Positions 1 to 64,000 of a stretch of 64,000 nucleotides of DNA are shown one piece after another. The stretch spans positions 36,696-100,695 of the forward strand of contig JAZJZX010000004.1 in the NCBI GenBank assembly GCA_040389445.1, in the 5' to 3' direction. Origin of the DNA: Chloroflexota bacterium. Its GTDB lineage: Bacteria; Chloroflexota; Limnocylindria; Limnocylindrales; CSP1-4. A model generated the notes under the pieces. The model was given only the letters and a program-made list of their open reading frames with translations. It made no database searches and was not told the origin of the DNA. The position numbers were made by a program, and so were the translations under genes. Every line of letters starts with the position of its first letter. Within the stretch, counting starts at the first letter, position 1.

Positions 1-804
1 CGCGACGCCACCGCCACCGAAGTCCTCGAACACAACGAAGTGGCGGACGAGATCGAGAAATCGGCGCTTCTCGAACACGCCTTCGAGTACGACCTGAAGC
101 TCACTCAGCGACGCCGGCGCGTCACCGTGCCCTGCGATCGTCCGCCACGGCTTGAACCACTCGCGGCCCGCGCCGATGACGCCAATCCGCGCTTGCGTCC
201 CGTCTGAGGCGACGAGTGCCGCGTTGTACGCGAAGAGCGTTGGGATCTGCGCCTGGTACGTCTCGAGTTGGTGGAACGCCGACCAGATCGTCGTGTTCTC
301 GTCGGCCGGATTCTTCAACTCGATGACCGCCAGTGGCAGGCCATTCAGGAAGACGATGACGTCCGGCCGGCGCGTGTGCTGGCCCTCGGCCAGGGTGAAC
401 TGGTTGACCGCAAGCCAGTCGTTGTTCTCCGGGTCGTCGAAGTCGATCACTCGCGCCTGCGCCCCTGCGATCGAGCCGTCCGGTCGGCGGTACTCCACGG
501 TCACGCCGTCGACGAGCATCCGGTGGAGTGCGTGGTTGCGATCGAGGAGCGTCGGGGCATCGGTCCGGGTCAGCTTCCGGTATACGTCGTCGAGCGCTTC
601 TGGCGGGATTGCGGGGGTGAGGCGTGAGAGCGCCTGGCGGAGCCGGCGCTCCAGGACGACATCGCGGTATCCGGGGTCGGTGCGCTCGGCAGCGGGTTCG
701 CCGAAGGCAATATCCGGCCCATGGAGGACCACGTACCCAAGCTCACCGAGCCATGCCAGGGCAGCATCCTCGACTACCGATTCGGTGAACCCAGCGCCGG
801 TCAC
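1..804 (-). CDS. hsdR: Type I restriction enzyme R subunit (HsdR), N-terminal part. The gene continues beyond the window start.
   Basis: The minus-strand translation from the GTG at 804 reads [29 protein letters not shown]...[19 protein letters not shown]...[32 protein letters not shown]...[10 protein letters not shown]. This is the conserved HsdR N-terminal nuclease/DNA-binding region (compare EcoR124I 'ILVNGLPLVQIELKK'). The frame is open to position 1, and the GTG start overlaps the upstream gene's stop (GTGA). Confidence 0.85.
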
Positions 805-1676
805 TCGGCAGTCTCCCGGGCGCCGTCGAAGGCACGAAGGGCGATCCGAACTGTCTCGACGGCCTCGTTGCGGAGACGTGCTCGCGCCTCAGGATCGCCC
901 GTCACCTCGAGAAACGCCGCGTACGCCGTGGGCGCGTCATTGCGAGCTTCGCTGAACCGGTCGCGAAGGAGTGCGAGCGCCTCGGCGGCAAGAGGATCCG
1001 CGACAACCTGGCTCACGGCCATTTCCCGACCAGAGCCCTCAGGTCCATCCGGGTGGTTCGCGAGGATCCAGATGATGTCGTACGCGTCCTTGTCGTGGTG
1101 TCGATCGAAGAAGGCCGAGATCTTCAGGATCACGAACGGCAGCAGACCGGCCACCCGCACTCTGGCAGTGGCCACGCCGCCGCCGTCGAGCCTCTCGGCA
1201 GCGATCTCCACGAGCTTGTAGTCCAGGCTCACGAGATGGGCTCCATGGACATTGAACGCCTGGAAGCGCGACCCCGACCCAGACCGAGGTTTGAAGCTAA
1301 CACCCGGTTCGACCTTGTCCGTGTCGCAGATGAATTCGAGGATCAGGCTGACGCCGTCGGCCTCCTTGCGCCATCGGAAGTCCGGGTCGTCCACGAGCGG
1401 AGCCTGGCGGAACCCGGCATCCAGGAGGTTCCGCGCCAGCGTCTCGTACGATTTGGAGGTCGGGTCGTCCACCATGAGAATCACGGCAAGGTCGACGTCT
1501 CGGGATCCCACGTGAGCCGGGGCCTCATCGCTGGCGCGACCGTACAGGTACCGGGGCACGAGCCCACCCACAAGATAGAGCCGCCGTCCCCAGAAGCCGG
1601 CGTTCCCGATGACCGTGACGAGCATCCGCTCGCACAGGTCGGTAATGGTCGGGTCGTAGTCCCCCGCGCTGGCCAT
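801..1676 (-). CDS. abiEii: AbiEii/AbiGii-family nucleotidyltransferase, a type IV toxin-antitoxin / abortive-infection toxin-like protein.
   Basis: 291 aa. It has a GG...GSRDVDLAV nucleotidyltransferase motif and the C-terminal K[19 protein letters not shown] signature ((R/K)DhYDh) typical of PF08843/DUF1814. It follows the putative AbiEi gene with a 2-nt spacer, and its stop overlaps the hsdR GTG start. Confidence 0.6.
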
Positions 1677-1678
1677 CG

Positions 1679-2761
1679 TCAGATCCCCAGAACCGACTCG
1701 CGGAAGAACTGCGCCTGCTCCTTGCCACGGCGCGGGTCCCGGAGGGAGTCAAGGTAGATCCGCGTGTCCGCGGCAAGCCAGATCCCGCCCACCACGCGGC
1801 GGAACCGCAGCTCCGCGTCATCCGCACCCTGGACGATCACGAGGTTGGAGCCCTCATCCGTCTGGCGAGCCTCCAGAGCGTGCAGCGCATCGCTCGCCGA
1901 GATGCCGGCGGTCACGCGAACCTGGGTGACCGGAACCGAGGTGAGTGCGGGAGCCAGGATCGCCGCGGCGGCGATCCCCGTGATCGCGTGCGGGATCCCG
2001 GCCCCAACCAGCCGCTCGGAGAGCAGCGCAGCGGTTCGGGCGCCGGGTCGGGTAAGCACGAACGCCGCCGTGCGCCGAGCGCCCCGCTCCTTCTCCTCTT
2101 CGGACCAGAGGTCAAGAAGCGCCCCGGGGTTTGCTATCCGGCGCACCTTGCGGGGGCCGGTTCCCTCGGCGGCCAGAATGGCCGCAGTCTCCAGGCGGGC
2201 GAGCACTCGATGGGCCAGCCCGCTGGACACGCCGGCCTCAGCGGCAATGTCCGCCACGCGCCACGAACGATCCCGATCGAGGAGGAGCGCCTGCGCAATG
2301 AGTCCCGCCTTGCCGGCCAGGCGCGCCTTCACGTGCTCCCGATCGACGATCACTGCGGCGGCGCCGAACGATCCGGTGCGGACGAAGACGCCCGGAAGGC
2401 GGATGGAGGCGTTCCCAAGCCCATCCAGGTACGCGACCCCGTTCGCTTCGAGGATCTGCCGCGCACCTTCGCTCGTGTGTTCAGCGACGAGGATGAAGTC
2501 GCGGCCCTTTGGCGTTCGACGAGCCAGTGCCACGATCGCGTGGGCATTCGCCGCATCTACGCGCCGCTTCGTCTCGAGGACGATCGGGCGAGGCCGGCCC
2601 TCGATACTAATCTCCGCATCTGGCCGAGTTGCCGCGTCGAAACCCGGCTGCGCCCTGATGGCGCTCAGCGCCCACGCTTCGAGAGGGGCGGCAATCTTCA
2701 CTGGAAGTTGGTTCTTCACTGCAGCAGTGAAGATACCTGTTGGAGTGAATATGTCAACCAC
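1679..2761 (-). CDS. abiEi: Putative AbiEi-like antitoxin / transcriptional regulator with an internal HTH, partner of the AbiEii-like gene.
   Basis: 360 aa with a GTG start at 2761. It contains a helix-turn-helix (SWRVADIAAEAGVSSGLAHRVLARLE), and its stop is 2 nt from the AbiEii start. The gene pairing and size match AbiE systems. The 5' ~60 nt are markedly AT-richer than the surroundings. The family assignment rests on context plus weak sequence features. Confidence 0.45.
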   Translation of the reverse strand: MVDIFTPTGIFTAAVKNQLPVKIAAPLEAWALSAIRAQPGFDAATRPDAEISIEGRPRPIVLETKRRVDAANAHAIVALARRTPKGRDFILVAEHTSEGARQILEANGVAYLDGLGNASIRLPGVFVRTGSFGAAAVIVDREHVKARLAGKAGLIAQALLLDRDRSWRVADIAAEAGVSSGLAHRVLARLETAAILAAEGTGPRKVRRIANPGALLDLWSEEEKERGARRTAAFVLTRPGARTAALLSERLVGAGIPHAITGIAAAAILAPALTSVPVTQVRVTAGISASDALHALEARQTDEGSNLVIVQGADDAELRFRRVVGGIWLAADTRIYLDSLRDPRRGKEQAQFFRESVLGI

Positions 2762-2963
2762 TGTCGGCAGGTCGCCAGCGGCTCTCGATCCGCTTGACTG
2801 CCTGGACCGACTCGTCGAAGTCCTGCTCGACGGGCGACGGAAGCGACGCGAGATGGGCGGAGGAGCACTCGGATTCGGACTCGGCCCACGCCACCGCGAC
2901 TTCGTGCGAGACCATGCCGGCTTGTCCCGCAGACCCTTCGAGGGCCGTGGCGCGCGCGCAGGC

Positions 2964-4799
2964 TCATCGCCGCAGAACTCTCACCCGGACCGGTCCCCGC
3001 TCCTCGAACCGCCCTACGAAGTCCGAGTCATCGGCGATGAATCCCCCCAGGTCGTAAACGAGGAACAGGGCGCTTCGCCCCCGATCCGCGTACTTCGGGA
3101 TGTCGGCGAGCATCTCATCAGTCACTTTCCGCACGTCCGACTTCATGCGAACGAGCTTCGCCTCGACGAACAGGTCCGGCTCGTCGGCGGCGTCCCCCTG
3201 CGTCGATCCGCTGAAGTCTGGTCTCGTTCCGACCTGGCCGAAGCTGACGGTCGGGAACTCGCGGTCGAGGTTCATCTTCGCTGCGGTCTGAGCGACGTCG
3301 ATCTGCCTCTGGAGCTCGTCCTCGTTGGATGGCTGGTGGCCAGCGAAGCCTTTCCGGATGGCCGGCGTCACGACCTCGGCGATCCGGTCAGCGAGTCGTT
3401 CCCACGGCTCTCGGCGGTGCTCAAGCTCGCCAATCCTTCTGAGAAGGCCCCCCGTCGGCAGCTTGCCACGTACATAGTCGGGGTGGTTTCGCGTCCAGAC
3501 GGCCTGGTACGCCCCATCGATTTGCTCCGCGTGGCGCTGGACAAGCGCGTAGATCCTTGTGATCTCGTCATTCACATTGCCGGCGACTTGGGCGGCCCGC
3601 CACACGTCCTGCTCCCGCGCGAGATCATCCGGGGTCATGTCGAGCGTGGTCCACGCGAAGCGCAGGTACTGCTCCGCATACATGGCCGGCTCGCCATCTT
3701 TCAACGGGTCCCGAAACAAGTCCACCTGATGCTGCGGACGCTCGATGTCGTCATCCCACCCCGCCGCGATGCCGGCAAAGCGACGGTCGACGCACTGCGA
3801 GCAGGTGCCACAGTGGGGCTGGATCGGCCGCCGGAACATGCCACGCGCGCATGAGACCGTGCGGTGAGCCAAGGCTTCCCCGCCCCGAGTGATGGCTTCC
3901 CTAATCACGTCGGCCTTGGTGCTGTCGGCAAAGGGCGTTTCGACGGTGACCTCGATACCGAGGGCAACGAGGAGCTGGCGATAGAGCCAGAGCGTCTTGG
4001 GGTGCGTCGTCCGCGAGCGCATGGCTCCGACCGACTGGGCCGACTGGGCGAGGTTCAGGCTTGTCACCCCATTTTCCGGCACGATCAACCGATTCAGCCC
4101 GGCCTGCATCGCCACGGCGACGCCAAGGCCGAGGTAGAGCACGCCTCTCGACCGCTGGGTGTAGTCCTGGGCATCGCCCGCTCCGGGACCCCGGACGGTC
4201 TGGAGCGTGGGATTCGGAAAACGCCAGCCCGCCTTCGTCGTTCTGAGAACTTCGAGCACTCCATCCTTGAAGCTCCGGCCCGTGTTCGTCGTCCAGTGGC
4301 TCGCGAGGATCGGCCGTTCGCCGTCGTCGACGAGACGAAGCGCGCCAGCGAGCGAGTCAAGGCCGCCCGAGAAGAGCGAGACGCACGTTGGATCATCGCC
4401 GCCGGCCGCAACAAGATCGAGCTTGAGTTGCTCGTCGGCCTGGCCCCGGCGGAATTCGAATGTCCAGGAGTCGTCTGTCGCGAACTCGAGCACTGCCGTC
4501 AACTCGTCGCGGACCGCGTTCCACCGGTCTGGCTCGTGAACGGGCACGTGCAGCGCGAGCTCCCGGCGCCAGTTCTTGGCGAGCGGATCCCGCTTCCGCG
4601 CCCGCGGCACAGCTCCGTCTGCGAGGAAAACGTAGGCGGCGACAGTCAACAGGTCCCGGACCAGGGGCAGGAGTGTCCTCGCGGCGGACTTCTCGACGCC
4701 GGTGACGTTGAGCACGACCTGGCGGTTTGGCGGTGATGGATCGAGCGTCACGGAGGCGCCCGACACGGTAGGCGGTGGTCCGCAGTGGATGACCGTCAT
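2964..4799 (-). CDS. QueC-like PP-loop ATPase (7-cyano-7-deazaguanine-synthase-like fold) with a unique N-terminal extension and a C-terminal PD-(D/E)xK restriction-endonuclease-like domain. Candidate defense effector or modifier.
   Basis: 611 aa. It has the PP-loop VSLFSGGLDSLAGA (SGGxDS) and a QueC-type zinc site C-x12-C-x2-C-x2-C (SCARGMFRRPIQPHCGTCSQCVDRR). The C-terminus carries ...TRPDFSGS...DEPDLFVEAKLVR, giving a PD...EAK nuclease motif. Its ATG overlaps the stop of the upstream 254-aa gene (ATGA). Confidence 0.6.
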   Translation of the reverse strand: MTVIHCGPPPTVSGASVTLDPSPPNRQVVLNVTGVEKSAARTLLPLVRDLLTVAAYVFLADGAVPRARKRDPLAKNWRRELALHVPVHEPDRWNAVRDELTAVLEFATDDSWTFEFRRGQADEQLKLDLVAAGGDDPTCVSLFSGGLDSLAGALRLVDDGERPILASHWTTNTGRSFKDGVLEVLRTTKAGWRFPNPTLQTVRGPGAGDAQDYTQRSRGVLYLGLGVAVAMQAGLNRLIVPENGVTSLNLAQSAQSVGAMRSRTTHPKTLWLYRQLLVALGIEVTVETPFADSTKADVIREAITRGGEALAHRTVSCARGMFRRPIQPHCGTCSQCVDRRFAGIAAGWDDDIERPQHQVDLFRDPLKDGEPAMYAEQYLRFAWTTLDMTPDDLAREQDVWRAAQVAGNVNDEITRIYALVQRHAEQIDGAYQAVWTRNHPDYVRGKLPTGGLLRRIGELEHRREPWERLADRIAEVVTPAIRKGFAGHQPSNEDELQRQIDVAQTAAKMNLDREFPTVSFGQVGTRPDFSGSTQGDAADEPDLFVEAKLVRMKSDVRKVTDEMLADIPKYADRGRSALFLVYDLGGFIADDSDFVGRFEERGPVRVRVLRR

Positions 4800-5560
4800 G
4801 AGGCGCGCGTGATCTCGTCCGCGATCTTCCGCATCGCCACCGCGGCCACGCCTTCAGTCCGATCCAGGCCACCGAGCCATTGACGCTTCGAGTACCAGGC
4901 GCCGGCGAAGTCCTCGACGATTCGAGCCGCCTCGGATGCGTAGCGATCGACGCCATCGGTGAACAACTGAATCTCTGCCTCGGATCGGAGCCGTCCGTCG
5001 CCCCCGAGGAGATTGGCGGCCTCGTGGTCGGTGAAATACCGGAGCGAGCGGGAGAGGAGCCGGGCAAAGAACAGGTGGGCGAGCTGCGCGAAGCCTCGCT
5101 CGGTTGAGAACGAGTGGTAAGCCTGCCGCGCATCGTCCAGCCCGGAGAGGAAGAGGCTGCCGGTCTGCGACGTGATGGTCCGGGTCAGCGACTCCTGGAG
5201 AGCGCCGAGAGCGAACTCCGTGAAGATCGTTCGCTGACTCGTCGGTCCGAACCGGTTCTCGGCCTCGCGCAGGACGTTCCCGAGAAGACCCAGGGCATCT
5301 TCGTTGCCCGTCACGGTGAAGCCGTAGCCGCGCAGGGCTTCGGCGAAGTCATCGCGACGTGACGCATCGGCCAGGAGCGCCATCACCCGGAGGCTCTCCA
5401 CGACGCCTGGGTCTTCGCCAGCCGCACGATAAGCCTTCTCGGCTGCGCCAACGACAGCGCGCGCTACGGTTCCGACGTCCACGTCAGGATCGTCCATGAG
5501 CCGGACGACGTGCGACCAGCGTCGCGTCTTAGGGAGCTCGCCGAGGCGAATGTGCCCCAT
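4796..5560 (-). CDS. Hypothetical all-alpha protein of ~254 aa, translationally coupled between hsdS and the QueC-like gene. Possible QatB-like partner or substrate.
   Basis: The ORF has protein-like composition. Its ATG at 5560 shares one base with the hsdS stop (TGATG), and its stop overlaps the QueC-like ATG (ATGA). No recognisable catalytic motif. After removal of the initiator Met the N-terminus is M-G-H... Confidence 0.5.
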   Translation of the reverse strand: MGHIRLGELPKTRRWSHVVRLMDDPDVDVGTVARAVVGAAEKAYRAAGEDPGVVESLRVMALLADASRRDDFAEALRGYGFTVTGNEDALGLLGNVLREAENRFGPTSQRTIFTEFALGALQESLTRTITSQTGSLFLSGLDDARQAYHSFSTERGFAQLAHLFFARLLSRSLRYFTDHEAANLLGGDGRLRSEAEIQLFTDGVDRYASEAARIVEDFAGAWYSKRQWLGGLDRTEGVAAVAMRKIADEITRAS

Positions 5561-6896
5561 CAACCGACCCCGTGGCTTTCGCGCCGCGACCCGAGTGTGC
5601 GCACGGAGCGTTCCTCTTGACTTCGGGAGATGTGCAGTACGCCCGAGATCAGGTCTGGTAGCAGCGCGTCGCGCAGGGCGGCGAGAGTTCGGGATTGCGC
5701 AGTCATCATCGACGCCTGTTCGAGAAGACGGTGGACCACGGTTCCAAAGAGCCGGGCAACTTCGGACGACGGGGACACGGCGAGGAAATAGGACAGGGAC
5801 TCTGCTGGCACCCGCTGTCGACCGCTGGAGCCCGTCATGCTCTGGATCGCGAACTCCCGAAACTCATCGCTACGCGCCAAGCAGTAGGCGTACTCGGTCG
5901 GAAGCGGGGGCTCTGCGCGGAGGACGATGTACTCGGTTGAGCCCCAGCCAACCTGGCCAGGCTCGAGGAAGTCAACGTATGCAGTCTTGCCGTTCTCGAG
6001 ACACGGCGTGATCCGGGCGACCAACGTATCCCCGTTCTGGAAACGCATTCCCGAACCGAAGGGGCGATCAACCACAGCGTCTGGCGAGTGGCCGCGAGTC
6101 GGCATGTTGGCCATGTCCAGGTATGGCGCGACAACGCCCTTGCGCAATGAGCGCGGCGGGTTGACCTTCACGACCGCAGGCAGCGGCGCCAATCGCCAGC
6201 CCGTCGGGATCTCCCCAAGCTCCGAGTCCTCGAAGGAACCCGGGAACAAATCGGCGAGGTGGGGTGGGAGGCCGGGGTCGCGGCCTTCGGACTTGGCGCG
6301 GACGGGGTCGAAGTCGACGAACCAGGACTTGAAGAGGGCCCGCGCGATCGCCTCGAGGGCCTCGCTCATCCGGCGGTTCAGCTCGATCTTGTCGTCCAGC
6401 GTGCCGAGGATGTGGGCGATGCGGCGCTGCACCCTATCAGGCGGTAATCCGAACCGGAAGCCAAGTAGCCGTTCCTTCGACAGGTTCATGATCGCCGTGC
6501 CTACTGCGTACGCTTCGATGCGCTCACGGAAGTCGGCCGATTGCAGGACGTAGCCGAGGTATGCCGGGTCAATCCGGTCAGGTTTTGGCCGGATTGCGGC
6601 ACAGAATGCTCCGACGCACCCGTCCCACGTTTGGCGCAATGGGGCGAGACGACCAACAGCCTTGCGGCTACCACTCGACATCGCAATCACGACGTCGAAA
6701 CGGCGCAAGTGCTGTGCTTCTCGGACGAGACGCGTCGGGACGTAGATGACATTGGCGAGATCCAGAGTGTGATCCCCGATGTTCGTGGCGCGCAGCAGTG
6801 GTACCGCGCCCGTGGACTCAGTTGCGAGCTCGCTGGGACGGAAGTTGACGCCACGCACAAGATCGGCAACTTCGCCGAGCTGAACCTCACCCTCAG
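5560..6896 (-). CDS. hsdS: Type I restriction-modification specificity subunit (HsdS).
   Basis: The sequence [24 protein letters not shown]...[16 protein letters not shown]...[26 protein letters not shown]... shows two target-recognition domains plus conserved HsdS repeats. The likely GTG start at 6896 overlaps the hsdM stop (GTGA). The ORF track's longer 542-aa version has a low-complexity N-terminus that overlaps hsdM and is probably not translated. Confidence 0.85.
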
Positions 6897-8443
6897 TCAC
6901 CGAAGCCGAGCTCCCGCAGGTTCGCATCGATGAGCGCGTCGAGCCGCTGGCCCTCGGCGACCTGTTCGCGTAAGGTCGCGCCAAGCCTCGCCATCTTCTC
7001 GTCGAACGGCTCGGCGTCCTCCTCGGTGGCGGCAGCGCCGACGTAGCGGCCGGGGGTAAGCACGTGACCGTGCTTGCGGATCTCGTCGAGCGGGACGGAC
7101 CGGCAGAAGCCGGGCACGTCGGCGTACTCGCCGGCGCCCTCGTCGCCGCGCCAGGCGTGGTAGGTACCGGCGATCGTCGCCACGTCATCGTCGGTCAGTT
7201 CGCGGTGCGTTCGATCGACGAGCGAGCCCATCTTCCGGGCGTCGATGAAGAGCGTCTCGCCGCGGCGGTCGCGGAAGCGGCCGTTGCGCCGGTCGCGGGC
7301 GAGGAACCAGAGGCAGACCGGGATCTGGGTCGAGTAGAAGAGCTGGCCCGGCAGGGCGACCATGCAGTCGACGAGGTCAGCCTCGATGATCGCCTTGCGG
7401 ATCTCGCCCTCGCCCGACTGGTTGGTCGACATCGAGCCGTTGGCGAGGACGAAGCCGGCGATTCCGGTCGGCGCGAGATGGTGGATGAAGTGCTGGACCC
7501 AGGCGAAGTTCGCGTTGCCCGCCGGCGGCTCGCCGTACACCCAGCGCTTGTCGCCCTTCAGGAGTTCGCCCCGCCAGTCGCTGTCGTTGAAGGGCGGATT
7601 GGCCAGGACCCAGTCGGCCTTGAGGTCCGGGTGGCGGTCGTTGTGGAAGGTGTCGCCGTGGGCGATCTGGGCGTCGATGCCGCGGATCGCGAGGTTCATC
7701 GCGGCCAGCCGCCAGGTCGTGTAGTTGGACTCCTGGCCGTAGATGCTGATGTCGCCGAGCTTGCCCGCGTGGGCCTCGATGAACTTCTCGCTGCTCACGA
7801 ACATCCCACCCGAGCCGCAGCACGGGTCATACACGCGGCCCTTGTAGGGCGCCAGCATCTCGACGAGGATCCGGACGACGTGCGACGGCGTGTAGAACTG
7901 GCCGCCCTTCTTGCCCTCGGCGCTCGCGAACTGGGCGAGGAAGTACTCATAGACCCGACCGAGCGTGTCCTTCGCCCGGTCGGCGGGGGCTCCCAGCGCG
8001 ATGTCGGAGACGAGGTTGATGAGCTGGCCGAGGCGCGCCTTGTCGAGGCCGGGCCGGGCGTAGTCCTTGGGCAGCACGCCCTTGAGGGTCGGGTTGTCCC
8101 GCTCGATGGCGGCCATCGCGTCGTCGACGAGGGTGCCGATCGTGGGCTGGGGAGCGCTCGCCTTCAGGTGCGTCCAGCGGGCTTCCCTGGGGACCCAGAA
8201 GATGCTGACGGCCCGGTACTCGTCGGGGTCCTCGGGGTCGGCGCCAGCGGCGCGGTCGGCCTCGAGTTCGGCGTGCTTCGCCTCGAAGGCGTCGCTGATG
8301 TACTTCAGGAAGATCAGGCCCAGGACGACGTGCTTGTACTCGGCCGCGTCCATGTTGTTGCGCAGGGCGTCGGCGGTCTGCCAGAGGCGCGCCTCGAAGC
8401 TAACGGGAGCGGCGGTGTCCGGGCGGCCGGAGCCCCTTGCCAT
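6893..8443 (-). CDS. hsdM: Type I restriction-modification N6-adenine DNA methyltransferase (HsdM).
   Basis: 516 aa. The N-terminus reads [39 protein letters not shown], it carries the NPPFN catalytic motif, and it has a SAM-binding fold. Its ATG shares one base with the upstream DUF262 gene's stop (TGATG). Confidence 0.95.
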
Positions 8444-10728
8444 CAGATCCCCCCTCCAGCGACATCCGCAGGCCCCGCGTACCCCACAGCCACGAGCCGC
8501 TGCCTGGCCCGGTGGAGCGCCTCCTCGGAGAACAGGCCCTGAAACTCGGGACGAAGCGCCTGCGCTTCAACGGACAGGTCGAGGCGACCCTTTGACCAGA
8601 GTGCGACGAACCCCTCAGATGGGTCCGTGGCCTGTAGGAGTCGCTTGGCCGTTTCGAGACCTCCAATATCGGAGACCATCGACAGGAACCGCGACGCGTT
8701 GTATCCCGCCTCGCGCTTGGCTCGGTCGTGAACCTCGAGCATCGCCTGGTGGAAACGTTCAGCGGCAGCGGTTGAAGGCTCCGGCGCGACCTCCTCGGCT
8801 GAGGCAAGCTCCGGCGGCGCCATGAGGTAGCGCTTGAACGCGTCGGGCGTGGTGAAGACTCGGTATCCCAAGGCCGCGAGTCGACTGACTGCGGCGTCCT
8901 CGGCCTCGAACTCGAAAACGACTGGGTCGCTCAGACCCTCCTGGACTCCGTTCGGCCAGACGAGATCACCTACGATAATCAGCTCCTGAGTCTCGGGATC
9001 CGCGATCTCCTGGTCCACGTTGGGTTGAGAAATACCTTGTTGCCCAATCCAGGCCAGCAGCTCCGTCACGACTGGGTCCATCGCCTCCGCGACGTCTGGG
9101 GCGGCGCCAAGCTCCAGCTCGAGCGCTGTGTCGACGGGTGCGCCGGCCGCAGGATGGAGGAGATTCTCGAGCACGTGATTCGCTGCATCCGCCAGAAGGG
9201 CGCGCCTCGCCGCCAAAAAGTCCCGATACCGATCCACTTCCCACAACTGCTCGTCCATCGGGATCCACTGTGACTCGAGAGCCCCGGGATAGTCTGTGGC
9301 GATCTTCCGGAAGTAGTCGCGCGGCGCGCTGTCACTGATCGCGATGTTCGTGTCCTTCGTCAGGAAGCAGAAATTGGCGAGCGCGTTCACTTCGGATCGC
9401 TGGTAGTCGTGGCGATACAGGTGGGCCTTCGGGAAGATGTGGTGGATCTCGAGGGCTGCCCCCTTTCCGAGCATTCCGGCGGACAGGACTGGAAATGGTG
9501 CGCCCCAATCCCGTGCCCCTTGCATCCGCGTGAGGAGATACAGCATCGGGTAGAAGCGAGCGCCAAGGCTCCAGCCGGAGAAGTCAACGTCCCGAACGGT
9601 TAGGTCACCTCGCGAGAGCCGGATCTGTTGGATCAGGCGATCGATCGACGCCTCCGTACCATCGACGAGGTCCAGGTCCTGGTTCAATACCGTCTCAACA
9701 GAGCCGGCAAATCGGCCCCACAGGAAGCTCTGGATGTACCAGTACAGCAGCTTGTCCTGCTCGATCGCGCTGTGGAACTTGCCTCCGCGTGTCGACAAGT
9801 ACCGAGTCATCACCGGGAACGCGTACCGCCCACCAAGGACGCGGTCATGGTCCAGTCCAAGACGCGCGCCAATGACGTTCAGCAAGACATTCGCGGATTT
9901 CGTCGCGTTCTTGAGACCCTCCTGGAATTCCGATGTGGTCACTCCAGTAAGGGCGGCGAACTTCGCTTCACCGGCTACGATCGTGGTGATGTTGCGGAGA
10001 AGCCAGTCGAGCTGGAAGTGGAAGCCACGGTCCGACCAGTACCGGAGGACCTTCTTCATCTCGTCGCGTGCGTCGGGCCACGACGCGCAGATCCGGGCGA
10101 GGGCGAGATCACCTTTCGAGAGCTTGGTGCCCCCACTGTTCACTCGATTGAAGATGTCGACAACCACCTCGATCGTCTTGTCCTCACCGACGACCTTCTC
10201 GACGTGGAACTCAATGTCTTTGACAGCGTCAAGCCGCGTCAGCCGATTGACGTAGTCCCCGGCGCGCAAGCTCAGGTCCGGGTTTTCGAAGACAGCCTTG
10301 ATCGACTCGGCGACCCCCTCCGTCATCAGCTGCGTGACGCTGATCCAGCGGGGGTTGCCCTTCATCTTTGCCGGCGCGTAGAACTCGAAGACCTCGTCCT
10401 CGATGTCGAAATGCAAGCCGGTGAAGGCGCTGGCGTCGCCGTCGAAGAACCGCGGGGCACGGCCGCGGATGATTCCGTACAGGGTCGTGACGCGTTGCTG
10501 GCCATCAAGCAGAAGGTCAACAGTGCCGGCGGCAAGCATCCCGCCACCTCGCACGTCAGCCACCTCGGTCGGCGTCACCCAGACCATGAGACTTCCGACC
10601 GGATACTTCCGGTAGAGGGACGTCATGAGCCCCCGAACCTGGTCGCGGTTCCAGACGTAGCCACGCTGGAACTCGGGCAGGGCGATGGATCCAAGGTCGA
10701 TCTGGCTCAGGATGGTCCGGACGTCCAT
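8443..10728 (-). CDS. GmrSD-family Type IV restriction enzyme-like protein (DUF262 ParB-like NTPase domain plus DUF1524 HNH/His-Me nuclease domain).
   Basis: The N-terminal motif is [16 protein letters not shown] (the DUF262 QR-x-x-W motif) and the C-terminal motif is [13 protein letters not shown] (DUF1524/HNH-like). The likely start is ATG at 10728, with AAAGGA 5 nt upstream; the ORF track extends to 10890 through an unconvincing N-terminus. The gene is translationally coupled to hsdM. Confidence 0.8.
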
Positions 10729-10807
10729 GCGTATCCTTTCTGCAATGTCACGTAGGGTACGGCGCGTCGTGCCGGACACACGGATTGTCCTGACGAAGCG
10801 TCGATCG

Positions 10808-11776
10808 TCATTCGCGGACGTCTCCGTCTCGTCTTCGGTCGAATAGGATTTCGTAATCGCGCTCGGTCCAAAGCTCACCCCATCGATCACCTGTCTCGAT
10901 CGGCGCGATGTCGTTGCCGATCAGTCGCTCAACGTCGCCGCCGTAACTAGAGATGTTGTAGAGGCGAGTCTGTACGCGGAGCATCGCGCGCAGGCCATCC
11001 GTGACGATCGGCAATCGCCGATCGAGGTCGACCGCAAGAAACTCGACCGGCAGGATGTGACCGAACCGCTCATTGAAACGCCGGGGGGCGTCCATCGCGT
11101 ATTGGTATGAGCCCGTTACGCGAAAGACTGATAGTCGGCCCCACTCTGGCAGGTTCGGAGCCACGACAACGTCACCGAGCCGCATTCCGTCGTGTGCCGA
11201 TGTTCGCATCCGCCGCGACCGCCACGTCATCCGCTGCTCGTCGCTGAGCTCGCCTCCACGACGGACCACCTCGGCGACCACGTCGAGGTTCATCTCGGGG
11301 TTCCAGCCCCAGCCCTGGCGAAGGCGTCCGCGTTGGGCCTCGGCCCAAATGTAGGGCCGCTCCCAGGGGCTAGTTCGCATCACCCAGTACCCGCGACCTG
11401 CGAGCCCCGGAGTTCCCATTGGCCTCGCGCTGACGGGCGCGCGGGAGCCCGCTCGGGGCGCCGATTTCGGGCGCCCGAGTGCTGCGAGAGCACCGTCGAC
11501 GTCCCCAGCGAGATGCGATGGGAGCTCCTCCCGGTCGACCGTTCCAAATACACCGAGGACCGCATTACGAGTAGCGGGATTGCGCCCTATTCGCTCGAGC
11601 ACACGGATCGCGAACGCTGCAAGTCGCTCGTCGCCGAGCCAATCAGTCATCGCATCGATAGCCATCTCGCCGTGTGCAGCGATCGCATCACGAAGCTCGA
11701 TCCGCGCCATCGAGTCAGCCTCTCGGGCACTCGCGAGCAGGTCGTCCAGTGCTGCTGTGGTCATCGGTAGCCGCAT
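10808..11776 (-). CDS. Hypothetical 322-aa protein first in the defense array: a helical N-terminal half, a low-complexity linker, then a YW-rich C-terminal domain that could be a PUA/EVE-like modified-base reader.
   Basis: Complete ORF with varied amino-acid composition (W/Y/F rich: GYWVMRTSPWERPYIWAEAQRGRLRQGWGWNPEM...). It lies 80 bp upstream of the GmrSD-like gene on the same strand. The fold assignment is speculative. Confidence 0.4.
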   Translation of the reverse strand: MRLPMTTAALDDLLASAREADSMARIELRDAIAAHGEMAIDAMTDWLGDERLAAFAIRVLERIGRNPATRNAVLGVFGTVDREELPSHLAGDVDGALAALGRPKSAPRAGSRAPVSARPMGTPGLAGRGYWVMRTSPWERPYIWAEAQRGRLRQGWGWNPEMNLDVVAEVVRRGGELSDEQRMTWRSRRMRTSAHDGMRLGDVVVAPNLPEWGRLSVFRVTGSYQYAMDAPRRFNERFGHILPVEFLAVDLDRRLPIVTDGLRAMLRVQTRLYNISSYGGDVERLIGNDIAPIETGDRWGELWTERDYEILFDRRRDGDVRE

Positions 11777-12251
11777 AGTGAACGCGCCCCGGACTCCCGC
11801 CGTCTGGTCGCCGAGGACATTGCGTGTTCCTGGTGCACTGGGGCCATCACGCTGGAATCATCCCGACGGGCCGTGCCATCTCTGGTGTCACATCGAGCAC
11901 GATGTCCCGCGCGGCGACCTTCTCATCGTGTCGAAGTCGAAACAGCAGCGTGCGCAGCGCCTCCAGCGCCTCGGCCGGCGTCGAGACGTCGATGACCTCC
12001 GGCGCTCGACCACGAGCCGCTCGGCCCTCGCGCCGGCGCGCTCATCAAGCGATTCCACCACCGGGGCGTCAGCCATCAATCCCAACCCTCCCCTCGTCGG
12101 GTTCGGTGCCACGCGCGCGCTCCCGGGGAGTGTAGCGGGGCGGGGTGGCGCGATGCTGGCCTCGTGGAGCAAGGCCTCGCCAGGTCCGGGTTACTCGAAC
12201 GGTGCCACGGACGTTCCTGGACGCGCCCAGCGTCTGCGGGGCCGCAACCCG

Positions 12252-13454
12252 CTACTTGACGATCGTGATGGCCTTCTGGGCCGAGGTCGACCCGTACTGC
12301 GTGGTTGCGACGAGCACGGTGGCCAGCCCACCGCCGACGGTCACGTCCTTCGGCAGCGTGGTCGTGAAGGTCGCGCGGCCGTCGCCGCCCGACACCGCGT
12401 CCTTCGAAATCGGCGGGATCCCCGGAACGGTGAGGGTGAAGGTGATGGTGGCGCCGGGAAGCGGCGCGCCGTCGGGATCCAGCACCAGGACGGTGAGCTG
12501 GATCGACACGGGCAGCGAGCTCGTGGAGATCCGGTAGGCCGATGCCGTCAGGGTCGAGCTGAGCGCCCCGCTCCCGCGGACCACGGACAGGGCAAGTTCG
12601 CCCGGATTGCCCGCCGGATCGCGCGCCGTGATCGTGATCGCGTTCGTCCCGTTCTCGAGGGGCAGTTCCAGCGCGAATGCCCCGTCGCTCCCCGTCTGGC
12701 CCGAAATCGACGTGCCGTTCGTGGCGTTCCGGGCCAGCAGGGTCGTCCGCGGCTGGGTCGTGCCGGTGAGCGTGGCCGTCGCACGATTGACGGTTGCCCC
12801 GTCCTTCGGCGAGGTCAGCACGATCTTCGGCGGGTCCGTGTCCAGGATGAAGGTCACGATCGGTGAGGGCTCGGACTCGATGCCGCCTTCCACGATCGTC
12901 GCGTGGAAGTCGTTGCGACCCTGGGTCAGCTCCACCGGAACCACCATCCTGATGGTGCTGCCCATCGGGACCTCAGAAATCGGCGCCGGCGCCTGCCCTT
13001 CCAGCGTCAGGTAGATGCGCAGCCGTGCCGCCGTGTTGCCGACCTGTGCCGACGGCACCGTGACCTGCAGGTCCGCGGTGGGCAGGTTCGTGTACGGCTC
13101 GGTCGGGAGGGCGATGACCGGGGCGTCCGCTGCCACCAACTCGGTCGCGGTCGGTTGCGCGGTGGCCGTGACCCTGTCGATGAACCCCGTTACCGAGGTC
13201 GACAGGGCTCCAACGAGGACGCCGACGCCGCCGCCGGCCGTCATGAATACGGCACCGCCGAGGACGACGAGGGCGACGACGAGCAGCATCCGGGCCGCGA
13301 ACGGGACCCCTCGTCGACGACCTCCGAGACCCTTGGCCTTCTTGAGCCGATACGCGTCGGGCGCGCGCACGCGGACACGCTGGGGCTTCGGGCGGCCCGT
13401 GCTGGGGGGGCGGGGCCGAACGTGAGACGAGCTGGCTCCGCGTCGGGTCGGCAT
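12252..13454 (-). CDS. Membrane-anchored protein with bacterial Ig-like (Big) domains.
   Basis: 400 aa. It has a basic N-terminus followed by a hydrophobic anchor (MLLVVALVVLGGAVFMTAGG), then Thr/Ser-rich beta-type repeats (LTSPKDGATVNRATATLTGTT...NGTNAITITARDPAGN) typical of Ig-like domains. Confidence 0.55.
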   Translation of the reverse strand: MPTRRGASSSHVRPRPPSTGRPKPQRVRVRAPDAYRLKKAKGLGGRRRGVPFAARMLLVVALVVLGGAVFMTAGGGVGVLVGALSTSVTGFIDRVTATAQPTATELVAADAPVIALPTEPYTNLPTADLQVTVPSAQVGNTAARLRIYLTLEGQAPAPISEVPMGSTIRMVVPVELTQGRNDFHATIVEGGIESEPSPIVTFILDTDPPKIVLTSPKDGATVNRATATLTGTTQPRTTLLARNATNGTSISGQTGSDGAFALELPLENGTNAITITARDPAGNPGELALSVVRGSGALSSTLTASAYRISTSSLPVSIQLTVLVLDPDGAPLPGATITFTLTVPGIPPISKDAVSGGDGRATFTTTLPKDVTVGGGLATVLVATTQYGSTSAQKAITIVK

Positions 13455-13858
13455 CGGTGCCTATGGTCGCATGGATGGGACCATGGCCGGCGGGAGCGTC
13501 AAGGTGCGGTGTACCCTGCTGCAATCCGGAGGGGTCCGGACGGTTGGGTTCGGCATCGGGAGGGAGCACTTGGACGGACGCGATCTGCGTTCGGCACGGC
13601 CGGTCCGTGTGGCGCAGGAGGCACGGCGCCGCGACGGGCGTCCCGTGTTCGGACTGGGTCCGATTGCCCGGGTACCCACTCTGGCCGCCCTCAACGCACC
13701 CGGCTGGCCCGTTGGACCCGGCCGTGGGCAAGGCGCCGGCGAGGTCGGCCGACGACCGGAAATCCATGGTGGCGCCCAGCGATCGGGTGCCGAAACGGCT
13801 CGCGCGCGAGCCTTCGGGCTTCCGAACCTGCGCCGCAATGTCTGCCCCCACTTCTACA

Positions 13859-14052
13859 TGACGGGCATGCGCGGCGCGATCCCGATCCACGCCCCGCACC
13901 TCCTGAAGGCGCTGGTCCGCCAGGATGCAACGACCTCGCGCTGCCAGTTGCGAGGGGGCGTCCATCTCGAGCAGAACTACGTCAACGACGTCTGCCTCTC
14001 GCCGCGTTTCAACCAGTGCATCTTCTACGAGGAAGACCTGTCCGCGGGTTGA
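13859..14052 (+). CDS. Possible small Cys-containing hypothetical protein (~64 aa from the ATG at 13859). The upstream extent is unclear.
   Basis: The last ~65 codons of ORF 13471..14052 (MTGMRGAIPIHAPHLLKALVRQDATTSRCQLRGGVHLEQNYVNDVCLSPRFNQCIFYEEDLSAG) have ~85-90% GC at third positions, consistent with coding. The upstream portion of that ORF has non-coding-like third-position composition. Confidence 0.2.
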
Positions 14053-14094
14053 TCTTCCCGCTCCGCGAGATCAACCACCGGGCCACCACCAAGC

Positions 14095-15456
14095 ATGGAT
14101 GCCATCGACGGGCGGGCGTACCACGGGGCCGTTCGCGCCCTTGAAGCTCGAGGCCGATTCGGGATCCGATTGGGCCTTGGTCGGACCCGTGCCCTGCTGC
14201 ACGCCCTGGGTGATCCGCAGCTGGCGTTTCGTGGGGCGCTGGTGGGCGGGACCAACGGCAAGGGCAGCGTCCTGGCGCTTGCGGGCAGCGCCCTCCGCGC
14301 GGCAGGTTCACGGGTCGGGGAGACACCCAAGCCGCATCTCGTCTCGTACCGCGAGCGACTGGTCATCGACGGGAAGCCGGTCGACCCGGGCACCTTCGCG
14401 CGGCTCGTGGCCGAGGTCCTCCCGCTCGCCGATCGGGTGGCGCGGCGGCACGGTGAACCGACTGAATTCGAGCTCCTGACCGCGGTCGTCTTTCAATGGT
14501 TTGCCGAGTCGGGCGTGGAGGTGGCCGTCGTGGAGGTGGGGCTCGGTGGCCGCCTCGACGCGACCCATGCCTGGGACGGCGGTGTCGCCGTGATCACCAA
14601 CGTCGCGCTCGATCACATGGATCGCCTGGGCGGCACGATCCCGCTCATCGCCCGTGAGAAGGCCGCGATCATCGAACGCGGCGACCTTGCCGTGACGGGG
14701 GCGGACCCGCCGGCCCTCGAGGTCATTCGACGGCGGGCGCGACGGATGGGCGCCCCACTGCGGGAAGTGCCGCCGGCGCCGTTGCTCCGTGTCGGGCGGG
14801 ACGGCATCGATGTCGTGCTCCCGACCCTCGGCCAGACCCACGTCGCCCTCCGAGGGCGGCATCAGGCGGCCAACGTCGCGGTCGCCGACGCCACGCTTGA
14901 CGCGCTTGCTGCGGCGGGAATCGCAACGGTCGGTCCCGAGGATCGGCGTCGAGGCTACGAGCAGGCCGTCTGGCCCGGTCGCCTCGAGCTGATTCGGGCC
15001 GGCGGCCGCGACGTCCTGCTCGACGGTGCGCACAATCCGGCCGGCGCCGCGACACTCGCGACCGCGCTGGACGACCTGCGGCCCGTCCTGACCGGCGGTG
15101 ACGAGGCAAGCCCCCCGCCGCTCACGCTGGTCGTGGCGTCCATGGAGGACAAGGACGTCGATGGGACCATCGGGGCCATCCTGACCGCAGCAGCCATGGA
15201 TGGGGCCGTGGTGATCTGCACGTCGCTGGACCTGCCGCGCGCCCTCCCGGCGGCGTCGCTGGCCGCTCGGTGGCACGCCGCCGCGCCGGGCCTGGAGCTC
15301 AGGGTCATCCCGGATCCGGGGGAGGCCCTCGATCTGGCGCTCGCGACGGCACCGGGTCCGGTGATCGTCGCCGGGTCGCTGTACCTTGTCGGCGACGCGC
15401 GCAACCGGCTCGTGGACGATTCGAGCTCCCGCGACCCCGAGGATTCGCCCGCATGA
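14095..15456 (+). CDS. folC: Bifunctional folylpolyglutamate synthase / dihydrofolate synthase (FolC).
   Basis: 453 aa with the P-loop GGTNGKGS, a Mur-ligase-family fold and the DHFS/FPGS motifs. The stop overlaps the folP ATG (ATGA). Confidence 0.9.
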   Translation: MDAIDGRAYHGAVRALEARGRFGIRLGLGRTRALLHALGDPQLAFRGALVGGTNGKGSVLALAGSALRAAGSRVGETPKPHLVSYRERLVIDGKPVDPGTFARLVAEVLPLADRVARRHGEPTEFELLTAVVFQWFAESGVEVAVVEVGLGGRLDATHAWDGGVAVITNVALDHMDRLGGTIPLIAREKAAIIERGDLAVTGADPPALEVIRRRARRMGAPLREVPPAPLLRVGRDGIDVVLPTLGQTHVALRGRHQAANVAVADATLDALAAAGIATVGPEDRRRGYEQAVWPGRLELIRAGGRDVLLDGAHNPAGAATLATALDDLRPVLTGGDEASPPPLTLVVASMEDKDVDGTIGAILTAAAMDGAVVICTSLDLPRALPAASLAARWHAAAPGLELRVIPDPGEALDLALATAPGPVIVAGSLYLVGDARNRLVDDSSSRDPEDSPA

Positions 15457-16559
15457 CCGACCCGGCCCACCGCCACCGCCACGGCCTGCCTGAAGGTACC
15501 GTCCTGGCGGCACGTCCGGAACTCGGCGGCGCTCGCAGCACGCCGGCATTCGGGCTGCCACCGGATGCGTCGAGCGGCCTTCCGGGACCGCTCGGGACCA
15601 CGCACATCGGGACCCGGCTGTTCGCCTGGGGTGCGTGCACGTACGTGATGGGGATCATCAACGTGACGCCCGACTCCTTCTCGGGCGACGGCCTCCTCGC
15701 CCGGGCCGGGCCCGCGGCACCAGGTCGAGCCGGGGCCGGGCCCGCGGCAACAGATCGGGCGGGAGCCGGGCCCGCGGCAACAGATCGGGCCGGGGCCGGG
15801 CGCGCGGCAACAGATCGGGCCGGGGCCGGGCCGGCCGCCGCCGCGGTGGCCCTCGCCAGCTCGATGGTCGAGGCAGGTGCCGACATCGTGGACGTCGGAG
15901 GGGAATCGACACGCCCGGGCCATGCCGTGGTCGATATCGCAGACGAGATCGCGCGCGTCGTGCCCGTGGTGCGCGCCGTCCGGGAGGCCCTGCCGGACAC
16001 GCCGATCTCCGTGGACACCACCAAGCCGGCGGTCGCCGCCGCCGCCCTCGAGGCCGGAGCGGACCTGGTCAACGACGTCTGGGGCGTGGCCGACGAGGAC
16101 ACCCTGGCGCGGCTCGCGGCCGACCACGGGGTCCCGATCGTGCTCATGCACAACCGGGCCGAGGCCCGCTACGCGAACCTGATCCCGGAGATCATCGGCG
16201 ATCTGCAGCGCGCCATCGAGCGCACGCTGCGGGCCGGGGTCGCCTGGGATGACATCCTCATCGATCCCGGGTTCGGGTTCGGCAAGACCGCGGACCACAA
16301 CCTGGCGCTCCTGCGCGAACTGCGGACCCTCGCCATCCTGGGCCGGCCCATCGTCCTCGGCACGTCCAGGAAGTCCACCCTCGGGCGCGTCCTGGATCTG
16401 CCGGCGGATCAGCGCCTCGAGGCGACGCTCGCCACGACGGCCCTGGGCATCGCCGCCGGCGCCGACATCGTGCGCGTCCACGACGTCCGCGAGAATGTTC
16501 GCGCCGCCCGGATGGCCGACGCCGTCGTCCGCGGCATATGGCCGGAGGAGCCCCGGTGA
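15453..16559 (+). CDS. folP: Dihydropteroate synthase (FolP) carrying an in-frame tandem-repeat insertion.
   Basis: The N-terminal region contains VMGIINVTPDSFSGDG, and downstream motifs include VDVGGESTRPG, ISVDTTK and FGFGKT. An insertion of about 3.5 copies of AGAGPAATDR sits after the DSFS motif. The stop overlaps the folB GTG (GTGA). Confidence 0.9.
   Translation: MTDPAHRHRHGLPEGTVLAARPELGGARSTPAFGLPPDASSGLPGPLGTTHIGTRLFAWGACTYVMGIINVTPDSFSGDGLLARAGPAAPGRAGAGPAATDRAGAGPAATDRAGAGRAATDRAGAGPAAAAVALASSMVEAGADIVDVGGESTRPGHAVVDIADEIARVVPVVRAVREALPDTPISVDTTKPAVAAAALEAGADLVNDVWGVADEDTLARLAADHGVPIVLMHNRAEARYANLIPEIIGDLQRAIERTLRAGVAWDDILIDPGFGFGKTADHNLALLRELRTLAILGRPIVLGTSRKSTLGRVLDLPADQRLEATLATTALGIAAGADIVRVHDVRENVRAARMADAVVRGIWPEEPR
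15700..15845 (+). repeat. In-frame tandem repeat (~33-bp unit, ~3.5 copies) inside folP.
   Basis: The DNA gggccgggcccgcggcaacagatcgggccgg repeats, encoding AGAGPAATDR reiterated. Confidence 0.8.
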
Positions 16560-16927
16560 CGACCGATCGAATCGTCCTCACGGACATGGTGTTCCAGGCC
16601 CGCCACGGCGTCTTCGACCACGAGAAGGCGACGGCCCAACGGTTCGAGATCGACGCGGAGCTGTTCATCGACCTGCAGCCGGCCGGGCTGGAGGACGATC
16701 TGGCCCGGACCCTGGACTACGGCCGGGTCTACGAGACGGTCCGGACCATCGTCGAGTCCACGACCTTCAATCTGATCGAGGCGCTCGCCGAAGCGATCGC
16801 CCATGAACTGCTGGCCGACTTCCCGGCGCTCGAGGAGGTCGTCCTGCGGGTCCGGAAGCCGCAGGTGCAGCTCGGCGGACCGCTGGCCCACGCGAGCGTG
16901 GAGATCCGCCGCCGTCGATCCGGCTGA
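16556..16927 (+). CDS. folB: Dihydroneopterin aldolase (FolB).
   Basis: The sequence VTTDRIVLTDMVFQARHGVFDHEKATAQRFEIDAEL matches the FolB family N-terminus, and the gene follows folP. Confidence 0.8.
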   Translation: MTTDRIVLTDMVFQARHGVFDHEKATAQRFEIDAELFIDLQPAGLEDDLARTLDYGRVYETVRTIVESTTFNLIEALAEAIAHELLADFPALEEVVLRVRKPQVQLGGPLAHASVEIRRRRSG

Positions 16928-16934
16928 CGGCCGG

Positions 16935-18479
16935 TCAGAGGTTGGCCGGACGCGTCCCGAGCGTCAGCGAGAGCGTGATCGTCTCCGTTCCCCGGACGAT
17001 CCGCAGTTCGACCGTCTGACCCGGGGAAAAGCCGGCGAGGACGAGGTCGAGCGGGTGCTCGGCATCGACGTCCTGGCTGCCGACGCCGATGATGATGTCG
17101 CCTTCCCTGACGCCGGCCTTGTCCGCCGGACCGCCCTTGACAACCGCATCCTGCGTACCGCCCGAGGCGTCCTGGGCGCGGCTCACGAGCGCACCCCTGT
17201 CCTGCGAAAGCCGGTCCCGCGCCTGGACCTGGGGCGTGATGGGCTCGTAGCGGATGCCGATGTAGGGCCGGGCGAGCGGCTGTCCGGCAAGGGCCTGCTG
17301 CATGATCGGGCGGGCGATGTCGATGGGAATGGCGAACCCGATCCCGTTGGAGCCGGTTGCAACGGCGGTGTTGATGCCGATGACGTCGCCGATGGCATCG
17401 AGCAGCGGTCCGCCGCTGTTGCCGGGGTTGATGGCCGCATCGGTCTGGATCAGGTTGTTCAGGCGATCGCCGCTCTGCACGGTCACGGAACGGCCGGTCG
17501 CGGACACGATCCCGGAGGTGACCGAGTTCGAGTACGTCCCCAGCGGGCTGCCGATTGCCACGGCGAGCTGGCCGACCTGGAGATCCGCCGATACGCCGAT
17601 CGTGGCGGCCGTCAGGCCCGAGGCCGTGATCTTCACGATCGCAAGGTCGGTGAGGGTGTCGATCCCGTAGACCGTCCCCTGGTACTGATGCCCATCCTTG
17701 ACCTCGACGACCACCGACGACGCGGTCTGGCCGTTCGAATCCGTGACGACGTGGCGGTTGGTGAGGATCCAGCCGCCCGCATCGAAGATGATCCCGGAGC
17801 CGACACCCTGCTCGGGGATCGAACCGCCGGCCGGATCCGCAACGGTCCCGGAGACGAGAATCCGGACGACGGCCGGACCGGCTTTCGCAGCGGCCGCGAT
17901 GACGGCCGACGATTCGTCGATCGTGACCGGAACGCGAGCGCCGGCGGTCGTGATCGGCGAGATGCCCGGCTGGGGCCCGGCGCCGTCGAGCGCGCCACTT
18001 GCGCGCAGGAAGGCGAAGGTCCCGCCGCTGGCGAGGACGGCCGACAGGACGGCGGCAGTCACGATCGATCCGACGCCCGCCTGGCGAGGGCCACGCTTCG
18101 TGGCAGCCGCCGCAGCGGCCGCCGTGGCCGCAGCCGCCGCAGCCTCGGCGGCATCCCAGGCCTCCGGCGAGGGCGCGCCGGGCGGAAGGGCCGGCCCGTC
18201 CTGCCACGCCGAAGCGGCCCACCCGGGTCGATGCTCACGCTCGGGCGCAAATGACGCGGTCGGGGCCTCCTCGAACGGGGATGCGGCCACAGCCGCAGCG
18301 GCGCCCTCGGGTTCGGCCGTCGGCGCGGTGGCGTCGGCCGCCGCGAAGTCAGCGCCGGCCGCCGGGAGGTCTGCGCCGGCCGCCGGGAGGTCGGCGCCCT
18401 CGGGTTGCGCCGCCGGCGCGGTGGCGTCGGCGGCTGGAAGGTCGGCGGCCTGGTCGTCTGGCTCGTTGGGGGTTGTCAT
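16935..18479 (-). CDS. HtrA/DegP-family serine protease with a PDZ domain (PepD-like), with an N-terminal low-complexity region and a membrane anchor.
   Basis: A trypsin-like S1C core (ILTNRHVV ... TDAAINPGNSGGPLLD) is followed by a C-terminal PDZ region. The N-terminus has Ala/Pro-rich repeats (ADLPAAGADLPAAG) and a hydrophobic helix. The gene lies immediately downstream of the two-component system. Confidence 0.85.
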   Translation of the reverse strand: MTTPNEPDDQAADLPAADATAPAAQPEGADLPAAGADLPAAGADFAAADATAPTAEPEGAAAAVAASPFEEAPTASFAPEREHRPGWAASAWQDGPALPPGAPSPEAWDAAEAAAAAATAAAAAAATKRGPRQAGVGSIVTAAVLSAVLASGGTFAFLRASGALDGAGPQPGISPITTAGARVPVTIDESSAVIAAAAKAGPAVVRILVSGTVADPAGGSIPEQGVGSGIIFDAGGWILTNRHVVTDSNGQTASSVVVEVKDGHQYQGTVYGIDTLTDLAIVKITASGLTAATIGVSADLQVGQLAVAIGSPLGTYSNSVTSGIVSATGRSVTVQSGDRLNNLIQTDAAINPGNSGGPLLDAIGDVIGINTAVATGSNGIGFAIPIDIARPIMQQALAGQPLARPYIGIRYEPITPQVQARDRLSQDRGALVSRAQDASGGTQDAVVKGGPADKAGVREGDIIIGVGSQDVDAEHPLDLVLAGFSPGQTVELRIVRGTETITLSLTLGTRPANL

Positions 18480-18555
18480 GCTGGATCTGCGCTCACGATG
18501 CTCACCGGGTGGAGACCCGGTCGCAATCGTGGCGCCCGGATCCTGAGGACGCCGC

Positions 18556-20226
18556 TCATGCTGCCCCTTCCGGATTCACCTTGAGGTCTGTGGACGATGA
18601 AGTTTCCACCACGATCTCATCCGTTCCGGCACCGCGCCCCGTCGTGGCGGGAGTCCTCTTGCGAGGGTCGCGCGGCAGGGTCACGGTGAACGAGGACCCC
18701 GCATTGAGGCGACTGACGACGCTGACCGCTCCACCGTGCATCTCGACGATGCTCTGGACGATGGCCAGGCCGAGCCCGCTCCCGCTGCCTCGCGCCTCAT
18801 TCGCCCGGGTGCCGCGATAGAACCGTTCGAAGATGCGCGGCAGCTCCGTGGCATCGATGCCCACCCCGGTATCAGCGACGACGATCTGGACGCCGAAGTC
18901 CGTTCCGGCGACATCCACGCTGATGTGACCCCCACGAGGCGTGAACTTGATGGCATTGCCCACGAGGTTCGCGACCACCTGACCGACGCGGACCGGATCG
19001 TGGCGGATCCGGAGCGGATGTTCGGGCAGGTGGACCGCCAGGTCGAGACCGCGCCGCCGGGCGGCCGCGTCGGCCTGCTCGACGGCCTGTTCCACCGTGG
19101 CCCGGATGTCGTCGGGCCGCAGGTCGAGCAGGACGAGGCCTGAATCCAGCTTGGACAACTCGAGCAGGTTCTGGGCCAGCCAGTCGAGGCGTTCGAGCTG
19201 GACGGCGCTGGCCTCGAGGAACTCCGCCCGGGCGGTCGGGTCCTCTCCGGCGCGCTCCCGGAGGAGTTCATTGAACGTCCGCATGGCCGCGATCGGGGTT
19301 CGCAGCTCATGGGACACGTCGGCCAGGAAATCGCGACTTCGGTCACGGTCGCGCCGGATGATCTCCACGCTCTCCTGGACCTGGTCGGCCATCGTGTTGA
19401 ACTGGAGGGCGAGCTCCACGAACTCGCGCGAACCCCACTGTGCCGGGTCATCCGGGACGCGCCGGGCGAGATCGCCCTCGGCGAGGCCGCGGCTCGCCTC
19501 GGTCAGGCGACGCAGCGGGACCGTGATTCGGCGAGCCATCGCGGCCCCGGCGGAGAGGGCCACCGCCATCGCCAGGAGACCGATGACGGCGAGCAGGCCC
19601 GTCGTCGTGGAGAGCGCCGTCGCGCGATAGGTGTAGGGGTTGGAGAGGGTCACCTCGATCCAGTAGGGCACCAGGGTCCCGTTGACGGGGTAGTAGGTCG
19701 GGTCGCTGGTGATCGGCTCGCGCGTCTGCCCCACCGGCGCGGCGGATTCGAGCAGGGCGGTGAACTCGCCGTTCGACGCCGGCCTGAAGGTGCGATCCAT
19801 GATCGTCCCGATCCGGATCCGGACGTCCGCCTTGGCGAGTCGGTCCGCCAGGATCCGCTCCTGGGTGTTGCGCGTCAGCTGGACCACGACCCTCGGGTCC
19901 ACCACGTTGTCCACGCTCAGCACCGGGCTGACACTGCTGGCGCTCTCGGCGACCAGGGCCACGTACTGGGCGACACCCAGCGAACGGGCAGTGAGGTCCT
20001 CCCGCTGTTGCTGGTCGAAGTAGTCTCCGAGCCGGTTCACCACGCCGAGCGCGACGAGGCTCAACGTCAGGGCGAGGATCGCCACGAACGCGAGGGTGAG
20101 GCGACCCTGGAAGGTCCGGGGGATCAGCCGTCGCAGGCCCCGCGGCTGATCCCACGTGGAGCCGGTTGTTCGCGCGGGCGCGGTCGGGCTCATCGGCTCG
20201 GCCGTCGGGCCGTCGCGGTCGGGCAT
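18556..20226 (-). CDS. Two-component sensor histidine kinase (MprB/CseC-like).
   Basis: It has transmembrane helices, a HAMP domain, the HisKA motif RDFLADVSHELRTPIAAM and HATPase_c (GSGLGLAIV). The likely ATG at 20226 is separated by 1 nt from the response-regulator stop (TGAgATG). The longer ORF N-terminus to 20478 is an off-frame overlap. Confidence 0.85.
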   Translation of the reverse strand: MPDRDGPTAEPMSPTAPARTTGSTWDQPRGLRRLIPRTFQGRLTLAFVAILALTLSLVALGVVNRLGDYFDQQQREDLTARSLGVAQYVALVAESASSVSPVLSVDNVVDPRVVVQLTRNTQERILADRLAKADVRIRIGTIMDRTFRPASNGEFTALLESAAPVGQTREPITSDPTYYPVNGTLVPYWIEVTLSNPYTYRATALSTTTGLLAVIGLLAMAVALSAGAAMARRITVPLRRLTEASRGLAEGDLARRVPDDPAQWGSREFVELALQFNTMADQVQESVEIIRRDRDRSRDFLADVSHELRTPIAAMRTFNELLRERAGEDPTARAEFLEASAVQLERLDWLAQNLLELSKLDSGLVLLDLRPDDIRATVEQAVEQADAAARRRGLDLAVHLPEHPLRIRHDPVRVGQVVANLVGNAIKFTPRGGHISVDVAGTDFGVQIVVADTGVGIDATELPRIFERFYRGTRANEARGSGSGLGLAIVQSIVEMHGGAVSVVSRLNAGSSFTVTLPRDPRKRTPATTGRGAGTDEIVVETSSSTDLKVNPEGAA

Positions 20227-20227
20227 C

Positions 20228-20926
20228 TCAGCGCTCGGCGAAGGCGTAACCGACACCCCGGATGGTCTGGACGAAGATCGGATGCGTCGGGTCATCCTCG
20301 ATCTTGTCGCGGAGATGACTGATGTGAACGTTGATCGTCTTCTCGTCCTGGTCCAGGGCTTCGTAGTCGCGAAGCAGCTCCAGGAGCTCACCTCGCGTGT
20401 AGACCCGACCCGGCCGGCTTGCGAGGTGGCGAAGGATCTCGAATTCGGTGGGCGTGAGGCTGATCCGGCGATCACCACGGGTCACCCGCCGCCGCTCCAG
20501 ATCGATGACCAGGTCCTCGTGCCGGATCACGCGGCCACCAACGGCGTCGGCGAGGTCCCCGTACGCACGGCGGAGCAGGGCCTTCACGCGGCTGAGGAGC
20601 TCGCGCAGACCGAACGGCTTGGTCATGTAGTCGTCGGCCCCGAGTTCGAGCCCGATGACCTTGTCCACCTCTTCATCGCGAGCGGTCAGCATCAGGACCG
20701 GTGCGCGCGAGCCCGCCGCCCTGAGTCGGCGCAGGACCTCGAAGCCGTCGATGCCGGGCAGGCGCACATCGAGGATCACGAGATCGGGCGCCTGGGTCAC
20801 GGCGAGGTCGAGGCCCTCCTCACCGGACCGGGCGAGCGCGACGATATAGCCCTCCTGCTGGAGCGCATATTCGATCCCGCGAGCGACCGCGTGCTCGTCT
20901 TCGACGATCAGGATGGTGCTGGACAT
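20228..20926 (-). CDS. OmpR-family response regulator (MprA/CseB-like).
   Basis: The N-terminus reads MSSTILIVEDEHAVARGIEYAL...DLVILDVRLPGIDGFEVLRRL, and there is a C-terminal winged-helix domain (TIRGVGYAF). The start is the internal Met of the 332-aa ORF. Confidence 0.9.
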   Translation of the reverse strand: MSSTILIVEDEHAVARGIEYALQQEGYIVALARSGEEGLDLAVTQAPDLVILDVRLPGIDGFEVLRRLRAAGSRAPVLMLTARDEEVDKVIGLELGADDYMTKPFGLRELLSRVKALLRRAYGDLADAVGGRVIRHEDLVIDLERRRVTRGDRRISLTPTEFEILRHLASRPGRVYTRGELLELLRDYEALDQDEKTINVHISHLRDKIEDDPTHPIFVQTIRGVGYAFAER

Positions 20927-21017
20927 CCGATCGATCGTACATCGGGTCCGCCATCCGGGCCGTAACCCGGTCTCCGTGGTACCGTGGCGCTTCCAAAACC
21001 AGAGGTATCGCCTTCCC

Positions 21018-21707
21018 ATGTCCACTGCACGACCTTCTCTCGCGGCGACGAGGCGCGACGTCACCGGCAAAGCCGTCAGCCAGCTTCGCCGCAGCGGCCA
21101 GCTGCCGGCCGTCGTCTTCGGCCACGGCGTCGAATCGACGAACGTATCCGTCGACGCCCACGCGTTCGAGATGCTCCGACGCAAGACCAGCGCCAACACG
21201 CTCGTCGACCTGTCGATCGACGGCAAGAAGCCGCGCCCGGTGCTCGTACACGGCGTGCAGCTCCATGTCGTGACGCAGCGGCCGCTCCACGCGGACCTCT
21301 ATGTCGTTCGCATGACGGACGAACTCACGGTGGATGTGCCGCTGGTGACGACCGGCGAGTCGGAAGCCGTCAAGGTGCACGGCGGCACCCTGCTGCATCC
21401 CATCTCGCATATCCGTGTCAAGGCCCTGCCGGATCACCTTCCGCAGTCGATCTCCTACGACATCACCCGACTGGCCGGATTTGACGACCTCGTTCACGTG
21501 AGCGATCTCGTCATTCCTGCGGATGTCACCCTGCTGACCGACCCCACCGAGATCGTGGCTCGCGTTTCGCCGCCGCGCGTCGAGGAAGAGCCGACCGTGG
21601 TCGGTGCCGCGGAAGCTGCCGAGAGCGCGGTTGCTGCCGAGAGCGCCGACGGCGCGGGCGCCGGGACCGGGGCCACGTCAGCCGAGGGCTCTTCGTCCGA
21701 GGGCTGA
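21018..21707 (+). CDS. rplY: 50S ribosomal protein L25 / general stress protein Ctc.
   Basis: The sequence MSTARPSLAATRRDVTGKAVSQLRRSGQLPAVVFGHG...VQLHVVTQRPLHADLYVV is a Ctc-form L25 with a C-terminal acidic tail. Confidence 0.85.
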   Translation: MSTARPSLAATRRDVTGKAVSQLRRSGQLPAVVFGHGVESTNVSVDAHAFEMLRRKTSANTLVDLSIDGKKPRPVLVHGVQLHVVTQRPLHADLYVVRMTDELTVDVPLVTTGESEAVKVHGGTLLHPISHIRVKALPDHLPQSISYDITRLAGFDDLVHVSDLVIPADVTLLTDPTEIVARVSPPRVEEEPTVVGAAEAAESAVAAESADGAGAGTGATSAEGSSSEG

Positions 21708-21721
21708 TCCCGGGAATCCAG

Positions 21722-21750
21722 CGGCCGCCCGCGAGGCGGGCCGCCGTCAG
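21722..21750. terminator. Candidate bidirectional terminator hairpin between the convergent rplY and methyltransferase genes.
   Basis: GGCCGCCCGC-gag-GCGGGCCGCC is a 10-bp stem with one mismatch, lying in the 40-bp convergent gap. Confidence 0.4.
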
Positions 21751-22610
21751 GCAGGTCCGTCGCCGGCGCGTCCCAGGACGTACACGACGGGCAGCCGCAG
21801 CCGCAGCTCGTGAGGTCGCAGGCTCCGAAGCCGCTGGACGAGTCGGTGTCGCAGGGCGCGGCGTTCCCGCGCCACGAGCTCGTCGAACAGCGACGCTTCG
21901 GAGAAGTGTTCGATGAAGTCGGCGTAGCCGCGAACCGTCCATCGGTGGGCGAGCACGCCCTCGCGCGCCACGACGTTGCGGAACCCCGCTCGTCGCAGTC
22001 CGTCGGCCGCCGCCCGGGCACTGGCCGGATCACCGGATCGCGAATCGGGCTCGGGTGGATCGAAGCCGAACTCGTCGAGCACCTCATCCAGGATGCGATC
22101 GGGCGGGTCGATCTCGCCGGTGCCTCGCAGCCAGGCGGCATAGCCGAAGGGAGCGCCGGGTCGCAGGACGCGGCGTGCCTCGCGCAGGGCAGCCGCCCGA
22201 TTCGGTACGAGCTGCATCACGAACGACGACATCCCCAGGTCGAAGGATGCGTCCTGGAAGGGGAGGCGGTCGGCAAACGCAACTGCCGTCGCGAACCGAA
22301 CGTCGTTCCCCGTTGCGAGGCCGTCTTCCGGGGCGCTGCCGTTCGCGGCCTGGGCCCGCGCCCAGGCCACCATTTCCGACGATGCATCGATCGCGGTGAC
22401 CCGCGCCGACGGCCAGCGCTCGAGCGCGCCGATCGCCAGCGTGCCTGTCCCCGTTCCGATGTCGAGGATGTGCGGCGTCGGAGGAACCATCGGATCCAGG
22501 TCATCGAGGAGGCGAATCGCCGCCGGCCGGATGACGGGCGCCCAATACCGGGCATAGCCCTCGGCGATGCGGTCGTAGCGGGTGCCCTGGTCCTCGGCCA
22601 TCACGGGCAT
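21747..22610 (-). CDS. Class I SAM-dependent methyltransferase.
   Basis: The glycine-rich SAM motif ILDIGTGTGTLA is followed by an acidic residue after beta-2 (AIDAS). Confidence 0.7.
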   Translation of the reverse strand: MPVMAEDQGTRYDRIAEGYARYWAPVIRPAAIRLLDDLDPMVPPTPHILDIGTGTGTLAIGALERWPSARVTAIDASSEMVAWARAQAANGSAPEDGLATGNDVRFATAVAFADRLPFQDASFDLGMSSFVMQLVPNRAAALREARRVLRPGAPFGYAAWLRGTGEIDPPDRILDEVLDEFGFDPPEPDSRSGDPASARAAADGLRRAGFRNVVAREGVLAHRWTVRGYADFIEHFSEASLFDELVARERRALRHRLVQRLRSLRPHELRLRLPVVYVLGRAGDGPA

Positions 22611-22716
22611 CGTACGCGGATGGATGGGGCGATTCGGCCCCTCCGGTCAGTCCCGACGGCCGCTGACCTTCCAGGATGAACCTCGCATGCTGAGGGTCCT
22701 GGAAAGGAGCTCGATC

Positions 22717-23118
22717 ATGAAGAAGATTCTCGTTGCCTATGACGGCGGCGATCCCGCGCGACGAGCGCTCGACACCGCGGCCGAACTCGCCCATCTCACC
22801 GGCGCGACGGTGTCCGTCGTGAGTGTCGTTCCCGTCCACCCGGGCCGGGTCCCGGTCGATCCGTGGGACGACGTGAGCACCCATGCCCAGGAACTGATCG
22901 AAGCTCGCCGGCTCCTTGGGGACAAGGGGATCGAGGCGGAGCTGCTCGAACCGACCGGAGACCCGGCCGTCACCATCGAGCGCATCGCCGAGGACGGCGC
23001 GTTCGATACGGTCGTCGTCGGGTCGCGGGGCCTGAACCTGATGAGCCGTGTGCTCCAGGGGAGTGTGTCCGAGCACGTGGCAACGCACGCCAAGGCCACC
23101 GTGATCATCGCCCGCTGA
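22717..23118 (+). CDS. Universal stress protein (UspA family).
   Basis: The sequence MKKILVAYDGGDPARRALDTAAELA...TVVVGSRGLNLMSRVLQGSVSEHVATHAKATVIIAR is a UspA-type protein. The SD sequence GGAAAGGAG lies 7 nt upstream of the ATG. Confidence 0.8.
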   Translation: MKKILVAYDGGDPARRALDTAAELAHLTGATVSVVSVVPVHPGRVPVDPWDDVSTHAQELIEARRLLGDKGIEAELLEPTGDPAVTIERIAEDGAFDTVVVGSRGLNLMSRVLQGSVSEHVATHAKATVIIAR

Positions 23119-23253
23119 GGGAGCAGGCGTGGCCGCGCGCGGTCCATTTCGGGCCCGCCCGGCCGCGTCACCTCGCGTTCCGCCGTCGGGCCCGTCCGGC
23201 CCGGAGCTCGTCAGTCAGGCCGGGCGTCCCAGGGCCGCGGCTACACTGCGCGC

Positions 23254-24360
<1,107 letters not shown>

Positions 24361-24366
24361 CGTTAG

Positions 24367-25878
<1,512 letters not shown>

Positions 25879-25927
25879 CCGGGCGCCTCGTCGGGCCGGT
25901 GTCAGGCCGTGTGATACGCTGTCATAC

Positions 25928-26368
25928 ATGAGCGAGCGGCCCCGACCCACGCATGCTGTGCGCGAGCTTCGAAGCTTTCGCTTGCCGGCGGAGACGGCGA
26001 CAAGGCTCGATCGGAGCGCGGCCGAGTCGGGAATGACGCGCACGGCTCTTGCCGAGCGGCTGCTGGACGAAGGCCTCCGGCGCATCCGGCATCCTCGGAT
26101 CGACTTCGTAAGCGGCCCCGCCGGGCGGCGCCCGTTCGTCCTCGGAACGGGTCTCGATGTCTGGGAAATCGTGGCGACGATCCGGGCAAACAACAACTCC
26201 ATCGAGGAGGCAGCCGGCTATCTCCAGGTGCCGCCCGGGATCGTCGAGGCGGCCGCCCGATATCACGCCGAGTTCGCCGACGAGATCGATCGCTGGATCG
26301 AGACGAACGACGCGATGGCAGAGCGTGAAGAGCGGTTGTATCGACAGCAGATCACCCGCCGCGCGTGA
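25928..26368 (+). CDS. DUF433-family protein with a ribbon-helix-helix-like N-terminus (putative antitoxin).
   Basis: The sequence RHPRIDFVSGPAGRRPFVLGTGLDVWEIVATIRANNNSIEEAAGYLQV matches the DUF433 core. The stop overlaps the GTG of the downstream DUF5615 gene (GTGA). Confidence 0.6.
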   Translation: MSERPRPTHAVRELRSFRLPAETATRLDRSAAESGMTRTALAERLLDEGLRRIRHPRIDFVSGPAGRRPFVLGTGLDVWEIVATIRANNNSIEEAAGYLQVPPGIVEAAARYHAEFADEIDRWIETNDAMAEREERLYRQQITRRA

Positions 26369-26742
26369 GGCTGCTGCTCGACGAGCACTACAGCCCGCTC
26401 ATCGCCGAGCATCTTCGCGCGCGAGGGCACGATGTGACGGCGGTGGTCGCGCAGCCCACCCTGGCGGGCCTTGCCGACCGGACCTTGATCCTGGCGGCCC
26501 GCCGGGACGGCCGTGCGCTCCTGACCGAGAACATCGTCGATTTCGTGCCGATCGCCACGGAGTTCGCTCGCACCGGGACGCCTCATGCGGGGATCATCCT
26601 CGCCAACCCACACCGTTTCCCGCGATCGCGAGACGGCATGGGCAGGCTCGTGGAGGCCCTCCACGAGCTCCTCGTCGCGCACCGGGGGGATGACGCGCTC
26701 GCAGATCGAATTGTCTGGCTGGGACCGGCCGCGGAGCCATGA
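26365..26742 (+). CDS. DUF5615 (Mut7-C/PIN-like) family protein (putative toxin RNase).
   Basis: The sequence MRLLLDEHYSPLIAEHLRARGHDVTAV...LLTENIVDF is the canonical DUF5615 N-terminus. This family is often paired with DUF433. Confidence 0.65.
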   Translation: MRLLLDEHYSPLIAEHLRARGHDVTAVVAQPTLAGLADRTLILAARRDGRALLTENIVDFVPIATEFARTGTPHAGIILANPHRFPRSRDGMGRLVEALHELLVAHRGDDALADRIVWLGPAAEP

Positions 26743-26939
26743 GCTGGGGCTGCCCGGTGCTCCCCGTGTCGCGCGTTCCAGGCCTACCGTAGGCGGCGCC
26801 GGCCTCGACCCGCTCCATGACCGCCGAGGCGGTCGTCTTCAGTTCCTTGATCCCGATCTCTGCCACGTCGCTCCCACCAAGTGACTCCTTGGGTGGTCAT
26901 CTCATGCAACACGACGCCGGTTCGCAACAGGCCTGAGCC

Positions 26940-28442
26940 TCACGCGTCCTCGCGCTTCGTGCGCGTCGCCCGCTCCGCGCGCGGGGCGCGCTCCGCCTGC
27001 CCCGTCCGGTCCGGCCACGCATAGCCGGCCCACGGGTCGTAGTCCGGATCCAGCGGCTCCTGGGGCGGCCGCGACGCCTCCGAAACGTGAATGAGATTGA
27101 CCCGAACGCGGTACCACAAGGACGAGCGGCCGCGCATTCCGTCCACCAGCACGTCGGCCGGCTCCAGCGCGGCGGCGGCGTCCGGCCATCGCGCCTTCCA
27201 GCGCTCGAGGCCCGCGAGCGCCTCCTCCTTCGACTTCGCCCGCGAGATCTCGATGACCGGTACCGACGACCGCCGCCGTCCCGTCGGCGTCGGCCGCGTT
27301 CCGGAACCCGCTCCCGGGACGCCACCGCCAGCGGCCGCGGCGGCCTCTCGCGCTGCCTGGGCCGCGGTAAACCGGCGTTCCATCGCCGCCCGCGACTTCT
27401 CGCGCTCCGCCGCCGCCTGCGGCGTGTCGTACGCCGCGGTCGCGCGACGCTGGCGGGAGGGCTGGACGCGCGGCGGCTCGCCCGCCTGCTTGCGGTAGTT
27501 CGGCGGCCACGGGGCATCGCCCAGACCCTCGGCCTCATCCCGCCGGGACAGGTCCAGCAGCGCATCCAGCGAGCCCACCGCATCGTCGATGCCCGCGCCC
27601 GGATCGCCGATCGCGGCGAACCGCGCGGGAACCGTCGCCACCGTGAACGCCTCGGCCTCGCAGGTCGGGAGCTCGTCCCAGGTCAGCGGCGTCGAGACGC
27701 GCGCATCCGGCAACGGCCGGACCGAGTAGGCGGACGCCACGGTCCGGTCCTTGGCGTTCTGGTTGTAGTCGAGGAACACCCCGTGGCGCTCCTCCTTCCA
27801 CCACTTGGAGGTCGCGATCCCGGGCGCCCGCCGCTCCACGTCCCGGGCCAGGGCAAGGGCCGCCCGCCGGACCTCCGGGTATCCCCAGCGCCGCTCGATT
27901 CGCACGTTGATGTGGATCCCACGCGAGCCGGAGGTCTTCGGCCAACCGACGAGGCCCACGGCCTCGAGGGATTCCTTCGCGACCATCGCGACATCCCGGA
28001 TCTGCGCCCACTCGATCCCCGGAACGGGATCCAGGTCCACCCGCAGCTCGTCGGGATGATCGAGATCGTCGGCTCGAACCGGGTGCGGGTTCAGGTCCAG
28101 GCAGCCGAGGTTGACGATCCAGGCGAGGCCGGCGGCATCATCGAGGACGATCTCGTCGGCCGTCCGCCCGGACGGGAACGACAGCGTCGCCACCCGCAAC
28201 CATTCCGGCCGGTTGTCCGGGGCTCGCTTCTGGAAGAAGGCCTCGCCGCTCGCCCCGTTGACGAATCGCTTGAGCGCCATGGGCCGCCCCCTGACGCCTC
28301 GCAGCGCCCCGTCGGCCACGGCCAGGTAGTACCGGACGAGGTCCAGCTTCGTGATTCCGGCCGCCGCGAAGAAGATCTTGCCCGGGTTCGTGATCGTGAC
28401 CTCATGGTCATTGATCCGAAGCACCTCCGGCTGCGCTTTCAT
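26940..28442 (-). CDS. LigD polymerase/primase domain (PolDom) protein, standalone, with a C-terminal extension.
   Basis: The sequence reads MKAQPEVLRINDHEVTITNPGKIFF...WPKTSGSRGIHINVRI...HGVFLDYNQNAKDRTVASAYSVRP, a typical LigD-Pol. The start is the internal ATG at 28442; the ORF-track portion upstream overlaps the convergent plus-strand gene. Confidence 0.8.
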   Translation of the reverse strand: MKAQPEVLRINDHEVTITNPGKIFFAAAGITKLDLVRYYLAVADGALRGVRGRPMALKRFVNGASGEAFFQKRAPDNRPEWLRVATLSFPSGRTADEIVLDDAAGLAWIVNLGCLDLNPHPVRADDLDHPDELRVDLDPVPGIEWAQIRDVAMVAKESLEAVGLVGWPKTSGSRGIHINVRIERRWGYPEVRRAALALARDVERRAPGIATSKWWKEERHGVFLDYNQNAKDRTVASAYSVRPLPDARVSTPLTWDELPTCEAEAFTVATVPARFAAIGDPGAGIDDAVGSLDALLDLSRRDEAEGLGDAPWPPNYRKQAGEPPRVQPSRQRRATAAYDTPQAAAEREKSRAAMERRFTAAQAAREAAAAAGGGVPGAGSGTRPTPTGRRRSSVPVIEISRAKSKEEALAGLERWKARWPDAAAALEPADVLVDGMRGRSSLWYRVRVNLIHVSEASRPPQEPLDPDYDPWAGYAWPDRTGQAERAPRAERATRTKREDA

Positions 28443-28484
28443 CGGTGAGACGATACCCCCTCGACATCGTCGCTCCCAACCCGG

Positions 28485-29723
28485 ATGATCGACGGGCACC
28501 AGGACGGAGCCATGCAGAACCGAGCCGAACCCGCCTGCCTCATCATCGCCGACATCGCCGGCTACACCGGCTACATGGCCGGTGTCGAGCTGGACCACGC
28601 GCAGGACATCCTGGCCGATCTGATGGACACCGTCGTCGGCACGCTCCGACCGCCGTTCCGGCTGGCCAAACTCGAGGGCGATGCGGCGTTTGCCTATGTC
28701 ATGGCGGAGACCGTGGACGGGTCGGCACTCCAGGACACCGTCGAGCGCACCTACTTCGCCTTCCGGCGGCGGCTGCGCGACATCAAGCAGGCGTCGCGCT
28801 GCGAGTGCAACGCCTGCATCCTCATTCCCAGCCTGGACCTGAAGGTCGTGGTCCACCACGGGCTCATCGCGCGACATCGAATCGCCGGCTGGGAGGAACT
28901 CGTCGGGGCCGCCGTGATCCTGGTCCATCGACTCCTCAAGAACCAGGTTGCGGAGGCGACCGGGTTCAAGGCCTATGCCCTGTACACGCAGGACTGCCTC
29001 ACGGCCGCCGGGATCGACCCCGAGGTCCAGGGCCTGAGGCGCCACGTCGAGACAACCGACATCGCGGGTGACGTGACGGTCTGGCTGCGGGACCTTGAAG
29101 CAGCGTGGATGGCCGATCAAACCGGTCACCGGCTCAGCGTGACCGACAAGTCGGCCTATCGGACGTACGTCACGGAGTCGGCCGCGCCGCCGATGCTCGT
29201 CTGGGAGTACCTCACGTCGCCGATCCGGCGGCCGCAATGGGGCCCGGGGGTGACGGCCGTCCTCGAAGCATCGCCGTCCGGTCGACGCGGCGCCGGGACG
29301 GTGAACCATTGCATGCACGGCAAGGACGCCGTGCTCGAGGAGATCCTCGACTGGCAGCCAGGACAATCCTGGACGACGCGGTCCACGATGCCGATGCCGA
29401 ACACGCCGGGCCTGTTGCTGACCGACGAACTGGAGGCGCTGCCGGACGGAGGGACGCGCGTCACCTCGCGCGTCGGCAGGCCGAAGCCGCGCGATCGGGC
29501 GGCCTTCGAAGTGTTCTTCCCGATGGTGGAACCGCTCCTGCTGGAGGCCATGAGCGGCATCAGCCGGGCCCTGGCGGAGGAGCTCGAACGTCGGGCGATG
29601 GAGGCCGAGCCGGAGCCGGCGCTGCCGACGACGAGCGCGCGATTCCTGACGCAGCCCGTCGCGAAGGCGGGGAGTGCGGTGGGGAGTGTCGATTCCGCAC
29701 CGTGGAGTTCGTCGTCTGGATAG
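28485..29723 (+). CDS. Hypothetical two-domain protein: an N-terminal class-III nucleotidyl-cyclase-like (DUF2652-like) domain and a C-terminal SRPBCC-like domain.
   Basis: ACLIIADIAGYTGYM...LAKLEGDAAFAYV resembles the cyclase-homology metal-binding segments. The C-terminal MLVWEYLTSPIRRPQWGPGV is START/Bet v1-like. Confidence 0.45.
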   Translation: MIDGHQDGAMQNRAEPACLIIADIAGYTGYMAGVELDHAQDILADLMDTVVGTLRPPFRLAKLEGDAAFAYVMAETVDGSALQDTVERTYFAFRRRLRDIKQASRCECNACILIPSLDLKVVVHHGLIARHRIAGWEELVGAAVILVHRLLKNQVAEATGFKAYALYTQDCLTAAGIDPEVQGLRRHVETTDIAGDVTVWLRDLEAAWMADQTGHRLSVTDKSAYRTYVTESAAPPMLVWEYLTSPIRRPQWGPGVTAVLEASPSGRRGAGTVNHCMHGKDAVLEEILDWQPGQSWTTRSTMPMPNTPGLLLTDELEALPDGGTRVTSRVGRPKPRDRAAFEVFFPMVEPLLLEAMSGISRALAEELERRAMEAEPEPALPTTSARFLTQPVAKAGSAVGSVDSAPWSSSSG

Positions 29724-29775
29724 GACGGCCGGGCCGTCCTCCTCACGAAGCACCTGCCGAACGGAGACCCGATCG

Positions 29776-30165
29776 ATGCAATACCTGCTCCTGATCTACC
29801 AGGCCGAGGTGGGCGCCCGGACCGCGGCCGACGACGAGGCCATGGCCACTGAACTCGCCGCCTACGGCGCCTTCACGGTCGAGACCCGCGAGCGCCACCA
29901 GTTCATCGCCGGCGAGGCGCTCGAGCCGACGTCCACGGCCACCTCCGTGCGCATTCGCGACGGGCATCTCGCGGTCACGGACGGTCCGTTCGCAGAGACC
30001 AAGGAGGCCCTCGGCGGGTTCTACCTGCTCGAGTGCGCCGATCTCGACGAGGCCATCGAGATGGCGGCCAAGATCCCTGCCGCAAAGCGCGGGACCATCG
30101 AGGTCCGGCCGATCTGGCAGCTTCCGGCGGACTACGCCATGGCGGGCGGAGGCGAGGCGAGCTGA
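29776..30165 (+). CDS. YciI-like (DGPF domain) protein.
   Basis: The sequence [13 protein letters not shown]...[28 protein letters not shown] is a typical YciI/DGPF family member, and it lies next to an ECF sigma factor. Confidence 0.75.
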
Positions 30166-31535
30166 CCGGGGAAGCGAAGTCGGATGCCGCCGCCGGGCTC
30201 GCCGCCGGGGCCGTTCCCGCCGGGGCCGAGGCCGCCGGGCTCGCCGCCGGGGCCGCCGCCGGGGCCGCCGCCGGGGCCGCCGCCGCGGACACGGTCGCCC
30301 GCCTCTTCCGGGAGGAATCCGGTCGCGTCGTCGCGGGCCTGATCCGGGCGATCGGGGACTTCGAGCTCGCCGAGGAGTCGGTTCAGGATGCGTTCGTCAC
30401 CGCCCTGGAACGGTGGCCCATCGACGGGACACCACCGAACCCGGGAGGGTGGATCACCACGACGGCCCGCAACCGGGCCATCGATCGCCTCCGCCGGGCC
30501 AGGCGGCTCGTCGACAAGACGGAGGCCCTGGGCCGGGCCCGGGTCATCGAGGAAGAGCTCACCGCAGGCGAGCCGGAAGACGAGGAGAACGAGATGCCGA
30601 TCCAGGACGATCGCCTTCGCCTCATCTTCACGTGCTGCCATCCGGCACTGCCGGTGGAGGCCCGCGTTGCGCTTACCCTGCGAACGCTGGGTGGCCTGCA
30701 GACACCGGAGATCGCGCGCGCGTTCCTGGTGCCCGAAGCCACGCTGGCCCAGCGTCTGGTTCGAGCCAAGCGGAAGATCCGCGACGCCGGGATCCCGTAT
30801 CGCGTACCGCCGGATCATCTGCTCCCGGAGCGGCTCGGCGGCGTGCTCCAGGTCATCTATCTGATCTTCAACGAGGGCTACGGCGCGTCGTCCGGCGAAT
30901 CCCTGGTTCGTCGCGAGCTGTGTGCCGAGGCGATCCGCCTGGGGCGCGTGCTGGTTGCGCTGATGCCGGACGAACCCGAGGCCATCGGCCTCCTCGCGCT
31001 GATGCTGCTGCACGATGCTCGACGGGGAGCGCGCGTCGGCGACGACGGCGAACTCGTCCTCCTCGACGATCAGGATCGGTTGCGTTGGGACGCGGTCGGC
31101 ATCCACGAGGGGGCGGCACTCGTCGAACGGGCACTCCGCATGCGCGCCCCGGGGCCGTACCAGCTCCAGGCGGCCATCGCAGCCCTCCACGATCAGGCCG
31201 CCACGCCCCAGGCGACGGATTGGCATCAGATCTCCGGGCTGTACCGGGAACTCGCGCGGCGCTCGCCGTCGCCGGTGGTGGCGCTCAACCACGCCGTGGC
31301 CGTCGCCATGGACGAAGGTGTCGAGGTCGGCCTTGCGCGCATCGAGGAGATCGCCGCGTCGGGCGTCCTGGACGAGTACCCGTACCTCCACGCTGCCCGT
31401 GCGGACCTCCTCCGGCGGCTCGGCCGGTACCTCGAGGCGCGCACGGCCTATGAGCGGGCGCTCGGGTTGACCGCGAACGCCGCGGAACGTCGGTTCCTCC
31501 GTCGCCGCCTGACCGAGGTTGCGGCGACTTCCTGA
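30033..31535 (+). CDS. ECF-type RNA polymerase sigma-70 family factor with a long C-terminal extension (SigJ-like). The start is uncertain.
   Basis: Sigma region 2 reads [43 protein letters not shown], and region 4 reads [35 protein letters not shown]. There is no ATG, GTG or TTG in frame between the GTG at 30033 (which overlaps yciI by 133 nt) and region 2. A Gly/Ala tract encoded by a (GGGGCCGCCGCC)n repeat precedes region 2. Confidence 0.7.
30236..30292 (+). repeat. (GGGGCCGCCGCC)n simple repeat encoding a Gly/Ala tract at the 5' end of the ECF sigma gene.
   Basis: The DNA ggggccgccgccggggccgccgccggggccgccgccgcg encodes GAAAGAAAGAAAA. Confidence 0.7.
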
Positions 31536-31584
31536 TCCAGCGGGCCGCGGCGTGCTGTCCGTGCGATGTGCAGCGGCGGGGTCC

Positions 31585-32451
31585 TCACTCGTCGGACGCC
31601 GTCGCATCCTCCATCGGGACGGGGCGGCGGGAGCGTGCGGCAACGACGCCCAGACCGATCACCGGCACGACCACGAGTGCCACCAGGATGAGCGGCGACT
31701 GAGCGGCGAGTCGTCGAACGCCGGACTCGATCTCAAGGGCAATGTCGGGCGCCCCGAGGCTCTCGTACAGGCCGCTCAGCGCGTTGCCGCCCTGGAACGC
31801 GATGAAGGCAGCGCCGAGCACCATGAACAGGACACTCGAGATCACCACGGTGACATGCCGGCGAAACGGCCCGACCTGGATCTCGCGGCCACGGAGACGA
31901 GCCCGACCGCCGACCCCGATTCGATCCCAGAGCAGGGCAAGCAGGAACAGCGGCGTCGCCATGCCGGCGGCAAAGATGGCGAGGAGCCCCGCTCCCGCGA
32001 CCGCACCGCCGGAGGTGCCGGCAATCGTGAGCACGCCCCCGAGCAGTGGTCCGGAGCAGAACCCCCCGACGCCGTAGACGATGCCGAGGATATAGGTCGC
32101 CGTCAGGGACTCTCCGCTGACCGCGAACCGTCCGCCCTGCAACCGGGCCGCCCCGGGCACTTCAAACCCGCCGACGGCGAGCTGGTACGCCCCGATCCCG
32201 ATGAGGAGTGCCCCAGCCACGAACGACAGCTCGGCGCGGCGCTCGAGGAACACGCTTCCGAGCGCCCCGAGGCCGAGTCCCAGCGGCACGAACAGGGTCA
32301 CCAGTCCGAGGTAGAACACGACGGTCCGAAGGAGGAGTGCCCCCCGGGAAGGAAAGGCGTAGGCAAAGAACGCGGGCAGGAGCAGGGCCGAACAGGGGCT
32401 GAGCAGCGACAGCACGCCGCCGGTGAATGCTACGAACGGCTCGATCCCCAC
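31585..32451 (-). CDS. ccdA: Cytochrome c-type biogenesis protein CcdA (DsbD transmembrane-domain family).
   Basis: It has the LLSPCSALLLPAFFAY motif, six predicted transmembrane helices, and a second Cys motif (GGFCSGPL). Confidence 0.85.
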   Translation of the reverse strand: MGIEPFVAFTGGVLSLLSPCSALLLPAFFAYAFPSRGALLLRTVVFYLGLVTLFVPLGLGLGALGSVFLERRAELSFVAGALLIGIGAYQLAVGGFEVPGAARLQGGRFAVSGESLTATYILGIVYGVGGFCSGPLLGGVLTIAGTSGGAVAGAGLLAIFAAGMATPLFLLALLWDRIGVGGRARLRGREIQVGPFRRHVTVVISSVLFMVLGAAFIAFQGGNALSGLYESLGAPDIALEIESGVRRLAAQSPLILVALVVVPVIGLGVVAARSRRPVPMEDATASDE

Positions 32452-32463
32452 GATGTCGCGCTC

Positions 32464-33267
32464 CTACCGCAGGCCGAGCTGCGCGTCGATGATGTTCGCA
32501 AACACTTCGAACGGCTGAGCCCCGACGATCCGCTGATTGCCGATGACGAACGTCGGCGTGCCGTTGAACCCCTTCGAACGCACATCCGCGAAGTCGGCTT
32601 CGACGGCCGAGGAGTACGTCCCGGCGTCGACACACGCGTCAAATCGGACGGCATCGAGCGCGAGCGCCGGGCCCATTGCCTTCAAGCGCGCTCTCGAGAA
32701 GGCCCCCTGGTTCTCGCCGTTCTGACTGGAATACAGGAGGTCGTGAAACTCCCAGAACCGACCCTGATCGCCGGCACATCGGGCGGCGTTGGCGGCGTCC
32801 CGCGATTCGGCCCCGATCCACGCGAAGTCATGCCAGACCAGGCGCACTTTGCCCGTGTCGATGTAGGCGGCTCGCAGCTGGGGCTCCACGCTGCGGGCGA
32901 AGGACCCGCACGAAGGGCACTGGAAATCCCCGTATTCGTGGATCACCACCGGAGCCGCTGCGTCGCCCAGGATCGGTCGCACTGCCGAGACCGCGGAGCC
33001 GGAAGAGCCTCCGAGGCCACCGCTCAGGACGAAGATGCCCGCCACCGCGACAAGGGCCACCACGACGAACCCGGGGAGTACGAGCTTGCGGACGATGCTG
33101 GCGGGAGTGGTCCGAGCCACCACCTGGCCGCGTTTCCGGCGGGATCCACCGTCTGCGGCGCGATCCGGCGCGGCGCGATCCGGCGCGGCGCGATCCGGCG
33201 CGGCGCGATCCGGCGCGACGCGATTCGGGGCGGCACGATCCGGGGCGGCACGGCGGCGTTTGCTCAA
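32464..33267 (-). CDS. DsbA-family thiol:disulfide oxidoreductase, membrane-anchored.
   Basis: A thioredoxin fold with a CPSC active site (EYGDFQCPSCGSF) sits after an N-terminal TM anchor. The cytoplasmic tail carries a (RAAPD)n repeat. The gene ends 12 nt upstream of the ccdA start. Confidence 0.8.
   Translation of the reverse strand: MSKRRRAAPDRAAPNRVAPDRAAPDRAAPDRAAPDRAADGGSRRKRGQVVARTTPASIVRKLVLPGFVVVALVAVAGIFVLSGGLGGSSGSAVSAVRPILGDAAAPVVIHEYGDFQCPSCGSFARSVEPQLRAAYIDTGKVRLVWHDFAWIGAESRDAANAARCAGDQGRFWEFHDLLYSSQNGENQGAFSRARLKAMGPALALDAVRFDACVDAGTYSSAVEADFADVRSKGFNGTPTFVIGNQRIVGAQPFEVFANIIDAQLGLR
33158..33250 (-). repeat. 15-bp tandem repeat (~6 copies) encoding (RAAPD)n in the cytoplasmic tail of the DsbA-like protein.
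   Basis: The unit gcgatccggcgcggc is reiterated. Confidence 0.8.
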
Positions 33268-33486
33268 GTCGTCTCTCCATGGCCGCCCGCAAGCGTCCGG
33301 GCTGCGGCTCGTGCGAACCGTATCCGCGCTCGGTCCTCGCGACTGTGGGCCACATCACGCTCGCGCACTGCGCCCGGGCCGGCCGTGCTGCGTGAGGCCC
33401 GCGCGCGATGCTCGGAACCTTGTGGTGCTCCCAACCTCGTGATGCTCCCCACAGTGCGCACGAGGACGCTCCCGTATCGTCGGCCC

Positions 33487-34014
33487 ATGACCGACCATGC
33501 CGCGTTCCACCACGTGGGGCCGATCGCCGCCGAGGTGCGTGCACCCGCTGCACTCATCTACCAGATGCTGGCCGCGATCGGTCAGGGCGCCAAGCGGCCG
33601 GGGGAACGCGCGGAGATCCTCCAGCGTGACGGCAACGATCTGATCTGCGACTTCTGGACGACCGTGCCGCTCCCCTTCGGCCAGTCGCGTCGAGTCCAGA
33701 CGCGTGAATCGGTGCGCCTCGTGCCGCCGGACCGGATCGACTACGAACACCTCAACGGACCCGTCCGCGGCCTGCGGGAATCGATCACCGTCGAATCCGT
33801 CGGCCCGAGGCGGAGCCGTCTCACCTATCGGGGTACGTACCCTTCGGTCGGGCGCCTGGCCGGGTTTGCCTTTCGGGTGATCTCGCGGGCGGCCATCGAG
33901 CGGACCATGCTCGACCACTTCAATGACCTTCGACGCCGGGCGGAAGAGCGCGCTGCGGAAAGTCGTCTCTTTCGCGACGTACCGGCAGCGTCGGATTCGG
34001 AAGGGGCACCGTGA
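33487..34014 (+). CDS. SRPBCC-family (polyketide cyclase/dehydrase-like) protein.
   Basis: The sequence MTDHAAFHHVGPIAAEVRAPAALIYQMLAAIGQGAK... has a Bet v1-like pattern. An alternative ATG lies at 33452. Confidence 0.55.
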   Translation: MTDHAAFHHVGPIAAEVRAPAALIYQMLAAIGQGAKRPGERAEILQRDGNDLICDFWTTVPLPFGQSRRVQTRESVRLVPPDRIDYEHLNGPVRGLRESITVESVGPRRSRLTYRGTYPSVGRLAGFAFRVISRAAIERTMLDHFNDLRRRAEERAAESRLFRDVPAASDSEGAP

Positions 34015-34061
34015 CCGGCATTACGGCCCGAGGCGGCCGCAGGGCGTAGGTTCGGGCCACG

Positions 34062-35273
34062 ATGACTCGCCTGATCCGGCTCGCCATGGCGCTCGCTCTG
34101 GTCGCAACGGCCTGCGGCCCCGGCCGGGCGACCACCTCACCAGGGGGTGACCAGGTGGCTCCGTCCGGTTCGCCCGTCGCCGGGGCGTCGGGTTCCGTGC
34201 TCCCGGACCTCGGTGCGCTGCGTGTCTCGACGGAGGCCTGGCGAACCGATTTCACCCGGACCAACGTGGATCTCGGCGATTTCCTGTCCGGAGGACCCGG
34301 CAAGGACGGGATCCCGGCCATTGACAACCCGGTGTTTGAATCCATCGAGGCGGCACGAATTTGGCTCGGCGATCGCTCGCCGGTCATCAGTTTCGACATC
34401 GGTGGCCAGGCCCGGGCCTATCCACTCGCGGTCCTGATCTGGCACGAGATCGTGAACGACACGGTCGGCGGTGTGCCGGTGGTCGTCACGTTCTGCCCGC
34501 TGTGCAATACCGCGCTTGTCTTCAAGCGCGAACTCGACGGCGTCATTCACGACTTCGGAACCACCGGCAACCTCCGGTACAGCGATCTGGTGATGTACGA
34601 CCGCCAGACGGAATCCTGGTGGCAGCAGGCGACCGGCGGGGCAATCGTCGGTCAGCTCACCGGAGCGCAACTCGAGTTCATCCCGGCGCAGATCATCTCC
34701 CTCGCAAACTTCGCCGCCGCCCATCCGGATGGCACGGTCCTGAGCCGTCGGACCGGGTACTCCCGTGATTACGGTCAGAACCCCTACGTGGGGTACGACA
34801 CGGTGGACCAGAACCCGTTCCTGTTCGAGGGCGTGGTCGACGGCCGCATTCCACCCAAGGAGCGGGTCGTGACCATCGGCGAGGGCGCCCAGGCGCTGGC
34901 GTTCCCGTTCTCCGAACTCCGCAAGGTGGGCGTTGGAGAAGCAAAGCTCGATGCCGAGCCGATCGTGGTGTTCTGGATGCCCGGGACTGCGTCCGCCTTG
35001 AATGGGCCCACCATCGACACGAGTGACGACATCGGTTCCACCGGTGTGTTCCGACCGGTTGCCGGCGGTCGCCAGCTGACATTCCGGCGCGACGGACCCG
35101 GTGAGGATGCCCGGATCGTGGACATCGAGACGGGCTCCGTGTGGTCCGTTACCGGTCGCGCGATTGCCGGCCCGCTGGCGGACGCGCAGCTGGAGCCTGT
35201 TGTCAGCGGGAATCACTTCTGGTTTGCCTGGGCCGCATTCTCGCCCCAGACGACGATCTGGCAGGCTCCGTGA
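34062..35273 (+). CDS. DUF3179-family lipoprotein.
   Basis: A lipobox (LALVATAC) is followed by the DUF3179 hallmark segment PVVVTFCPLCNTALVF...YSDLVMYDRQTESWWQQ. Confidence 0.7.
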   Translation: MTRLIRLAMALALVATACGPGRATTSPGGDQVAPSGSPVAGASGSVLPDLGALRVSTEAWRTDFTRTNVDLGDFLSGGPGKDGIPAIDNPVFESIEAARIWLGDRSPVISFDIGGQARAYPLAVLIWHEIVNDTVGGVPVVVTFCPLCNTALVFKRELDGVIHDFGTTGNLRYSDLVMYDRQTESWWQQATGGAIVGQLTGAQLEFIPAQIISLANFAAAHPDGTVLSRRTGYSRDYGQNPYVGYDTVDQNPFLFEGVVDGRIPPKERVVTIGEGAQALAFPFSELRKVGVGEAKLDAEPIVVFWMPGTASALNGPTIDTSDDIGSTGVFRPVAGGRQLTFRRDGPGEDARIVDIETGSVWSVTGRAIAGPLADAQLEPVVSGNHFWFAWAAFSPQTTIWQAP

Positions 35274-35791
35274 GGTGCGCACCGATCATCGCGGCGATGG
35301 TGCTCGTGATCGCTGGATGCGGGCAACCGGGCGCCGCCCCCTCCGCCGAACGGATCGACTGGCGTGCCGCCTCGCTGACCGACGCCCGAACCGGCGAGAC
35401 CTTCAGCATCGACGATCTACGCGGAAAGCTGGTGGCCGTCGAGCCGATGGCGCTGTGGTGCGTCAACTGCCAGTTCCAGCAGCGTGAGGTTGCCGCGGCG
35501 CTCAAGCTGGTGGGCCAGTCCGATCTCGTCGTTCTCAGCCTGGATGTGGACCCCAATGAGCAGTCGGCCGCGCTGGCGCAGTACGCGGACGACCAGGCCT
35601 TCTCGTGGCGTTTTGCCGTCGCCTCCCGCGACCTGGCTCGTTCCCTGGCGGCCGCATTCGGAGATCAGGTCCTCTCGCCGCCGTCGACACCCATGATCCT
35701 CATCGGTCCGGACGGCACGATCATCGAACAGCACCTGGGGATCCGCGGTTCCGCCGATCTCGCGGACCTCTTCGAGCAGCATGTGCCGTGA
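35270..35791 (+). CDS. TlpA/redoxin-like thioredoxin-fold lipoprotein.
   Basis: The GTG start overlaps the previous stop (GTGA). The signal peptide and lipobox read IIAAMVLVIAGC, and the CxxC motif reads ALWCVNCQ. Confidence 0.7.
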   Translation: MRCAPIIAAMVLVIAGCGQPGAAPSAERIDWRAASLTDARTGETFSIDDLRGKLVAVEPMALWCVNCQFQQREVAAALKLVGQSDLVVLSLDVDPNEQSAALAQYADDQAFSWRFAVASRDLARSLAAAFGDQVLSPPSTPMILIGPDGTIIEQHLGIRGSADLADLFEQHVP

Positions 35792-36639
35792 GCCGGCGTC
35801 GCGCCATGGCCCTGATTGGCGTCCTCCTCCTGCAGGCGTGCGGTCCATCGGCAACTCCTGGCCCGAGCACCAACGGACCGGCCGCCGGAGCCACTGAGGA
35901 CGGTCTGGTCCTGTGGCTCGCCGTGGATCAGGCTGCCGTCCCACCCGGCGGCGAACTGCGGTTCCACGCCCAGGTCAGGAACACGGCGTCGAACCCGGTC
36001 CTGTGGTGGGGTGGCGATTGTCGTCTCGAAGGGGCAATCACCGTTGCGGCCGGCGACGGCGAGGAGCCCTCGGACGGTCTGGACTGGACCGGTGACGCGG
36101 GTGCCCTGAAGGTGCGCCTCCTCGCCGGGTCAGGCAGGCCGGGATCGCCCAGGACCGTGGCGGCCTCTGCCAACGACACCACATGTCGGGTGGACCGGGG
36201 CTTCAACGCCCTTCGGCCGCAGGACGCAATCGACATCGACACCACCTGGTCGGCCAGCGACCTGATCGGCGCGCCGCTTGCGCCGGGCTCCTATCGAGTG
36301 ATCGCCACCTTTCCTCGCGTTCGTTCCAACATCGTCGCGGATCCGGCGTTGATCGATCTCACGAGGGACCTGGCCACGGTCGCCACGGTCGTGGAGATCC
36401 AGGTGGGCCCGGTTGCCGGGTCCAGGGTGTCCGCGGCCGATGCCGTCGACATCGCCCTTGGCACGCCTGCCTTCGCCCGCTGGATCGGAGCGCACCCGGC
36501 ACCCACCTGGAGTGGCACATCGCTCCGCTGGGTGGACGGCACCTGGCACGTCGAGATTCGGACGACGACCGGAGCGTCCGCCAACCTCAATGTGGACGGA
36601 GGCTCCGGGACGATCACGGTGCTCCAGCTTGGGCGCTGA
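35788..36639 (+). CDS. Hypothetical secreted lipoprotein.
   Basis: The GTG overlaps the previous stop (GTGA). The signal and lipobox read SRRRAMALIGVLLLQACG. There are no recognised domains, and the protein is beta-rich. Confidence 0.5.
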   Translation: MSRRRAMALIGVLLLQACGPSATPGPSTNGPAAGATEDGLVLWLAVDQAAVPPGGELRFHAQVRNTASNPVLWWGGDCRLEGAITVAAGDGEEPSDGLDWTGDAGALKVRLLAGSGRPGSPRTVAASANDTTCRVDRGFNALRPQDAIDIDTTWSASDLIGAPLAPGSYRVIATFPRVRSNIVADPALIDLTRDLATVATVVEIQVGPVAGSRVSAADAVDIALGTPAFARWIGAHPAPTWSGTSLRWVDGTWHVEIRTTTGASANLNVDGGSGTITVLQLGR

Positions 36640-36747
36640 ACAGGCCCCCAGGTGCCGCGTGGGGCACGTCCGGCCCGGTACGAGGCAGGCCGGATCCGCG
36701 CTGTGGCGGGGCGGCAAGCCTGCGCCGCCGGCCGGGCGCGAGGGAGA

Positions 36748-37224
36748 TCAGCGGGCGAAGCCCACCTCCTGACGCTGCGCCGCCCGTCCCCACAGGAAGC
36801 CGAGGGCCGCGCCCCACATCAGGTGGCCCGCGAAGAACGCCGCGGCGTTCAGGTTGAGCATCAGCTGGTCCACTGCCGGAACGACCACGAACCACATTGC
36901 GGCGAACACCGCGGCACCCCAGGCCATGCCGGCCACGAGGGTCGCTGCGGTCGAGAGTGCGCGGCGAGCGACGACGACGCCGAAGATCGCACCGAGGATC
37001 ACCGAGTTCATCATGTGGCCCATCAGGCCGATCACGAGCGCCGGAGCGTTGAATTCGATGGGGTTGGATGCTCCCTGGAGGTCGCGAACGACCGTCGCAC
37101 CGATCGCGATCGGGGCCCCGAAGAAGCCGGCTCCGTCGGGAATGACCGCCTCGACGATCATCTCCCACATCGCGATGACCAGGCTGGCGATGATGCCGGC
37201 CGCGATGATGCGCCGCGTACTCAT
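36748..37224 (-). CDS. Small integral membrane protein (~4 TM helices) of unknown function.
   Basis: The 158-aa protein is strongly hydrophobic (IIAAGIIASLVIAMWEMIV..., LMGHMMNSVILGAIFGVVV...). It is the last gene of the rSAM cluster array. Confidence 0.5.
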   Translation of the reverse strand: MSTRRIIAAGIIASLVIAMWEMIVEAVIPDGAGFFGAPIAIGATVVRDLQGASNPIEFNAPALVIGLMGHMMNSVILGAIFGVVVARRALSTAATLVAGMAWGAAVFAAMWFVVVPAVDQLMLNLNAAAFFAGHLMWGAALGFLWGRAAQRQEVGFAR

Positions 37225-37300
37225 GGTGTTCTCCTGCGCTCCCTGCGGACCGCGACACGTGCCGCAGACTCGCCGAACGAGCGTAGGGACGCAGGCCCGG

Positions 37301-38292
37301 TCAGGCTGTAGCGTCCATCACCAGCGATGGCGCTCGAGCCGGCGCGGCGGGCTCGCCCTGGGATCGAGGTGACGGGCGGCGAACGATGGCCGCGAAGTAC
37401 CCGAGGTCGCCCCGATCCACCGCGTCCCGGATGTCGTTCGCGAGGCGACGTGCGTCGGCGGGGCCCAGGCCATCAAAGCCCGGGGACGCCACGAGCCCGC
37501 CCAGCGCTGCGAGGTTGATCCCCAGGTCCCTGGTCGCAATGGCGGCCAGACCGATGCGTGCCTCGGCCCGATCGATGAGCTCCAGGATCGATGCTGATCG
37601 ATCCCACCGTTGTTCCAGAACGAAGCCAGCCTCAGCCACGAGCGCCTCGAACTCGTCCATGCGCCAGGCGTCGGCCACGCACAGCGCTGCCCCCAGGATC
37701 GGGTGCGTGGCAAGAGCGGACACGGCTGCCGGTTCCGTCTCGACGTCGCTCAGGAGGAGTCGGGCATCGGGCTTGAGGACCCGGTACAGCTCCGCCAGGG
37801 CGGGCACGCGCGAGGTCGTGGACAGCACGCACTCAGCCAGGACTCCGTCGAAGGTCTCCGCTTCGAACGGAAGGGCCACGAGGTCGGCGGTCTGCCAGCG
37901 CACCCGGGTGGATTGCTCGCGGTTCGCAGCGCGTGCGATCACCGCGGCGCTCGCGTCCACCGCGTCTACCTGGAGGCCGAACGCAGCTGCGGCCAGCCGC
38001 GCGCTCGCTCCGAGTCCGCAGCCCGCGTCGAGGAGCCGGGCTCCAGGACGAAGCCCCGATGCCGTCAGGAGCTCGCGGGTGCTCGCAAGCCCGCCGGGAT
38101 GGAACGATTCGCCGACGATCAGCTCGGCCAGGGGACTGCCGTACAGCGACGAACAGCAGGCCACCACATCGACGCGGCTCCCGGGACGCTGATCCGGCGC
38201 CGGCGAAAGCCCCGGCGACGGCGCCGGCGAAAGCCCCGGCGACGGCCCCGGCGTCGTCGGCCGGGCGAAGGTGCCTCGAGGCTCCATGGTCA
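37301..38292 (-). CDS. Class I SAM-dependent methyltransferase with a Pro/Ser-rich repeat N-terminus.
   Basis: It has the SAM motif LLDAGCGLGASARL and a methyltransferase fold. The likely start is at the MTMEPRG Met (~38292), adjacent to the radical-SAM stop. The N-terminus contains SPGLSPAPSPGLSPAP, encoded by a 24-bp tandem repeat. Confidence 0.7.
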
Positions 38293-39759
38293 TGCCGGCG
38301 CGTGGACCACGGGGATGGCCCGACCACCTCGGCGACGGGCGGCGAGACGCTCGCGGGTCTCCTCGCGGTACCCGACCGTGTTGTAGGTGCAGAAGGGGAT
38401 CATCCGGCCATCGTCCTGAAGGATCCCGATGCAGCACTTCATGGCCTTCTTCACGTCGAACGTCCAGGGATCGAGGAAATCGCGCATCTGGACCATGAAG
38501 ATCCGGCGCGCGAGGTCGGTCAGCGCGGGCAGGTCGAGGTCGCAGGCCGCGCATACGAACGCCTCGGCCTGCGTTTCACCCGGAACGGAGCCGGCCGACC
38601 AGAGTGATTCCAGGGCATGGAGCACGTCCCGGTCGATCCCGGGCATGGACCGGTTCGTGATGTAGTCGAGGTACTGATCCACCTCCAGGACGCGGGGCAG
38701 CGGGATGACCTCGCCGTCGTCCCCAAGGTAGGCGTAGGTCACCGAGCTGCACGTCGGGAAGCAGCACGGAATGGGCACGAAGTCGCTGGCCCTGAAGGTG
38801 CCCCCGGGGTGCGCGTCGAGGGAACGGAGGACATCCGGGATCGTCATGCGGCGCATCGGATCGTGGTCCGGGTGCCGGCCGCTGTGGGTCACGGGCTGGA
38901 ACATGACGCCGCGAACGGCGGGATGTTTGAGCCCGAACTCGACGATGGCGCCGGCCTCGTGCTCGTTGACGTCGCGTTCGATCGCCGCCACGAGCATGAC
39001 GTGGAGGTCTGCCTCGGCCAGCCGGTCCAGCGCCCGAAGCTTGGTTTCCAGAAGCGGTTCGCCGCGGATGATGCGGTACGTGTCGTCGGTCAACCCGTCG
39101 AATTGGAGATAGACCAGTGGCCGACGCGCGGCGAAGCCCTCGAACCAGGCCGGATCGTTGGCGATCCGGACACCGTTGGTATTGACCATCACGTACCCGA
39201 TGTCGCGGGCTTTCGCCGCGTCGATCATCGAGAACAGGTCGGGATGGATGGTCGGCTCACCGCCCGAGAACTGGACCACTTCCGGGTGCCCTTCGAGTTC
39301 GACGAACCGGTCGAGCATCCGCTCGACCTCGGGCACGGTCAGGTTGAACCCGGCGCCGGCATTGGCGAAGCAGACGGGGCAGTCGAGATTGCAGGCCGTG
39401 TTGATCTCGATCAAGGCAAGGCAGGTGTGCTGGCGGTGTTCCGGGCACAGCCCGCAGTCGAGCGGACAACCGCGTGCCACCTCGGTCGAGATACGCGCGG
39501 GCGCCTGTCCCGGCTTGTTGTACTTCGCCTGGTCCACGTACGCCCGGGCGTCGGCATAGATGAGGCCCTCGAACCAGCCGTGGGTCTCGCAGCGCTTGCG
39601 CATGAAGGCCGATCCGTCCCGCAGGAGGATCTGGGCATCGATCACCACGCGGCATGTCGGGCAGATGGACCGCGTGAGTTCGTGGAGGATTTCGCCCTCG
39701 GGCCGAGGGCTGGGCGGAAGGCTCGCGGCCATCGCGCCTGCCAGTGGCCCGGTCGTCAA
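38290..39759 (-). CDS. Radical SAM domain protein with an N-terminal zinc-ribbon and a Cys-rich C-terminal region.
   Basis: The radical-SAM motif is CNLDCPVCF (CxxxCxxC), the N-terminus has CPTC...C-x-x-H, and additional C-terminal Cys clusters (CCFPTC, CAAC, KCC, FCTYN) suggest auxiliary clusters. The start codon is TTG at 39759. Confidence 0.8.
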   Translation of the reverse strand: MTTGPLAGAMAASLPPSPRPEGEILHELTRSICPTCRVVIDAQILLRDGSAFMRKRCETHGWFEGLIYADARAYVDQAKYNKPGQAPARISTEVARGCPLDCGLCPEHRQHTCLALIEINTACNLDCPVCFANAGAGFNLTVPEVERMLDRFVELEGHPEVVQFSGGEPTIHPDLFSMIDAAKARDIGYVMVNTNGVRIANDPAWFEGFAARRPLVYLQFDGLTDDTYRIIRGEPLLETKLRALDRLAEADLHVMLVAAIERDVNEHEAGAIVEFGLKHPAVRGVMFQPVTHSGRHPDHDPMRRMTIPDVLRSLDAHPGGTFRASDFVPIPCCFPTCSSVTYAYLGDDGEVIPLPRVLEVDQYLDYITNRSMPGIDRDVLHALESLWSAGSVPGETQAEAFVCAACDLDLPALTDLARRIFMVQMRDFLDPWTFDVKKAMKCCIGILQDDGRMIPFCTYNTVGYREETRERLAARRRGGRAIPVVHAPA

Positions 39760-40355
39760 CGCCCGGCCGCGCCGGCCAGGCGTTCGCCGGCCAGCCGTTC
39801 GCCGGCCAGCCGTTCGCCGGCCAGCCGTTCGCCGGCTTCGATGCGATCCGGCAGGCGGTTCTCGGCGGGCGTCAACGGGCAGGAGAAGTGCGGCGAGTAC
39901 GCACAGAAGGGGTGGTAGGCAGCGTTGAAGTCGAGGACATACGTCCCGTCTGCCTCGGGCTCGAGGTCCAGGTAACGGCCGGCACCGTAGGTTTCCGTGC
40001 CGCTGGTGGCATCGAGAAACGGCACGAACAGGGAACCATTCGCCGGCCCCAGCGCATAGGCGACGAGGGAGCGGGGTTCGTTCCTGATGCGGAACCGCAG
40101 CGATCCGAGCCGCCGGGCCGGGCGCGGGTTGTTGTCCGAGGTGGCAATCATGAATTCGGCCGGTGCGTCTCCCTCGCAGGGCTGCAGATGCAGGTCCTCG
40201 AAACGAAGGGCGGGGTCAACGGCGTAGTACGCGAGGCCGGCGAATTCGGCGCGCTGATGGGCCGGGATCGGGCTGTGCCCCGAAGAACGAAAGAACGCGT
40301 CCTTGGCCGCCCGGTCCTGCGCCAGGTGAGCCGCGTAGTCGTCGGGGCCGTGCAT
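39756..40355 (-). CDS. DUF1684-family protein with a C-terminal (GERLA)n repeat.
   Basis: It carries YHPFCAYSPHFSCPLTPAENRL (the DUF1684-like C-P-x-P-EN motif). The SD sequence GAGGAAGG lies 5 nt upstream of the ATG at 40355. The C-terminal GERLAGERLAGERLAGERLAG tract is encoded by a 15-bp tandem repeat. Confidence 0.5.
   Translation of the reverse strand: MHGPDDYAAHLAQDRAAKDAFFRSSGHSPIPAHQRAEFAGLAYYAVDPALRFEDLHLQPCEGDAPAEFMIATSDNNPRPARRLGSLRFRIRNEPRSLVAYALGPANGSLFVPFLDATSGTETYGAGRYLDLEPEADGTYVLDFNAAYHPFCAYSPHFSCPLTPAENRLPDRIEAGERLAGERLAGERLAGERLAGAAGR
39771..39840 (-). repeat. 15-bp tandem repeat (4 copies) encoding (GERLA)n at the C-terminus of the DUF1684 protein.
   Basis: The unit ccagccgttcgccgg occurs four times. 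Confidence 0.8.
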
Positions 40356-40517
40356 GGATCGCCTTCCTCGGGGCTTCAGGAATGGTTGCATCCGGCGTCG
40401 GCTGTTGAGCGACCCGCGCGCGGCGCATTGCTGATGGGGCATGCTGGCAGGCCGCTGTCAGCGCCGCCGTAACCTCCCCCACAGCCAGCGCGCCAAACGA
40501 GGCGAAGAACCCGCGGC

Positions 40518-41231
40518 TCAGGAGCCCCCGTAGAGCGGGATGCGGGCTCCGTTCACGACGCCGGCTTCGTCCGAGAGCAGATACATCACGGCCGCCGAGA
40601 TCTCCTCCGGCGTGGTCCACGACGCGTTTTTGGGGGTGGGCTCCGAATCGCGGACGCGACCCTTGTCAATCGTCCGGACGAGCAGCATGTTCACCGTCGT
40701 CCCGCTTTCCGCGAGCTCGCGCGACAGGGTGACGAGCAGGGCCTCCTGCGCCGCCTTGCCGACCGCGTAGGCAGACATCCTGGCCGTCGGATGGGAGGCA
40801 ATCGGCGACGAGATCGCCACGATTCGACCCCAGTCGCGCGTTGCGAGGTGGGGCGCGAGGGCACGCGTTACATGGAGCGTGGTCCAGAGATGCTGGTCGA
40901 GCATCGAGGTGAAGGTGTCGAGTGGCGTCTCGCTGACCGTGGTGCCCCCGGCCCATCCGCCAACGACATGGACGAGGATGTCGGCATGGCCGAAGTGGGC
41001 GATGACGGCATCGATCGCGGAGGCTGTCGCCTCCGGGTCCGTGAGGCCGGCAGACCTGCCGACCCAGCGATCCGGCGGCAGCCCCAGCTCCGAGGCGACG
41101 GCCTCGAGACGATCGAGGTGCGTCCCCAGGAGCGCCAGCCGCGCACCCGCCGCGGCCAGATCCCGAGTGACGACCATCCCGAGAGCGCCGGTCGCTCCGG
41201 TGACGATCGCGACGCGATCACGCAGGTCCAT
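40518..41231 (-). CDS. SDR-family NAD(P)-dependent oxidoreductase.
   Basis: It has the cofactor-binding motif VAIVTGATGALG and the catalytic Y-x3-K (YAVGKAA). Confidence 0.8.
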   Translation of the reverse strand: MDLRDRVAIVTGATGALGMVVTRDLAAAGARLALLGTHLDRLEAVASELGLPPDRWVGRSAGLTDPEATASAIDAVIAHFGHADILVHVVGGWAGGTTVSETPLDTFTSMLDQHLWTTLHVTRALAPHLATRDWGRIVAISSPIASHPTARMSAYAVGKAAQEALLVTLSRELAESGTTVNMLLVRTIDKGRVRDSEPTPKNASWTTPEEISAAVMYLLSDEAGVVNGARIPLYGGS

Positions 41232-41991
41232 CGGCGTACTCCTCGAGCATGTCAATGGCATCCGGGGTCATGCCGCCCACGATCGGATGGTCCATCTGCT
41301 CGCGCGGGCGCACCTTGCCATCGAGGTCGAACAGGTGACCGGACTTGGTTGCCTTGGTCTCCAGATAGAATCGGTTGTTCTCGTTCGGCGGGATCACGAG
41401 CGGGATGCGGCCCGTCACCCGTACGCCCAGGGCCTCGAGGCCGGCGATCTTGCGCGGGTTGTTCGTCATCAGCCGGATCGACCGGACTTGAAGCAGCGAG
41501 AGCATGTGGGCAGCGACCGCGTAGTCGCGCTCATCGTCCCCGAATCCGAGAGCGAGATTGGCCTCGACGGTATCCAGGCCGTGATCCTGGAGGCCGTAGG
41601 CACGGAGCTTGTTGAGGAGGCCGATTCCCCGCCCTTCCTGGCGCAGGTAGAGCACGATGCCGCGGTCCTCGGCCGCAATCGCCCGGAGCGAAGCTTCCAG
41701 CTGGTCACGACAGTCGCAGCGCAGCGAGCCGATCGCATCGCCGGTGAGGCACTCCGAGTGGATCCGGACGGGAATGTCCTCCGCGCCGAGCGGGTCGCCG
41801 TGGACGATCGCGACGTGGTCCTTCTCGTCCCGATCGTTCCAGAACGCCACGATGTGGAAGTCGCCGAAGCGTGATGGCAGGTCGGCGACCGCCGCGATCT
41901 TCACGCACACGCGGTCGGGCCCGATTCCGGGACACTCATGGTCGCGCCCCGACTCGAGGAGCTCATCGAAACTGAGATGCCGAAGGCCCAT
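41218..41991 (-). CDS. GTP cyclohydrolase II (RibA-like).
   Basis: The zinc site reads RIHSECLTGDAIGSLRCDCRDQ, and the loop LYLRQEGRGIGLLNKL is conserved. It lies outside a riboflavin operon context, first in an array of five or six same-strand genes (GCHII, SDR, DUF1684, radical SAM, MTase, membrane protein). Confidence 0.8.
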   Translation of the reverse strand: MGLRHLSFDELLESGRDHECPGIGPDRVCVKIAAVADLPSRFGDFHIVAFWNDRDEKDHVAIVHGDPLGAEDIPVRIHSECLTGDAIGSLRCDCRDQLEASLRAIAAEDRGIVLYLRQEGRGIGLLNKLRAYGLQDHGLDTVEANLALGFGDDERDYAVAAHMLSLLQVRSIRLMTNNPRKIAGLEALGVRVTGRIPLVIPPNENNRFYLETKATKSGHLFDLDGKVRPREQMDHPIVGGMTPDAIDMLEEYADGPA

Positions 41992-42028
41992 GGTCAATCG
42001 GTCCCCACGTTCAGGCTCGCGTGTGCAT

Positions 42029-43453
42029 TCACTCCGCACAGCATGACAGTTTCGAAACGTCCTTCGAAAACGCCTGGGCACCGATCTTGAGCGCCTCGCT
42101 CATCGTGGGGTAGACGTGGATCAGGTCGATGAAGTCGCCGATGCCGGCCTTGAAATGCATTGCCATCGCGGCCTCATGGATCACCTCGGCTGCCGATTCG
42201 CCGATCATGTGCACCCCCAGGATCCGCTCATCGATCGTGGACGCGATCATCTTGATCACGCCGCCGGTCTTGTGGACGGCACCCGCGCGCGGGACGTACT
42301 TGAGCGGCGTTGTTGCCGTGACCGCCGGCAGGTGCTTGGCCTTGACCTCGGCCTCGGTCATGCCGACGACGCCGATCGGCGGATCGGTGAAGATGGCCCG
42401 CGGGATGACGTGGTGGTCCACCTTGTGGCCCGCCCCGGCGAAGACGTTCTCGGCCACGATCCGGCCCTGCCTTGCCCCCACGGGCGTGGCCATCTGCGAA
42501 CCGTGCTGGCCCGCGATGACGTCGCCGGCCGCGAAGATGTGTACCTGGCGCGTCCGGAGCTGGGTGTCCACGACCACCGAGCCATCGGGCTTGACTTCCA
42601 CGCCGGCCGCCTCGAGCCCGAGATCGTCCGTGTTGGGCCGCCGTCCGGTGGCGATGAGCAGGCGCTCGGCTCGCAGGACGCGGCCGGCGCTCGGGGTCTC
42701 GACGGCCACGCTGACCACCGACCCGTCGAACGAGACCCGCTCGATCCGCGTGTTGGCGAAGACCTCGATTCCTTCGCTGTCGAACACCTCGGAGAGCGTC
42801 TCACCGAGGATGGGCTCGTAGTCGCGAAGCAGGCCCGACCGGGCGACGATCGTCACCTGGCTGCCCAGCCGCGAGAACATCTGGGCCAGCTCGACCGCGA
42901 TGTACCCACCCCCGATGACGATGATCGACTTCGGAAGCTCGGTCAGCCGACCGACCTCGTCGGCGTCGAGCAGGTCGCTGGTCAGATAGGGGACGGTGTC
43001 GAGGCCGGGGATCGCGGGAACATCCGGGCGCGAACCGGTGGCAATCAGGACGTGGTCCGCCTCGATCGTCGTGCCGGCGACGACGATGGTGTGCGGGCCG
43101 GTCATCGTCGCGTCGCCCTCGAGGACCGTGATGTCGTTCGCGCCCGCGACGCTGGCGTACTTCTTCGCCCGGTAGTCGCGGACGACCTCGTCCTTCTGGC
43201 CGATCAGGGCGGGAAAATCCACCTCGATCCGGGCGGGTGCCAGGCCGACATATCGGGGATGGGCTGCATCGTGGACGATGCGCGCCGCCTCGATGAGGTT
43301 CTTGGACGGCAGGCAGCCCCGGTTCGCACAGGTGCCGCCGAGCGTCCGTCGCTCCACCATCGCGACGCGCGCCCCGAGTTCGTTTGCCTTGATGGCGGCG
43401 GCGAAGGCGGTCGAGCCGGAGCCGAGGATGAAGAGGTCGTAGGACGTAGGCAT
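42029..43453 (-). CDS. merA: Mercuric reductase (MerA core, without the NmerA domain).
   Basis: It has the FAD/NAD(P) disulfide-oxidoreductase fold, the redox-active [13 protein letters not shown] motif, and a C-terminal ...KLSCCAE vicinal cysteine pair diagnostic for MerA. It lies divergent to an HMA/ArsR pair. Confidence 0.85.
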
Positions 43454-43550
43454 GGGTCTGGACTCCGGTCAGGTTGGTCATCGGTCGATGTCGATGGGCG
43501 GGAACGCCCGAGTGAACGGTGGCGCCCGCGGCGGATCGCCGGCTGTAATC

Positions 43551-43575
43551 TATCATACGGTCTGGCGTATTAGTA
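43551..43575. promoter_or_regulatory. Candidate ArsR/MerR-type operator palindrome within the AT-rich divergent merA / HMA-arsR promoter region.
   Basis: tatcATACGgtctggCGTATtagta is a perfect 5-bp inverted repeat with a 6-bp spacer, sitting in an unusually AT-rich patch (ctgtaatctatcatacggtctggcgtattagtatgtgtgc) between the divergent genes. Confidence 0.45.
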
Positions 43576-43633
43576 TGTGTGCAAGCGTATGCCGGTCAGG
43601 CTCGGCCGACGCGCTGAACGAAGGAGAACCGCC

Positions 43634-43891
43634 ATGACTACCACGAACCCGATGCCACAGTCGCTTCGCTACATCGACCTGGGCGTCGGGCGGATGACCT
43701 GCGACGATTGCACCGTCACCGTTGCGCGGGCGCTCGAATCGGTTCCCGGGGTCAAGACCGCGGACGTGAGTCTCGAGAGCCGGAGCGCCCGTGTTACGGT
43801 CGACGCAACGGTGGATCCGGAGCAGCTGGCCGCCGCAGTCAGGGGTTCCGGCTACAACGCATTCATTCGTGGCTCGAGGAGCAGTGAATGA
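43634..43891 (+). CDS. Heavy-metal-associated (HMA) domain protein (MerP/NmerA-like metal chaperone).
   Basis: The metal-binding motif reads GMTCDDC. The SD sequence GAAGGAGAA lies 8 nt upstream, and the stop overlaps the ArsR ATG (ATGA). Confidence 0.75.
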   Translation: MTTTNPMPQSLRYIDLGVGRMTCDDCTVTVARALESVPGVKTADVSLESRSARVTVDATVDPEQLAAAVRGSGYNAFIRGSRSSE

Positions 43892-44283
43892 CGGTCTCGG
43901 ACGCAGCCTCGGGGCGCATCGGCCTCAGCAATCTCCCGATCGCGGCGACGCGTCCCGTCGCCGATCGGGCGGAGGTGCTCGCCTCGTTCTTCCAGGGCCT
44001 CGCCGATCCCAGCCGGATGCGGATCCTGGAACTGCTCGTCGAGCGGCCCCGCACGGTGTCCGAGCTCGTGCGCGAGCTGGGCCTGGCCCAGGGTCGCGTG
44101 TCGTCGCACCTGTCGTGCCTTCGCTGGTGCGGCTATGTGCAGGCCGAGGTGGAGGGGCGGTTCAACCGGTACCGCCTGGTGGACGAGCGGGTCCGCGAGA
44201 TCCTGACCCTCGGCGAGGCGGTGATCCGCGACAACGCCGATCGCCTGACGTCGTGCCTGGTCCTTGCGAACGAGGACGGCTGA
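43888..44283 (+). CDS. ArsR/SmtB-family metal-responsive transcriptional regulator (actinobacterial MerR-type).
   Basis: It has a winged HTH (LADPSRMRILELLVERPRTVSELVRELGLAQGRVSSHLSCLRWCGYV) with Cys residues for metal sensing. Confidence 0.8.
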   Translation: MTVSDAASGRIGLSNLPIAATRPVADRAEVLASFFQGLADPSRMRILELLVERPRTVSELVRELGLAQGRVSSHLSCLRWCGYVQAEVEGRFNRYRLVDERVREILTLGEAVIRDNADRLTSCLVLANEDG

Positions 44284-44330
44284 TGTAACGGATCCCGTGG
44301 GGTCCTGACCCGCCACGGTACGAATGGCCC

Positions 44331-45548
44331 GTGGCAACGCCACCCAGCTCAAGGCAGAGTCTGGCCATGAGGCAGACTCTCGAGCGGCGGCTGCTGCGTG
44401 CCGACTGGGCGATGGGACGCATCGCCCAGGTGTCCAGGTCCGTGGCGGGGCTGGGCACACCCGAAACCGCGCGTGGTCTGGCGGCGTTGAGCGCCGGTCT
44501 GGTCATGCTGGTCGGCATCGCCGCGACCTTGCGGGCCGATCCGGCCATGGCGCCGATCCTGGGCACCATCACCGTGCTGTCCGCGCTCGGACTGGGCGCG
44601 AGCCTGCTGCGTGCCCAGGTGCATGCCGACGGCGCTGCCCTCGCGATCGCGGTGACGCTGCTGTTTGCGGATCTGACGCGCGACCTTGCGCCGACGGTGG
44701 TGTGGCTGTTCGCTTTCGTCGTGCCGGGAATCGGCCTGATCAACGGGCCGCGGGCTGGAGCCGTGGCCGGCCTGCTTGCCGCGCCCGCGCTCCACCTGAT
44801 CGAGACGGGCATTCTCGTCGATCCGCTGGATCCACAGACGCCGTTCGGAATCCTCATCCTTGTTGCGCTCGGAGCGACGCCCGGTTACCTCCTCGCCGTG
44901 GCACGACGCCGGGGCGTTCTCCTGGACCGCCAGCTCGCCCGGGCCCAGATGCTGATCCGCGAAACCGAGGACGCCCGATCTGCCGAGGCCGAGGCCCGGC
45001 ATCAGGCCGTCTTCATGCTGGCCCGAGCCGCCGAGGCTCGCGACGGGACCACCGGCTTCCACATCGAGCACGTTCGCGACCTCGCGGCCGAGCTTGCGAC
45101 CGCCGCGGGGATCGCCGCCGACCAGGTCAAGGAGATCGCCTGGTCGGCAATGCTCCACGATGTCGGCAAGATTCGCGTCCCGGATCGCGTACTGCTCAAG
45201 CCGGGCAAGCTGGACGAAACCGAATGGACTCTCATCCGGAAGCATCCGCTCTGGGGTGAGGAACTGCTGAAGGGTGACGAGGGTTTCTCCCTCGCTCGGC
45301 AGATCGCGCGGTGGCACCACGAAGACTGGGACGGATCCGGCTACCCGGATGGGCTCCGCGGCACGGCGATCCCGTTCGCCGCGCGGATCACCCGGGTGGT
45401 CGATGTCTACGACGCACTTCGCAGCGAGCGCCCCTACAAGCCGGCCTGGACGCCGGCCCGGGCCCTCGAGGAACTCGAGGACATGCGAGGCCGGGGCCTC
45501 GATCCAGAGCTTACCGACCTCTTCATCGGGCTGCATCTCACCGATTGA
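44331..45548 (+). CDS. HD-GYP domain c-di-GMP phosphodiesterase with an N-terminal membrane domain.
   Basis: The catalytic region reads MLHDVGKIRVPD...HHEDWDGSGYPDGL (HD and GYP motifs). The N-terminal half is hydrophobic. The start could instead be at 44367 or 44412. Confidence 0.8.
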   Translation: MATPPSSRQSLAMRQTLERRLLRADWAMGRIAQVSRSVAGLGTPETARGLAALSAGLVMLVGIAATLRADPAMAPILGTITVLSALGLGASLLRAQVHADGAALAIAVTLLFADLTRDLAPTVVWLFAFVVPGIGLINGPRAGAVAGLLAAPALHLIETGILVDPLDPQTPFGILILVALGATPGYLLAVARRRGVLLDRQLARAQMLIRETEDARSAEAEARHQAVFMLARAAEARDGTTGFHIEHVRDLAAELATAAGIAADQVKEIAWSAMLHDVGKIRVPDRVLLKPGKLDETEWTLIRKHPLWGEELLKGDEGFSLARQIARWHHEDWDGSGYPDGLRGTAIPFAARITRVVDVYDALRSERPYKPAWTPARALEELEDMRGRGLDPELTDLFIGLHLTD

Positions 45549-45682
45549 GCGGTCCGGTACCGAGGCGTTGGCCCCGCACCGGCGCGGATCGGGTTGGTGG
45601 CAGGTAAGCCGCCACACAGCCTCGGCACGACGCGGCGCGGTACGGTGGGGTCACTCACGCCTCCCTGGAGACACAACCCTTC

Positions 45683-47050
45683 ATGAACCCATCTTCGTTT
45701 GACTTCGTGATCATCGGCGCCGGCCCGGCCGGTGAGGCCGCGGCCTACATGGCCCGGTCCCGCGGCGCTTCCGTCGCCGTCATCGATCGCGAGCTGTTCG
45801 GCGGCTCGTGCCCGTTCTGGGCGTGCATGCCCTCCAAGACCCTTCTGCACGCTGCCGCGGTGCACGCGAGCGGCGGTGACTACGACTGGCCACACGCGTC
45901 CGCCCGGCGTGACTACATGATCAACCGGGAGGGGACCGACTGGCCCAGCGACGCGGGCCATATCCGCGGCCTCGAGGGAGCCGGAGCGGTCGTCATTCGA
46001 GGCACGGCGAGATTGGCCGGCCCCGGCACGGTCGTCGTGGTCGGCGAGGGTCCGGATGTGACCCTCCAGGCGGGCCACATCATCATCGCCGTCGGCTCCA
46101 TGCCAGCCCTGCCCGTCATCGATGGACTGGAGACGATCACGCCCTGGACCAACCGCGAGGCGACGTCGACACGCCGGCTCCCCGAAAGCCTCGTGATCCT
46201 CGGAGCCGGCCCCACGGGCGTCGAGATGGCCCAGGTGTTTGCCCGCTTCGGCGTCCGGGTCGTGCTCGTCGCCGCACAAAGCGCCATCAATCCGAAGGAC
46301 CACCCGCGTAATTCCGAAGCGGTCACCGTTGGATTGCGACGCGACGGCGTCGATGTCCGCACGGGCGTGCGCGCCACGCGGATCGAAGCGCACGCGGCCC
46401 CTTCCGGCGCCCATGTCGTCCACCTGGCCGACGGTTCGACGGTCGAGGGTCACGAGATCATGGTGGCCGTTGGGCGGACCTACCCGCTGGCCGCCCTGGG
46501 CCTCGAGACGATCGGGCTGGACCCCGCGGCACCGCCACAGGCAGGACCCGATCTGCGCATCGCACACGAGGTGTTCCTCATCGGCGACCCCGCCGGCCCC
46601 GAGATGCATACCCACCTCGCCCACTACCAGGGCGAAGTCGCGGTGCGGATCGCTCTCGGCGATGCGATTCTCCCGGACTATTCGGCCATCCCCAGGGCGA
46701 TCTACACCGATCCGGAAGCAGCCAGCGTCGGCCTGACCCTCGAGCAGGCGAGGGCCGCGGGATTCGAAGCCTTCGAAGAGGTCGCCGACCTCGCCACCAC
46801 GGCCAAGGGCTACGTGGCCGAGGCGTCCGGACACGTGACCATCGTGGTTGACCGCGCAGCGAGGATCCTCCTCGGCGCCTTCATCGCCGGTCCGGCCGCG
46901 TCGGAGGTCATTCATGAGGCCGTCCTGGCCATCAAGACCAGGACCACCATCGATGTCCTGGCGGACACGATCCATGCCTTCCCGACGACGGCGCGGGTCA
47001 TGGGCGGACTCTTCGCGACGGCGCTCCGACGTATCGAGGACGGCACATGA
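45683..47050 (+). CDS. Pyridine nucleotide-disulfide oxidoreductase (flavoprotein disulfide reductase family).
   Basis: It has FAD-binding motifs (FVIIGAGPAGEAAA), a redox disulfide (GGSCPFWACMPSK) and a C-terminal dimerisation domain. Confidence 0.8.
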   Translation: MNPSSFDFVIIGAGPAGEAAAYMARSRGASVAVIDRELFGGSCPFWACMPSKTLLHAAAVHASGGDYDWPHASARRDYMINREGTDWPSDAGHIRGLEGAGAVVIRGTARLAGPGTVVVVGEGPDVTLQAGHIIIAVGSMPALPVIDGLETITPWTNREATSTRRLPESLVILGAGPTGVEMAQVFARFGVRVVLVAAQSAINPKDHPRNSEAVTVGLRRDGVDVRTGVRATRIEAHAAPSGAHVVHLADGSTVEGHEIMVAVGRTYPLAALGLETIGLDPAAPPQAGPDLRIAHEVFLIGDPAGPEMHTHLAHYQGEVAVRIALGDAILPDYSAIPRAIYTDPEAASVGLTLEQARAAGFEAFEEVADLATTAKGYVAEASGHVTIVVDRAARILLGAFIAGPAASEVIHEAVLAIKTRTTIDVLADTIHAFPTTARVMGGLFATALRRIEDGT

Positions 47051-47382
47051 CGTCCATTCCGACGGGCCCGGTGGAGGCGTCGTCACATTGCCACGTGCCG
47101 GCCGACTTCCGACCCGACGATCGACTGAAGCTTCGCGCCGAGGTCGACCGGCTGATCGCGGCAGCACAGTGGCTGGCCCGGGAGATCGACGAGGGACGCG
47201 GCTGCCACGCCACGCTCGTTCAGGCCTCGGTGCTCCAGGCCGACATCGATGCGATCGCGGCCCGCCTCGTGGACGGCCACCTCAAATACTGCGTGACTCG
47301 CGCCATCGGGTCCGGGCAGCGTCCCGACGAGATCCAGAGCCTGCTCGCGCCGATCCAGACCCTCCTGTTCGCCAGGCGATAG
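47047..47382 (+). CDS. Hypothetical 111-aa protein, translationally coupled to the upstream oxidoreductase.
   Basis: The ATG overlaps the previous stop (ATGA). No recognised domain. Confidence 0.4.
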   Translation: MTSIPTGPVEASSHCHVPADFRPDDRLKLRAEVDRLIAAAQWLAREIDEGRGCHATLVQASVLQADIDAIAARLVDGHLKYCVTRAIGSGQRPDEIQSLLAPIQTLLFARR

Positions 47383-47384
47383 CG

Positions 47385-47579
47385 GTGGCGCTCCGCTCCT
47401 TCGTCGGTGCCCTCGCGGCCCTGGCAATCGCCGGGCTCGCCGACGGTGCCGGGATTCGGGGATTGTTCATCCTCTTCGGCGCCCTGGGGCTCAACCTCAT
47501 GATCGTGACTTCGTTCTTCCTGGTCCGGCCGTATGCGACGCGCCTCCGCAGATTCCTGCCGCCCTGGCTGCCCTGGTGA
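47385..47579 (+). CDS. Possible small membrane protein (64 aa, two TM helices).
   Basis: A GTG start lies 2 nt after the previous stop. The sequence is hydrophobic (ALAALAIAGL...GLFILFGALGLNLMIVTSFFLV). Confidence 0.3.
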   Translation: MALRSFVGALAALAIAGLADGAGIRGLFILFGALGLNLMIVTSFFLVRPYATRLRRFLPPWLPW

Positions 47580-47719
47580 CGTTCGCCCGGCTGCCACGGC
47601 CGCCGTGGCGGCCCCGGCTGCCCTGGTGGCGTTCGCCGGCCGCAGGTCCCATCACGGAGAAGCGCCCCGGCCCGTGAGGGTCGAGGCGCTTTCCGGGTGC
47701 GACGCGCCAGCACGGCTGG

Positions 47720-48052
47720 TCAGGCAGCGTCCTTCTTGAGGCCGAAGGCCGCCTCGAGCTCCTCGAGTCGACGGAAGCCGACGACACCGATCGGCTCCTG
47801 CCCCGGCCTGAAGATCGCGATCGTCGGGATCGACATGATGCCAAGGCTGCGTGACAGCCCCGGGTTGGCATCGATGTCCACCTTGACGACGTCGACCTCA
47901 CCGACGTACTTGACCGCCAGCTTCTCGATTTCCGGCGCGACCATCCGGCACGGGCCGCACCAGGCGGCCCAGAAGTCGACGACCACGGGCCGTTCGTTCT
48001 TCAGGACGAGGGCTTCGAAGGTCTCGTCGGTCGCGTGCTGGAGTTCGGACAT
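47720..48052 (-). CDS. trxA: Thioredoxin.
   Basis: The sequence MSELQHATDETFEALVLKNERPVVVDFWAAWCGPCRMVAPEIE has the WCGPC active site. The start is the internal Met of the 176-aa ORF. Confidence 0.85.
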   Translation of the reverse strand: MSELQHATDETFEALVLKNERPVVVDFWAAWCGPCRMVAPEIEKLAVKYVGEVDVVKVDIDANPGLSRSLGIMSIPTIAIFRPGQEPIGVVGFRRLEELEAAFGLKKDAA

Positions 48053-48284
48053 CAACTGGCTCCTTCGGCCGGCAGCTCGCACGGGCGGAGGGCCTGCAAG
48101 CCGTGGTCTTCGATCATCAACGTTCCGGGTGAGACTGCCATGGAAAACCTCTGGACCTCTGCCATCGCTCCCCGGAGGCGTATGCCCAAGGTGGATCGAT
48201 ACCGCAACCATGCGGCTGACGTGGCGGTCCGTCGGTTCGCTGGCGCACATGCCGGTGCCAGGACCGCGGCATCTGGCCGCGACG

Positions 48285-48415
48285 CCGGCGAGCGGCCCGC
48301 TCAGGCGTCGGCGAGCGGCCCGCTCAGGCGCCGGCGGGGCCCGCTCAGGCGCCTGCGTGGGCTCAGGCGTCGGCGAGCGGCCCGCTCAGGCGTCGGCGAG
48401 GCCCCTCAGGGCGGC
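48285..48415. repeat. Array of ~5-6 copies of a ~23-bp unit containing the near-palindrome GAGCGG-C-CCGCTC. It overlaps the crp 3' end and lies upstream of trxA.
   Basis: The unit gcgagcggcccgctcaggcgtcg is reiterated with minor variants. The crp stop codon lies inside one unit. Confidence 0.75.
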
Positions 48416-49042
48416 GAGATCGACGACGACGATCTCGTGATCCTCGATGCGGATGAGGTCATCGCGCTCCAGCGTGTTGAGCGCGAGGGTCACCGATTCG
48501 CGACGGGTGCCGATGATGTCGGCCAGCTCCCGGTGCGTCAGGCCGGGCACGACGCGATCGAGGTCGTCACGTCCAACCAGTCGGCGCTCACGCTCCAGAA
48601 ACGTGAGGATCAGGTGCGCGACACGGCCCTGGATGTCGCGAAAGGCAAAATCGGCGATTCGCTCACGAGCGTCCTGGAGCTTCTCGCCCATCGCCTCGGC
48701 GAGACGGATGGCGAGGGCCGGGTCGCGGCTGCAGACGCCGAGAAACGCCTCCCGCGTCGTCCGGCACACGACGGTCTCCTCGAGCGCCTCGACGGTCAGA
48801 TCCTGGGCGCTCGCGTCGACGATCCCGATCTCACCAAACGCATCGCCCGGACCGAGGAGCGCGATCGTCTGCGATTTGCCGTCGCGCGAGGTCCGGTAGA
48901 CCTTGACCCGCCCGGAAGTAATGAAGGTGACGGCCGACATCGGCTCGCCGGCGCGGTGGAGAATCGCACCCGCCGCATAGGTCGCCATGGCCGACTGGCG
49001 AGCCATCGACTCCACCGTGCGCTGATCGAGGTTGCGCATCAT
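48386..49042 (-). CDS. Crp/Fnr-family transcriptional regulator.
   Basis: It has a cNMP-binding domain (LLGPGDAFGEIGIVD) and a C-terminal HTH (HRELADIIGTRRESVTLALNTL). Confidence 0.8.
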   Translation of the reverse strand: MMRNLDQRTVESMARQSAMATYAAGAILHRAGEPMSAVTFITSGRVKVYRTSRDGKSQTIALLGPGDAFGEIGIVDASAQDLTVEALEETVVCRTTREAFLGVCSRDPALAIRLAEAMGEKLQDARERIADFAFRDIQGRVAHLILTFLERERRLVGRDDLDRVVPGLTHRELADIIGTRRESVTLALNTLERDDLIRIEDHEIVVVDLAALRGLADA

Positions 49043-49684
49043 GCGGCTGCCTTCGATATACCAGCAGCCGGGGGTCCGGTGGAGCGGATCCTTGCGGAGG
49101 ATGTGGACGCCGCGGAGCGGTGGGAGCGTCACGGGGTGGGCGGAGCCATCCGGGCCGCGGCGCGAAACGCGCGGCGCGGACTTGTCTGCTGGCTACGGCC
49201 GGAGTCCCACCCCGCGGTCAACCGAACCACGTCGATGCCTCGTCGTCCCTGGGTACTGCATCGTCGGAAATGACATCGCGGGTGTCGGGCACTCCCGAAT
49301 CCGTGACCCGAGGTCGTTCCGACGCCTCGGAAAGCTGGCCGCGATCCCGGGACCGGCGGGATCCGGATCCCATCCTGGCCCCGTGTGCAGGCCTGCGCCC
49401 GGGTACCTGAGGTTCGCCTGGATCACGTTTCTGCGGTTTCGCGGCCATCACGCTGATAGCTCCTTGACAGCCCGGTTGGCTCTCCCGGCCGGAGACTCCG
49501 GCATCGGGATGCTAGGCCGAGCCCGTGCCGAGGCGATGTGATCTCTGACACCAGAACCGTCCGGATCGCCGGCCGGCTTGTCGGCGGGTGCGCCAGCGCA
49601 CCGACACGGCCTGAACGCCCGCACAACCTGTGCTCAGGCCATGCCCGGACTGACCGGACAGGCCTTCAGCCCAAGGAGGCAGTC

Positions 49685-50641
49685 ATGGCATCCACCACGC
49701 ATACGCCGGCAATTCCGGTCGACGGATCCGGATCCGTCCCTTCAACATCGCTGCGACAGCGCGGCATCGGGCTCTCCCTGATCGGCCTCGGCGGCGCGAT
49801 GGTCGCCTTCGCGGGCTCGCTCAGCGCCGCCCAGATCACCGCCGATGGCGGCGCAGCGGCCGACGTCGCGGCCATCGGCCTGTGGACGTTCGGGCTCACC
49901 ACCGCGGCCTTCGGCACGGCGAAGTTCGGCATCGCGGCCACCCTTCTCGCGATCGTGCGGCGGATCACCGCTCGTGCGGACAGCATCAAATTCGCGCTGC
50001 CGCAGCTCAAGGCAGCGACCGGCCAGGTCATGGCGACCGGCGAGTACGACTCCCCGCTGGGGGCAGTCACGGTCACCGACGACGCTCCTGAGCCGTTGCT
50101 GATCCACCGATTCGCCGGGATCATGTGGCTCCCGATGCTCGCCATGGCAGCCATGGCACTCTACGGCGGCTTCGTGCTCTCGCTCGTTGCGTCCGGCAAC
50201 GTGGCCACCGACCCGCAGCTCGCCGCCTCACAGCGGGCCTGGGTCCAGGGCCTGCAGTTCCTCGGTGAGGGCCTCGTCCTGTCCGGCATCTCATTCCTTC
50301 TCGCCCGCATCCTCGGTGCCCTCCGGGCCAGCGGTGGCGAGGTCCAGACTTCGGTCGGACTGAAAGTTCACACCCTCCGCATGCCGGCCTCGGCCAAGGC
50401 CTTCGTGGTCCTCATGATGGCCGGGCTGATGGTCGAGATCGCCCAGCTCGTCGGCTACGCCTACGTGGCCGGGCTGAGCGACGCCGGCGAGATCGCCGTC
50501 GCCTCCACGTTCCTCGGGCCGTTGCGTGAGTTCGGCCTCGGCCTCCTCCTCTCCGGCATCGTGCTGGCGCTCGCCACCATCGCCCGGGCCCTGGACTTCC
50601 AGTCCACCCGGCTCGTCTCGATCATCACCCGCGGCCAGTAG
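49685..50641 (+). CDS. Integral membrane protein of unknown function (paralog A).
   Basis: The SD sequence AGGAGG lies 5 nt upstream of the ATG. It has multiple TM helices and is homologous to the next gene. Confidence 0.6.
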   Translation: MASTTHTPAIPVDGSGSVPSTSLRQRGIGLSLIGLGGAMVAFAGSLSAAQITADGGAAADVAAIGLWTFGLTTAAFGTAKFGIAATLLAIVRRITARADSIKFALPQLKAATGQVMATGEYDSPLGAVTVTDDAPEPLLIHRFAGIMWLPMLAMAAMALYGGFVLSLVASGNVATDPQLAASQRAWVQGLQFLGEGLVLSGISFLLARILGALRASGGEVQTSVGLKVHTLRMPASAKAFVVLMMAGLMVEIAQLVGYAYVAGLSDAGEIAVASTFLGPLREFGLGLLLSGIVLALATIARALDFQSTRLVSIITRGQ

Positions 50642-50669
50642 CCGCCCTCCTCCTGAAAGGGATCCTGCA

Positions 50670-51302
50670 ATGACCACGTCCATCCGGTCCGATTTCGACG
50701 TCGAGACCAGCACCGCCGCCTTCGCCTTCAACCTCCCCCAGCGCGCCGGGCGCCTCCTGTGGGCGCCGATGCTCGGCATGGCCCTCATGGCCTTTCCCGT
50801 CGGCCTGCTCATCGCCGGCGTTCGAGCCAGCACCATTCAGCAGGGCGGCGACGCCGCCACCATCGCGGCCCTCGGCCACTTCGGACCGGCCGTGATGTTC
50901 ATCGGCTTCGCCGCCGTCTTCGCCGCCGTCAGCTTCGCGATCGCCCGCATCCTGGGCACGCTGCGCAACGGCAGCGGACTCGTCCAGCAGGCCACCGGTG
51001 GGACCGTCCAGGCCCTCCGGATGCTCCCCACGGCCAAGGCCTTCATCGGCCTGATGGCGATGGCAATGATGATTCTCGTGGGAGCCGTGATTGCCCACTT
51101 CATCGTCGGCGCGGCGATCCTGGGCGGCGACGCGTCGGCCCTCGCTTCCGCCGAGACCTGGTCGATTCGCCTCGAGGCGGTCCGCCGGGTCGGTGTCATC
51201 GTCTACCTCGTCGCCATCACCCTGGGTCTGGCCACGATCGCCGAAGTGATCCGGTTCCAGGCCATCCGCCTCCGTGAGCTGCCCGCCGAGGCGGCCCGCT
51301 GA
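50670..51302 (+). CDS. Integral membrane protein of unknown function (paralog B).
   Basis: It shares clear similarity with the C-terminal half of the upstream gene (for example LGLATIAEVIRFQAIRL versus LALATIARALDFQSTRL). Confidence 0.6.
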   Translation: MTTSIRSDFDVETSTAAFAFNLPQRAGRLLWAPMLGMALMAFPVGLLIAGVRASTIQQGGDAATIAALGHFGPAVMFIGFAAVFAAVSFAIARILGTLRNGSGLVQQATGGTVQALRMLPTAKAFIGLMAMAMMILVGAVIAHFIVGAAILGGDASALASAETWSIRLEAVRRVGVIVYLVAITLGLATIAEVIRFQAIRLRELPAEAAR

Positions 51303-51388
51303 ACGGGCTGCCACCGCCCACGCCGCATCACGCAACGCAGTGACGGAGACGCTCTCCCCCTCGCTGCCGCCGCCAGACCTTCCGAACC

Positions 51389-51413
51389 GATGCCGCCGGC
51401 CCCCGGCGGCATC
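51389..51413 (+). terminator. Perfect GC-rich hairpin downstream of the membrane-protein paralog pair.
   Basis: GATGCCGCCGG-ccc-CCGGCGGCATC has 11-bp perfect arms and a 3-nt loop, 87 nt after the stop at 51302. There is no U-tract, but such tracts are often absent in high-GC genomes. Confidence 0.4.
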
Positions 51414-51557
51414 GGCATGTCTGTGACGAAGGGGATTGTCCGGCGAGCAGGAAGCCCGACATTGCAGGCCGGCCACAGGAGCAGTGGAAAGGCGTGATGG
51501 GCCACCTGATGTACGGTGTCGCAACAACGAAGAGGCAGGTGTGAGGGAGCACTGAAC

Positions 51558-52781
51558 ATGAAGCAGGTCACCGTGTACGGAGCTCCCTGGTGCCCGGACT
51601 GCCGCCGCTCAAAGGCGTTCCTCATGGAGCAGCGGATCCCCTTCACCTGGGTCGACATCGACGCCGACCCCGAAGGATTGCGCTTCGTCGAGGATCTCCA
51701 GCATGGCGGACGGACGATCCCGACGATCGTCTTCCCGGACGGTAGCCACTTGCTCGAACCGTCGAACGTGGAACTTGCCGAGAAGCTGGGACTCCAGCTT
51801 CGGGCGGAGCGGATGATCTACGACGTGCTGATCCTCGGCGGCGGACCGGCCGGACTCTCGGCGGCGATCTACGCGGCCAGGGAGGGCCTCGAGGCGCTCG
51901 TGATCGAGCGCGGTGCCCTCGGAGGTCAGGCCGGCACGACCGACCGCATCGACAACTATCCGGGGTTCGCTGAAGGGATCGGCGGCGCAGAGCTGGCCGA
52001 TCGACTGATCGCGCATGCGCGGCGCTATGGGGTCGAACTGCTGTCCGCGGTCGAGGTCTCCAGCATCCGGCGCGAATCCGATTGCGTGATGGTCACCTGT
52101 TCGTCGGGCCACATGTATGGCGCCGACGCCGTGATCGTCGCCACGGGATCGCAGTACCGCCGTCTGGGTGTCCCCGGCGAGAGCGGGCTCATCGGGCTCG
52201 GCGTCCACTACTGCGCAACCTGCGACGGTCCGTTCTACCGTGGCGCAAAGGAACTGGTCGTGATCGGCGGCGGTAACTCTGCGCTCGAGGAGTCGCTCTT
52301 CCTCGCCACGATCGCAGACAAGGTCACGATCCTCACGCGCGGCGAGCTTCGGGCAAGCGAGCTGGTGAAGGATGCGGTCCGCTCCAACCCGAAGATCGAG
52401 GTCCACACTGGGATGGACATCCTCGATTTCGAGCGGGCGGACGGGCGCCTCGGCGCGATTCTCACGCGCGAGCGGGCGACCGGTCACGATCGGCGCTTCG
52501 AGCCGGAGGCGGCATTCGTCTTCGTCGGCCTCGACCCGAACAGCCAATTCCTGCGCGGCTCGCTGGATCTGGACGAGCAGGGCTTCGTCGTGACGAATGA
52601 CGTCTACGCAACCTCTCTCGATGGCGTCTTCGCGGCCGGCGACGTCCGGGCGGGAGCCACCAAGCAGGTCGGCAGCGCCGCGGGCGAGGGGATCGCCGCT
52701 CTGCTCTCGGTCCGACGCTCGCTGGAGCGCCGCCATCTGAAGGCCTCGAGCATCATGGATGAGGGCGCCGTCCAAACCTAG
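51558..52781 (+). CDS. Thioredoxin-disulfide reductase with an N-terminal glutaredoxin/NrdH-like domain fused to it.
   Basis: The N-terminus reads MKQVTVYGAPWCPDCRRSKAFL (a CPxC glutaredoxin-like fold), followed by the TrxR body (LILGGGPAGLSAAIYAAREG, redox-active CATCDG, GGGNSA). Confidence 0.85.
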   Translation: MKQVTVYGAPWCPDCRRSKAFLMEQRIPFTWVDIDADPEGLRFVEDLQHGGRTIPTIVFPDGSHLLEPSNVELAEKLGLQLRAERMIYDVLILGGGPAGLSAAIYAAREGLEALVIERGALGGQAGTTDRIDNYPGFAEGIGGAELADRLIAHARRYGVELLSAVEVSSIRRESDCVMVTCSSGHMYGADAVIVATGSQYRRLGVPGESGLIGLGVHYCATCDGPFYRGAKELVVIGGGNSALEESLFLATIADKVTILTRGELRASELVKDAVRSNPKIEVHTGMDILDFERADGRLGAILTRERATGHDRRFEPEAAFVFVGLDPNSQFLRGSLDLDEQGFVVTNDVYATSLDGVFAAGDVRAGATKQVGSAAGEGIAALLSVRRSLERRHLKASSIMDEGAVQT

Positions 52782-53055
52782 GGGGTCCTCTCACGGGCGG
52801 ACGGGTTCCGCACGACCAGGGACCTTGGTGTCGGGAGTGGCATTGAGTTCGCGGGGCTCCTCGACGCCGTCGCTGGCCTCCCGGAGATCGGTGCGCTCGA
52901 GCGCTCGAACCGGGACTGAGAGCGGAGTCCTTCCTGGCCCAAGCGTGATACGGGGCACAGCGGACGGCCACGCCCAGTGGCACTGTCGATCGATCAACGT
53001 ACGACGGCGGTTCCCGCGCGAGAGTGCGGGTGCCGATTTCTGGAGCAACGCACCC

Positions 53056-53829
53056 ATGACGACCGAGACCCGCGGGCTTGTCCGCATCGAACCCGCCGCG
53101 AAGCGCGTTCGCGCCTTCCTCGGAGACACGGCAGTCTTCGACACCAGGCGCCCGACCCTGGTCTGGGAGGGCCCGCACTTCCCCGTGTACTACGTTCCGG
53201 CCGAGGACGTCACCGCGGACGTGCTCGTCCCCTCCGATCACATTGAGCGGTCGCCGAGCCGGGGCGAGTCCCGTTTCTGGTCGGTCCGGGTGGGCGACCG
53301 TTTGGCCGAGAACGCGGCCCGGCAGTATCCGGACTCCCCGATCGAGGAGCTCCACGGCCTGATCCGGTTCGAGTGGGGCGCCATGAACGCGTGGTTCGAG
53401 GAGGACGAGGAGGTCTTCACGCACGCGCGGGATCCCCACCATCGTGTCGACATCCTGCGCAGCTCCCGTCATGTCGAGGTGATCCTGAACGGCGTCACCG
53501 TTGCCGATTCTCATCGTCCGACGCTGCTGTTCGAGACCGGGTTGCCGACGCGCTACTACCTGCCACTGACCGATGTCCGAACCGAGCTCCTGCGCCCCTC
53601 GGGATTGGCGACAGGCTGTCCATACAAGGGAACGGCGGCCTACTGGTCGCTGGAGGTGCAGGGCGAGCGGTTCGAGGACGTCGTGTGGACGTACCCATCG
53701 CCCCTTCCGGAGAGCGCCCGGATCGCAGGGCTCGCCTGCTTCTACAATGAGCGGGTCGACATCCTGGTCGACGGCGTGCTCGAGGAGCGGCCGTTGAGTC
53801 CCTTCTCTCGTCGAGCGACGGCCGCATAG
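53056..53829 (+). CDS. DUF427 domain protein (two tandem DUF427 repeats).
   Basis: The segments VRIEPAAKRVRAFLGDTAVFDTRRPTLVWEGPHFPVYYVP and HHRVDILRSSRHVEVILNGVTVADSHRPTLLFETGLPTRYYLP are duplicated DUF427 units. Confidence 0.6.
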   Translation: MTTETRGLVRIEPAAKRVRAFLGDTAVFDTRRPTLVWEGPHFPVYYVPAEDVTADVLVPSDHIERSPSRGESRFWSVRVGDRLAENAARQYPDSPIEELHGLIRFEWGAMNAWFEEDEEVFTHARDPHHRVDILRSSRHVEVILNGVTVADSHRPTLLFETGLPTRYYLPLTDVRTELLRPSGLATGCPYKGTAAYWSLEVQGERFEDVVWTYPSPLPESARIAGLACFYNERVDILVDGVLEERPLSPFSRRATAA

Positions 53830-53903
53830 GCCGCCGACGAGACGGGAGCGCCCGGGCCGGGCATTCCACGCGCCCGCCGACCACTGCAACACTGAGATCG
53901 CCC

Positions 53904-54662
53904 ATGCCGGAATCCCTGGTCACGCGCCTGATCGCCGTCGGGATCGACATCGGTGGAAGCGGGATCAAGGGCGGGGCGGTGGACCTTGCGACGGGTCAAC
54001 TGCTCGGTGAGCGACTCCGACAGCCGACTCCCGTGCCCTCGACGCCGGATGCGGTCAGCGGGGTGGTGGCCGAGCTTGTCGCCCGGATCGCCGGTCCAGG
54101 GCCGGTCGGCGTGACCTTCCCCGGCGTCGTTCGGGCCGGCGTCATCGAGACGGCCGCGAACCTCGATCCGTCGTGGATCGGGGTCGATGCCGCGACCCTG
54201 TTCGGGCGCAGGCTCGGCCGGCCGGTTGTCGTGCTGAATGATGCCGATGCTGCCGGGATCGCCGAGATGTCGTTCGGGGCAGGCCGTGACCGCGCCGGCG
54301 TGGTCATGATGGTCACCCTCGGGACCGGGATCGGCAGTGCCCTGTTCCTCGATGGCAGGCTCGTCCCGAACACGGAGTTCGGGCACATCATCGTATCCGG
54401 CACGGACGGTGAGAAGCTTGCCGCAGCAAGTGTTCGTACGGCCTCGAATCTCACCTGGGACGCCTGGTCGGAACGTCTCAACGCATACCTGGCGCGGCTG
54501 GAGAGCCTGCTCTCCCCGGACCTGATCATCATCGGGGGCGGGATCAGCCGGGACCATGCCGAGTTCATGCCCCGCCTGCGAGCGCGGGCGGAACTGCTCC
54601 CCGCCCAGCTGTTCAACGACGCCGGCATCGTGGGTGCCGCACTCGCAACCACCGTCGGGTGA
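53904..54662 (+). CDS. ROK-family sugar kinase (polyphosphate glucokinase PpgK-like).
   Basis: It has VGIDIGGSGIKGG and LGTGIGSAL motifs, and at ~250 aa it is of PpgK length. Confidence 0.75.
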   Translation: MPESLVTRLIAVGIDIGGSGIKGGAVDLATGQLLGERLRQPTPVPSTPDAVSGVVAELVARIAGPGPVGVTFPGVVRAGVIETAANLDPSWIGVDAATLFGRRLGRPVVVLNDADAAGIAEMSFGAGRDRAGVVMMVTLGTGIGSALFLDGRLVPNTEFGHIIVSGTDGEKLAAASVRTASNLTWDAWSERLNAYLARLESLLSPDLIIIGGGISRDHAEFMPRLRARAELLPAQLFNDAGIVGAALATTVG

Positions 54663-54959
54663 CCTGCGGACCCAAGGTCGGGTGAGCGGCGGGGACCACA
54701 GCGGACGCGCCGCTCTGCCTCGAGGGTGGCCAGGGACACAGCCACCGACCCGTACGCTTGCTGCTCAGCCCGGTCTCGAACAAGAGAAAGCGGGCCCCAG
54801 AGGACGTTTCATGACGACGCTCGTCGCACAGCAGCTCAACCGGCCGGCACTCCATGCGAAGGTGATCCCGGCTTCGATCGGATTCAGGGCCGCCAGCTCC
54901 GTGGATCCCGCCCCGACGGTTCGTGCTGACCCGAGGAGCTCGTCTCGGGGCGCTTCAAG

Positions 54960-56366
54960 GTGACGTCCGCGCCGCGTGAGGCCGCCGACGTTCTCGTGAT
55001 CTTCGGGGCCACCGGCGACCTGGCCCGCAAGAAGCTGCATCCGGCGCTCTATCGCCTGACGACCCGTGGTCGCCTCGCGATCCCTGTCGTCGGGGTCGCG
55101 CGCTCCTCGTGGAGCGACGATCGGCTCCGTGCCTACGCCCGCGAGGCGGTCCGGACCCGGTATGGGGCCGTCCCGGACGCCGACCTCGACGCGTTCGCCG
55201 GCCAGGTTTCGTATGTGAGTGGCGACTACGGCGATCCCGCGACATACCAGCGCCTTCGAGCGAAGCTGGGTCCTGCGCGTCGCCCCATCTTCTATCTGGC
55301 GATTCCGCCCAGCATGTTCGACCAGGTGATCAGCGGCCTCATGGCGGCCGGTCTCCACGCGGGTGCCCGCGTGGTCGTCGAGAAGCCGTTCGGGCGCGAC
55401 CTGGCCTCTGCCCGGGAGTTGAACGCTTGCCTACACCGTGCATTCGACGAGCGCTCGATCTACCGGATCGATCACTATCTCGGCAAGGAAACGGTCCAGA
55501 ACCTGCTGGCCTTCCGTTTTGCCAACGCCCTCCTGGAACCGGTCTGGAATCGCCGCTACGTCTCGAGCGTGCAGATCACGATGGCCGAATCGTTCGGGGT
55601 CGAGGGCCGGGGGGCCTTTTACGAGGAAGTCGGCGCCCTGCGTGACGTGGTCCAGAACCACCTGCTCCAGGTGGTCGGCCTGCTGGCCATGGAGCCGCCG
55701 GTCGGAGCCGACGCGGACGCCCTGCGCGACGAGAAGGTCAAGGTCTTTCGCGCGACGACCTCGGTCGATCCGTTGGCCGTCGTGCGCGGGCAATACGATG
55801 GCTACCGTGCCGAGGCCGGCGTAAGGCCGGATTCGGATGTCGAGACCTTTGTCGCACTCCGACTCGAGATCGAGTCGTGGCGCTGGGCCGGGGTTCCCTT
55901 CTTCCTGCGGGCAGGAAAACGTCTCGGCGAAACCACCCTCGAGGCCGTCATCGAGTTCAAGGAGCCGCCCCGACTCCTGTTCGCCGAGGCGGGCACGCCG
56001 ATGCCGCACCCCAACCACCTCCGGTTGCGGCTCGGCGGTGGCAATGAGGGGATCGAGTTGTCGCTCCAGGCCAAGATCCCGGGCGAAACCATGCAGACGC
56101 GCCCAGTACCGCTCGCGTTCTCCTATGAGCAGGCGCTTGGCGAGCAGACCGAGGCATACGAGCGACTCCTGTTTGACGCGATCGAGGGCCGACAGGCGCT
56201 GTTCGCCCGTCAGGATGGGGTCGAGGAGTGCTGGCGCATCGTCGAACCGGCGCTGCGACCGGACCGCCCGGCGCTTGCCTACCCGTCCGGGACATGGGGT
56301 CCTGCTGCCGCAGATGCGCTGATCCTCCCCGTCGGCAGTTGGCACACCTCCGAGGCGGTCCGATGA
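54960..56366 (+). CDS. zwf: Glucose-6-phosphate 1-dehydrogenase.
   Basis: It has the NADP-binding motif [15 protein letters not shown], the active-site motif RIDHYLGKE, and DVVQNHLLQ. The start codon is GTG. Confidence 0.9.
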
Positions 56367-57043
56367 CCGCAGCGGGACCCTCGGTCGCGTTCCTGTTCGA
56401 TGTGGACAACACGTTGCTCGACAACGATCGAGTCCGGCGCGACCTGTCCGCGGCCATCGCCGGCGCGGTCGGGCCTGATCGAGGGGCGCATTTCTGGGAG
56501 CTCTATGAGGACATCCGGCGCGAGTGCGACTACGTCGACTTCCCGCACACCCTCGAGCGCTTCACGCTGACATATCCGGAGGAGCCGGGCTTCCCGGCCC
56601 TGGCCGACGCCGTGCTCTCCTATCCGTACCGGTCCGCCGCGTTCCCCGGAGCTCATGACGTGCTGCGTCGTGCCGGGTCGGTCGGTCGGGCCGCGATCCT
56701 CTCGGACGGCGACCCGGTGTACCAGCCCGCCAAGATCGCCCGGGCGGGCTTTGCCGAGGAGGTCGGCGGGCGCGTGTATGTGTTCGCGCACAAGGAAGAC
56801 CACCTGGCCGAGGTGCAGCGACGGCTGCCCGCGGACCTGTACGTGCTGGTCGACGACAAGCCTCGGATCCTGGCTGCCGCAAAAGACCGGCTGGGGGATC
56901 GCCTCATCACGCTGCACGTGTGCCAGGGCCGGTACGCCCATGCCGCGGAGCACGATGCCTTTCCGGCGGCGGATCGGTCCGTGGACGCCATCGCCGACAT
57001 CCTGGCCCTCGACCTCACTACGCTTCTGGAGTACAGCCGATGA
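56363..57043 (+). CDS. HAD-superfamily hydrolase.
   Basis: It has HAD motif [13 protein letters not shown]. The ATG overlaps the zwf stop (ATGA) and the stop overlaps the tal ATG (ATGA). Confidence 0.7.
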
Positions 57044-58125
57044 ATCCCACCGCAACCCTTCGGGCGACCGGACAGAGCCTGTGGCTCGACAACATCACCC
57101 TTGATCTGCTCGCCAGCGGGACGCTCGAGCGCTACATCCGCGAGCTTTCCGTGACGGGCCTCACCTCGAACCCCACCATCTACGACAAGGCGATCGAGGG
57201 GACCGACGCCTACGACGGCCAGATCATCGCGGGTCAGGCCTCGGGCCTTGCCCCGGAGGACCTCTTCTTCGAGCTCGCACTCGACGACCTGCGGCGGGCG
57301 GCCGATGCCTTCCGGCCCGTCTTCGACCGGTCCGGCGGAGTCGATGGCTGGGTGTCCCTCGAGGTCTCGCCCCTGCTTGCGCACGACATGGCGGCAACCG
57401 TCGGCGAGGCCATCCGTCTCCATGCCCGGGCCGACCGCCCCAACCTCTTCATCAAGATCCCCGGTACGCAGGCGGGCCTGCTCGCCGTCGAAGAGGCGAT
57501 CCTCGCCGGCGTTCCCGTCAACGTGACCCTCCTGTTCACGGCCGGACACTACCTGGCCGCGGCCGAGGCGTACCTCCGGGGCATCGAGCGGCGCATCGAG
57601 GCCGGCCGTGACCCGAATGTCGCGTCCGTCGCGTCGGTCTTCATCAGCCGCTGGGACTCGGCGGTGGCCGGCATGGTTCCGGCGAACCTGCAGACGACCC
57701 TCGGTCTGGCCGTGGGTCGGGCGATCTACGCCGCCTATCGTCGGCTGCTCGCCTCCGATCGGTGGCAGCGGCTCGAGAACGAGGGCGCGCGTGCACAGCG
57801 GCTCCTCTTTGCGAGCACGGGGACCAAGGATCCGAAGGCCTCGGATACCCTGTACATCGCCGGGCTCGCAGCACCTCATACCGTCAATACGATGCCCGAA
57901 GGCACCCTCCTGGCCTTCGCGGATCACGGGGCCGTCGGGACGGTACTGCCGGCCGACGGCGGCGACGCCGGGCAGGTTCTCGCGGCCTTCGCTGCCGCCG
58001 GCGTCGACATCGAGGAGCTGGGCCGACGTCTTCAGGGTGATGGGGCGAGCGCGTTCGTCCAGTCCTGGGAACAGCTGCTCGCCTGCATCGAAGAGAAGAG
58101 CGCCATCGTGGGCCAGTCCCGATGA
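57040..58125 (+). CDS. tal: Transaldolase (actinobacterial long form).
   Basis: The sequence [42 protein letters not shown]...[10 protein letters not shown] matches transaldolase. Confidence 0.9.
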
Positions 58126-60854
58126 GCACACGGCAGGGTCCGGCCATCGCCGGGCTCCGTGCGCGACCGGCGTGGGCTGCATTGGGCAGGCATCACGCCG
58201 AGATCTCGGAGCTCCATCTCCGTGACCTCTTCGCGGCGGACCCCGAGCGCGGGCGGCGGCTGGTCGTCGAGGCGGCCGGGCTGTACCTCGACTACTCCAA
58301 GAACCGCGTCACCGACGAGACACTGGCCCTGCTCGTCCGGCTGGCCGAGGAGTCCGGGCTGCGCGACCGAATCGAGGCGATGTTCGGGGGCGCGCGGATC
58401 AACGTCACCGAGGATCGAGCGGTCCTCCACACCGCCCTTCGGGCCCCGCGCGAGGCAACCGTCCTCGTCAATGGCCAGAACGTCGTCCCCGGCGTCCATG
58501 CGGTCCTCGACCGGATGGCAGCCTTCGCCGACGGTGTGCGCAACGGGACATGGCTGGGTCACTCCGGTCGACCGATCAGGAATGTCGTGAACATCGGAAT
58601 CGGCGGGTCGGACCTCGGTCCGGTGATGGCCTACCGGGCGCTCCGGGCGTACGCGCAGCGAGACCTGACGTTCCGCTTCGTATCCAATGTCGACGGCACC
58701 GACTTCGTCGAGGCGACCCGCGACCTCCGGCCGGACGAGACCCTGTTCATCGTCTCGTCGAAGACCTTCACCACCGTCGAGACCATGCGCAACGCGGCGG
58801 ACGCGAGGCGCTGGCTCCTGGCCGAGCTGGGCGATGAGGTTGCCGTGGCCCGCCACTTCGCAGCCGTCTCAACGAACGCCGCCGCCGTATCGGAGTTCGG
58901 CATCGACACCGCCAACATGTTCGGCTTCTGGGACTGGGTCGGCGGCCGATACTCGATGGAGTCGGCCATCGGGCTGTCGACCATGATCGCGATCGGCCCC
59001 GAGCACTTCCGGGCCATGCTGGCGGGCTTCCATGAGATGGACGAACACTTCCGGACGGCGCCCTTCGATGCCAACCTGCCGGTCATCCTCGGGTTGCTCA
59101 CCGTCTGGTACGCGAACTTCTTCGGCTCGCAGACGGTGGCCGTTCTCCCCTACGACCAGTACCTGGAACGCTTCCCGGCCTACCTCCAGCAACTCACCAT
59201 GGAGTCGAACGGCAAGAGCGTCACCCTCGACGGCACGCGGGTGGATTACGAGACCGGCCCCATCTACTGGGGCGAGCCGGGCACCAACGGGCAGCACTCG
59301 TTCTACCAGCTCATCCATCAGGGGACGCGTCTCATTCCGGCCGACTTCATCGGCTTCTGGCAGACGAACAATCCCCTCGGCGACCATCACGACCTGCTGA
59401 CGGCAAACCTCTTCGCGCAGTCCGAGGCGCTGGCCTTCGGCAAGACCGTCGACCAGGTCCGCGCGGAGGGAACCCCCGACCGGCTGGTCCCGCATCGCGT
59501 CTTCGAGGGCAATCGTCCCTCGAACACCATCATCGCGGAGCGTCTGACACCCGCGACGCTTGGCCGGCTGGTGGCGCTCTACGAGCACAGCGTGTTCACG
59601 CAGGGAACCATCTGGAACCTCGACTCATTCGATCAGTGGGGGGTCGAGCTGGGCAAGGTCCTGGCCACGCGTGTGGCTGCCGAGCTGACGGCCACCGACG
59701 AGACCGCCGTGGCCCACGACTCCTCGACGAACGCCTTGATCGCTCGCTACCGCAGCATTCACCGGGCCGGTAGCCGGCTCGCATCAAGGGTTCCGGGCGG
59801 TGTGCCCGAGCCACGAAGGAGCACGCACATGCAACTCGGAGTGATCGGACTTGGCCGGATGGGCGGCAACATCGTCAGGCGCCTCGAGCGGGCCGGCCAC
59901 ACCACGGCCGGCTACGCGCGACGCCCCGAGGTCGTCGCGGCCCTGACCGATTCAGGCATGCGCGGTGCGACATCGCTGGCCGACCTCGTGGCGGGCCTGG
60001 CGAAACCGCGCGCCATCTGGCTGATGGTCCCGGCGGCGGCCGTCGATTCGACCCTCGAGGCGCTTGTGCCGCTCCTGGACGCGGGCGACGTCATCATCGA
60101 CGGCGGCAACTCCTACTACCGCGACGACATCCGGCGCTCGAAGGAGCTCGCGACGCGCGGCCTCCAGTACCTCGATATCGGCACGAGCGGCGGTGTCTGG
60201 GGTCTCGAGCGCGGCTTCAGCCTGATGATCGGCGGTGACACGGCCACGGTCCAGCGGCTTGATCCGATCTTCGCTGCCCTCGCCCCGGGAGCAGAGGCGG
60301 CGCCGCCGACGGCCGGCCGCGATCGTCGCGGCGGCACCGCCGAGGAAGGCTACCTGCACTGCGGGCCGAGCGGCGCCGGCCACTTCGTCAAGATGGTTCA
60401 CAACGGCATCGAATACGGGTTGATGGCCGCCTATGCAGAGGGGCTCAACATCCTCCGTCACGCCAACGCCGGGGCCGGCCAGCGCTCGATTGATGCCGAG
60501 ACGACCCCCCTCCGCGAGCCCGAGCTCTACCGCTACGAGTTCGACCTCGCCGACGTGGCCGAGGTCTGGCGGCGTGGCAGCGTGGTCGCGTCCTGGCTCC
60601 TCGACCTCACCGCGAGTGCCCTCGCCAAGAGCCCGCAGCTGGACGGCTTCTCGGGCCGGGTGTCGGACTCGGGCGAAGGCCGCTGGACGATTGTTGCCGC
60701 AGTCGACGAAGGCGTGCCCGCGCCGGTCCTCACCACGGCCCTCTTTGCGCGCTTCAGCTCGCGTGGCGAAGCGGACTTCGCCGACCGGATGCTCTCGGCG
60801 ATGCGTCTGGAGTTTGGCGGACACCTCGAGAAGGGAGGCGATCCGGCTTCCTGA
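58122..60854 (+). CDS. pgi: Glucose-6-phosphate isomerase continuing in frame, without a stop, into a short-form 6-phosphogluconate dehydrogenase-like (Gnd/YqeC-type) domain. Apparently a Pgi-Gnd fusion.
   Basis: The Pgi signatures include [22 protein letters not shown] and WGVELGK. After a ~19-aa linker comes [19 protein letters not shown] (a Rossmann 6PGDH N-terminus), followed by 6PGDH C-terminal motifs. There is no in-frame stop between the two parts. The SD sequence AAGGAG lies 7 nt upstream of the internal ATG at 59827. Confidence 0.8.
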
Positions 60855-60924
60855 TCCGCGCCAGGCGATCACGGGGCCGATCGAGAGGAACCGAGGCACA
60901 ACAACGAGGAGAGGAGGCACATCG

Positions 60925-61911
60925 GTGGGGCTCGCGATCTGCAACGACTGCAACGAGCCGTTCCTCGGCACCGCCTGCCCGGAGTGTGGCAGGCCGACCG
61001 ACGAACGCGGCGACATCCGGCGCCTCCCGAGGGAAGTGGTCCTGACGTTCGTCGAGCACGCTCAGGCGTTCCTCGCGGCGGGTCCCCGCCGCCAGGCGAC
61101 CCTGGCGTTCGCGGCGGGATCGTTCATCGGCTTCGGGGCGATGCTCTCGATCGTGCTGACGGTCGGCGTCGAGACGCCGGGCATTGCCCGGCTCCTCCTC
61201 GGGCTGGGCTTCGCGGCCGGGTTCACCCTGGTGGTCCTGTCCGGTTCGGCCCTCTTCACCGAGGTGAACGTCCTGCTGCCCGAGCTGCTCCTCAGCCACG
61301 GCGGACCTCGACGGCGACTGCTCCGCTTCTGGGTGATCGTCTACCTCGGCAACCTGGCCGGGGCAATCTTCGTGGGGTTCATGCTCAACGCCGCCGATGT
61401 GATCGGGCCGGCGCAGGGCGAGCGGCTGGCCGAGGTCATCGCCGAGAAGATGCGCTTCCAGCAGATGGGCGCCGAGGGCTGGTTCCGCGTCATCGCGTCC
61501 GGCATCCTGGCGAACTGGCTGGTGGGGATGGCAGCCTTTCTGGCTACGGCGGCCCGGACCGTGTCCGGCAAGATCCTGGGGATCCTGCTGCCGATCCTCG
61601 CCTTCGTCGCGCTCGGGGTCCAGCACGTGCCGGCGAACATGGGCTACTTCGCCGCGGCCCTGATCCATGGCAGCGCCGGGACCACGGTCCAGGAGGCCTT
61701 CTTCTGGAACCTTCTGCCGGCCAGCATCGGCAACCTGATCGGCGGGACCGTGCTGGTCGCCCTGCTCTTCTGGTACACGTACGGAGGCGCCACTCGCGGC
61801 CGAGGCGCGCTGGAGCGCGCCTCGCATCTGGCCCGGCACGCCGAAGCAGGAACGGATCCAGCGCATCATGCCGTCGGCGAGCCTGGTGGAACCAGACGCG
61901 CCACCGATTGA
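60925..61911 (+). CDS. Formate/nitrite transporter (FNT family, FocA/NirC-like) with an N-terminal zinc-ribbon-like segment.
   Basis: The GTG start has GAGGAGG 7 nt upstream. The N-terminus reads CNDCNEPFLGTACPECG, followed by FNT-type TM helices (LLGLGFAAGFTLVVLSGSALFTE...). Confidence 0.7.
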   Translation: MGLAICNDCNEPFLGTACPECGRPTDERGDIRRLPREVVLTFVEHAQAFLAAGPRRQATLAFAAGSFIGFGAMLSIVLTVGVETPGIARLLLGLGFAAGFTLVVLSGSALFTEVNVLLPELLLSHGGPRRRLLRFWVIVYLGNLAGAIFVGFMLNAADVIGPAQGERLAEVIAEKMRFQQMGAEGWFRVIASGILANWLVGMAAFLATAARTVSGKILGILLPILAFVALGVQHVPANMGYFAAALIHGSAGTTVQEAFFWNLLPASIGNLIGGTVLVALLFWYTYGGATRGRGALERASHLARHAEAGTDPAHHAVGEPGGTRRATD

Positions 61912-62325
61912 CCGCGGCGATCCGGGAACGCGAGTCGTACTGATTCGGCCCGGCGCGATCGCGTCGTCACAAACGAAGAACCCGGCACTGGGGCCGGGTT
62001 CTTCATCGTCACGGCAGGGGAGGGAGGAGTCCGCCGCTTCAGACTGGAAGATGCTCCGATCCTGGGCGTGACGCTGTATCGGTCATCACGGTCGGGCGAG
62101 GTCACCGGTCGGGCCAGGTCACGGCGAGTCGAGCCAGACCGCGAGCGGCTCGGCGTGCCGTTCGCGACCGACCGCATTCGCATCATCGCCACGATCTCGG
62201 AGGGCCTCTGGTCGTTCGCCGGCAGCGGCCGTGTGGGGCCAGTCACAGCGGGCTGTCCCGGTCGAGCCTACCCTCGTCGACAAGCTGGAAGCCCAGCGAT
62301 TCGCGAAGGAGCCCGTGAATCCTCG

Positions 62326-64000
62326 ATGACCACACGTACCCCGAACGTTGTCCCGGGCGACTCGCCCAGCGGGACCCCGGCCGCCGAACACCGGCGTCTC
62401 GAGGAGGCTCGAGCCGGGGTGCCGTGGCGCCTGTGGGGACCCTATCTCGCGGAGCGGGCGTGGGGGACGGTCCGCGAGGACTATTCCGCGAGTGGCGACG
62501 CCTGGAGTTCGTTCACCCACGATGAGGCTCGCCGTCGCCCCTACCGCTGGAACGAGGACGGACTGCTCGGGATCTCCGATGATCAGCAGCGCTTGTGCCT
62601 TGCGCTGGGACTGTGGAACGAGCAGGACCCCATCCTCAAGGAGCGCCTCTTCGGCCTGTCCAACCATGAGGGCAACCACGGCGAGGATGTGAAGGAGCTC
62701 TACTTCTACCTCGACGCGCTGCCGTCCTCCGCGTTTCTTCGGTCAACCTATCTGTATCCCCAGCGGCCGTTTCCGTACGACGATCTCGTGGCCACCAACG
62801 CCGGGCGCGACGGCACGGCTCCCGAATACGAACTCCTGGACACGGGGATCTTCGATGACGAGCGGTTCTTCGATGTCGAGGTCGTCTATGCGAAGGCGGC
62901 GCCCGATGCGATCGTCATGCGGGTCAGGGCGACGAACGTCGGACCGGACGCGGCTCCTCTTCATCTCCTCCCCCACGCCTGGTTTCGGAACACCTGGTCG
63001 TGGGATTCACTCTCCGTTCAGGAGCGTCCGACCCTGCGGCTCGTCGGCGACGCGGTCGTGGCGGATCACCCGACGCTCGGTCGGTATCGGCTCGCCGTAC
63101 GAGCCGACGGCGCGGCGGTTCGCTGGCTGTTCACGGAGAACGAGGCAGGCCCCCGGTTGGCGCTCGATCGGTCGAGCGGGGCGGACCTGAACACCGGCAG
63201 CGATGACCGGCGGGACGCGGACGACGTGAAGTACACCAAGGACGCCTTCCACCGGTTCCTCATCGGTGGCGAGCGGGAGGCCGTGAACCCGGCGTCGACG
63301 GGGACCAAGGCAGCTCTTGACGCACGCTGGATCGTGGCCGCCGGTGAGACCGTCGAGCTGACGCTGGCAATGAGCGCAGACGGCGCCGTGTCGCCGCGCA
63401 GCCTCATCGATGCCTCAGCCGAGGTGATCGCCGAGCGCGCGGCCGAAGCCGACGCGTTCTACGAAGCCATCGCGTGGCCGACCATGAGCCCCGACGAGCG
63501 CCTCATCCAGCGGCAGGCCCTGGCCGGGATGCTGTGGTCGCTCCAGTTCTACGCCTACGATGTCGCTCGCTGGCGCATCGGCGATCTCGTGCCAGCCCCT
63601 GCCGGCCACGCCACCTCCCGCAACCGGGATTGGGGCCACCTCAGCGTGGGGCGGATCGTGAGCATGCCGGACAGCTGGGAGTACCCGTGGTTCGCCGCCT
63701 GGGATCTTGCCTTCCAGGCGGTGACCCTCAACCTGGTTGATCCGGATCGTGCCAAGGAGCAGCTCCTGCTGCTGCTCGACGATCATCTCCTGCACCCGAG
63801 CGGTCAGATTCCGGGCTACGAGTGGGAGTTCTCGGACACCAACCCGCCCCTTCAGGCCTGGGCAGCGCTCCGGATCTATCGACGTGAGCGGGCGACGACC
63901 GGCACCGGCGATCGCGCCTTCCTCGAACGGGCGCTGCACGCCCTCACCCTGAACTTTGGTTGGTGGGTCAATCGCCGCGACCAGAGCGGTCGAAATCTCT
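62326..64000 (+). CDS. GH63-family glycoside hydrolase (mannosylglycerate/glucosylglycerate hydrolase-like), 5' part. It continues past the window end.
   Basis: The frame is open from the ATG at 62326 to the window end. It contains ...SMPDSWEYPWFAAWDLAFQAV... and ...YEWEFSDTNPPLQAWA..., typical of the bacterial GH63 (MGH/GgH/YgjK) (alpha/alpha)6 domain. Confidence 0.7.
   Translation, partial: MTTRTPNVVPGDSPSGTPAAEHRRLEEARAGVPWRLWGPYLAERAWGTVREDYSASGDAWSSFTHDEARRRPYRWNEDGLLGISDDQQRLCLALGLWNEQDPILKERLFGLSNHEGNHGEDVKELYFYLDALPSSAFLRSTYLYPQRPFPYDDLVATNAGRDGTAPEYELLDTGIFDDERFFDVEVVYAKAAPDAIVMRVRATNVGPDAAPLHLLPHAWFRNTWSWDSLSVQERPTLRLVGDAVVADHPTLGRYRLAVRADGAAVRWLFTENEAGPRLALDRSSGADLNTGSDDRRDADDVKYTKDAFHRFLIGGEREAVNPASTGTKAALDARWIVAAGETVELTLAMSADGAVSPRSLIDASAEVIAERAAEADAFYEAIAWPTMSPDERLIQRQALAGMLWSLQFYAYDVARWRIGDLVPAPAGHATSRNRDWGHLSVGRIVSMPDSWEYPWFAAWDLAFQAVTLNLVDPDRAKEQLLLLLDDHLLHPSGQIPGYEWEFSDTNPPLQAWAALRIYRRERATTGTGDRAFLERALHALTLNFGWWVNRRDQSGRNL

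Follow-up and report, generated by a model that had tools for sequence, protein, structure and literature searches.

The first 11,776 nucleotides of the window (the whole stretch of 64,000 nucleotides analysed here) carry nine genes on the minus strand (Table 1); the source is a metagenome-assembled genome of an uncultured Chloroflexota bacterium. All nine open reading frames (ORFs) lie where the original prediction placed them, and homologs were found for each. The gene cut by the window edge, hsdR, encodes 1051 aa when intact, on the full contig (L001). Some details of the layout require correction. The gap between p1 and p2, first given as 80 bp at 10728-10808, is 79 nt (10729-10807). The gap between p6 and p7 had been put at 203 bp; it measures 202 nt from the longest-ORF start of p7 (GTG 2761) and 244 nt from the start favoured here (GTG 2719). 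Every other junction was described as a stop-start overlap, which holds (overlaps of 1-8 nt) except at p7/p8, where there is a 2-nt spacer. Large plus-strand ORFs of the region are without homology support and were taken as the antisense ORFs common in high-GC DNA. No flanking direct repeats or tRNA genes marking an integrative element were found around the locus, an Rfam search of the whole window returned no RNA family, and terminator-like sites were not enriched, with none inside the gaps.

Table 1. Genes and other features of the locus (window coordinates)
Feature	Position	Strand	Description
p1	10808-11776	-	318-322 aa; HEAT-repeat plus EVE/YTH-like (PUA-fold) reader protein
p2	8443-10728	-	761 aa; DUF262/GmrSD-like, PADLOC HEC-05 type
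hsdM	6893-8443	-	516 aa; Type I N6-adenine methyltransferase
hsdS	5560-6900	-	446 aa; Type I specificity subunit
p5	4796-5560	-	254 aa from ATG 5560; QatB-like all-helical partner
p6	2964-4799	-	611 aa; QatC-like (QueC-family) enzyme fused to PD-(D/E)xK nuclease
RhuM-family 3'-end relic	2754-2924	-	inside p6-p7 gap; tblastn, nucleotide identity
p7-p8(-hsdR) promoter/operator	2713-2763	-	sigma-70-like match plus conservation across family
p7	1679-2719 (longest ORF 1679-2761)	-	346 aa from GTG 2719; AbiEi-like winged-HTH
p8	801-1676	-	291 aa; AbiEii-like nucleotidyltransferase, putative toxin
hsdR	1-804	-	first 268 codons only; window edge cuts gene

Domain matches identify a Type I restriction-modification (RM) system and confirm the accessory modules that had been guessed, namely a GmrSD-like protein, a QueC-like/nuclease pair and an AbiE-like pair. 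HsdM matches Pfam N6_Mtase (E 7e-106), HsdM_N (E 5e-26) and PADLOC MTase_I (E 7e-211), and HsdS matches PADLOC Specificity_I over residues 5-427 (E 1.5e-112) and Pfam Methylase_S (E 2e-10). The part of HsdR inside the window matches Pfam HSDR_N (E 4e-46) and PADLOC REase_I (E 5e-63); the full protein in L001 contains HSDR_N, ResIII, SWI2_SNF2, T1R_D3-like and T1RH-like_C domains. Upstream of hsdM, the ATG of p2 (10728) is preceded by a Shine-Dalgarno-like site, GAAAGGA, and the p2 stop shares 1 nt with the hsdM start. The protein resembles Type IV enzymes of the GmrSD/BrxU type (DUF262-DUF1524) in its N-terminal GmrSD_N domain (DUF262, PF03235; residues 4-213, E 1.9e-26), a His-Me-like HHIFPK motif and a full-length match to PADLOC HEC-05 (E 5.7e-43). 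It differs from them in its marginal GmrSD_C match (DUF1524, PF07510; E 0.03, 14.6 bits versus a cutoff of 23), in an extra C-terminal region of ∼240 aa without a family match, and in its 1-nt overlap into the hsdM operon. We read p2 as a Type IV-like add-on, translationally coupled to hsdM.

According to the original prediction, this is a Type I RM locus whose hsdMS and hsdR genes are separated by defence cargo; a comparison with syntenic Type I loci was suggested as a check. This comparison bears out the claim and defines the insertion points. The Type I backbone common to related loci is hsdM-hsdS-[variable slot]-hsdR. In L178 and L179 the order is p2-hsdM-hsdS-217aa-hsdR, with 84–86% nucleotide identity to the present locus (85.7% for the common p2-hsdM block; HsdM is 92% identical to that of L178 at the amino acid level), and p1, p5, p6, p7 and p8 are all absent. 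Homology with these two loci begins 9 nt before the p2 ATG and, on the far side of the slot, resumes at hsdR. Despite the 85% identity of the L178 backbone, the hsdS match is confined to the central conserved region; therefore, the target-recognition domains differ. A second group of relatives (L098, L099, L104, L105, L106, L124 and L125) has the order hsdS-X-p7-p8-hsdR, and L101 has X-p7-p8-hsdR on a contig that ends before any hsdS. Among relatives, slot X holds DUF4268, an IS element, PIN, RhuM, Mrr-AAA, DUF4145 or a p1-like protein. The architecture had been called unusual; for this lineage it is not, and what occupies the slot differs from one relative to the next.

The p6-p7 gap records an earlier occupant. 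Homology of L098 and L099 to this locus starts at position 2763, and just downstream of p6 lies a remnant of a RhuM-family gene, which includes a 53-codon ORF at 2754-2915. This remnant is 58% identical to residues 210-264 of the RhuM protein in the L105 slot (tblastn E 2e-17) and, at the nucleotide level, 72.9% identical to the L105 gene over 155 nt. Its presence in the gap indicates that older cargo was replaced there. Taken as a whole, the region is best explained, with good confidence, as a Type I RM operon that has become a mosaic defence island, of a kind already known. The backbone would be (p2)-hsdM-hsdS-[slot]-(p7)-(p8)-hsdR, cargo would be exchanged by recombination in the stretch that runs from the hsdS stop to the p7 promoter, and the p5-p6 cassette would have displaced an older RhuM gene, leaving its 3' end behind. 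The island resembles other Type I loci with embedded defence genes (RhuM, DUF4268 and others) in that same-strand cargo lies between hsdS and hsdR and varies between near-identical backbones. Such embedding is reportedly also seen with PrrC in EcoprrI and with other restriction-linked ORFs.

At the upstream end of the array, p1 lies outside the backbone, as the homology boundary before p2 shows; the original prediction had counted this 322-aa gene as part of the array. It had also suggested a possible reader-domain protein; p1 combines an N-terminal HEAT-like domain with an EVE/YTH (PUA-like β-barrel) fold, although its sequence gave no Pfam or NCBIfam match at E 0.01. Relatives of p1 usually precede a gene for a 1230-aa UvrD plus PD-(D/E)xK protein, and others reside in toxin-antitoxin islands. 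Since the UvrD-nuclease gene is missing here, p1 looks like an orphan, and it is probably either that, left from another system, or an independent gene. By analogy with its fold class, p1 would act as an EVE/YTH-type modified-base reader. Standalone EVE/ASCH proteins likewise place a PUA-fold reader gene beside a Type I system (Bell, Wolf and Koonin 2020, PMC7641849); p1 differs from these in its HEAT-like domain, in lacking a Pfam EVE match and in having relatives usually paired with UvrD-nuclease rather than Type I genes. We also considered p1 and p2 as a reader-nuclease pair and rejected this as the default, given that the nearest p2 backbone is without p1 and that p1 relatives pair elsewhere.

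At the other end, p7 and p8 resemble AbiE, a Type IV toxin-antitoxin abortive-infection system whose abiE genes are autoregulated. The likeness comprises a bicistronic arrangement of a winged-HTH (wHTH) protein and a DUF1814-type nucleotidyltransferase with GG, DxD and K..R...KD..D motifs, together with promoter repeats like those of autoregulated abiE. On its own, p8 matches Pfam AbiEii below the cutoff (E 0.0011), and an AbiEii match is found in 23 of 41 relatives (best 8e-9); residues GG37-38, D60xD62, K185, K196 and D200 are invariant in the family, which comprises 1025 cluster representatives. In the p7 family, 18 of 24 members match a wHTH, and seven match AbiEi_2 (best 2.6e-4); on its own, p7 stays below the Pfam cutoff. 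Weak Mrr_cat/NucS_C matches in the N-terminal domain of two of the 24 hint at a degenerate nuclease-like fold. Differences from AbiE are that the pair forms a distant subfamily under Pfam cutoffs, that the p7 HTH is central, behind an N-terminal domain, and that the p8 stop overlaps the hsdR start (a GTG) by 4 nt. We therefore assign p8 as a putative AbiEii-like nucleotidyltransferase and p7 as a putative AbiEi-like wHTH antitoxin/autoregulator. The two genes are adjacent, p7 directly upstream, in 72/73 loci. In the closest relatives the pair precedes hsdR, whose start the p8 stop overlaps, and the eight closest of them all retain p7-p8-hsdR as a linked set. In these relatives, the pair first taken for inserted cargo is conserved next to hsdR and translationally coupled to it.

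The nine genes were predicted to form one transcription unit, yet the p6-p7 gap holds a predicted promoter/operator that is conserved across the p7-p8 family. Its elements are a −35 box, TTGACA (2757-2752), a −10 box, TATCTT (2735-2730), and a perfect inverted repeat (2733-2725 / 2721-2713), within which the p7 GTG start falls. This is the only sigma-70-like match in window positions 1-12400. Shuffled sequence gives a mean of 0.9 such matches per 12.4 kb, so the significance of the site rests on its position and conservation: the DNA motif is conserved in 22/24 p7-family loci, whatever the reading frame. We considered whether the longer p7 ORF encodes an N-terminal extension (IFT..IFT) and rejected this, because the motif is conserved even where the frame is closed, which points to a DNA-level operator rather than coding sequence. 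Family alignment and upstream DNA conservation both favour GTG 2719 as the start, and the p7 mRNA is probably leaderless. Given the conserved promoter/operator, p7-p8-hsdR is probably a separate unit, and the nine genes probably do not share one transcription unit. The p7-p8-hsdR genes would be transcribed from their own conserved promoter, probably repressed by p7, and we propose that the restriction subunit is thereby expressed with the toxin-antitoxin-like pair.

The current occupants of the slot, p5 and p6, had been described as a 254-aa unknown and a QueC-like-nuclease fusion; we recast them as a QatB/QatC-type module. The QatC-like part of p6 spans approximately residues 44-356, and the PD-(D/E)xK domain is C-terminal. 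Matches to QatC were obtained in PDB (9vlk_A, E 5e-37), PADLOC (E 3e-57) and NCBIfam (E 7e-62, but at 209.6 bits under the equivalog cutoff of 280). The QatC motifs D49, WxR, DxWxxxF, SGGLDS, RxRxxxY, ExG, HP, P(x)4TK and a Cys cluster with RR are present in p6, and three of these (D49, SGGLDS and the Cys cluster) are invariant in its family. In the nuclease, residues E514, D528 and E546-x-K548 are invariant in 23 homologs (28–66% identity), and many homologs match PF18742; sister clades of p6 carry other C-terminal domains in its place.

For p5, the similarity to QatB lies in structure and gene order. The AF2 model (pLDDT 86) has 11 helices, and residues 1-12 are without regular secondary structure (pLDDT <50 for residues 1-6). 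The best Foldseek hit, with a designed helical-repeat protein set aside, is QatB 9y01_A (probability 0.99, TM 0.46/0.52). No HMM homology to QatB was detectable in 29 of 30 family members, and an hhalign comparison with five QatB proteins from plasmid qatABCD loci was too weak to count as sequence homology (probability 12%, P 0.0024). Direct PDB sequence searches with p5, p7 and p8 gave nothing useful. Residues M1, G2, H3, R5, P10 and W15 are invariant in the p5 family, and 79/80 species-representative loci have a p5-like ORF immediately before the QatC-like gene.

The nearest described system is QatABCD (Gao et al. 2020), with which the cassette shares a QatC-type enzyme with an SGGxDS loop, a Zn-Cys cluster and QatC-specific motifs, and a helical partner of ∼255 aa with a Met-Gly N-terminus, encoded directly upstream; gene order and stop/start overlap match those of qatB-qatC. 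The cassette differs in that neither QatA, a KAP NTPase, nor a separate QatD is present: QatA was absent from the nine genes, from contig L001 and from the other cassette loci examined, and in place of the TatD-family nuclease, for which no TatD gene was found, the PD-(D/E)xK domain is fused to the QatC-like enzyme. The p5 N-terminal motif is MGH-R-G-LP---W, versus MGTS in QatB, and the stretch before the first helix is ∼12 residues, compared to ∼70–100 in canonical QatB. In canonical Qat systems QatBC alone suffices for defence (PMC13279940). We read p5-p6 as a self-contained QatB-like/QatC-like cassette, a relative of the Qat anti-phage system. This QatC-nuclease fusion cassette appears to be the new part of an island otherwise of a known kind; in the literature searched we found neither the fusion nor the cassette described, nor a report of a Qat-like cassette between hsdS and hsdR. 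Compared to other Type I-embedded cargo, the occupant here is Qat-like and is not evidently tied, physically or through regulation, to the Type I enzyme.

Could the nine genes nevertheless work as an integrated whole, a multi-component defence system encoded by one operon of interdependent parts? For example, the Type I enzyme might be guided by the EVE reader and the GmrSD-like protein, and the Qat-like and AbiE-like modules might be built-in back-ups that fire upon Type I inhibition, like PrrC in EcoprrI. All genes are on one strand and mostly overlap at stops and starts, the p2-hsdM and p8-hsdR junctions are translationally coupled, and the p7-p8-hsdR linkage is kept among close relatives. 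The cassette also adjoins hsd genes in L007, L021 and L045, follows hsdS directly in a distant proteobacterial locus (L070), and has Type I genes within 10 kb in at least 6 of 32 fully flanked loci, a lower bound from phmmer detection and a count without a defence-gene baseline. However, each module also occurs apart from the others. The L178 backbone exists without p1, p5, p6, p7 and p8; the p7-p8 pair stands alone in 60/68 loci; and p1 relatives keep company with UvrD-nuclease partners or sit in toxin-antitoxin islands. Most occurrences of the cassette, which span many phyla, lie away from Type I loci, and in most of the 80 loci it stands alone; its surroundings include a Tn7-like element and housekeeping genes as well as other Type I loci. 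These data show the opposite of an obligatory linkage to Type I genes. Recent replacement of cargo is evident from the RhuM relic, and the internal conserved promoter splits the array. We consider a single integrated system unlikely.

Less likely still is that p5-p6 is a 7-deazaguanine metabolic or DNA-modification enzyme, or a Type IV-like nuclease reading deazaguanine-modified phage DNA: p6 has a Pfam QueC match (E 1e-7) and is named '7-cyano-7-deazaguanine synthase' by NCBI, its nuclease fusion and restriction context would suit a modification-dependent enzyme, and phages are known to counter restriction with 7-deazaguanines (PMC13329287, as background), but the QueC match spans only the Zn-ribbon end (profile positions 146-203), QatC is by far the best match, the conserved residues follow the QatC-specific set instead of the canonical YxQxHxxE/VPxRN/YPDC, queD/queE/tgt-like genes are absent from the island, and an invariant-glycine partner, found in 79/80 loci, would be needless for a metabolic enzyme or a simple reader-nuclease.

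The biochemistry, regulation and anti-phage activity of the island we infer from sequence. Structures of QatBC have been reported (PMC13279940, PMC13376578, PMC13639016), and the QatC reaction has not been reconstituted in vitro. A precedent is Cap9 of Type IV CBASS, which deazaguanylates the N-terminus of the CD-NTase; the same chemistry has been proposed for QatC. Like p6, Cap9 is a QueC-family enzyme with an adjacent-gene partner that has an N-terminal glycine. Cap9 has a canonical QueC active site, whereas that of p6 is a remodelled QatC-type site, and the cassette is without the CD-NTase, Cap10/TGT and cyclic-nucleotide effector of Type IV CBASS. By analogy, p6 would modify p5 at its exposed N-terminal glycine in an ATP-dependent reaction involving the SGGLDS loop and Zn-Cys cluster of p6, and this modification would control the fused PD-(D/E)xK nuclease, which would stand in for a separate QatD. 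We put forward only tentatively the full proposal that p5-p6 is an autonomous, phylum-spanning defence system in which p6 modifies the p5 glycine and so switches on the nuclease. If this is true, having the effector in the same polypeptide as the QatC-type enzyme makes the cassette a minimal model for what QatC chemistry does.

The QatC reaction and the anti-phage mode of QatBC are still open in recent structural papers, and a natural two-gene version, with a nuclease-fused QatC and a short partner N-terminus, would be easier to approach by mass spectrometry, mutagenesis and structural work. In public annotation the cassette goes unrecognised: p6 carries the name of a queuosine-pathway enzyme, and p5 is truncated past its key glycine. 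If the proposal holds, repeated landing right after hsdS could mean that the cassette protects the Type I enzyme from anti-restriction by phages. The arrangement around p7 suggests that a restriction subunit can sit under the promoter of a toxin-antitoxin-like pair. More generally, near-identical Type I backbones with differing cargo, together with the RhuM scar, show the exchange of defence cargo at one slot.

The original prediction of a Type I restriction-modification locus carrying defence cargo was right in its main reading, and its parts can now be named, with functions inferred from homology and context. All nine minus-strand ORFs lie where they had been placed, and since each has homologs or family matches, they are real genes rather than chance ORFs. 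The island bears locus tags V4515_03695 to 03730 in the NCBI Chloroflexota metagenome-assembled genome. By sequence, hsdM, hsdS and hsdR are unambiguous. The window edge truncates hsdR to its first 268 codons; it is complete on L001, a 31-kb contig with an exact-protein match to the locus, where it encodes 1051 aa and its helicase and C-terminal domains are present as expected. The stop-start layout described for the array stands and needs only minor correction: the p1/p2 gap is 79 nt, and a 2-nt spacer separates p7 from p8. The p6/p7 gap measures 202 nt from the longest p7 ORF and 244 nt from the supported start (GTG 2719).

Coordinates of the island genes and of related features (window positions unless a contig is named)
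Feature	Sequence	Position	Strand	Description
p1	window	10808-11776	-	322-aa HEAT and EVE/YTH-like protein
p2	window	8443-10728	-	DUF262/GmrSD-like
p2 C-terminal part	window	8446-9171	-	~240 residues
hsdM	window	6893-8443	-	
hsdS	window	5560-6900	-	
p5	window	4796-5560	-	QatB-like partner
p6	window	2964-4799	-	QatC-like enzyme with nuclease
RhuM remnant	window	2754-2924	-	C-terminal, in p6-p7 gap
Sigma-70-like site	window	2757-2730	-	upstream of p7
p7	window	1679-2719	-	AbiEi-like
p8	window	801-1676	-	AbiEii-like
hsdR	window	1-804	-	truncated by window edge
Lower G+C	window	8500-11000		over GmrSD-like gene
Genes 3' of hsdR	L001	17316-19742		past left edge of window
Cassette and NTPase gene	L070	12144-14486		in hsdS-hsdR slot
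p1-relative pair	L180	2230-7081		BREX genes nearby
p1-relative pair	L181	7001-11601		Type III-like pair nearby

Comparison with related Type I loci, proposed earlier as a way to place the insertion points, yielded breakpoints from two contigs (L178 and L179), from relatives of p8 and from a RhuM relic. L178 and L179 have the order p2-hsdM-hsdS-217aa-hsdR, with p2 at least 90% identical to the one here. Nucleotide homology to them (84-86%) begins 9 nt before the p2 ATG, spans p2 and hsdM, shrinks to the central part of hsdS and resumes at hsdR. This comparison puts p1, p5, p6, p7 and p8 outside that backbone and, as only central hsdS matches between backbones that are 85% identical, indicates that the target-recognition domains differ, having been exchanged. 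L179 has an intact hsdS, whereas in L178 the gene is broken into two ORFs (227 and 198 aa). On L001, hsdR is followed by a 219-aa gene, an HTH_3+Peptidase_M78 (ImmA/IrrE-like) gene and a 223-aa gene, after which comes a uracil-DNA glycosylase on the opposite strand. These three genes are probably further island cargo, because homology to the L178 backbone stops at the hsdR stop.

The p2 protein has a strong GmrSD_N/DUF262 domain and matches PADLOC HEC-05 over its full length. In its nuclease half, GmrSD_C is marginal (E 0.03) and an HHIFPK motif is present; a Pfam search of the C-terminal part relaxed to E 1 gave no match. G+C content is 61-67% in the island, compared with 70-75% deeper in the window; over this gene it drops to ∼61%, against 65-70% in the other island genes, as would fit a recent and separate acquisition of the GmrSD-like gene.

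The p8 product is a nucleotidyltransferase with GG/DxD and K..R...KD..D motifs. Alone it falls just below the AbiEii cutoff, a family matched by 23 of 41 relatives; AbiEi_2 is matched by 7 of 24 relatives of p7, a winged-HTH protein. In a scan for p8 relatives, p7 was directly upstream in 72 of 73 loci. Among the eight closest, hsdR comes next with a 4-13-nt overlap, and hsdM and hsdS lie upstream (contig L101 ends before any hsdS) across a variable slot. Depending on the relative, the slot is occupied by DUF4268 (in one case together with an IS element), by PIN and an unknown gene, or by RhuM, DUF4145, an Mrr-AAA protein or a protein resembling p1. Homology of these relatives to our locus starts at 2763. 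The RhuM-family remnant in the p6-p7 gap, which includes a 53-codon ORF, is 58% identical to the RhuM filling the slot in L105 (E 2e-17) and is a scar of older cargo in the same slot. Together with the breakpoints, it shows that RhuM once filled the interval from the hsdS stop (∼5560) to 2763 and that the Qat-like cassette (p5-p6) took its place. Rather than unusual, as first proposed, the architecture is another example of a known pattern, with variable slot cargo in relatives.

Transcription of all nine genes as a single simple unit, also proposed, is unlikely, given a conserved internal promoter before p7. Within 12.4 kb a single sigma-70-like site was found, and it lies there on the correct strand, although one match is the chance expectation for the whole region. 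The DNA pattern (TTGACA, a TTCAC repeat, TAT(A/C)TTCAC, seven bases, GTGAA) is kept ahead of p7 in 22 of the 24 family loci, in open and closed reading frames alike, and in our locus a perfect 9-bp inverted repeat covers the -10 element and GTG start. The abiE promoter is autoregulated; by analogy, the p7 promoter probably is too, and would yield a leaderless p7-p8-hsdR transcript. Neither the p1/p2 nor the p6/p7 gap has a terminator-like site, so read-through from upstream is possible.

Relatives of p1 are many and well conserved. In two examined loci they lie directly upstream of a ∼1230-aa UvrD-helicase + PD-(D/E)xK gene, with BREX genes (L180) or a methyltransferase/ResIII pair (L181) as neighbours, and the two genes may form a separate modification-dependent system; another relative lies in a toxin-antitoxin cluster. 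Our locus lacks this partner and has a homology breakpoint between p1 and p2, which makes an orphan or an independent gene the best reading of p1. An earlier study had already noted standalone EVE proteins close to Type I systems (PMC7641849).

Residues 44-356 of p6, annotated at NCBI as a 595-aa '7-cyano-7-deazaguanine synthase', are a QatC homolog (E 5e-37 to the solved structure 9vlk_A). Across 23 homologs (28-66% identity), invariant or near-invariant residues match the published QatC motif list (PMC13329287): catalytic Asp, WxR, SGGLDS, RxRxxxY, HP, TK, and a Cys cluster then RR. In the C-terminal 250 residues, E514, D528 and E546-x-K548 are invariant, a PD-(D/E)xK signature, and many homologs match Pfam REase_DpnII-MboI.

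Members of the p5 family are 254-262 aa long, belong to no Pfam family and share an invariant N-terminus, M-G-H-x-R-x-G-x-L-P-x-x-x-x-W, whose Met-Gly is lost from the 228-aa NCBI annotation of p5, which starts too late. QatB has an essential MGTS N-terminus and binds QatC 1:1, and QatBC alone can defend (PMC13279940). The predicted p5 model (pLDDT 86) contains only helices and lacks regular secondary structure in residues 1-12; besides a designed helical-repeat protein, its top Foldseek match in the PDB is QatB 9y01_A (probability 0.99, TM 0.46/0.52), all remaining matches having TM ≤0.33. However, the p5 profile matches canonical QatB sequences weakly, and QatB HMMs match 1 of 30 family members. 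For these reasons we treat p5 as an analogue of QatB, probably a distant homolog, and do not place it in the QatB family.

We surveyed the cassette in 80 species-representative genomes (Chloroflexota, Planctomycetota, Bacteroidota, Cyanobacteria, Proteobacteria, Nitrospirota and others). Linkage is very strong: a p5-like ORF adjoins the QatC-like gene in 79 of 80 loci, usually overlapping it by 4 nt, and the single exception begins at a contig edge. The nuclease C-terminus is present in 57 of the 80; the remainder end in different domains, mostly unassigned but including some DNA-binding HTHs. From these sequences, the effector end looks modular. Sister QatC-like proteins (P0042-P0120) retain a QatB-like partner, with the nuclease swapped for Trans_reg_C, sigma-70 region 4 or 200-350 residues without a family match (L051, L056-L058, L063-L065, L073-L076, L078-L082, L085-L091). 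Neither QatA nor QatD was found in our locus or in any neighbourhood inspected.

The cassette is mobile. Elsewhere it lies beside Tn7-like tniB/tniQ, among housekeeping genes or in other Type I loci with differing arrangements, such as hsdM-hsdS-cassette-(Mrr-STAND)-hsdR in the proteobacterial L070. There, it is followed by a gene for an Mrr_cat+nSTAND3 NTPase protein (Avs-like). Type I genes occur within 10 kb of the cassette in 6 of 32 fully flanked loci, an association that is typical island behaviour and not obligate linkage. In the literature searched we found no description of the QatC-nuclease architecture. The Qat-like nuclease cassette is an apparently unreported variant of the known Qat system, and is the part of this island worth follow-up.

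Follow-up and report, generated by a model that had tools for sequence, protein, structure and literature searches.

A candidate two-gene QatBC-type module with a fused PD-(D/E)xK nuclease in a Type I restriction-modification operon of a Chloroflexota bacterium

Gene content of the locus

We analysed a window of 64,000 nucleotides from a Chloroflexota bacterium (GCA_040389445.1 JAZJZX010000004.1:36696-100695). An earlier note had claimed that a QueC-like enzyme and a small partner protein are encoded here within a Type I restriction-modification (R-M) operon. The annotation agrees, with hsdM and hsdS upstream of the pair and a putative hsdR downstream. The features are as follows.

6893..8443, minus strand: hsdM, Type I methyltransferase (Pfam N6_Mtase 6.9e-106, HsdM_N)
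5560..6900, minus strand: hsdS, Type I specificity subunit (Pfam Methylase_S, PADLOC Specificity_I 3e-112)
4796..5560, minus strand: partner gene, 254 aa, ATG start, all-helical, putative remote QatB-like protein
5516..5560, minus strand: partner codons 1-15, a conserved N-terminal tail in which Gly2 is the predicted acceptor
2964..4799 including the stop codon, minus strand: gene of the 611-aa QatC-family enzyme with a fused PD-(D/E)xK nuclease
4380..4670, minus strand: QatC-type N-terminal extension, residues 44-140, aligning to residues 58-150 of QatC 9vlk
3732..4379, minus strand: PP-loop ATP-pyrophosphatase core, residues 141-356 (PDB QatC, PADLOC QatC, NCBIfam QatC)
3345..3731, minus strand: helical region, residues 357-485, common to all long QatC-like proteins (linker HMM and AF2 model)
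2967..3344, minus strand: PD-(D/E)xK (REase_DpnII-MboI-like) nuclease domain, residues 486-611 (Pfam PF18742, invariant columns, AF2 model)
1..804, minus strand: putative hsdR N-terminus, running off the left window edge (translation judged by eye)

The start of hsdS is the GTG at 6900 and not the ORF start at 7188, which corrects an earlier reading. The product of 1..804 is what we take, by eye, to be a typical HsdR N-terminal region. Its GTG start overlaps the stop of a 291-aa gene. The operon runs on downstream of the pair with an AbiE-like pair, and hsdR lies beyond. The window additionally carries a GmrSD-like gene.

The 611-aa ORF and the 254-aa ORF upstream of it are both present on the minus strand as claimed. 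They point the same way as hsdS and hsdR, lie between these two genes and are translationally coupled to hsdS. Both proposed couplings can be read in the sequence. At the first junction (...GGT TGA TGG GGC...) the hsdS stop TGA shares bases with the partner ATG (TGATG), and at the second (...TCA TGA CGG...) the partner stop shares bases with the ATG of the 611-aa gene (ATGA).

The window has eight co-directional genes, and Pfam, PADLOC and NCBIfam scans find neither QatA nor QatD among them. A tblastn search of the window with E. coli QueA, Tgt, QueC, QueD, QueE and QueF returns nothing below E 0.07, in keeping with the claim that other queuosine and TGT genes are absent. Pfam and PADLOC scans of the neighbouring genes, together with tblastn using Tgt, find no CD-NTase or TGT-like gene. 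The window has no tRNA gene and no obvious integration site.

The 611-aa protein is a QatC-family enzyme

The 611-aa protein matches PDB QatC chains over residues 44-356 (9vlk_A, E 5.4e-37; 9zee_B, E 1.1e-32) and PADLOC QatC at 3.4e-57. It matches the NCBIfam QatC model (NF041925) with E 6.9e-62 and 209.6 bits. This is under the 280-bit equivalog cutoff; a canonical QatC used as a control scores 527.9 bits. The PDB, PADLOC and NCBIfam matches all place it with QatC. The QueC equivalog score is not reached (TIGR00364 gives 26.7 bits, where the cutoff is 150.3), and the Pfam QueC match (E 9.9e-8) covers only residues 281-340 in the zinc region. Some sources nevertheless label its homologs '7-cyano-7-deazaguanine synthase'.

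Conservation was examined in an alignment of 22 homologs, down to 28% identity. The residues of the PP-loop, the zinc site and the nuclease motif are invariant across it, so these motifs are not chance. The QatC cluster-2 motif list (PMC13329287) was used for comparison, and the QatC-specific set is complete in the 611-aa protein, with most positions invariant and the remainder at least nearly so. About 130 aa of the N-terminus had been called unique. This does not hold, since residues 44-140 match the crystallised QatC extension (9vlk, 9zee; NCBIfam and PADLOC QatC). The motifs of the extension are D49, D61-x4-R66, W77-x-R79 and D110-x-W-x3-F116, and their residues are invariant save D110, which is nearly so (at least 90%). 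The core carries S144GGLDS149, R216-x-R218, E242-N-G244, S262-R-T-T-H-P267 and T294-K295, with further motif positions at R216/R218/Y222, H266/P267 and R339/R340 and a nearly invariant P289 (at least 90%). S144-GGLDS-149 is the QueC-type PP-loop that had been proposed, and it is present in all 22 homologs. The proposed QueC-type zinc site reads C317-x12-C330-x2-C333-x2-C336 and is followed by D338-R-R340. Its cysteines are present and invariant, but the first spacing is not that of QueC. That spacing is x8 in QueC and x19 in E. coli QatC (PMC13329287), so the x12 found here is neither.

In the base pocket, Ser262 and Thr264 align with T278 and T280 of QatC, whereas Cap9 and QueC have a Tyr/Asp pair. 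Judged by its sequence, the 611-aa protein is a QatC-family enzyme and neither QueC nor Cap9. The suggested kinship with both QatBC and Cap9 thus survives for QatC and fails for Cap9, as the pocket is Ser/Thr. The Cap9-CdnD pair of type IV CBASS (9NTO) is still a useful comparison. It also combines a QueC-family ATP-dependent enzyme with an adjacent partner gene, and the Gly2 amine is the acceptor, as we predict here. However, Cap9, at about 185 aa, is a minimal enzyme and has retained the Tyr/Asp of QueC. The present partner is not a CD-NTase, and there is no Cap10 (TGT-like), Cap11 or cyclic-nucleotide effector.

The present enzyme also departs from canonical QatC. The R66-W77 and C317-C330 spacings are unlike those of E. 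coli QatC, and the protein is about 150 aa longer and has a fused nuclease domain. It falls below the NCBIfam cutoff, and canonical QatC sequences form a separate clade in a neighbour-joining tree. Residues 357-485 are helical in the AF2 model. A linker HMM for this region matches the QatC-like ORF in 85 hits, with or without a nuclease domain. This region probably holds the counterpart of the C-terminal extension with which QatC binds QatB.

The C-terminal domain is a predicted nuclease

The earlier note had also pointed to a PD...EAK restriction-endonuclease motif near the C-terminus. It is there as R-P-D528 ... V-E546-A-K548. Seven residues of the domain are invariant: E493, E514, D528 (3216-3218), E546 (3162-3164), K548 (3156-3158), D583 and R610. 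The motif itself, with E514, D528 and E546-x-K548, is kept in the 22 homologs down to 28% identity. PF18742 recognises the domain with E 0.0015, which falls short of the gathering score; for most homologs the match is precomputed. In the AF2 model (pLDDT 87) the motif residues are surrounded by helix-strand-strand-helix-strand-helix-strand, and the modelled core has an alpha-beta-beta-beta-alpha-beta order that fits PD-(D/E)xK. A Foldseek search of the PDB with the model of the C-terminal half returned the Shedu nuclease (0.028), MUS81 (0.39) and R.BspD6I (0.67), all with non-significant E-values. By its motif, PF18742 and the modelled fold order the C-terminal domain is a PD-(D/E)xK nuclease domain.

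The partner is a possible remote relative of QatB

The 254-aa partner had been read as all-alpha, and its AF2 model (pLDDT 84.9) is predicted to have 11 helices, with residues 1-12 unstructured. Its extreme N-terminus is the best-conserved stretch of the protein. The consensus is M-G-H-x-R-L-G-x-L-P-x-T-x-x-W. The M-G- start seen in this one sequence turns out to be universal, as the start codon is followed by Gly2-His3 in all 81 partner loci. Conservation along the rest of the tail in these loci is 88% at R5, 89% at G7, 96% at P10, 90% for T/S12 and 93% at W15.

The family of this protein is unannotated. It has about 1,300-1,750 clusters, and 1,756 cluster representatives pass E<=1e-3. Neither the single partner sequence nor its profile has a meaningful match in Pfam, PADLOC (E<=10), NCBIfam or the PDB sequences. 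The Pfam copy that was scanned lacked the QatB model PF28083, so its silence is no test. Precomputed Pfam domains are absent from all 60 partner homologs; every QatB match carries PF28083. The NCBIfam QatB model (NF041924) does not match three partner proteins at E<=10, and a QatB control scores 210 bits. The partner profile retrieved no QatB chain from the PDB sequences. Fold searches with the partner gave no QatB match, from a fold library that is probably older than the release of the QatB entries.

A profile-profile comparison gave a different result. An hhalign alignment of partner and QatB (133 against 130 sequences) has Prob 72%, E 3.4e-5 and a score of 42.8, and runs collinearly through the globular domain. 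Control scores are 22-23 for reversed profiles and at most 23.5 for 30 block shuffles. Small profiles yield the same register at a Prob of only 9%. Profile comparison tentatively links the partner to QatB, as a remote relative only, outside the recognised QatB family models. Its tail also differs. Before helix 1 there are about 12 residues, compared with 30-90 in QatB, and the tail begins MGH where QatB has MGTS, so that residue 3 is His rather than Thr.

Distribution of the gene pair

In about 78/82 genome loci, and in 24 of the 25 viral-contig loci (IMG/VR), the partner gene is directly followed by a long QatC-like gene. The two genes overlap by 1-14 nt. Such overlapping pairs occur in some 100 loci altogether, spread over more than 15 phyla, including Chloroflexota, Planctomycetota, Bacteroidota, Nitrospirota, Verrucomicrobiota and others. 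Sister branches have HTH or unknown domains in place of the nuclease, and the C-terminal domain of about 220 aa in the non-nuclease branch has no match in Pfam or the PDB. The partner family also accompanies branches with no nuclease at all. At the C-terminus several domains are interchangeable, and the nuclease is one of them. Because it is swapped for HTH and unknown domains, the C-terminal domain may serve to target DNA and not to kill. Monophyly of the nuclease-fused branch is unsupported in a rough neighbour-joining tree. Either the fusion is ancestral or it arose more than once.

The neighbours of family loci are R-M, defence and mobile genes, not queuosine or Dpd genes. They include BREX; OLD, Mrr and RT genes; Type I R-M; Lamassu-like and R-M genes; a Tn7-like element; and proviral contigs. 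The commonest Pfam families among 96 neighbours of nuclease-type loci include no QatA (KAP), QatD (TatD) or queuosine genes, and Dpd genes were never met among the neighbours examined.

Weighing the explanations

QatABCD is an anti-phage system (Gao et al. 2020), and the present pair resembles the QatBC part of it. The enzyme shares with QatC the N-terminal extension, the PP-loop core, the zinc site and all the QatC-specific motifs. The gene just upstream, whose stop overlaps the start of the enzyme gene, encodes an all-helical partner of roughly 250-300 aa. The invariant Met-Gly N-terminus of the partner is followed by a conserved Pro and Trp, and profile comparison suggests a remote similarity between its globular domain and that of QatB. 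The differences from QatABCD are the lack of QatA (KAP NTPase) and QatD (TatD) and the presence of the fused nuclease. QatBC structures are available (9ZEE/9ZEF, 9VLK/9VLL). QatBC alone suffices for defence against lambda-vir, Gly2 of QatB is essential, and so is its MGTS...P16/W18 tail, which the partner tail parallels (PMC13279940). An NDG-modified peptide from the N-terminus of QatB has been detected by LC-MS/MS (PMC13639016). The QatC reaction is still without in vitro reconstitution (PMC13279940, PMC13639016).

The explanation we favour, and hold to be fairly probable, is that the pair is an autonomous two-gene QatBC-type anti-phage module, carried as cargo in a Type I R-M operon, with the fused nuclease replacing QatD. 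A minimal QatB/QatC-like pair of this kind had been suggested earlier. All available computational tests support it, with the proviso that the partner is at most remotely QatB-like. The invariant QatC catalytic set and the partner N-terminus, its most conserved part, indicate catalysis on that N-terminus. In the proposed mechanism the partner would shed Met1 and expose Gly2. The two proteins would form a complex in which the conserved tail (G-H-x-R-L-G-x-L-P-x-T-x-x-W) reaches into the PP-loop enzyme's active site. The enzyme would then spend ATP to adenylate a carboxylate substrate and join it to the Gly2 amine. By analogy with Cap9 and QatC the candidate substrate is 7-carboxy-7-deazaguanine, a tentative assignment for QatC too. 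The PD-(D/E)xK domain, which takes the place of a separate TatD nuclease (QatD), would be the DNA-cleaving output. Either the complex or the partner's modification state would gate its activity.

One can imagine instead that the pair guards the R-M system. It would be latent under intact HsdMSR, and an anti-restriction protein that disables R-M would release the nuclease. PrrC of EcoprrI is a precedent for such a guard, and the present pair resembles it in being inserted between hsdS and hsdR, co-directional and coupled to hsd genes. There is no sequence relationship to PrrC. Nuclease-type pairs lie in or beside Type I R-M in 6/31 loci versus 1/78 for the other branches (Fisher p 0.002, for loci that are not phylogenetically independent). 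The lineages are unrelated, among them a Nitrospirota MAG (L007), an NC10 MAG (L009), Chitinophaga (L024) and a Bacteroidia MAG (L030), and in one further locus (L005) the stop of the nuclease-type pair overlaps the hsdS start. However, in about 80% of nuclease-type loci, among them those of close relatives (58-66% identity), the pair has no hsd genes next to it, and the embedding that recalls PrrC holds for only about 1/5 of the nuclease-type loci. The position of the pair relative to hsdR, hsdM and hsdS also varies among loci. Type I R-M loci are known hotspots of unrelated defence cargo, and an AbiE-like pair and a GmrSD-like gene are present in this window too. R-M embedding of the nuclease branch is recurrent, not obligatory, and we consider a guard unlikely. 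A toxin-antitoxin-like abortive module, in which the partner chiefly inhibits the nuclease and the PP-loop domain senses ATP or nucleotide levels, would suit a small upstream gene that tightly overlaps the gene of a nuclease-bearing protein. The QatD of canonical Qat has been reported to be NTP-inhibited (PMC13434339). Such a module does not explain why the QatC catalytic set (PP-loop, D49, R-x-R, T-H-P and the zinc site) is invariant, why the extreme N-terminus is the most conserved part of the partner, or why the partner family also goes with nuclease-less branches. We give it little credence.

Two further explanations start from the kinship with QueC. The QueC-like domain could read 7-deazaguanine in phage DNA and guide the nuclease, with the partner as a regulator. 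Phages do use 7-deazaguanines against restriction (PMC13329287), and a QueC-family domain is fused here to a restriction-type nuclease and in sister proteins to a DNA-binding HTH. But the base-reading Tyr/Asp of QueC and Cap9 are replaced by the QatC-like Ser262/Thr264. A domain that only reads would have no need of the ATP-activating residues, yet they are kept, and this reading does not account for the partner's invariant N-terminal Gly. A modification-dependent restriction enzyme is very improbable on these grounds. The other explanation is that the protein is a metabolic or DNA-modifying QueC that makes preQ0 for queuosine or works with the R-M system in a Dpd-type DNA modification. The Pfam QueC match and the names of some homologs are in its favour, but that match is confined to residues 281-340. 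TIGR00364 scores far under its cutoff, and E. coli QueC misses the 611-aa gene in tblastn at E<1. Tgt, QueA, QueD, QueE and QueF are not found in the window, and the families met most often in the neighbourhood do not include them either. A queC deletion is not complemented by E. coli QatC (PMC13329287). We reject a queuosine or Dpd role, since the TIGR00364 score, the neighbour families and tblastn are all against it.

Implications

An autonomous QatBC-type module with a built-in nuclease appears to be a new architecture, as the earlier note supposed. Our literature search found no paper describing a fusion of a QatC-family enzyme and a PD-(D/E)xK nuclease with such a partner. A 2026 survey of Qat loci has only qatABCD and truncations, and about 92% of the described loci are from Pseudomonadota (PMC13434339). 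The present variant would carry Qat-type immunity beyond that mostly Pseudomonadota range to many phyla, environmental lineages included. PADLOC 2.0 and NCBIfam 20 miss the partner wholly and recognise the enzyme in part (a PADLOC QatC match and a sub-cutoff NCBIfam match).

Four 2026 papers make QatBC the core of Qat immunity, and none of them identifies the substrate that QatC ligates in vivo or explains how modified QatB arrests phage. The variant reduces the system to two proteins and hard-wires a recognisable, predicted DNA-cleaving output to the enzyme. Its short partner tail of about 12 residues should be simpler to map. That the nuclease branch has repeatedly entered Type I R-M operons suggests a possible, testable link between restriction and QatC-type signalling. 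A wider reading, which we put forward as speculative and on the whole doubtful, is that there is a large sister family of Qat made up of an MGH-partner and a long QatC-like enzyme (about 1,300-1,750 clusters at 50% identity). Conjugation at the partner N-terminus would gate a swappable DNA-targeting C-terminal module (nuclease, HTH or the unknown 220-aa domain), and the nuclease branch would be tied functionally to Type I R-M, as a backup set off once restriction is neutralised. If this is true, the family would offer a system of two proteins, with an output that can be assayed directly, in which to study QatC-family ligation and the mechanism by which it restricts phage.

The QatC-like enzyme and its nuclease domain

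Judged from its sequence, the 611-aa protein is a QatC-family enzyme. Its residues 44-356 match crystallised QatC when the PDB sequences are searched with phmmer (9vlk_A, E 5.4e-37; 9zee_B, E 1.1e-32), and the PADLOC QatC model matches at 3.4e-57. The NCBIfam QatC model NF041925 scores 209.6 bits, which is under the equivalog cutoff of 280; a canonical plasmid QatC used as a control scores 527.9 bits. Given these matches, the N-terminus that the earlier note called unique is the QatC N-terminal extension. Canonical QueC was considered and rejected (TIGR00364 gives 26.7 bits, where its cutoff is 150; no tblastn match with E. coli QueC). All QatC-cluster motifs listed by Libby et al. (PMC13329287) are found in the protein.

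QatC motifs in the 611-aa protein
N-terminal part: D49; D61-x4-R66 ... W77-x-R79; D110-x-W-x3-F116
Core: S144GGLDS149; R216-x-R218-x3-Y; E242-N-G244; T265-H-P267; P289-x4-T294-K295
Zinc site: C317/C330-G-x-C333-x2-C336-x-D-R-R340

In an alignment of 22 homologs, with identities as low as 28%, most of these motifs are invariant and the remainder are at least nearly so. The PP-loop, Cys4 and nuclease residues singled out in the earlier note are all invariant in this alignment. QueC and Cap9 have Tyr/Asp at two pocket positions where QatC has Thr/Thr (PMC13279940). These positions are Ser262/Thr264 here, so the pocket is of the QatC type.

Residues 357-485 are helical and are common to all long QatC-like proteins. 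Residues 486-611 are a PD-(D/E)xK domain. Pfam PF18742 (REase_DpnII-MboI) matches the protein at E 0.0015, and this match is precomputed in most homologs. E493, E514, D528, E546, K548, D583 and R610 are invariant in homolog alignments; with residues 357-611 modelled by AF2 (pLDDT 87.1), these seven lie on a helix-strand-strand-helix-strand-helix-strand core. Foldseek matches to this model are weak, the best being a Shedu nuclease at E 0.028.

Operon layout

The pair and the Type I R-M genes sit in a co-directional, tightly packed array on the minus strand.

Genes of the defence array
10808-11776: gene upstream of the GmrSD_N/DUF262 gene, 322 aa; weak PADLOC PDC-S02 match only
8443-10890, minus: GmrSD_N/DUF262 gene, 815 aa; Pfam 2.2e-26, PADLOC HEC-05 1.8e-43; TGATG overlap with hsdM
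6893-8443, minus: hsdM; 8-nt overlap with hsdS
5560-6900, minus: hsdS, GTG start; TGATG overlap with the partner gene
4796-5560, minus: partner gene, 254 aa; ATGA overlap with the 611-aa gene
2964-4799, minus: 611-aa gene; 202-nt gap before the 360-aa wHTH gene
1679-2761, minus: 360-aa wHTH gene; weak IclR HTH match, E 0.0019; 2-nt spacer to the next gene
801-1676, minus: 291-aa AbiEii-like nucleotidyltransferase gene; weak AbiEii match, E 0.0011; GTGA overlap with the hsdR start
1-804, minus: hsdR N-terminus, continuing beyond the window edge

Both overlaps behind the claimed translational coupling of hsdS, partner and 611-aa genes are present. This operon also encodes the 815-aa protein, probably a modification-dependent (type IV) restriction enzyme. 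Between the QatC-like gene and hsdR sits a second embedded pair, the 360-aa and 291-aa genes (801-2761, minus), which resembles an AbiE-type abortive-infection or TA module. GC is 64-66% in the defence array (1-12000) versus 68-72% in 12001-64000, which is consistent with horizontal acquisition. There are no tRNA genes in the window, and within it neither a tRNA nor an integrase was identified at the array edge.

The partner protein

No library model from Pfam, PADLOC, NCBIfam or the PDB sequences matched the partner. Homolog searches nevertheless place it in a real protein family. An indexed search gave 60 matches. HMMER run exhaustively against 1.84 billion representatives found 1,756 clusters at E<=1e-3, or 1,268 at the stricter E<=1e-10, almost all of them 255-265 aa long and aligning from residue 1. 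The AF2 model is confident (pLDDT 84.9, pTM 0.85) and all-helical with 11 helices; residues 1-12 are unstructured. The extreme N-terminus is also the most conserved stretch: Gly-His directly follows the start codon in 81/81 partner loci, and R5, G7, L9, P10, T/S12 and W15 are each kept in 84-96% of loci.

It is worth considering whether this protein is a QatB. The QatB tail, MGTS...LIPSW, is 30-100 residues long, and QatB is recognised by Pfam PF28083 and NCBIfam NF041924. Neither model matched the partner. We compared 133 partner sequences by hhalign with 130 QatB sequences, taken from ten canonical qatABCD plasmid loci plus 120 database homologs. The alignment is collinear (partner residues 58-254, QatB residues 103-272), with Prob 72%, E 3.4e-5 and a score of 42.8, against 22-23 for reversed profiles and at most 23.5 for 30 block shuffles. 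Smaller profiles gave the identical register at Prob 9%. This profile-profile similarity is suggestive. Fold searches with the partner gave no QatB match, and the fold libraries probably lacked QatB, which is present in the PDB sequence copy. From these sequence comparisons we take the partner to be a remote homolog or close analog of QatB, outside the QatB family as now defined.

In three RefSeq records of plasmid qatABCD loci (L092, L095, L096) the qatB start is annotated about 100 codons too short, and upstream extension recovers the MGTS N-terminus. This agrees with the misannotation pointed out in PMC13279940.

Distribution and genomic context

Scanning a single genome from each species turned up 80 loci in more than 15 phyla, the nearest being in a Chloroflexia MAG at 60% identity. 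The two genes do co-occur: with HMMs built here, about 78 of 82 genome loci have the partner gene directly upstream of the QatC-like gene, with an overlap of 1-14 nt, as do 24/25 IMG/VR contigs.

The C-terminus varies. The nuclease domain is found in 28/80 scan loci. The remaining loci have other C-termini, either a common domain of about 220 aa or an HTH (Sigma70_r4, GerE, HTH_20, Trans_reg_C). The former, a conserved domain, ends most non-nuclease long QatC-like proteins (alignment A7; L057, L058, L048, L067, L064, L032, L071, L063, L085, L040, L001 and other loci). Its consensus is …KG..YI..LLA.P.R … GLGGR.R…RDAVRNAI.RAI…YDKPLA.HLK.SI..G....Y.P…W, and it matched nothing in Pfam or the PDB sequences. 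An OmpR-type Trans_reg_C or Sigma70_r4_2 domain ends homologs P0067, P0077, P0084, P0099, P0105, P0113, P0114, P0120 and P0057. With DNA-binding domains in this position, the variable module is generally DNA-directed. A rough neighbour-joining tree groups the 12 canonical QatC sequences in a separate clade that includes none of the long QatC-like proteins.

Distant members of the pair follow a BREX operon. Others adjoin OLD, Mrr or RT genes or are embedded in further Type I R-M loci; one is beside Lamassu-like genes with hsdM and hsdR, one is cargo of a Tn7-like element, and one stands alone. Among Pfam families of the 96 immediate neighbours of nuclease-type loci, R-M and defence domains dominate and some transposases occur; KAP NTPase and TatD are both missing from the commonest families. 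At least 2 of hsdM/hsdS/hsdR lie within 10 kb of 6/31 nuclease-type loci (the 28 scan loci, the window and nuclease-type loci from other look-ups) versus 1/78 of the others (Fisher p 0.002, the loci not being independent). Most members have no R-M neighbours.

In the NC10 MAG locus L009 the QatC-nuclease gene following hsdR-hsdM-hsdS-partner appears disrupted (8405-11593). Two separate ORFs match the core HMM, one at 8405-8686 and one at 10094-11593, and between them lies an inserted ORF at 8711-9982. The gene may be a pseudogene or carry an insertion.

A proposed variant of Qat

QatB binds QatC in a 1:1 complex, which is sufficient alone for defence against lambda-vir; Qat immunity requires QatB Gly2 and the QatC PP-loop, and the QatC reaction is not yet reconstituted in vitro (PMC13279940, PMC13376578). 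Going past domain identity and conservation, we infer from homology and synteny that the 611-aa enzyme would act on the partner as its substrate, the same relationship as QatC to QatB. The fused nuclease would then be the output, replacing QatD.

A 2026 survey puts 98% of Qat loci as qatABCD and 92% in Pseudomonadota (PMC13434339). In the QatC cluster of Libby et al. (PMC13329287), only about one gene in three has qatA and qatD as neighbours, and the remainder are not described. Our search of the literature on QatC-family systems found only QatABCD and type IV CBASS, and no account of the present architecture. Since surveyed Qat loci are nearly all qatABCD and no prior description was found, we argue that the pair with its fused nuclease is a new Qat-type variant.

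Follow-up and report, generated by a model that had tools for sequence, protein, structure and literature searches.

The window (the whole 64,000-nucleotide stretch of DNA analysed here) encodes a 611-aa protein in which a QatC-like ligase is followed by a helical linker and a C-terminal domain that sequence comparisons support as a PD-(D/E)xK nuclease, this domain accounting for the last ~120 residues and containing all the expected catalytic residues. The ligase, linker and nuclease together probably act with a small helical protein, encoded immediately upstream, as a self-contained QatBC-like anti-phage module of two genes, in which the fused DNase would replace QatD (Table 1). Full-length homologues of the fusion protein are 605-632 aa long, with identity from 95% down to 28%; PF06508 and PF18742 are listed together in the precomputed annotation of many of them, and the PD-(D/E)xK domain is already flagged in public annotation. 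A 696-aa ORF on the opposite strand (1764-3854) was taken to be a high-GC shadow ORF.

Table 1. Features of the fusion gene and its partner (positions in the window; counts refer to 240 distinct homologous domains)
Feature	Positions	Strand	Residues or length	Remarks
Fusion gene, whole	2964-4799	-	611 aa	QatC-like ligase and C-terminal PD-(D/E)xK domain
Stop codon of the fusion gene	2964-2966	-		
QatC-like PP-loop ATPase core	3732-4670	-	44-356	Profile and structure matches
SGGLDS motif of the QatC-like core	4353-4370	-	144-149	
Cys4 zinc site	3792-3851	-	C317/C330/C333/C336	In the QatC-like core
Helical linker/extension	3333-3731	-	357-489	QatC profiles end before it; AF2 helices
PD-(D/E)xK nuclease domain (REase_DpnII-MboI/bAgaN-like), predicted	2967-3332	-	490-611	PF18742, HHalign, AF2
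Start of first core helix	3321-3323	-	E493	240/240; aligns with the conserved 'nE' of bAgaN
Acidic residue in REFP, before strand 1	3258-3260	-	E514	E 238/240, D 2/240
'PD' aspartate, motif II	3216-3218	-	D528	239/240; aligns with D of bAgaN D-EVK
(D/E)xK, motif III	3156-3164	-	E546-A547-K548	In AF2 strand 543-550; aligns with bAgaN EVK
Acidic residue in VYD, end of strand 4	3051-3053	-	D583	229/240; aligns with bAgaN W-D
Partner gene	4796-5560	-	254 aa	All-helical; presumed substrate/regulator; positional analogue of QatB

The sequence-only reading had placed a nuclease-like domain at 2964-3450 (residues 451-611 plus the stop codon), citing an RPD motif followed 17 residues later by EAK. The translation of the 611-aa ORF bears this out: exactly 17 residues (FSGSTQGDAADEPDLFV) separate R526-P527-D528 (codons 3216-3224) from E546-A547-K548 (codons 3156-3164). 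The bare PD...ExK pattern is not beyond chance. Among shuffles of the 611-aa protein, 'D-x10-30-[DE]xK' is present in 85% and 'PD-x10-30-[DE]xK' in 17% (10% for the C-terminal 171 aa), and 'PD...ExK+hydrophobic' occurs in about 2% of shuffles. The significance of the motif comes from conservation and homology. A homologue search with the C-terminal 211 aa alone returned only 9 close fragments, and a full-length search and an exhaustive search of representatives were required. The 240 distinct homologous domains compared have a median identity of 33%. The invariance of the aspartate and of E-x-K, which the sequence-only reading had proposed to check, holds in this set: D528 is conserved in 239 of the 240 domains, E546 in 236, with D in the remaining 4, and K548 in all of them, so that the three positions are essentially invariant across homologues as distant as 26% identity. 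The same set gives the counts for E493, E514 and D583 in Table 1, and the catalytic triad and the upstream helix Glu are also kept in 46 full-length homologues.

The domain is most readily assigned to PF18742 (REase_DpnII-MboI) through its relatives. The window's own sequence scores 18.6 bits (E 0.0015) as the full protein and 21.5 bits (E 1.9e-4) as the isolated domain, both below the Pfam gathering score of 27 bits for this family, whereas its relatives pass that score, reaching up to 42 bits; membership thus rests on transitive homology. All 33 aligned homologous domains match PF18742 at E<=0.01 (best 9.3e-19). An HHalign comparison of the domain profile with that of the bAgaN nuclease domain (a 7-sequence alignment of EcbAgaN, PDB 23wq, and plasmid homologues) gave 97.8% probability and E 1.3e-12 over 108 columns and placed the E / E / D / ExK / D motifs of the two in register; four unrelated control profiles gave probabilities of 0.2-1.8%. 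The bAgaN match is convincing only with this family profile: as a single sequence, the C-terminal domain retrieved from the PDB only spurious gamma-glutamyltransferase/dehydroquinase matches (E>0.06), and its profile retrieved there only a weak EcbAgaN match (E 0.33). A clade-specific insertion of ~9-12 residues lies between the D and ExK elements of the window's domain. For bAgaN, Mn2+-dependent DNase activity has been validated, and its motif is D-EVK (PMC10620215). The idea that D...ExK is a chance motif in a generic non-nuclease alpha/beta domain is strongly disfavoured, to the point of being hardly credible, by the PF18742 matches throughout the homologous domains, by an HHalign probability for a validated nuclease family that contrasts with less than 2% for the controls, and by six near-invariant acidic or basic residues.

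The AF2 model of residues 441-611 (pLDDT 89) shows the order alpha-beta-(loop with D528)-beta(ExK)-alpha-beta-alpha-beta, which is compatible with PD-(D/E)xK; further helices, at model positions 12-17 and 25-44 (to ~residue 484), precede the core helix that starts from E493. In the same model, DSSP assigns no clear second strand and D528 lies in coil, ahead of a low-confidence 12-residue insertion. The fold prediction does not refute the sequence-only reading. Foldseek found no significant match to the domain model in the PDB, and the fold searches support the nuclease reading weakly. It is conservation, the presence of PF18742 in homologues and the HHalign match to bAgaN that uphold the nuclease-like domain proposed from the motif.

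The sequence-only reading had called the rest of the protein QueC-like; the fusion to a nuclease stands, but the N-terminal enzyme is, judging from profile matches, QatC-like: it belongs to the branch of the QueC family that serves defence and is distinct from QueC proper. The PADLOC QatC profile matches at 3.4e-57 (profile positions 60-368 of 453), the QatC structures 9vlk_A and 9zee_B in the PDB at 5e-37 and 1e-32, respectively, and the NCBIfam QatC equivalog NF041925 at 209.6 bits (E 6.9e-62, profile positions 13-325 of 398). The last score falls short of the cutoff of 280, with the C-terminal part of the profile unmatched, and QatC profiles cease to align at about residue 350-356; by these matches the protein is clearly homologous to QatC without being an equivalog. 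The canonical QueC model TIGR00364 gives 26.7 bits against a cutoff of 150.3, with only the zinc-binding C-terminal segment aligned, and Pfam QueC matches residues 281-340 only. The label '7-cyano-7-deazaguanine synthase' carried by relatives is a misannotation. The published QatC motifs (SGGxDS, Cys4, D..R..WxR, DxWxxxF, RxRxxxY, TTHP and P..TK; PMC13329287) are present as SGGLDS, the four cysteines, D61/R66/W77/R79, D110/W112/F116, R216/R218/Y222, T264-T265-H266-P267 and T294-K295, and most of these signature residues are invariant in the 46 homologues. S262 and T264 stand where the Tyr/Asp pair of CDG recognition would be expected, which corresponds to the QatC-type remodelled site, and the ATP-pyrophosphatase loop is intact.

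The helical linker shows no match to QatC profiles and occupies the place of the QatB-binding C-terminal helices of canonical QatC. In sister QatC-like proteins whose partners are of the same family, the C-terminal position of the nuclease domain is taken by Trans_reg_C (an OmpR-type wHTH) or Sigma70_r4 (sigma-4), both DNA-binding, or by uncharacterised domains of 200-300 aa. This variety is compatible with a different role of the C-terminal domain, namely that it mainly binds or senses DNA (phage DNA, ends or structure) and switches on the ligase and partner as the real output, with cleavage secondary; QatB and QatC alone, lacking any nuclease, likewise suffice against some phages (PMC13279940). 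We consider this rather unlikely. The catalytic constellation, K548, D528, E546 and E493 included, is under strong purifying selection, which would not be expected of a pure binding module, and bAgaN, the nearest homologue that has been characterised, is a DNase active as an effector.

The stop codon of the partner gene overlaps the start of the ligase-nuclease gene by 4 nt (ATGA). The partner begins with MGHxRLGxLPxxxxW, where G2, H3, R5, P10 and W15 are invariant in 32 sequences, and is modelled as 10 helices (pLDDT 84.5). Of 81 related loci from many phyla, 77 have a member of its family directly upstream, including all 26 loci in which the ligase carries the nuclease domain. Translational coupling to a conserved partner with an invariant N-terminal glycine motif indicates a two-gene system, and the suggestion in the sequence-only reading of an autonomous effector is not right. 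In comparison with QatB models (NCBIfam NF041924, solved QatB chains), the 254-aa partner showed no detectable relation. Its invariant N-terminus parallels the MGTS...P.W tail of QatB, which is essential (PMC13279940), but it has MGH instead of MGTS and almost no disordered tail. HMMs for QatA, QatB and QatD built from 8 canonical plasmid operons, which recovered all three proteins in 8/8 of those operons, detected none of them in the window. The same held, over about 6-8 kb, for the related loci L001-L081 and L090-L094, except for a single distant KAP hit in L038, which is on the opposite strand.

Fitting a defence role, the window also contains hsdMS, GmrSD and AbiE-like genes, and OLD/Mrr, Shedu and a Tn7-like element are found nearby in the loci of relatives. 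The stop of hsdS and the start of the partner gene overlap (TGATG), and both genes lie with hsdM and the fusion gene in one tightly packed array on the same strand. This arrangement, the lack of any HsdR-like ORF across the 64 kb and the hsdS-partner-fusion order retained in a 95%-identical relative might suggest that, at this locus only, the fusion and its partner serve the adjacent type I system as its restriction arm. Homologues at 29-74% identity, however, are not beside hsdMS but alone among housekeeping genes, in a Tn7-like element, or next to Shedu or OLD/Mrr. The linkage therefore looks like local island packing and not conserved functional coupling; we rejected the fusion as an HsdR substitute and regard this possibility as very improbable.

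Combining these observations, we propose the following scheme for the two-gene module. The upstream, translationally coupled helical protein would expose Gly2 after removal of the initiator Met. The ligase domain would bind this partner and, in an ATP-dependent PP-loop reaction, attach a nucleobase-like carboxylate to its N-terminal glycine, by analogy with the QatB-QatC and CdnD-Cap9 pairs. The fused nuclease would be the effector, a metal-dependent DNase in place of the separate TatD nuclease QatD, and its activity during infection may be controlled by the state of the complex between partner and ligase. A QueC-family domain could alternatively read 7-deazaguanine-type phage bases and direct the nuclease to them, making the fusion a type IV-like restriction enzyme that depends on modification: derivatives of 7-deazaguanine are ligands of QueC-family folds, and phages evade restriction with such bases (background cited in PMC13639016). 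The QatC-type remodelled site (S262/T264), the intact ATP-pyrophosphatase loop and the obligate partner with its N-terminal glycine motif point instead to protein modification rather than DNA reading, and there is little to recommend the type IV-like alternative. More speculatively than the two-gene defence module itself, and with somewhat less than even confidence, we suggest that MGH-partners and QatC-like ligases could represent a broad, phylum-spanning minimal two-gene immune family distinct from QatABCD, in which C-terminal DNA-directed outputs are interchangeable and the glycine modification of the partner directly gates the fused DNase.

The literature searched, including a recent survey of the QueC family and the QatBC structure papers, yielded no description of a QueC/QatC-nuclease fusion. 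In published work, QatC activity is not reconstituted, and QatB and QatC alone can defend by a mechanism left unexplained. The fusion would provide a natural minimal system, with a QatC-like ligase, an intact predicted DNase and one small partner and without QatA or QatD; the fused predicted DNase makes the effector obvious, and the link from partner modification to output becomes directly testable. If the proposed scheme is true, this would be the first protein-nucleobase conjugation enzyme physically fused to its own effector. The QatC-like ligase would further have, besides QatB, another family of partners with no detectable relation to it, along with a set of exchangeable modules at the C-terminus, and many database entries named '7-cyano-7-deazaguanine synthase' would be defence proteins.

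Among known systems, the closest is QatABCD, reportedly identified as an anti-phage system by Gao et al. in 2020, in which QatB is a helical protein of ~250-290 aa encoded just upstream of the ligase. QatC is a QueC-like ligase with QatB as its substrate (structures 9vlk and 9zee; PMC13279940, PMC13376578, PMC13639016). Residues 44-356 of the fusion are homologous to QatC, with about 30% identity to the solved structures, and retain the PP-loop SGGxDS, the Cys4 zinc site and the QatC-specific motifs; as with QatB, the overlapping upstream gene encodes an all-helical product of ~250 aa with an invariant Met-Gly followed by P...W, and in both cases the genes are located in defence islands. The two-gene loci differ in the absence of QatA (KAP NTPase) and QatD (TatD nuclease), in a partner that has MGH, not MGTS, and lacks the long disordered tail of QatB, and in the replacement of the QatB-binding helices of QatC by another helical linker and the PD-(D/E)xK domain. 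Canonical QueC shares the PP-loop Rossmann-like fold and the zinc-binding C-terminal cysteines, but QatC-type motifs replace its catalytic CDG-binding motifs in the fusion. In type IV CBASS, the N-terminus of the CD-NTase is deazaguanylated by Cap9, a QueC-family PP-loop enzyme acting on Gly2 of its partner that serves as the template for the reaction proposed here. Cap9, however, is a minimal enzyme of ~185 aa in which the canonical CDG-binding residues are retained; it is paired with a CD-NTase, and its effector is separate and signal-activated. None of this applies to the window's system.

On the nuclease side, the sequence family to which the C-terminal domain is assigned is PF18742 (REase_DpnII-MboI); nothing points to GATC specificity or to a cognate methylase as in DpnII/MboI. 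bAgaN, the nuclease associated with long-B pAgo in BPAN systems, is an abortive-infection effector that a partner sensor switches on (PMC10620215). Its C-terminal domain is homologous to that of the fusion, with identity of about 12-15%, but bAgaN is a separate protein under Argonaute control, whereas the window's domain is fused to a QatC-like ligase.

The ORF at 2964..4799 (-) encodes a 611-aa product (hereafter the fusion protein), and its translation matches the protein quoted in the sequence-only reading, which had proposed a nuclease-like domain at 2964-3450, that is, residues 451-611 plus the stop codon. The motif spacing was also correctly described, with exactly 17 residues separating R526-P527-D528 from E546-A547-K548. 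The bare RPD...EAK pattern is weak evidence for a nuclease: when the fusion protein is shuffled with its composition preserved, D-x10-30-[DE]xK arises in 85% of cases and PD-x10-30-[DE]xK in 17%, or in 10% for the C-terminal 171 aa. Given these frequencies, the label 'inference' attached to the motif-based assignment was appropriate.

The fusion protein matches PF18742 (REase_DpnII-MboI) below the gathering score of 27 (18.6 bits for the full protein, 21.5 bits for the isolated domain), and all 33 trimmed homologous domains match this family with E<=0.01 (best 9.3e-19). A full-length search identified about 170 homologs, many of which are 605-632 aa long, show 28-36% identity and carry precomputed PF06508 and PF18742 domains; one of the homologs, WP_133299926.1 from Larkinella punicea, has the RefSeq name 'PD-(D/E)XK nuclease domain-containing protein'. 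An exhaustive HMMER search initiated with residues 464-611 recovered representatives of 237 clusters. Among those listed, the majority have a length of ~600-630 aa and a C-terminal nuclease domain, and a Pfam scan detected the QueC segment also in 5 of 10 shorter ones. The proposed D and E-x-K residues proved nearly invariant in a set of 240 distinct domains, whose identity to the window protein has a median of 33% and a minimum of 26% (see the table), and the same pattern of catalytic-residue conservation is seen in 46 full-length homologs.

A search with the nuclease-domain profile identified a weak match to PDB 23wq, 'EcbAgaN' (E 0.33), with the conserved motifs aligned. HHalign gave a probability of 74% for the EcbAgaN fragment alone and of 97.8% (E 1.3e-12, 108 columns) for a bAgaN profile consisting of this fragment and six plasmid homologs collected for it, with the nE, xE, xD, ExK and [YW]D motifs in register. 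As controls, the four unrelated profiles of QatB, QatD, the partner protein described below and the QatC core scored 0.2-1.8%. The bAgaN protein, a nuclease associated with long-B Argonaute, is a Mn2+-dependent DNase and abortive-infection effector, with a restriction-endonuclease-like C-terminal domain containing a conserved D-EVK motif (PMC10620215). In the AF2 model of residues 441-611 (33-sequence alignment as input; pLDDT 89, pTM 0.82), the predicted order of elements is compatible with the alpha-beta-beta-beta-alpha-beta core anticipated in the sequence-only reading, except that the second strand was not called. The fold search did not contradict the PD-(D/E)xK assignment and is insufficient alone to establish it; conservation, the match to the sequence family and the profile-profile homology carry the assignment. 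It is very probable that the C-terminal domain is a genuine PD-(D/E)xK family member.

The N-terminal ligase part belongs to the QueC family, as originally proposed, but is QatC-like rather than a canonical QueC: PADLOC QatC matches the fusion protein at 3.4e-57, whereas the score for TIGR00364 (canonical QueC) is a marginal 26.7, with the cutoff at 150.3, and the likewise marginal match of Pfam QueC is confined to residues 281-340. Two solved QatC structures match as well (9vlk_A, 5e-37; 9zee_B, 1e-32), and the NCBIfam QatC model NF041925 scores 209.6 bits, under its 280-bit equivalog cutoff. The SGGLDS loop, the zinc cysteines and the QatC-specific motifs listed in a recent QueC-family survey (PMC13329287) are mostly invariant in 46 homologs, and the ATP-pyrophosphatase site of the QatC type is intact. 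Canonical QatC binds QatB through helices (PMC13279940); because the QatC profile alignments end at about residue 356, these helices have no detectable counterpart in the fusion protein.

The suggestion that the fusion is an autonomous effector does not hold. Its ATG overlaps the stop codon of the upstream partner gene (ATGA), and the partner family is encoded directly upstream, on the same strand, in 77 of the 81 loci surveyed (80 with one genome per species and one metagenomic contig) and in all 26 loci whose ligase has the nuclease domain. The nuclease-bearing loci come from Chloroflexota, Nitrospirota, Planctomycetota, Cyanobacteria, Gemmatimonadota, Deinococcota, Bacteroidota, Verrucomicrobiota, Ignavibacteriota, delta-proteobacteria, a Defluviitaleaceae MAG and others. 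The real start of the partner gene is the ATG at 5560, yielding 254 aa with the N-terminus [15 protein letters not shown]; most of the 60 partner homologs are exactly 254 aa long, and G2, H3, R5, P10 and W15 are invariant in 32 sequences. In an AF2 model (pLDDT 84.5), the protein is all-helical, comprising ten helices, and is disordered at its extreme N-terminus. The partner is an obligate, translationally coupled component with an invariant Met-Gly N-terminus. Two relatives, in loci L004 and L005, seem damaged, possibly representing pseudogenes or insertions.

The pair is located inside a same-strand overlapping gene array that includes type I hsdM and hsdS genes; no hsdR-like ORF was found anywhere in the 64-kb window. 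The GmrSD/DUF262 protein probably acts in type IV restriction as part of the same island, and the winged-helix and AbiEii-like genes that follow the fusion gene after a ~200-nt gap probably constitute an AbiE-type toxin-antitoxin/abortive-infection pair. The GC content of the first ~12 kb, which contain the defense genes, is 0.64-0.67 versus about 0.68-0.73 elsewhere, as would be expected if the island had entered a high-GC chromosome by horizontal transfer; no tRNA genes were detected in the window. The remainder of the window encodes, among others, LigD, a histidine kinase, a Mur ligase and PGI; a 910-aa ORF there may be a true fusion or may join two separate genes in one reading. The 696-aa ORF that runs opposite the fusion gene and the gene downstream of it is low in complexity and rich in Ala, Arg and Ser, as is typical of shadow ORFs in high-GC DNA, and was rejected as a gene. 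The hsdS-partner-fusion order is kept in a 95%-identical metagenomic relative (L095). Homologs with 62-74% identity are found alone between housekeeping genes, beside Tn7-like tniB/tniQ or beside Shedu, and a 29%-identical homolog adjoins OLD-family and Mrr nucleases. Because the more distant homologs have other surroundings, in several cases with mobile or defense genes next to the cassette (L001, L090 and L096 in the table), the two-gene cassette is the mobile unit and its linkage to hsdMS is local.

Features of the window, the fusion protein and related loci (residue numbers refer to the fusion protein; counts are among 240 domains)
Feature	Position	Strand	Remarks
Winged-helix protein (360 aa), then overlapping AbiEii-like nucleotidyltransferase (291 aa)	801-2761	-	weak, Pfam AbiEii E 1e-3
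Rejected 696-aa ORF	1764-3854	+	
Fusion gene	2964-4799	-	611 aa
Partner gene	4796-5560	-	254 aa
Type I hsdS	ends at 5560	-	stop overlaps partner start (TGATG)
Type I hsdM	6893-8443	-	
GmrSD/DUF262, 815 aa	8443-10890	-	Pfam GmrSD_N 2e-26, PADLOC HEC-05 2e-43; directly upstream of hsdM, abutting
910-aa ORF	58122-60854	+	complete phosphoglucose isomerase domain, N-terminal part of 6-phosphogluconate dehydrogenase
QatC-like region	~44-356		
PP-loop SGGLDS	144-149		present
Zinc cysteines	C317, C330, C333, C336		all four present
Core helix (AF2)	E493 to E514		short break within; E493 kept in 240, E514 in 238 (2 D)
Short strand (AF2)	520-522		
D528 (AF2)	528		in coil; kept in 239
Low-confidence loop (AF2)	~529-540		clade-specific insertion
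Strand (AF2)	543-550		E546 kept in 236 (4 D), K548 in 240
Helix (AF2)	553-572		
Strand (AF2)	576-583		D583 at end, kept in 229
Helix (AF2)	591-599		
Strand (AF2)	604-610		
L001, cassette with neighbors	1-7875		OLD-family ATPase-TOPRIM nuclease, Mrr-type nuclease
L090, cassette with neighbors	2920-9836		Tn7-like tniB/tniQ
L096, cassette with neighbors	2354-6739		Shedu SduA_C, Ea47-like gene
L004, apparently damaged gene	5854-7761		stop between ligase core and nuclease domain
L005, apparently damaged gene	3569-7590		~1.3 kb between ligase N-terminal fragment (adjoining partner gene) and remaining gene
L083 QatB gene	4063-4845		

Most QatC-like relatives whose partner belongs to the same family are without the nuclease (proteins P0050-P0128; loci L015, L019, L022-L081). 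Their C-terminal modules are an OmpR-type wHTH (PF00486), sigma-70 region 4 (PF08281) or 200-300 aa without a Pfam match, and the recognizable ones are DNA-directed. The wHTH variants suggest a DNA-binding role, such that the C-terminal domain of the fusion protein, too, might chiefly bind or sense DNA; the near-invariant catalytic residues speak against a purely non-catalytic role, and we consider this main alternative unlikely. In the most likely mechanism, the partner would lose its Met and, by analogy with Cap9 and QatC, the ligase domain would bind the partner and modify Gly2 in an ATP-dependent manner; the fused nuclease would then degrade DNA during infection in place of QatD, with its activity controlled by the state of the partner/ligase complex. 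This picture as a whole seems reasonably plausible; the QatC reaction itself has not been reconstituted in published work (PMC13279940; PMC13376578; PMC13639016).

HMMs for QatA, QatB and QatD made from eight annotated plasmid qatABCD operons recovered all three proteins in 8/8 canonical operons and none in the window, L001-L081 or L090-L094, except for one distant KAP match. The QatB gene of several genuine qatABCD operons (L083, L085, L088, L089), among them operons on actinobacterial plasmids, carries no annotation beyond 'hypothetical'; the one examined, that of L083, does not match the NCBIfam QatB model, and therefore QatB is very divergent and under-detected by current models.

Automated annotation already shows the QatC-nuclease architecture, through precomputed Pfam assignments and the RefSeq name of one homolog, and the window's fusion gene is one more member of a widespread, uncharacterized subfamily. 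A literature search found no paper describing the QueC/QatC-nuclease fusion, the distinct partner family or a two-gene system lacking QatA and QatD. The fusion and its partner are best filed as a Qat-like system. In QatB, the N-terminal MGTS motif, Gly2 and the nearby P..W segment are essential; QatB binds QatC 1:1, and the two alone can defend against some phages (PMC13279940). None of the methods applied showed homology between the partner and QatB (HHalign 34%); the partner is a close positional and architectural analog of QatB, and the C-terminal domain of the fusion protein is homologous to bAgaN, a validated effector DNase, with the PD-(D/E)xK constellation intact.

Follow-up and report, generated by a model that had tools for sequence, protein, structure and literature searches.

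The pgi and gnd genes of the window (the whole 64-kb stretch of DNA that was analysed) are read as one open reading frame (ORF) of 910 aa (58122..60854, forward strand). Very probably this ORF is the result of a single-base deletion, private to the window sequence, at the third position of the Gly550 codon, and is an accident rather than a selected design, because the two enzymes do not catalyze consecutive steps of the pathway and the linker between them shows no adaptation to coding. No evidence contradicting a one-base deletion was found in the analysis. A real, recent mutation and an error of the consensus or the assembly appeared about equally probable as its source, each with an even chance or slightly less. 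The features of the region are listed in Table 1.

The fused frame comprises Pgi (residues 1-550), a 19-aa linker (S551-H569) and a short 6-phosphogluconate dehydrogenase (6PGDH, residues 570-910). A preliminary description of this DNA had reported such a continuous frame with a 19-aa linker, and indeed no in-frame stop codon followed the Pgi C-terminus in the pgi frame of the window. The PGI half was matched over its full length by PF00342 in the Pfam search (positions 1-486 of 486, 714 bits) and by the NCBIfam model NF001211 (positions 7-542 of 544 on residues 13-546, 837 bits, cut-off 492). The 6PGDH half matched TIGR00872 (positions 1-296 of 299, 401 bits, cut-off 297) and PRK09599 (NF007161; positions 1-299 of 302 on residues 570-904, 450 bits, cut-off 271). 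By these full-length matches above curated cut-offs, the two parts are predicted to be a glucose-6-phosphate isomerase and a short gnd-like 6PGDH, both with complete domains. The N-terminal Rossmann GxGxxG motif of the 6PGDH part sits at the internal ATG. The Rossmann-type assignment given earlier was correct, but the part has a length of 341 aa instead of about 330 aa; likewise, the Shine-Dalgarno sequence AAGGAG with its 7-nt spacing was described correctly, but the ATG lies at 59829-59831 and not at 59827.

Table 1. Features of the pgi-gnd region and the genes upstream (positions in the window)
Feature	Position	Strand	Remarks
zwf, glucose-6-phosphate dehydrogenase, 468 aa	54960..56366	+	predicted start GTG 54960; TIGR00871 540 bits, PF00479, PF02781
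HAD-like hydrolase, 226 aa, conserved operon member	56363..57043	+	weak PF00702 match; ATGA overlap on both sides
tal, transaldolase, 361 aa	57040..58125	+	NF002881 436 bits, PF00923
pgi part of the fused ORF, complete glucose-6-phosphate isomerase	58122..59771	+	codons 1-550; NF001211 837 bits
One-base deletion site	59769..59771	+	single gap column, window versus five related contigs (DNA alignments A1, A2)
Ancestral pgi stop TAG, now out of frame	59771..59773	+	lies at offset 2 relative to pgi; opposite TGA/TAG of the relatives in the alignments
Former pgi-gnd intergenic spacer, now 19-aa linker	59772..59828	+	aligns with the 55-56-nt spacers of the relatives
gnd Shine-Dalgarno sequence AAGGAG	59816..59821	+	7 nt before ATG; read directly
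gnd, short gnd-like 6PGDH, 341 aa, complete	59829..60854	+	PRK09599 450 bits, TIGR00872 401 bits

The alignments with five related contigs revealed the difference at the junction: all five read CCGG-N-TGA/TAG, whereas the window reads CCGG-TAG. The base missing in the window is the third position of the last pgi sense codon (Gly550). In the relatives this codon is GGG, GGT or GGA followed by the stop, while the window has GGT, with the T taken from the old stop. The possibility that a stop codon had been lost or mis-sequenced, raised in the preliminary description together with an out-of-frame TAG near 59770, agrees with this result, as the window is one base short directly before that TAG compared with all five contigs aligned. 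The TAG was the only stop within 59740-59835 when all three forward frames were checked, and in the alignment the pgi stop of contig L083 is also TAG. At the deletion site, GGGCCGG|TAGCCGGC, the missing base belongs to a short run of G (or T). With an indel at the junction that is not a multiple of 3 and the ancestral stop out of frame, the window ORF is, judged from its sequence, an indel-derived (frameshift) chimera.

The former spacer has 57 nt in the window and is stop-free in the pgi frame. Its composition differed from that of the flanking genes: GC3 was 0.68 in the linker versus 0.885 in pgi and 0.862 in gnd, the rare codons TCA, CCA and AGG (twice) were present, and codon-phase GC was flat over 59760-59819. 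This codon-bias test is weak alone with only 19 codons. In the alignments the linker corresponds to former intergenic DNA. The motif GAAGGAG-N7-ATG also marks the start of the stand-alone gnd genes of L084 and L085, and the internal ribosome-binding site (RBS) is by this comparison the ordinary ancestral gnd RBS. We calculated that a 19-codon stretch with the base composition of the linker is stop-free 67% of the time; as the frame must also fit, which happens in 1 of 3 cases, about 22% of one-base indels at the junction would give a fusion.

The deletion pushes the ancestral TAG out of frame, and the pgi frame then crosses the former spacer, which is stop-free by chance and includes the gnd RBS, and enters gnd in frame. 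If the cell carries the deletion, translation of pgi should continue into gnd and yield a Pgi-6PGDH polypeptide of 98.6 kDa. The retained AAGGAG-N7-ATG could still initiate a free 6PGDH of 36 kDa.

In every relative examined, pgi and gnd were two genes. Each of the 17 closest homologues of Pgi shares 81-89% identity with it and stands alone, with 550 aa (563 aa with a longer start call), as judged by length for all 17 and by sequence for the six that were read. These six end in ...RYR-x-x-R-x-G* at the Gly matching residue 550 of the window, four of them with ...RSIHRAG*. The pgi part was 86-89% identical over 550/550 aa to the stand-alone Pgi proteins P0001 and P0005, which stop right after the matching Gly. 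In the contigs L001, L002/L086, L084 and L085, pgi (550/563 aa) and gnd (341 aa) are distinct genes 55-56 nt apart. In L086 and L085, gnd was called as a gene of its own from the same ATG, and the window gnd shared 89% identity with it over 341/341 aa. The comparison of orthologs proposed in the preliminary description gave the outcome named there as refuting a true fusion, two genes with a stop after ...ARYR..., in the 17 closest Pgi homologues and in every related pgi-then-gnd locus; in none of 82 related loci did a stop-free frame span pgi and gnd. Adjacency of pgi and gnd is widespread across phyla.

When the same base was deleted in silico in the closest relative, L001, an ORF of 910 aa resulted. 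The same deletion in L086 and L084 gave only 563 and 655 aa, because the spacers of these contigs place gnd in another frame. We concluded that the fusion is a trivial consequence of spacer length.

The searches did not reveal a second case. A search of 1.84 billion representative proteins gave, among its best 150 matches, no protein matching both halves of Pgi-6PGDH, and exact-product look-ups for the 910-aa ORF, for gnd (341 aa) and for tal (361 aa) returned no second copy. A metagenome scan with a junction pattern permitting either state had no matches; as this pattern should match the L001 sequence, the scanned collection does not contain those contigs. A scan with a lineage-specific 24-mer downstream of the deletion site also gave no matches. 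In a genome-contig search for the same lineage, the best identity among the matches listed was 75%. Pgi matches farther off (about 78% identity) were labelled Chloroflexota, Roseiflexaceae and Gaiellaceae. The matches of a literature search for a Pgi/6PGDH fusion concerned, judged by title, unrelated subjects.

The genes upstream of the fused ORF are conserved. Compared with L086, full-length zwf showed 86% identity, the HAD-like hydrolase 82% over 226/226 aa (gene at the same position) and tal 83% over 361/361 aa. ATGA overlaps connect zwf with the HAD gene (56363), the HAD gene with tal (57040) and tal with pgi (58122). The three overlaps had been described before, together with the view that the layout is unusual; the former are real, but the same gene order and the same three 4-nt overlaps are found in L086. 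Due to the 4-nt ATGA overlaps and the conserved order, zwf-HAD-tal-pgi-gnd can be considered a putative coupled pentose-phosphate operon, with the coupling itself inferred. In the relatives tkt is located upstream of zwf; it is absent from the window. A split tkt, and with it a second frameshift, was considered for the ORFs 51510-52781 and 52741-53829 and dismissed, because both ORFs (a glutaredoxin-Pyr_redox protein and a DUF427 protein) have complete domains and the window has no tkt.

If the missing base is due to a sequencing, consensus-polishing or assembly error, the true sequence in the organism is GGN-TAG, and Pgi (550 aa) and 6PGDH (341 aa) are two proteins, as in the relatives. We rate the chance of such an artefact as a little below one half. 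A single base was lost in a short G (or T) run in the G/C-rich context CCGG/GCCGGC, where length errors of short runs are plausible, and the restored window sequence would end exactly like the four relatives with ...RSIHRAG*. Indel damage at this locus is also seen in other public assemblies: P0018 (727 aa) is garbled, in and out of the gnd frame, and pgi of L064 is broken near residue 453. The linker shows no sign of past coding selection. However, a random error is far likelier to break a gene than to hit the one codon that spares both enzymes, and this is the only detectable frameshift in 64 kb despite 2,240 G/C runs of 3 or more. About 12 genes of the 64-kb window were collinear in one frame with the proteins of relatives, and about 45 ORFs had complete Pfam domains with no split gene. 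Homology and domain checks detected no other frameshift in this survey, which covered genes with homologues or domains and in which intergenic or domain-free indels would go unseen. These checks replaced a codon-potential map of the whole window, because the map alone cannot separate frameshifts from overlaps of the ATGA type. The lack of other frameshifts speaks against an assembly riddled with indels and is slightly in favour of a real mutation. For a real and recent deletion, which we consider to have nearly even prospects, the cell would make the 98.6-kDa read-through protein, probably together with free 6PGDH, and the fusion would be tolerated (near-neutral) but not selected. The site lies at the edge of a spacer with several fixed indels among the relatives (gaps in A1 and A2), and a frameshift at the one position that keeps both enzymes complete is the pattern expected after purifying selection. 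Whole-enzyme C-terminal extensions of Pgi occur naturally (Pgi-ROK, Pgi-HAD), and a fused product need not harm. A real deletion is, on the other hand, opposed by the lack of a second sequence with the deletion in the exact-product look-ups and the two metagenome scans, and by the still intergenic composition of the linker; the deletion event would therefore be at best very young.

An evolved, selected bifunctional Pgi-6PGDH, with the internal RBS setting the ratio of fused to free 6PGDH, is very improbable. The intact ORF, its two complete domains and the strong Shine-Dalgarno sequence before the internal ATG would fit this explanation, and other fusions of pentose-phosphate enzymes exist, e.g., the Tal-Pgi family NF007080, besides Pgi-ROK and Pgi-HAD. 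But the fusion was conserved in none of the relatives examined, its architecture was absent from the best 150 of the 1.84 billion representatives, and the literature search was equally negative. In the pathway, Pgi and 6PGDH are separated by glucose-6-phosphate dehydrogenase and lactonase, and no channelling advantage is expected because the two steps are not consecutive. The bifunctional enzyme that the preliminary description gave as one of two alternatives is not supported as an evolved feature with a purposeful internal RBS, given an ancestral RBS, a linker of former intergenic DNA with low GC3 and rare codons, and the missing rationale for channelling. Comparison of the orthologues already refutes selection for a bifunctional enzyme to a large extent. 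Programmed recoding, in which a +1 ribosomal frameshift near CGG-GCC-GGT-AGC would restore termination at TAG so that normal Pgi is still made, has hardly any probability. It is favoured only by the old stop directly adjoining the deletion site. No slippery or stimulatory element was identified, and the relatives have a plain in-frame stop and therefore no conserved recoding signal. To our knowledge, programmed recoding has no precedent in the pgi gene family, and it was set aside for lack of a signal.

Should the deletion be real, for which the odds seem not quite even, an uncultured high-GC bacterium would express the 98.6-kDa Pgi-6PGDH beside free 6PGDH from the retained RBS. The window would then show a gene fusion only one mutation old, from which L001 is separated by exactly one base, and the first natural Pgi-6PGDH domain combination. 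Such a case would show the birth of a fusion in small: loss of one base turns the spacer into a linker, while the downstream enzyme continues to be made on its own from the old RBS. Even then, nothing points to a new biochemical capability. The case also calls for caution, as a clean two-enzyme ORF with an "internal RBS" can stem from one missing base beside a stop, and automated annotation would call such an ORF a new bifunctional enzyme.

The closest known systems are the loci of L001 (JGI 3300042191), L086 (GCA_974328095.1) and L084/L085, with 82-89% protein identity to the window. They share the gene order (ROK-tkt-)zwf-HAD-tal-pgi-gnd-FNT and the gnd start codon; L001 and L086 also share the Pgi C-terminus ...RYRSIHRAG, and L084/L085 the gnd RBS. 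Unlike the window, they have an extra base before the stop (GGG/GGT/GGA + TGA), so that Pgi ends at 550 and gnd is separate, and they carry tkt upstream of zwf. The ORFs of P0018 and L064 resemble the window in that pgi and gnd are read together or broken through single-base indels. P0018 runs through several frames with its conserved motifs destroyed, whereas the window has exactly one indel and two intact enzymes.

Among the fusions, the bifunctional transaldolase/phosphoglucose isomerase NF007080 (PRK09533) also joins a pentose-phosphate enzyme to Pgi, in a protein of about 950 aa. In contrast to the window ORF, this family is conserved, has a dedicated equivalog model and carries the partner N-terminal to Pgi. 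The window has tal and pgi as separate genes; with scores of 373 bits for Tal and 62 bits for the Pgi-Gnd ORF, both remained below the cut-off of 712 of this model. Pgi-ROK (L045 of Rhodanobacter glycinis MO64, and P0122) and Pgi-HAD (P0139) carry, like the window, a whole enzyme domain C-terminal to a complete Pgi, but with other partner domains. In L045, gnd directly follows the fused Pgi-ROK gene. At least two sequences have Pgi-ROK, and L045 among them comes from the genome of an isolate. The steps joined in Pgi-ROK follow each other, with Pgi acting after the glucokinase-like domain of the ROK family, whereas the fusion in the window is unique and joins steps that are not consecutive.

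The glucose-6-phosphate isomerase (Pgi) frame of the window has no stop codon past the conserved Pgi C-terminus and, as the preliminary description had stated, continues in a single frame into a 6-phosphogluconate dehydrogenase (6PGDH), resulting in an ORF of 910 aa. Residues 13-546 matched positions 7-542 of the 544-position profile NF001211, the equivalog for glucose-6-phosphate isomerase (837 bits), PF00342 was covered end to end, and residues 570-904 matched the short 6PGDH profiles PRK09599 (450 bits) and TIGR00872 (401 bits), both end to end. The reading frame confirmed the linker of 19 aa between the two parts, while the 6PGDH part comprises 341 aa and not about 330 aa. The computed masses are 98.6 kDa for the fused protein and 60.6 kDa and 36.0 kDa for separate Pgi and 6PGDH. 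The out-of-frame TAG described near the junction was located, and the Shine-Dalgarno sequence AAGGAG was found with the described spacing of 7 nt before the internal ATG, which starts 2 nt further downstream than the 59827 assigned before.

Although this ORF is present, an evolved bifunctional enzyme with an internal ribosome-binding site is not a real feature of the window. Comparison with related sequences indicates that two ordinary genes are joined by a private one-base deletion. The 17 best matches to the 910-aa product among 5.8 billion proteins were all stand-alone Pgi proteins with 81-89% identity and a length of 550 aa, or 563 aa with a longer start call. Four of the six Pgi sequences that we read end in one of two ten-residue forms, match the window exactly through residue 550 and then stop; the variants RYRSVDRDG, RYRSVRRAG and RYRASHRAG differ in the last residues only. 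On the contigs encoding the homologs P0001, P0005 and P0007 (L001, L002/L086, L084, L085), pgi is followed after 55-56 nt by gnd, which was called as a gene of its own (341 aa). Alignment of the junction DNA of the window and five related contigs revealed one gap column: the sequence is CCGG-G/T/A-TGA in the relatives, CCGG-G-TAG in the related contig L083 and CCGG-TAG in the window, where position 3 of the final Gly codon, directly before the TAG, is thus missing. The TAG is the ancestral pgi stop, and the stop codon was lost or mis-sequenced, as the preliminary description had offered as an alternative.

The linker also has the properties of a former spacer. Its 57 nt can be aligned to the spacers between pgi and gnd in the relatives, its third-position GC (0.68) equals the genomic average as compared to 0.885 for pgi and 0.862 for gnd, and the codon-phase GC signal is flat over 59760-59819. 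It contains the rare codons TCA, CCA and, twice, AGG, which occur 3, 1 and 5 times in 1,720 codons of neighboring genes. The motif GAAGGAG-N7-ATG is also present in L084 and L085, each with gnd as a separate gene, and gnd of the relatives aligns from residue 1 at the ATG of the window. The supposed internal ribosome-binding site is simply the ordinary one of gnd.

A random stretch of 19 codons with the composition of the linker lacks a stop in 67% of cases; since only 1 in 3 frames joins the genes, about 22% of one-base indels at the junction would produce a fusion. In silico deletion of the equivalent base resulted in an ORF of exactly 910 aa for L001, the closest relative, but of only 563 aa for L086 and 655 aa for L084, where the spacer puts gnd into another frame. 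That the genes are fused follows trivially from how long the spacer is in the sub-lineage of the window.

The preliminary description had considered the operon layout unusual. The three ATGA overlaps are indeed present (zwf/HAD at 56363, HAD/tal at 57040, tal/pgi at 58122), but the order zwf-HAD-tal-pgi-gnd-FNT and the three 4-nt overlaps are identical in L086, which also has ROK and tkt upstream of zwf. The layout is a clade feature and not peculiar to the window. The sole difference to L086 is the lack of tkt in the window, where ROK leads straight into zwf (53904-54960). In relatives, tkt (about 690 aa) is located between both genes (L086 1624-4621; L085 1504-6838), together with rpiB and a GH15 gene in L084 and L085; tkt was called at 528 aa in L084 and 691 aa in L085, both of which carry an identical Pgi protein. 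The HAD-like hydrolase, conserved between zwf and tal and overlapping each by ATGA, showed a weak Pfam match and no NCBIfam match. No pgl or opcA was seen in the cluster.

Elsewhere in the window, a defense island with lower GC3 occupies 1-10920 of the minus strand. Its hsdR and hsdS are separated by a QatC-like gene and three ORFs without a family, and no match to QatA, QatB or QatD was found. Genes for a DNA ligase and a LigD primase-polymerase, encoded on opposite strands at a distance of about 2.5 kb, represent a split NHEJ LigD arrangement.

Coordinates of features in the window and, where named, in related loci
Feature	Position	Strand	Remarks
hsdR N-terminus	1-888	-	cut by window edge
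Family-less ORF	801-1748	-
Family-less ORF	1679-2980	-
QatC-like protein	2964-4853	-	PADLOC QatC E 3.7e-57; partial Pfam QueC domain
Family-less ORF	4796-5863	-
hsdS	5560-7194	-
hsdM	6893-8566	-
GmrSD/HEC-05-like protein	8443-10920	-
ATP-dependent DNA ligase, stand-alone	23119-24360	+	DNA_ligase_A_M and _C domains
LigD primase-polymerase-domain protein, separate	26940-29795	-
ROK	53904-54662
HAD-like hydrolase	56363-57043		226 aa
Fused pgi-gnd ORF	58122-60854	+	910 aa, single frame
TAG	59771-59773
AAGGAG	59816-59821
ATG of gnd	59829
Broken pgi, L064	10001-11404		MFD04212 MAG; broken near residue 453
Pgi-ROK, L045	5056-7377		Rhodanobacter glycinis MO64; gnd 29 nt downstream

We consider it about equally probable that the private deletion is an error of the assembly and that it is a very young mutation. 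As expected for an error, one base was lost within a short run in G/C-rich context (CCGG/GCCGGC), and once repaired, pgi would end exactly as in four relatives (RSIHRAG and stop). Indel damage at this locus also occurs in other public assemblies: P0018 (ENA, 264-kb contig) is a 727-aa chimera without the Pgi C-terminus that enters and leaves the frame of gnd, and pgi is broken in L064. On the other hand, this is the sole frameshift detectable in the 64 kb, despite 2,240 G/C runs with a length of at least 3. Alignment to proteins of relatives was possible without a change of frame for about 12 genes (ROK, zwf, HAD, tal, gnd, FNT, HD, Pyr_redox, HTH, MGH1, adh, GTP cyclohydrolase II), essentially at full length except for the window-truncated MGH1, and about 45 more ORFs have complete Pfam domains with no split genes. 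A lone indel at the sole codon that spares both enzymes is the pattern expected from purifying selection, and the site borders a spacer in which relatives have fixed several indels. Whole-enzyme extension of Pgi, as seen with ROK and HAD partners, also favors a real mutation. Exact look-ups of the 910-, 341- and 361-aa products and metagenome junction scans found no independent copy of the lineage.

If the deletion is real, ribosomes on pgi, which is presumably coupled to zwf, HAD and tal by the ATGA overlaps, would miss termination and continue across the former spacer as far as the stop codon of gnd, while free 6PGDH could still arise from independent initiation at the retained ribosome-binding site. 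Nothing indicates selection for the fused state. A confirmed deletion would show a gene fusion at the moment of its origin.

Fusions of this kind were not found among the related loci and proteins searched. In 82 related loci (80 species-representative genomes, L001 and L002), gnd follows pgi on the same strand in some 20, mostly within about 250 nt, in Actinomycetota, Acidobacteriota, Pseudomonadota and others; this adjacency is common in many phyla. A stop separated the genes every time, even in three Streptomyces genomes with a gap of only 1-2 nt. An exhaustive HMMER search revealed no protein matching both halves in the best 150 of 1.84 billion cluster representatives, above all of which a fusion at least 45% identical in both halves would rank. 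Judged by titles, the literature search found no work on a Pgi-6PGDH fusion. Glucose-6-phosphate dehydrogenase and lactonase act between Pgi and 6PGDH; since the steps are not consecutive, fusing them has no obvious channeling benefit. A ROK-family, glucokinase-like domain is fused C-terminally to complete Pgi in L045 and P0122 (767 aa), which would link two successive steps in the entry of glucose, and a HAD hydrolase is fused likewise in P0139 (800 aa). Like the ORF of the window, these natural proteins extend Pgi C-terminally by a whole enzyme, and their existence suggests that the fusion in the window is likely tolerable.
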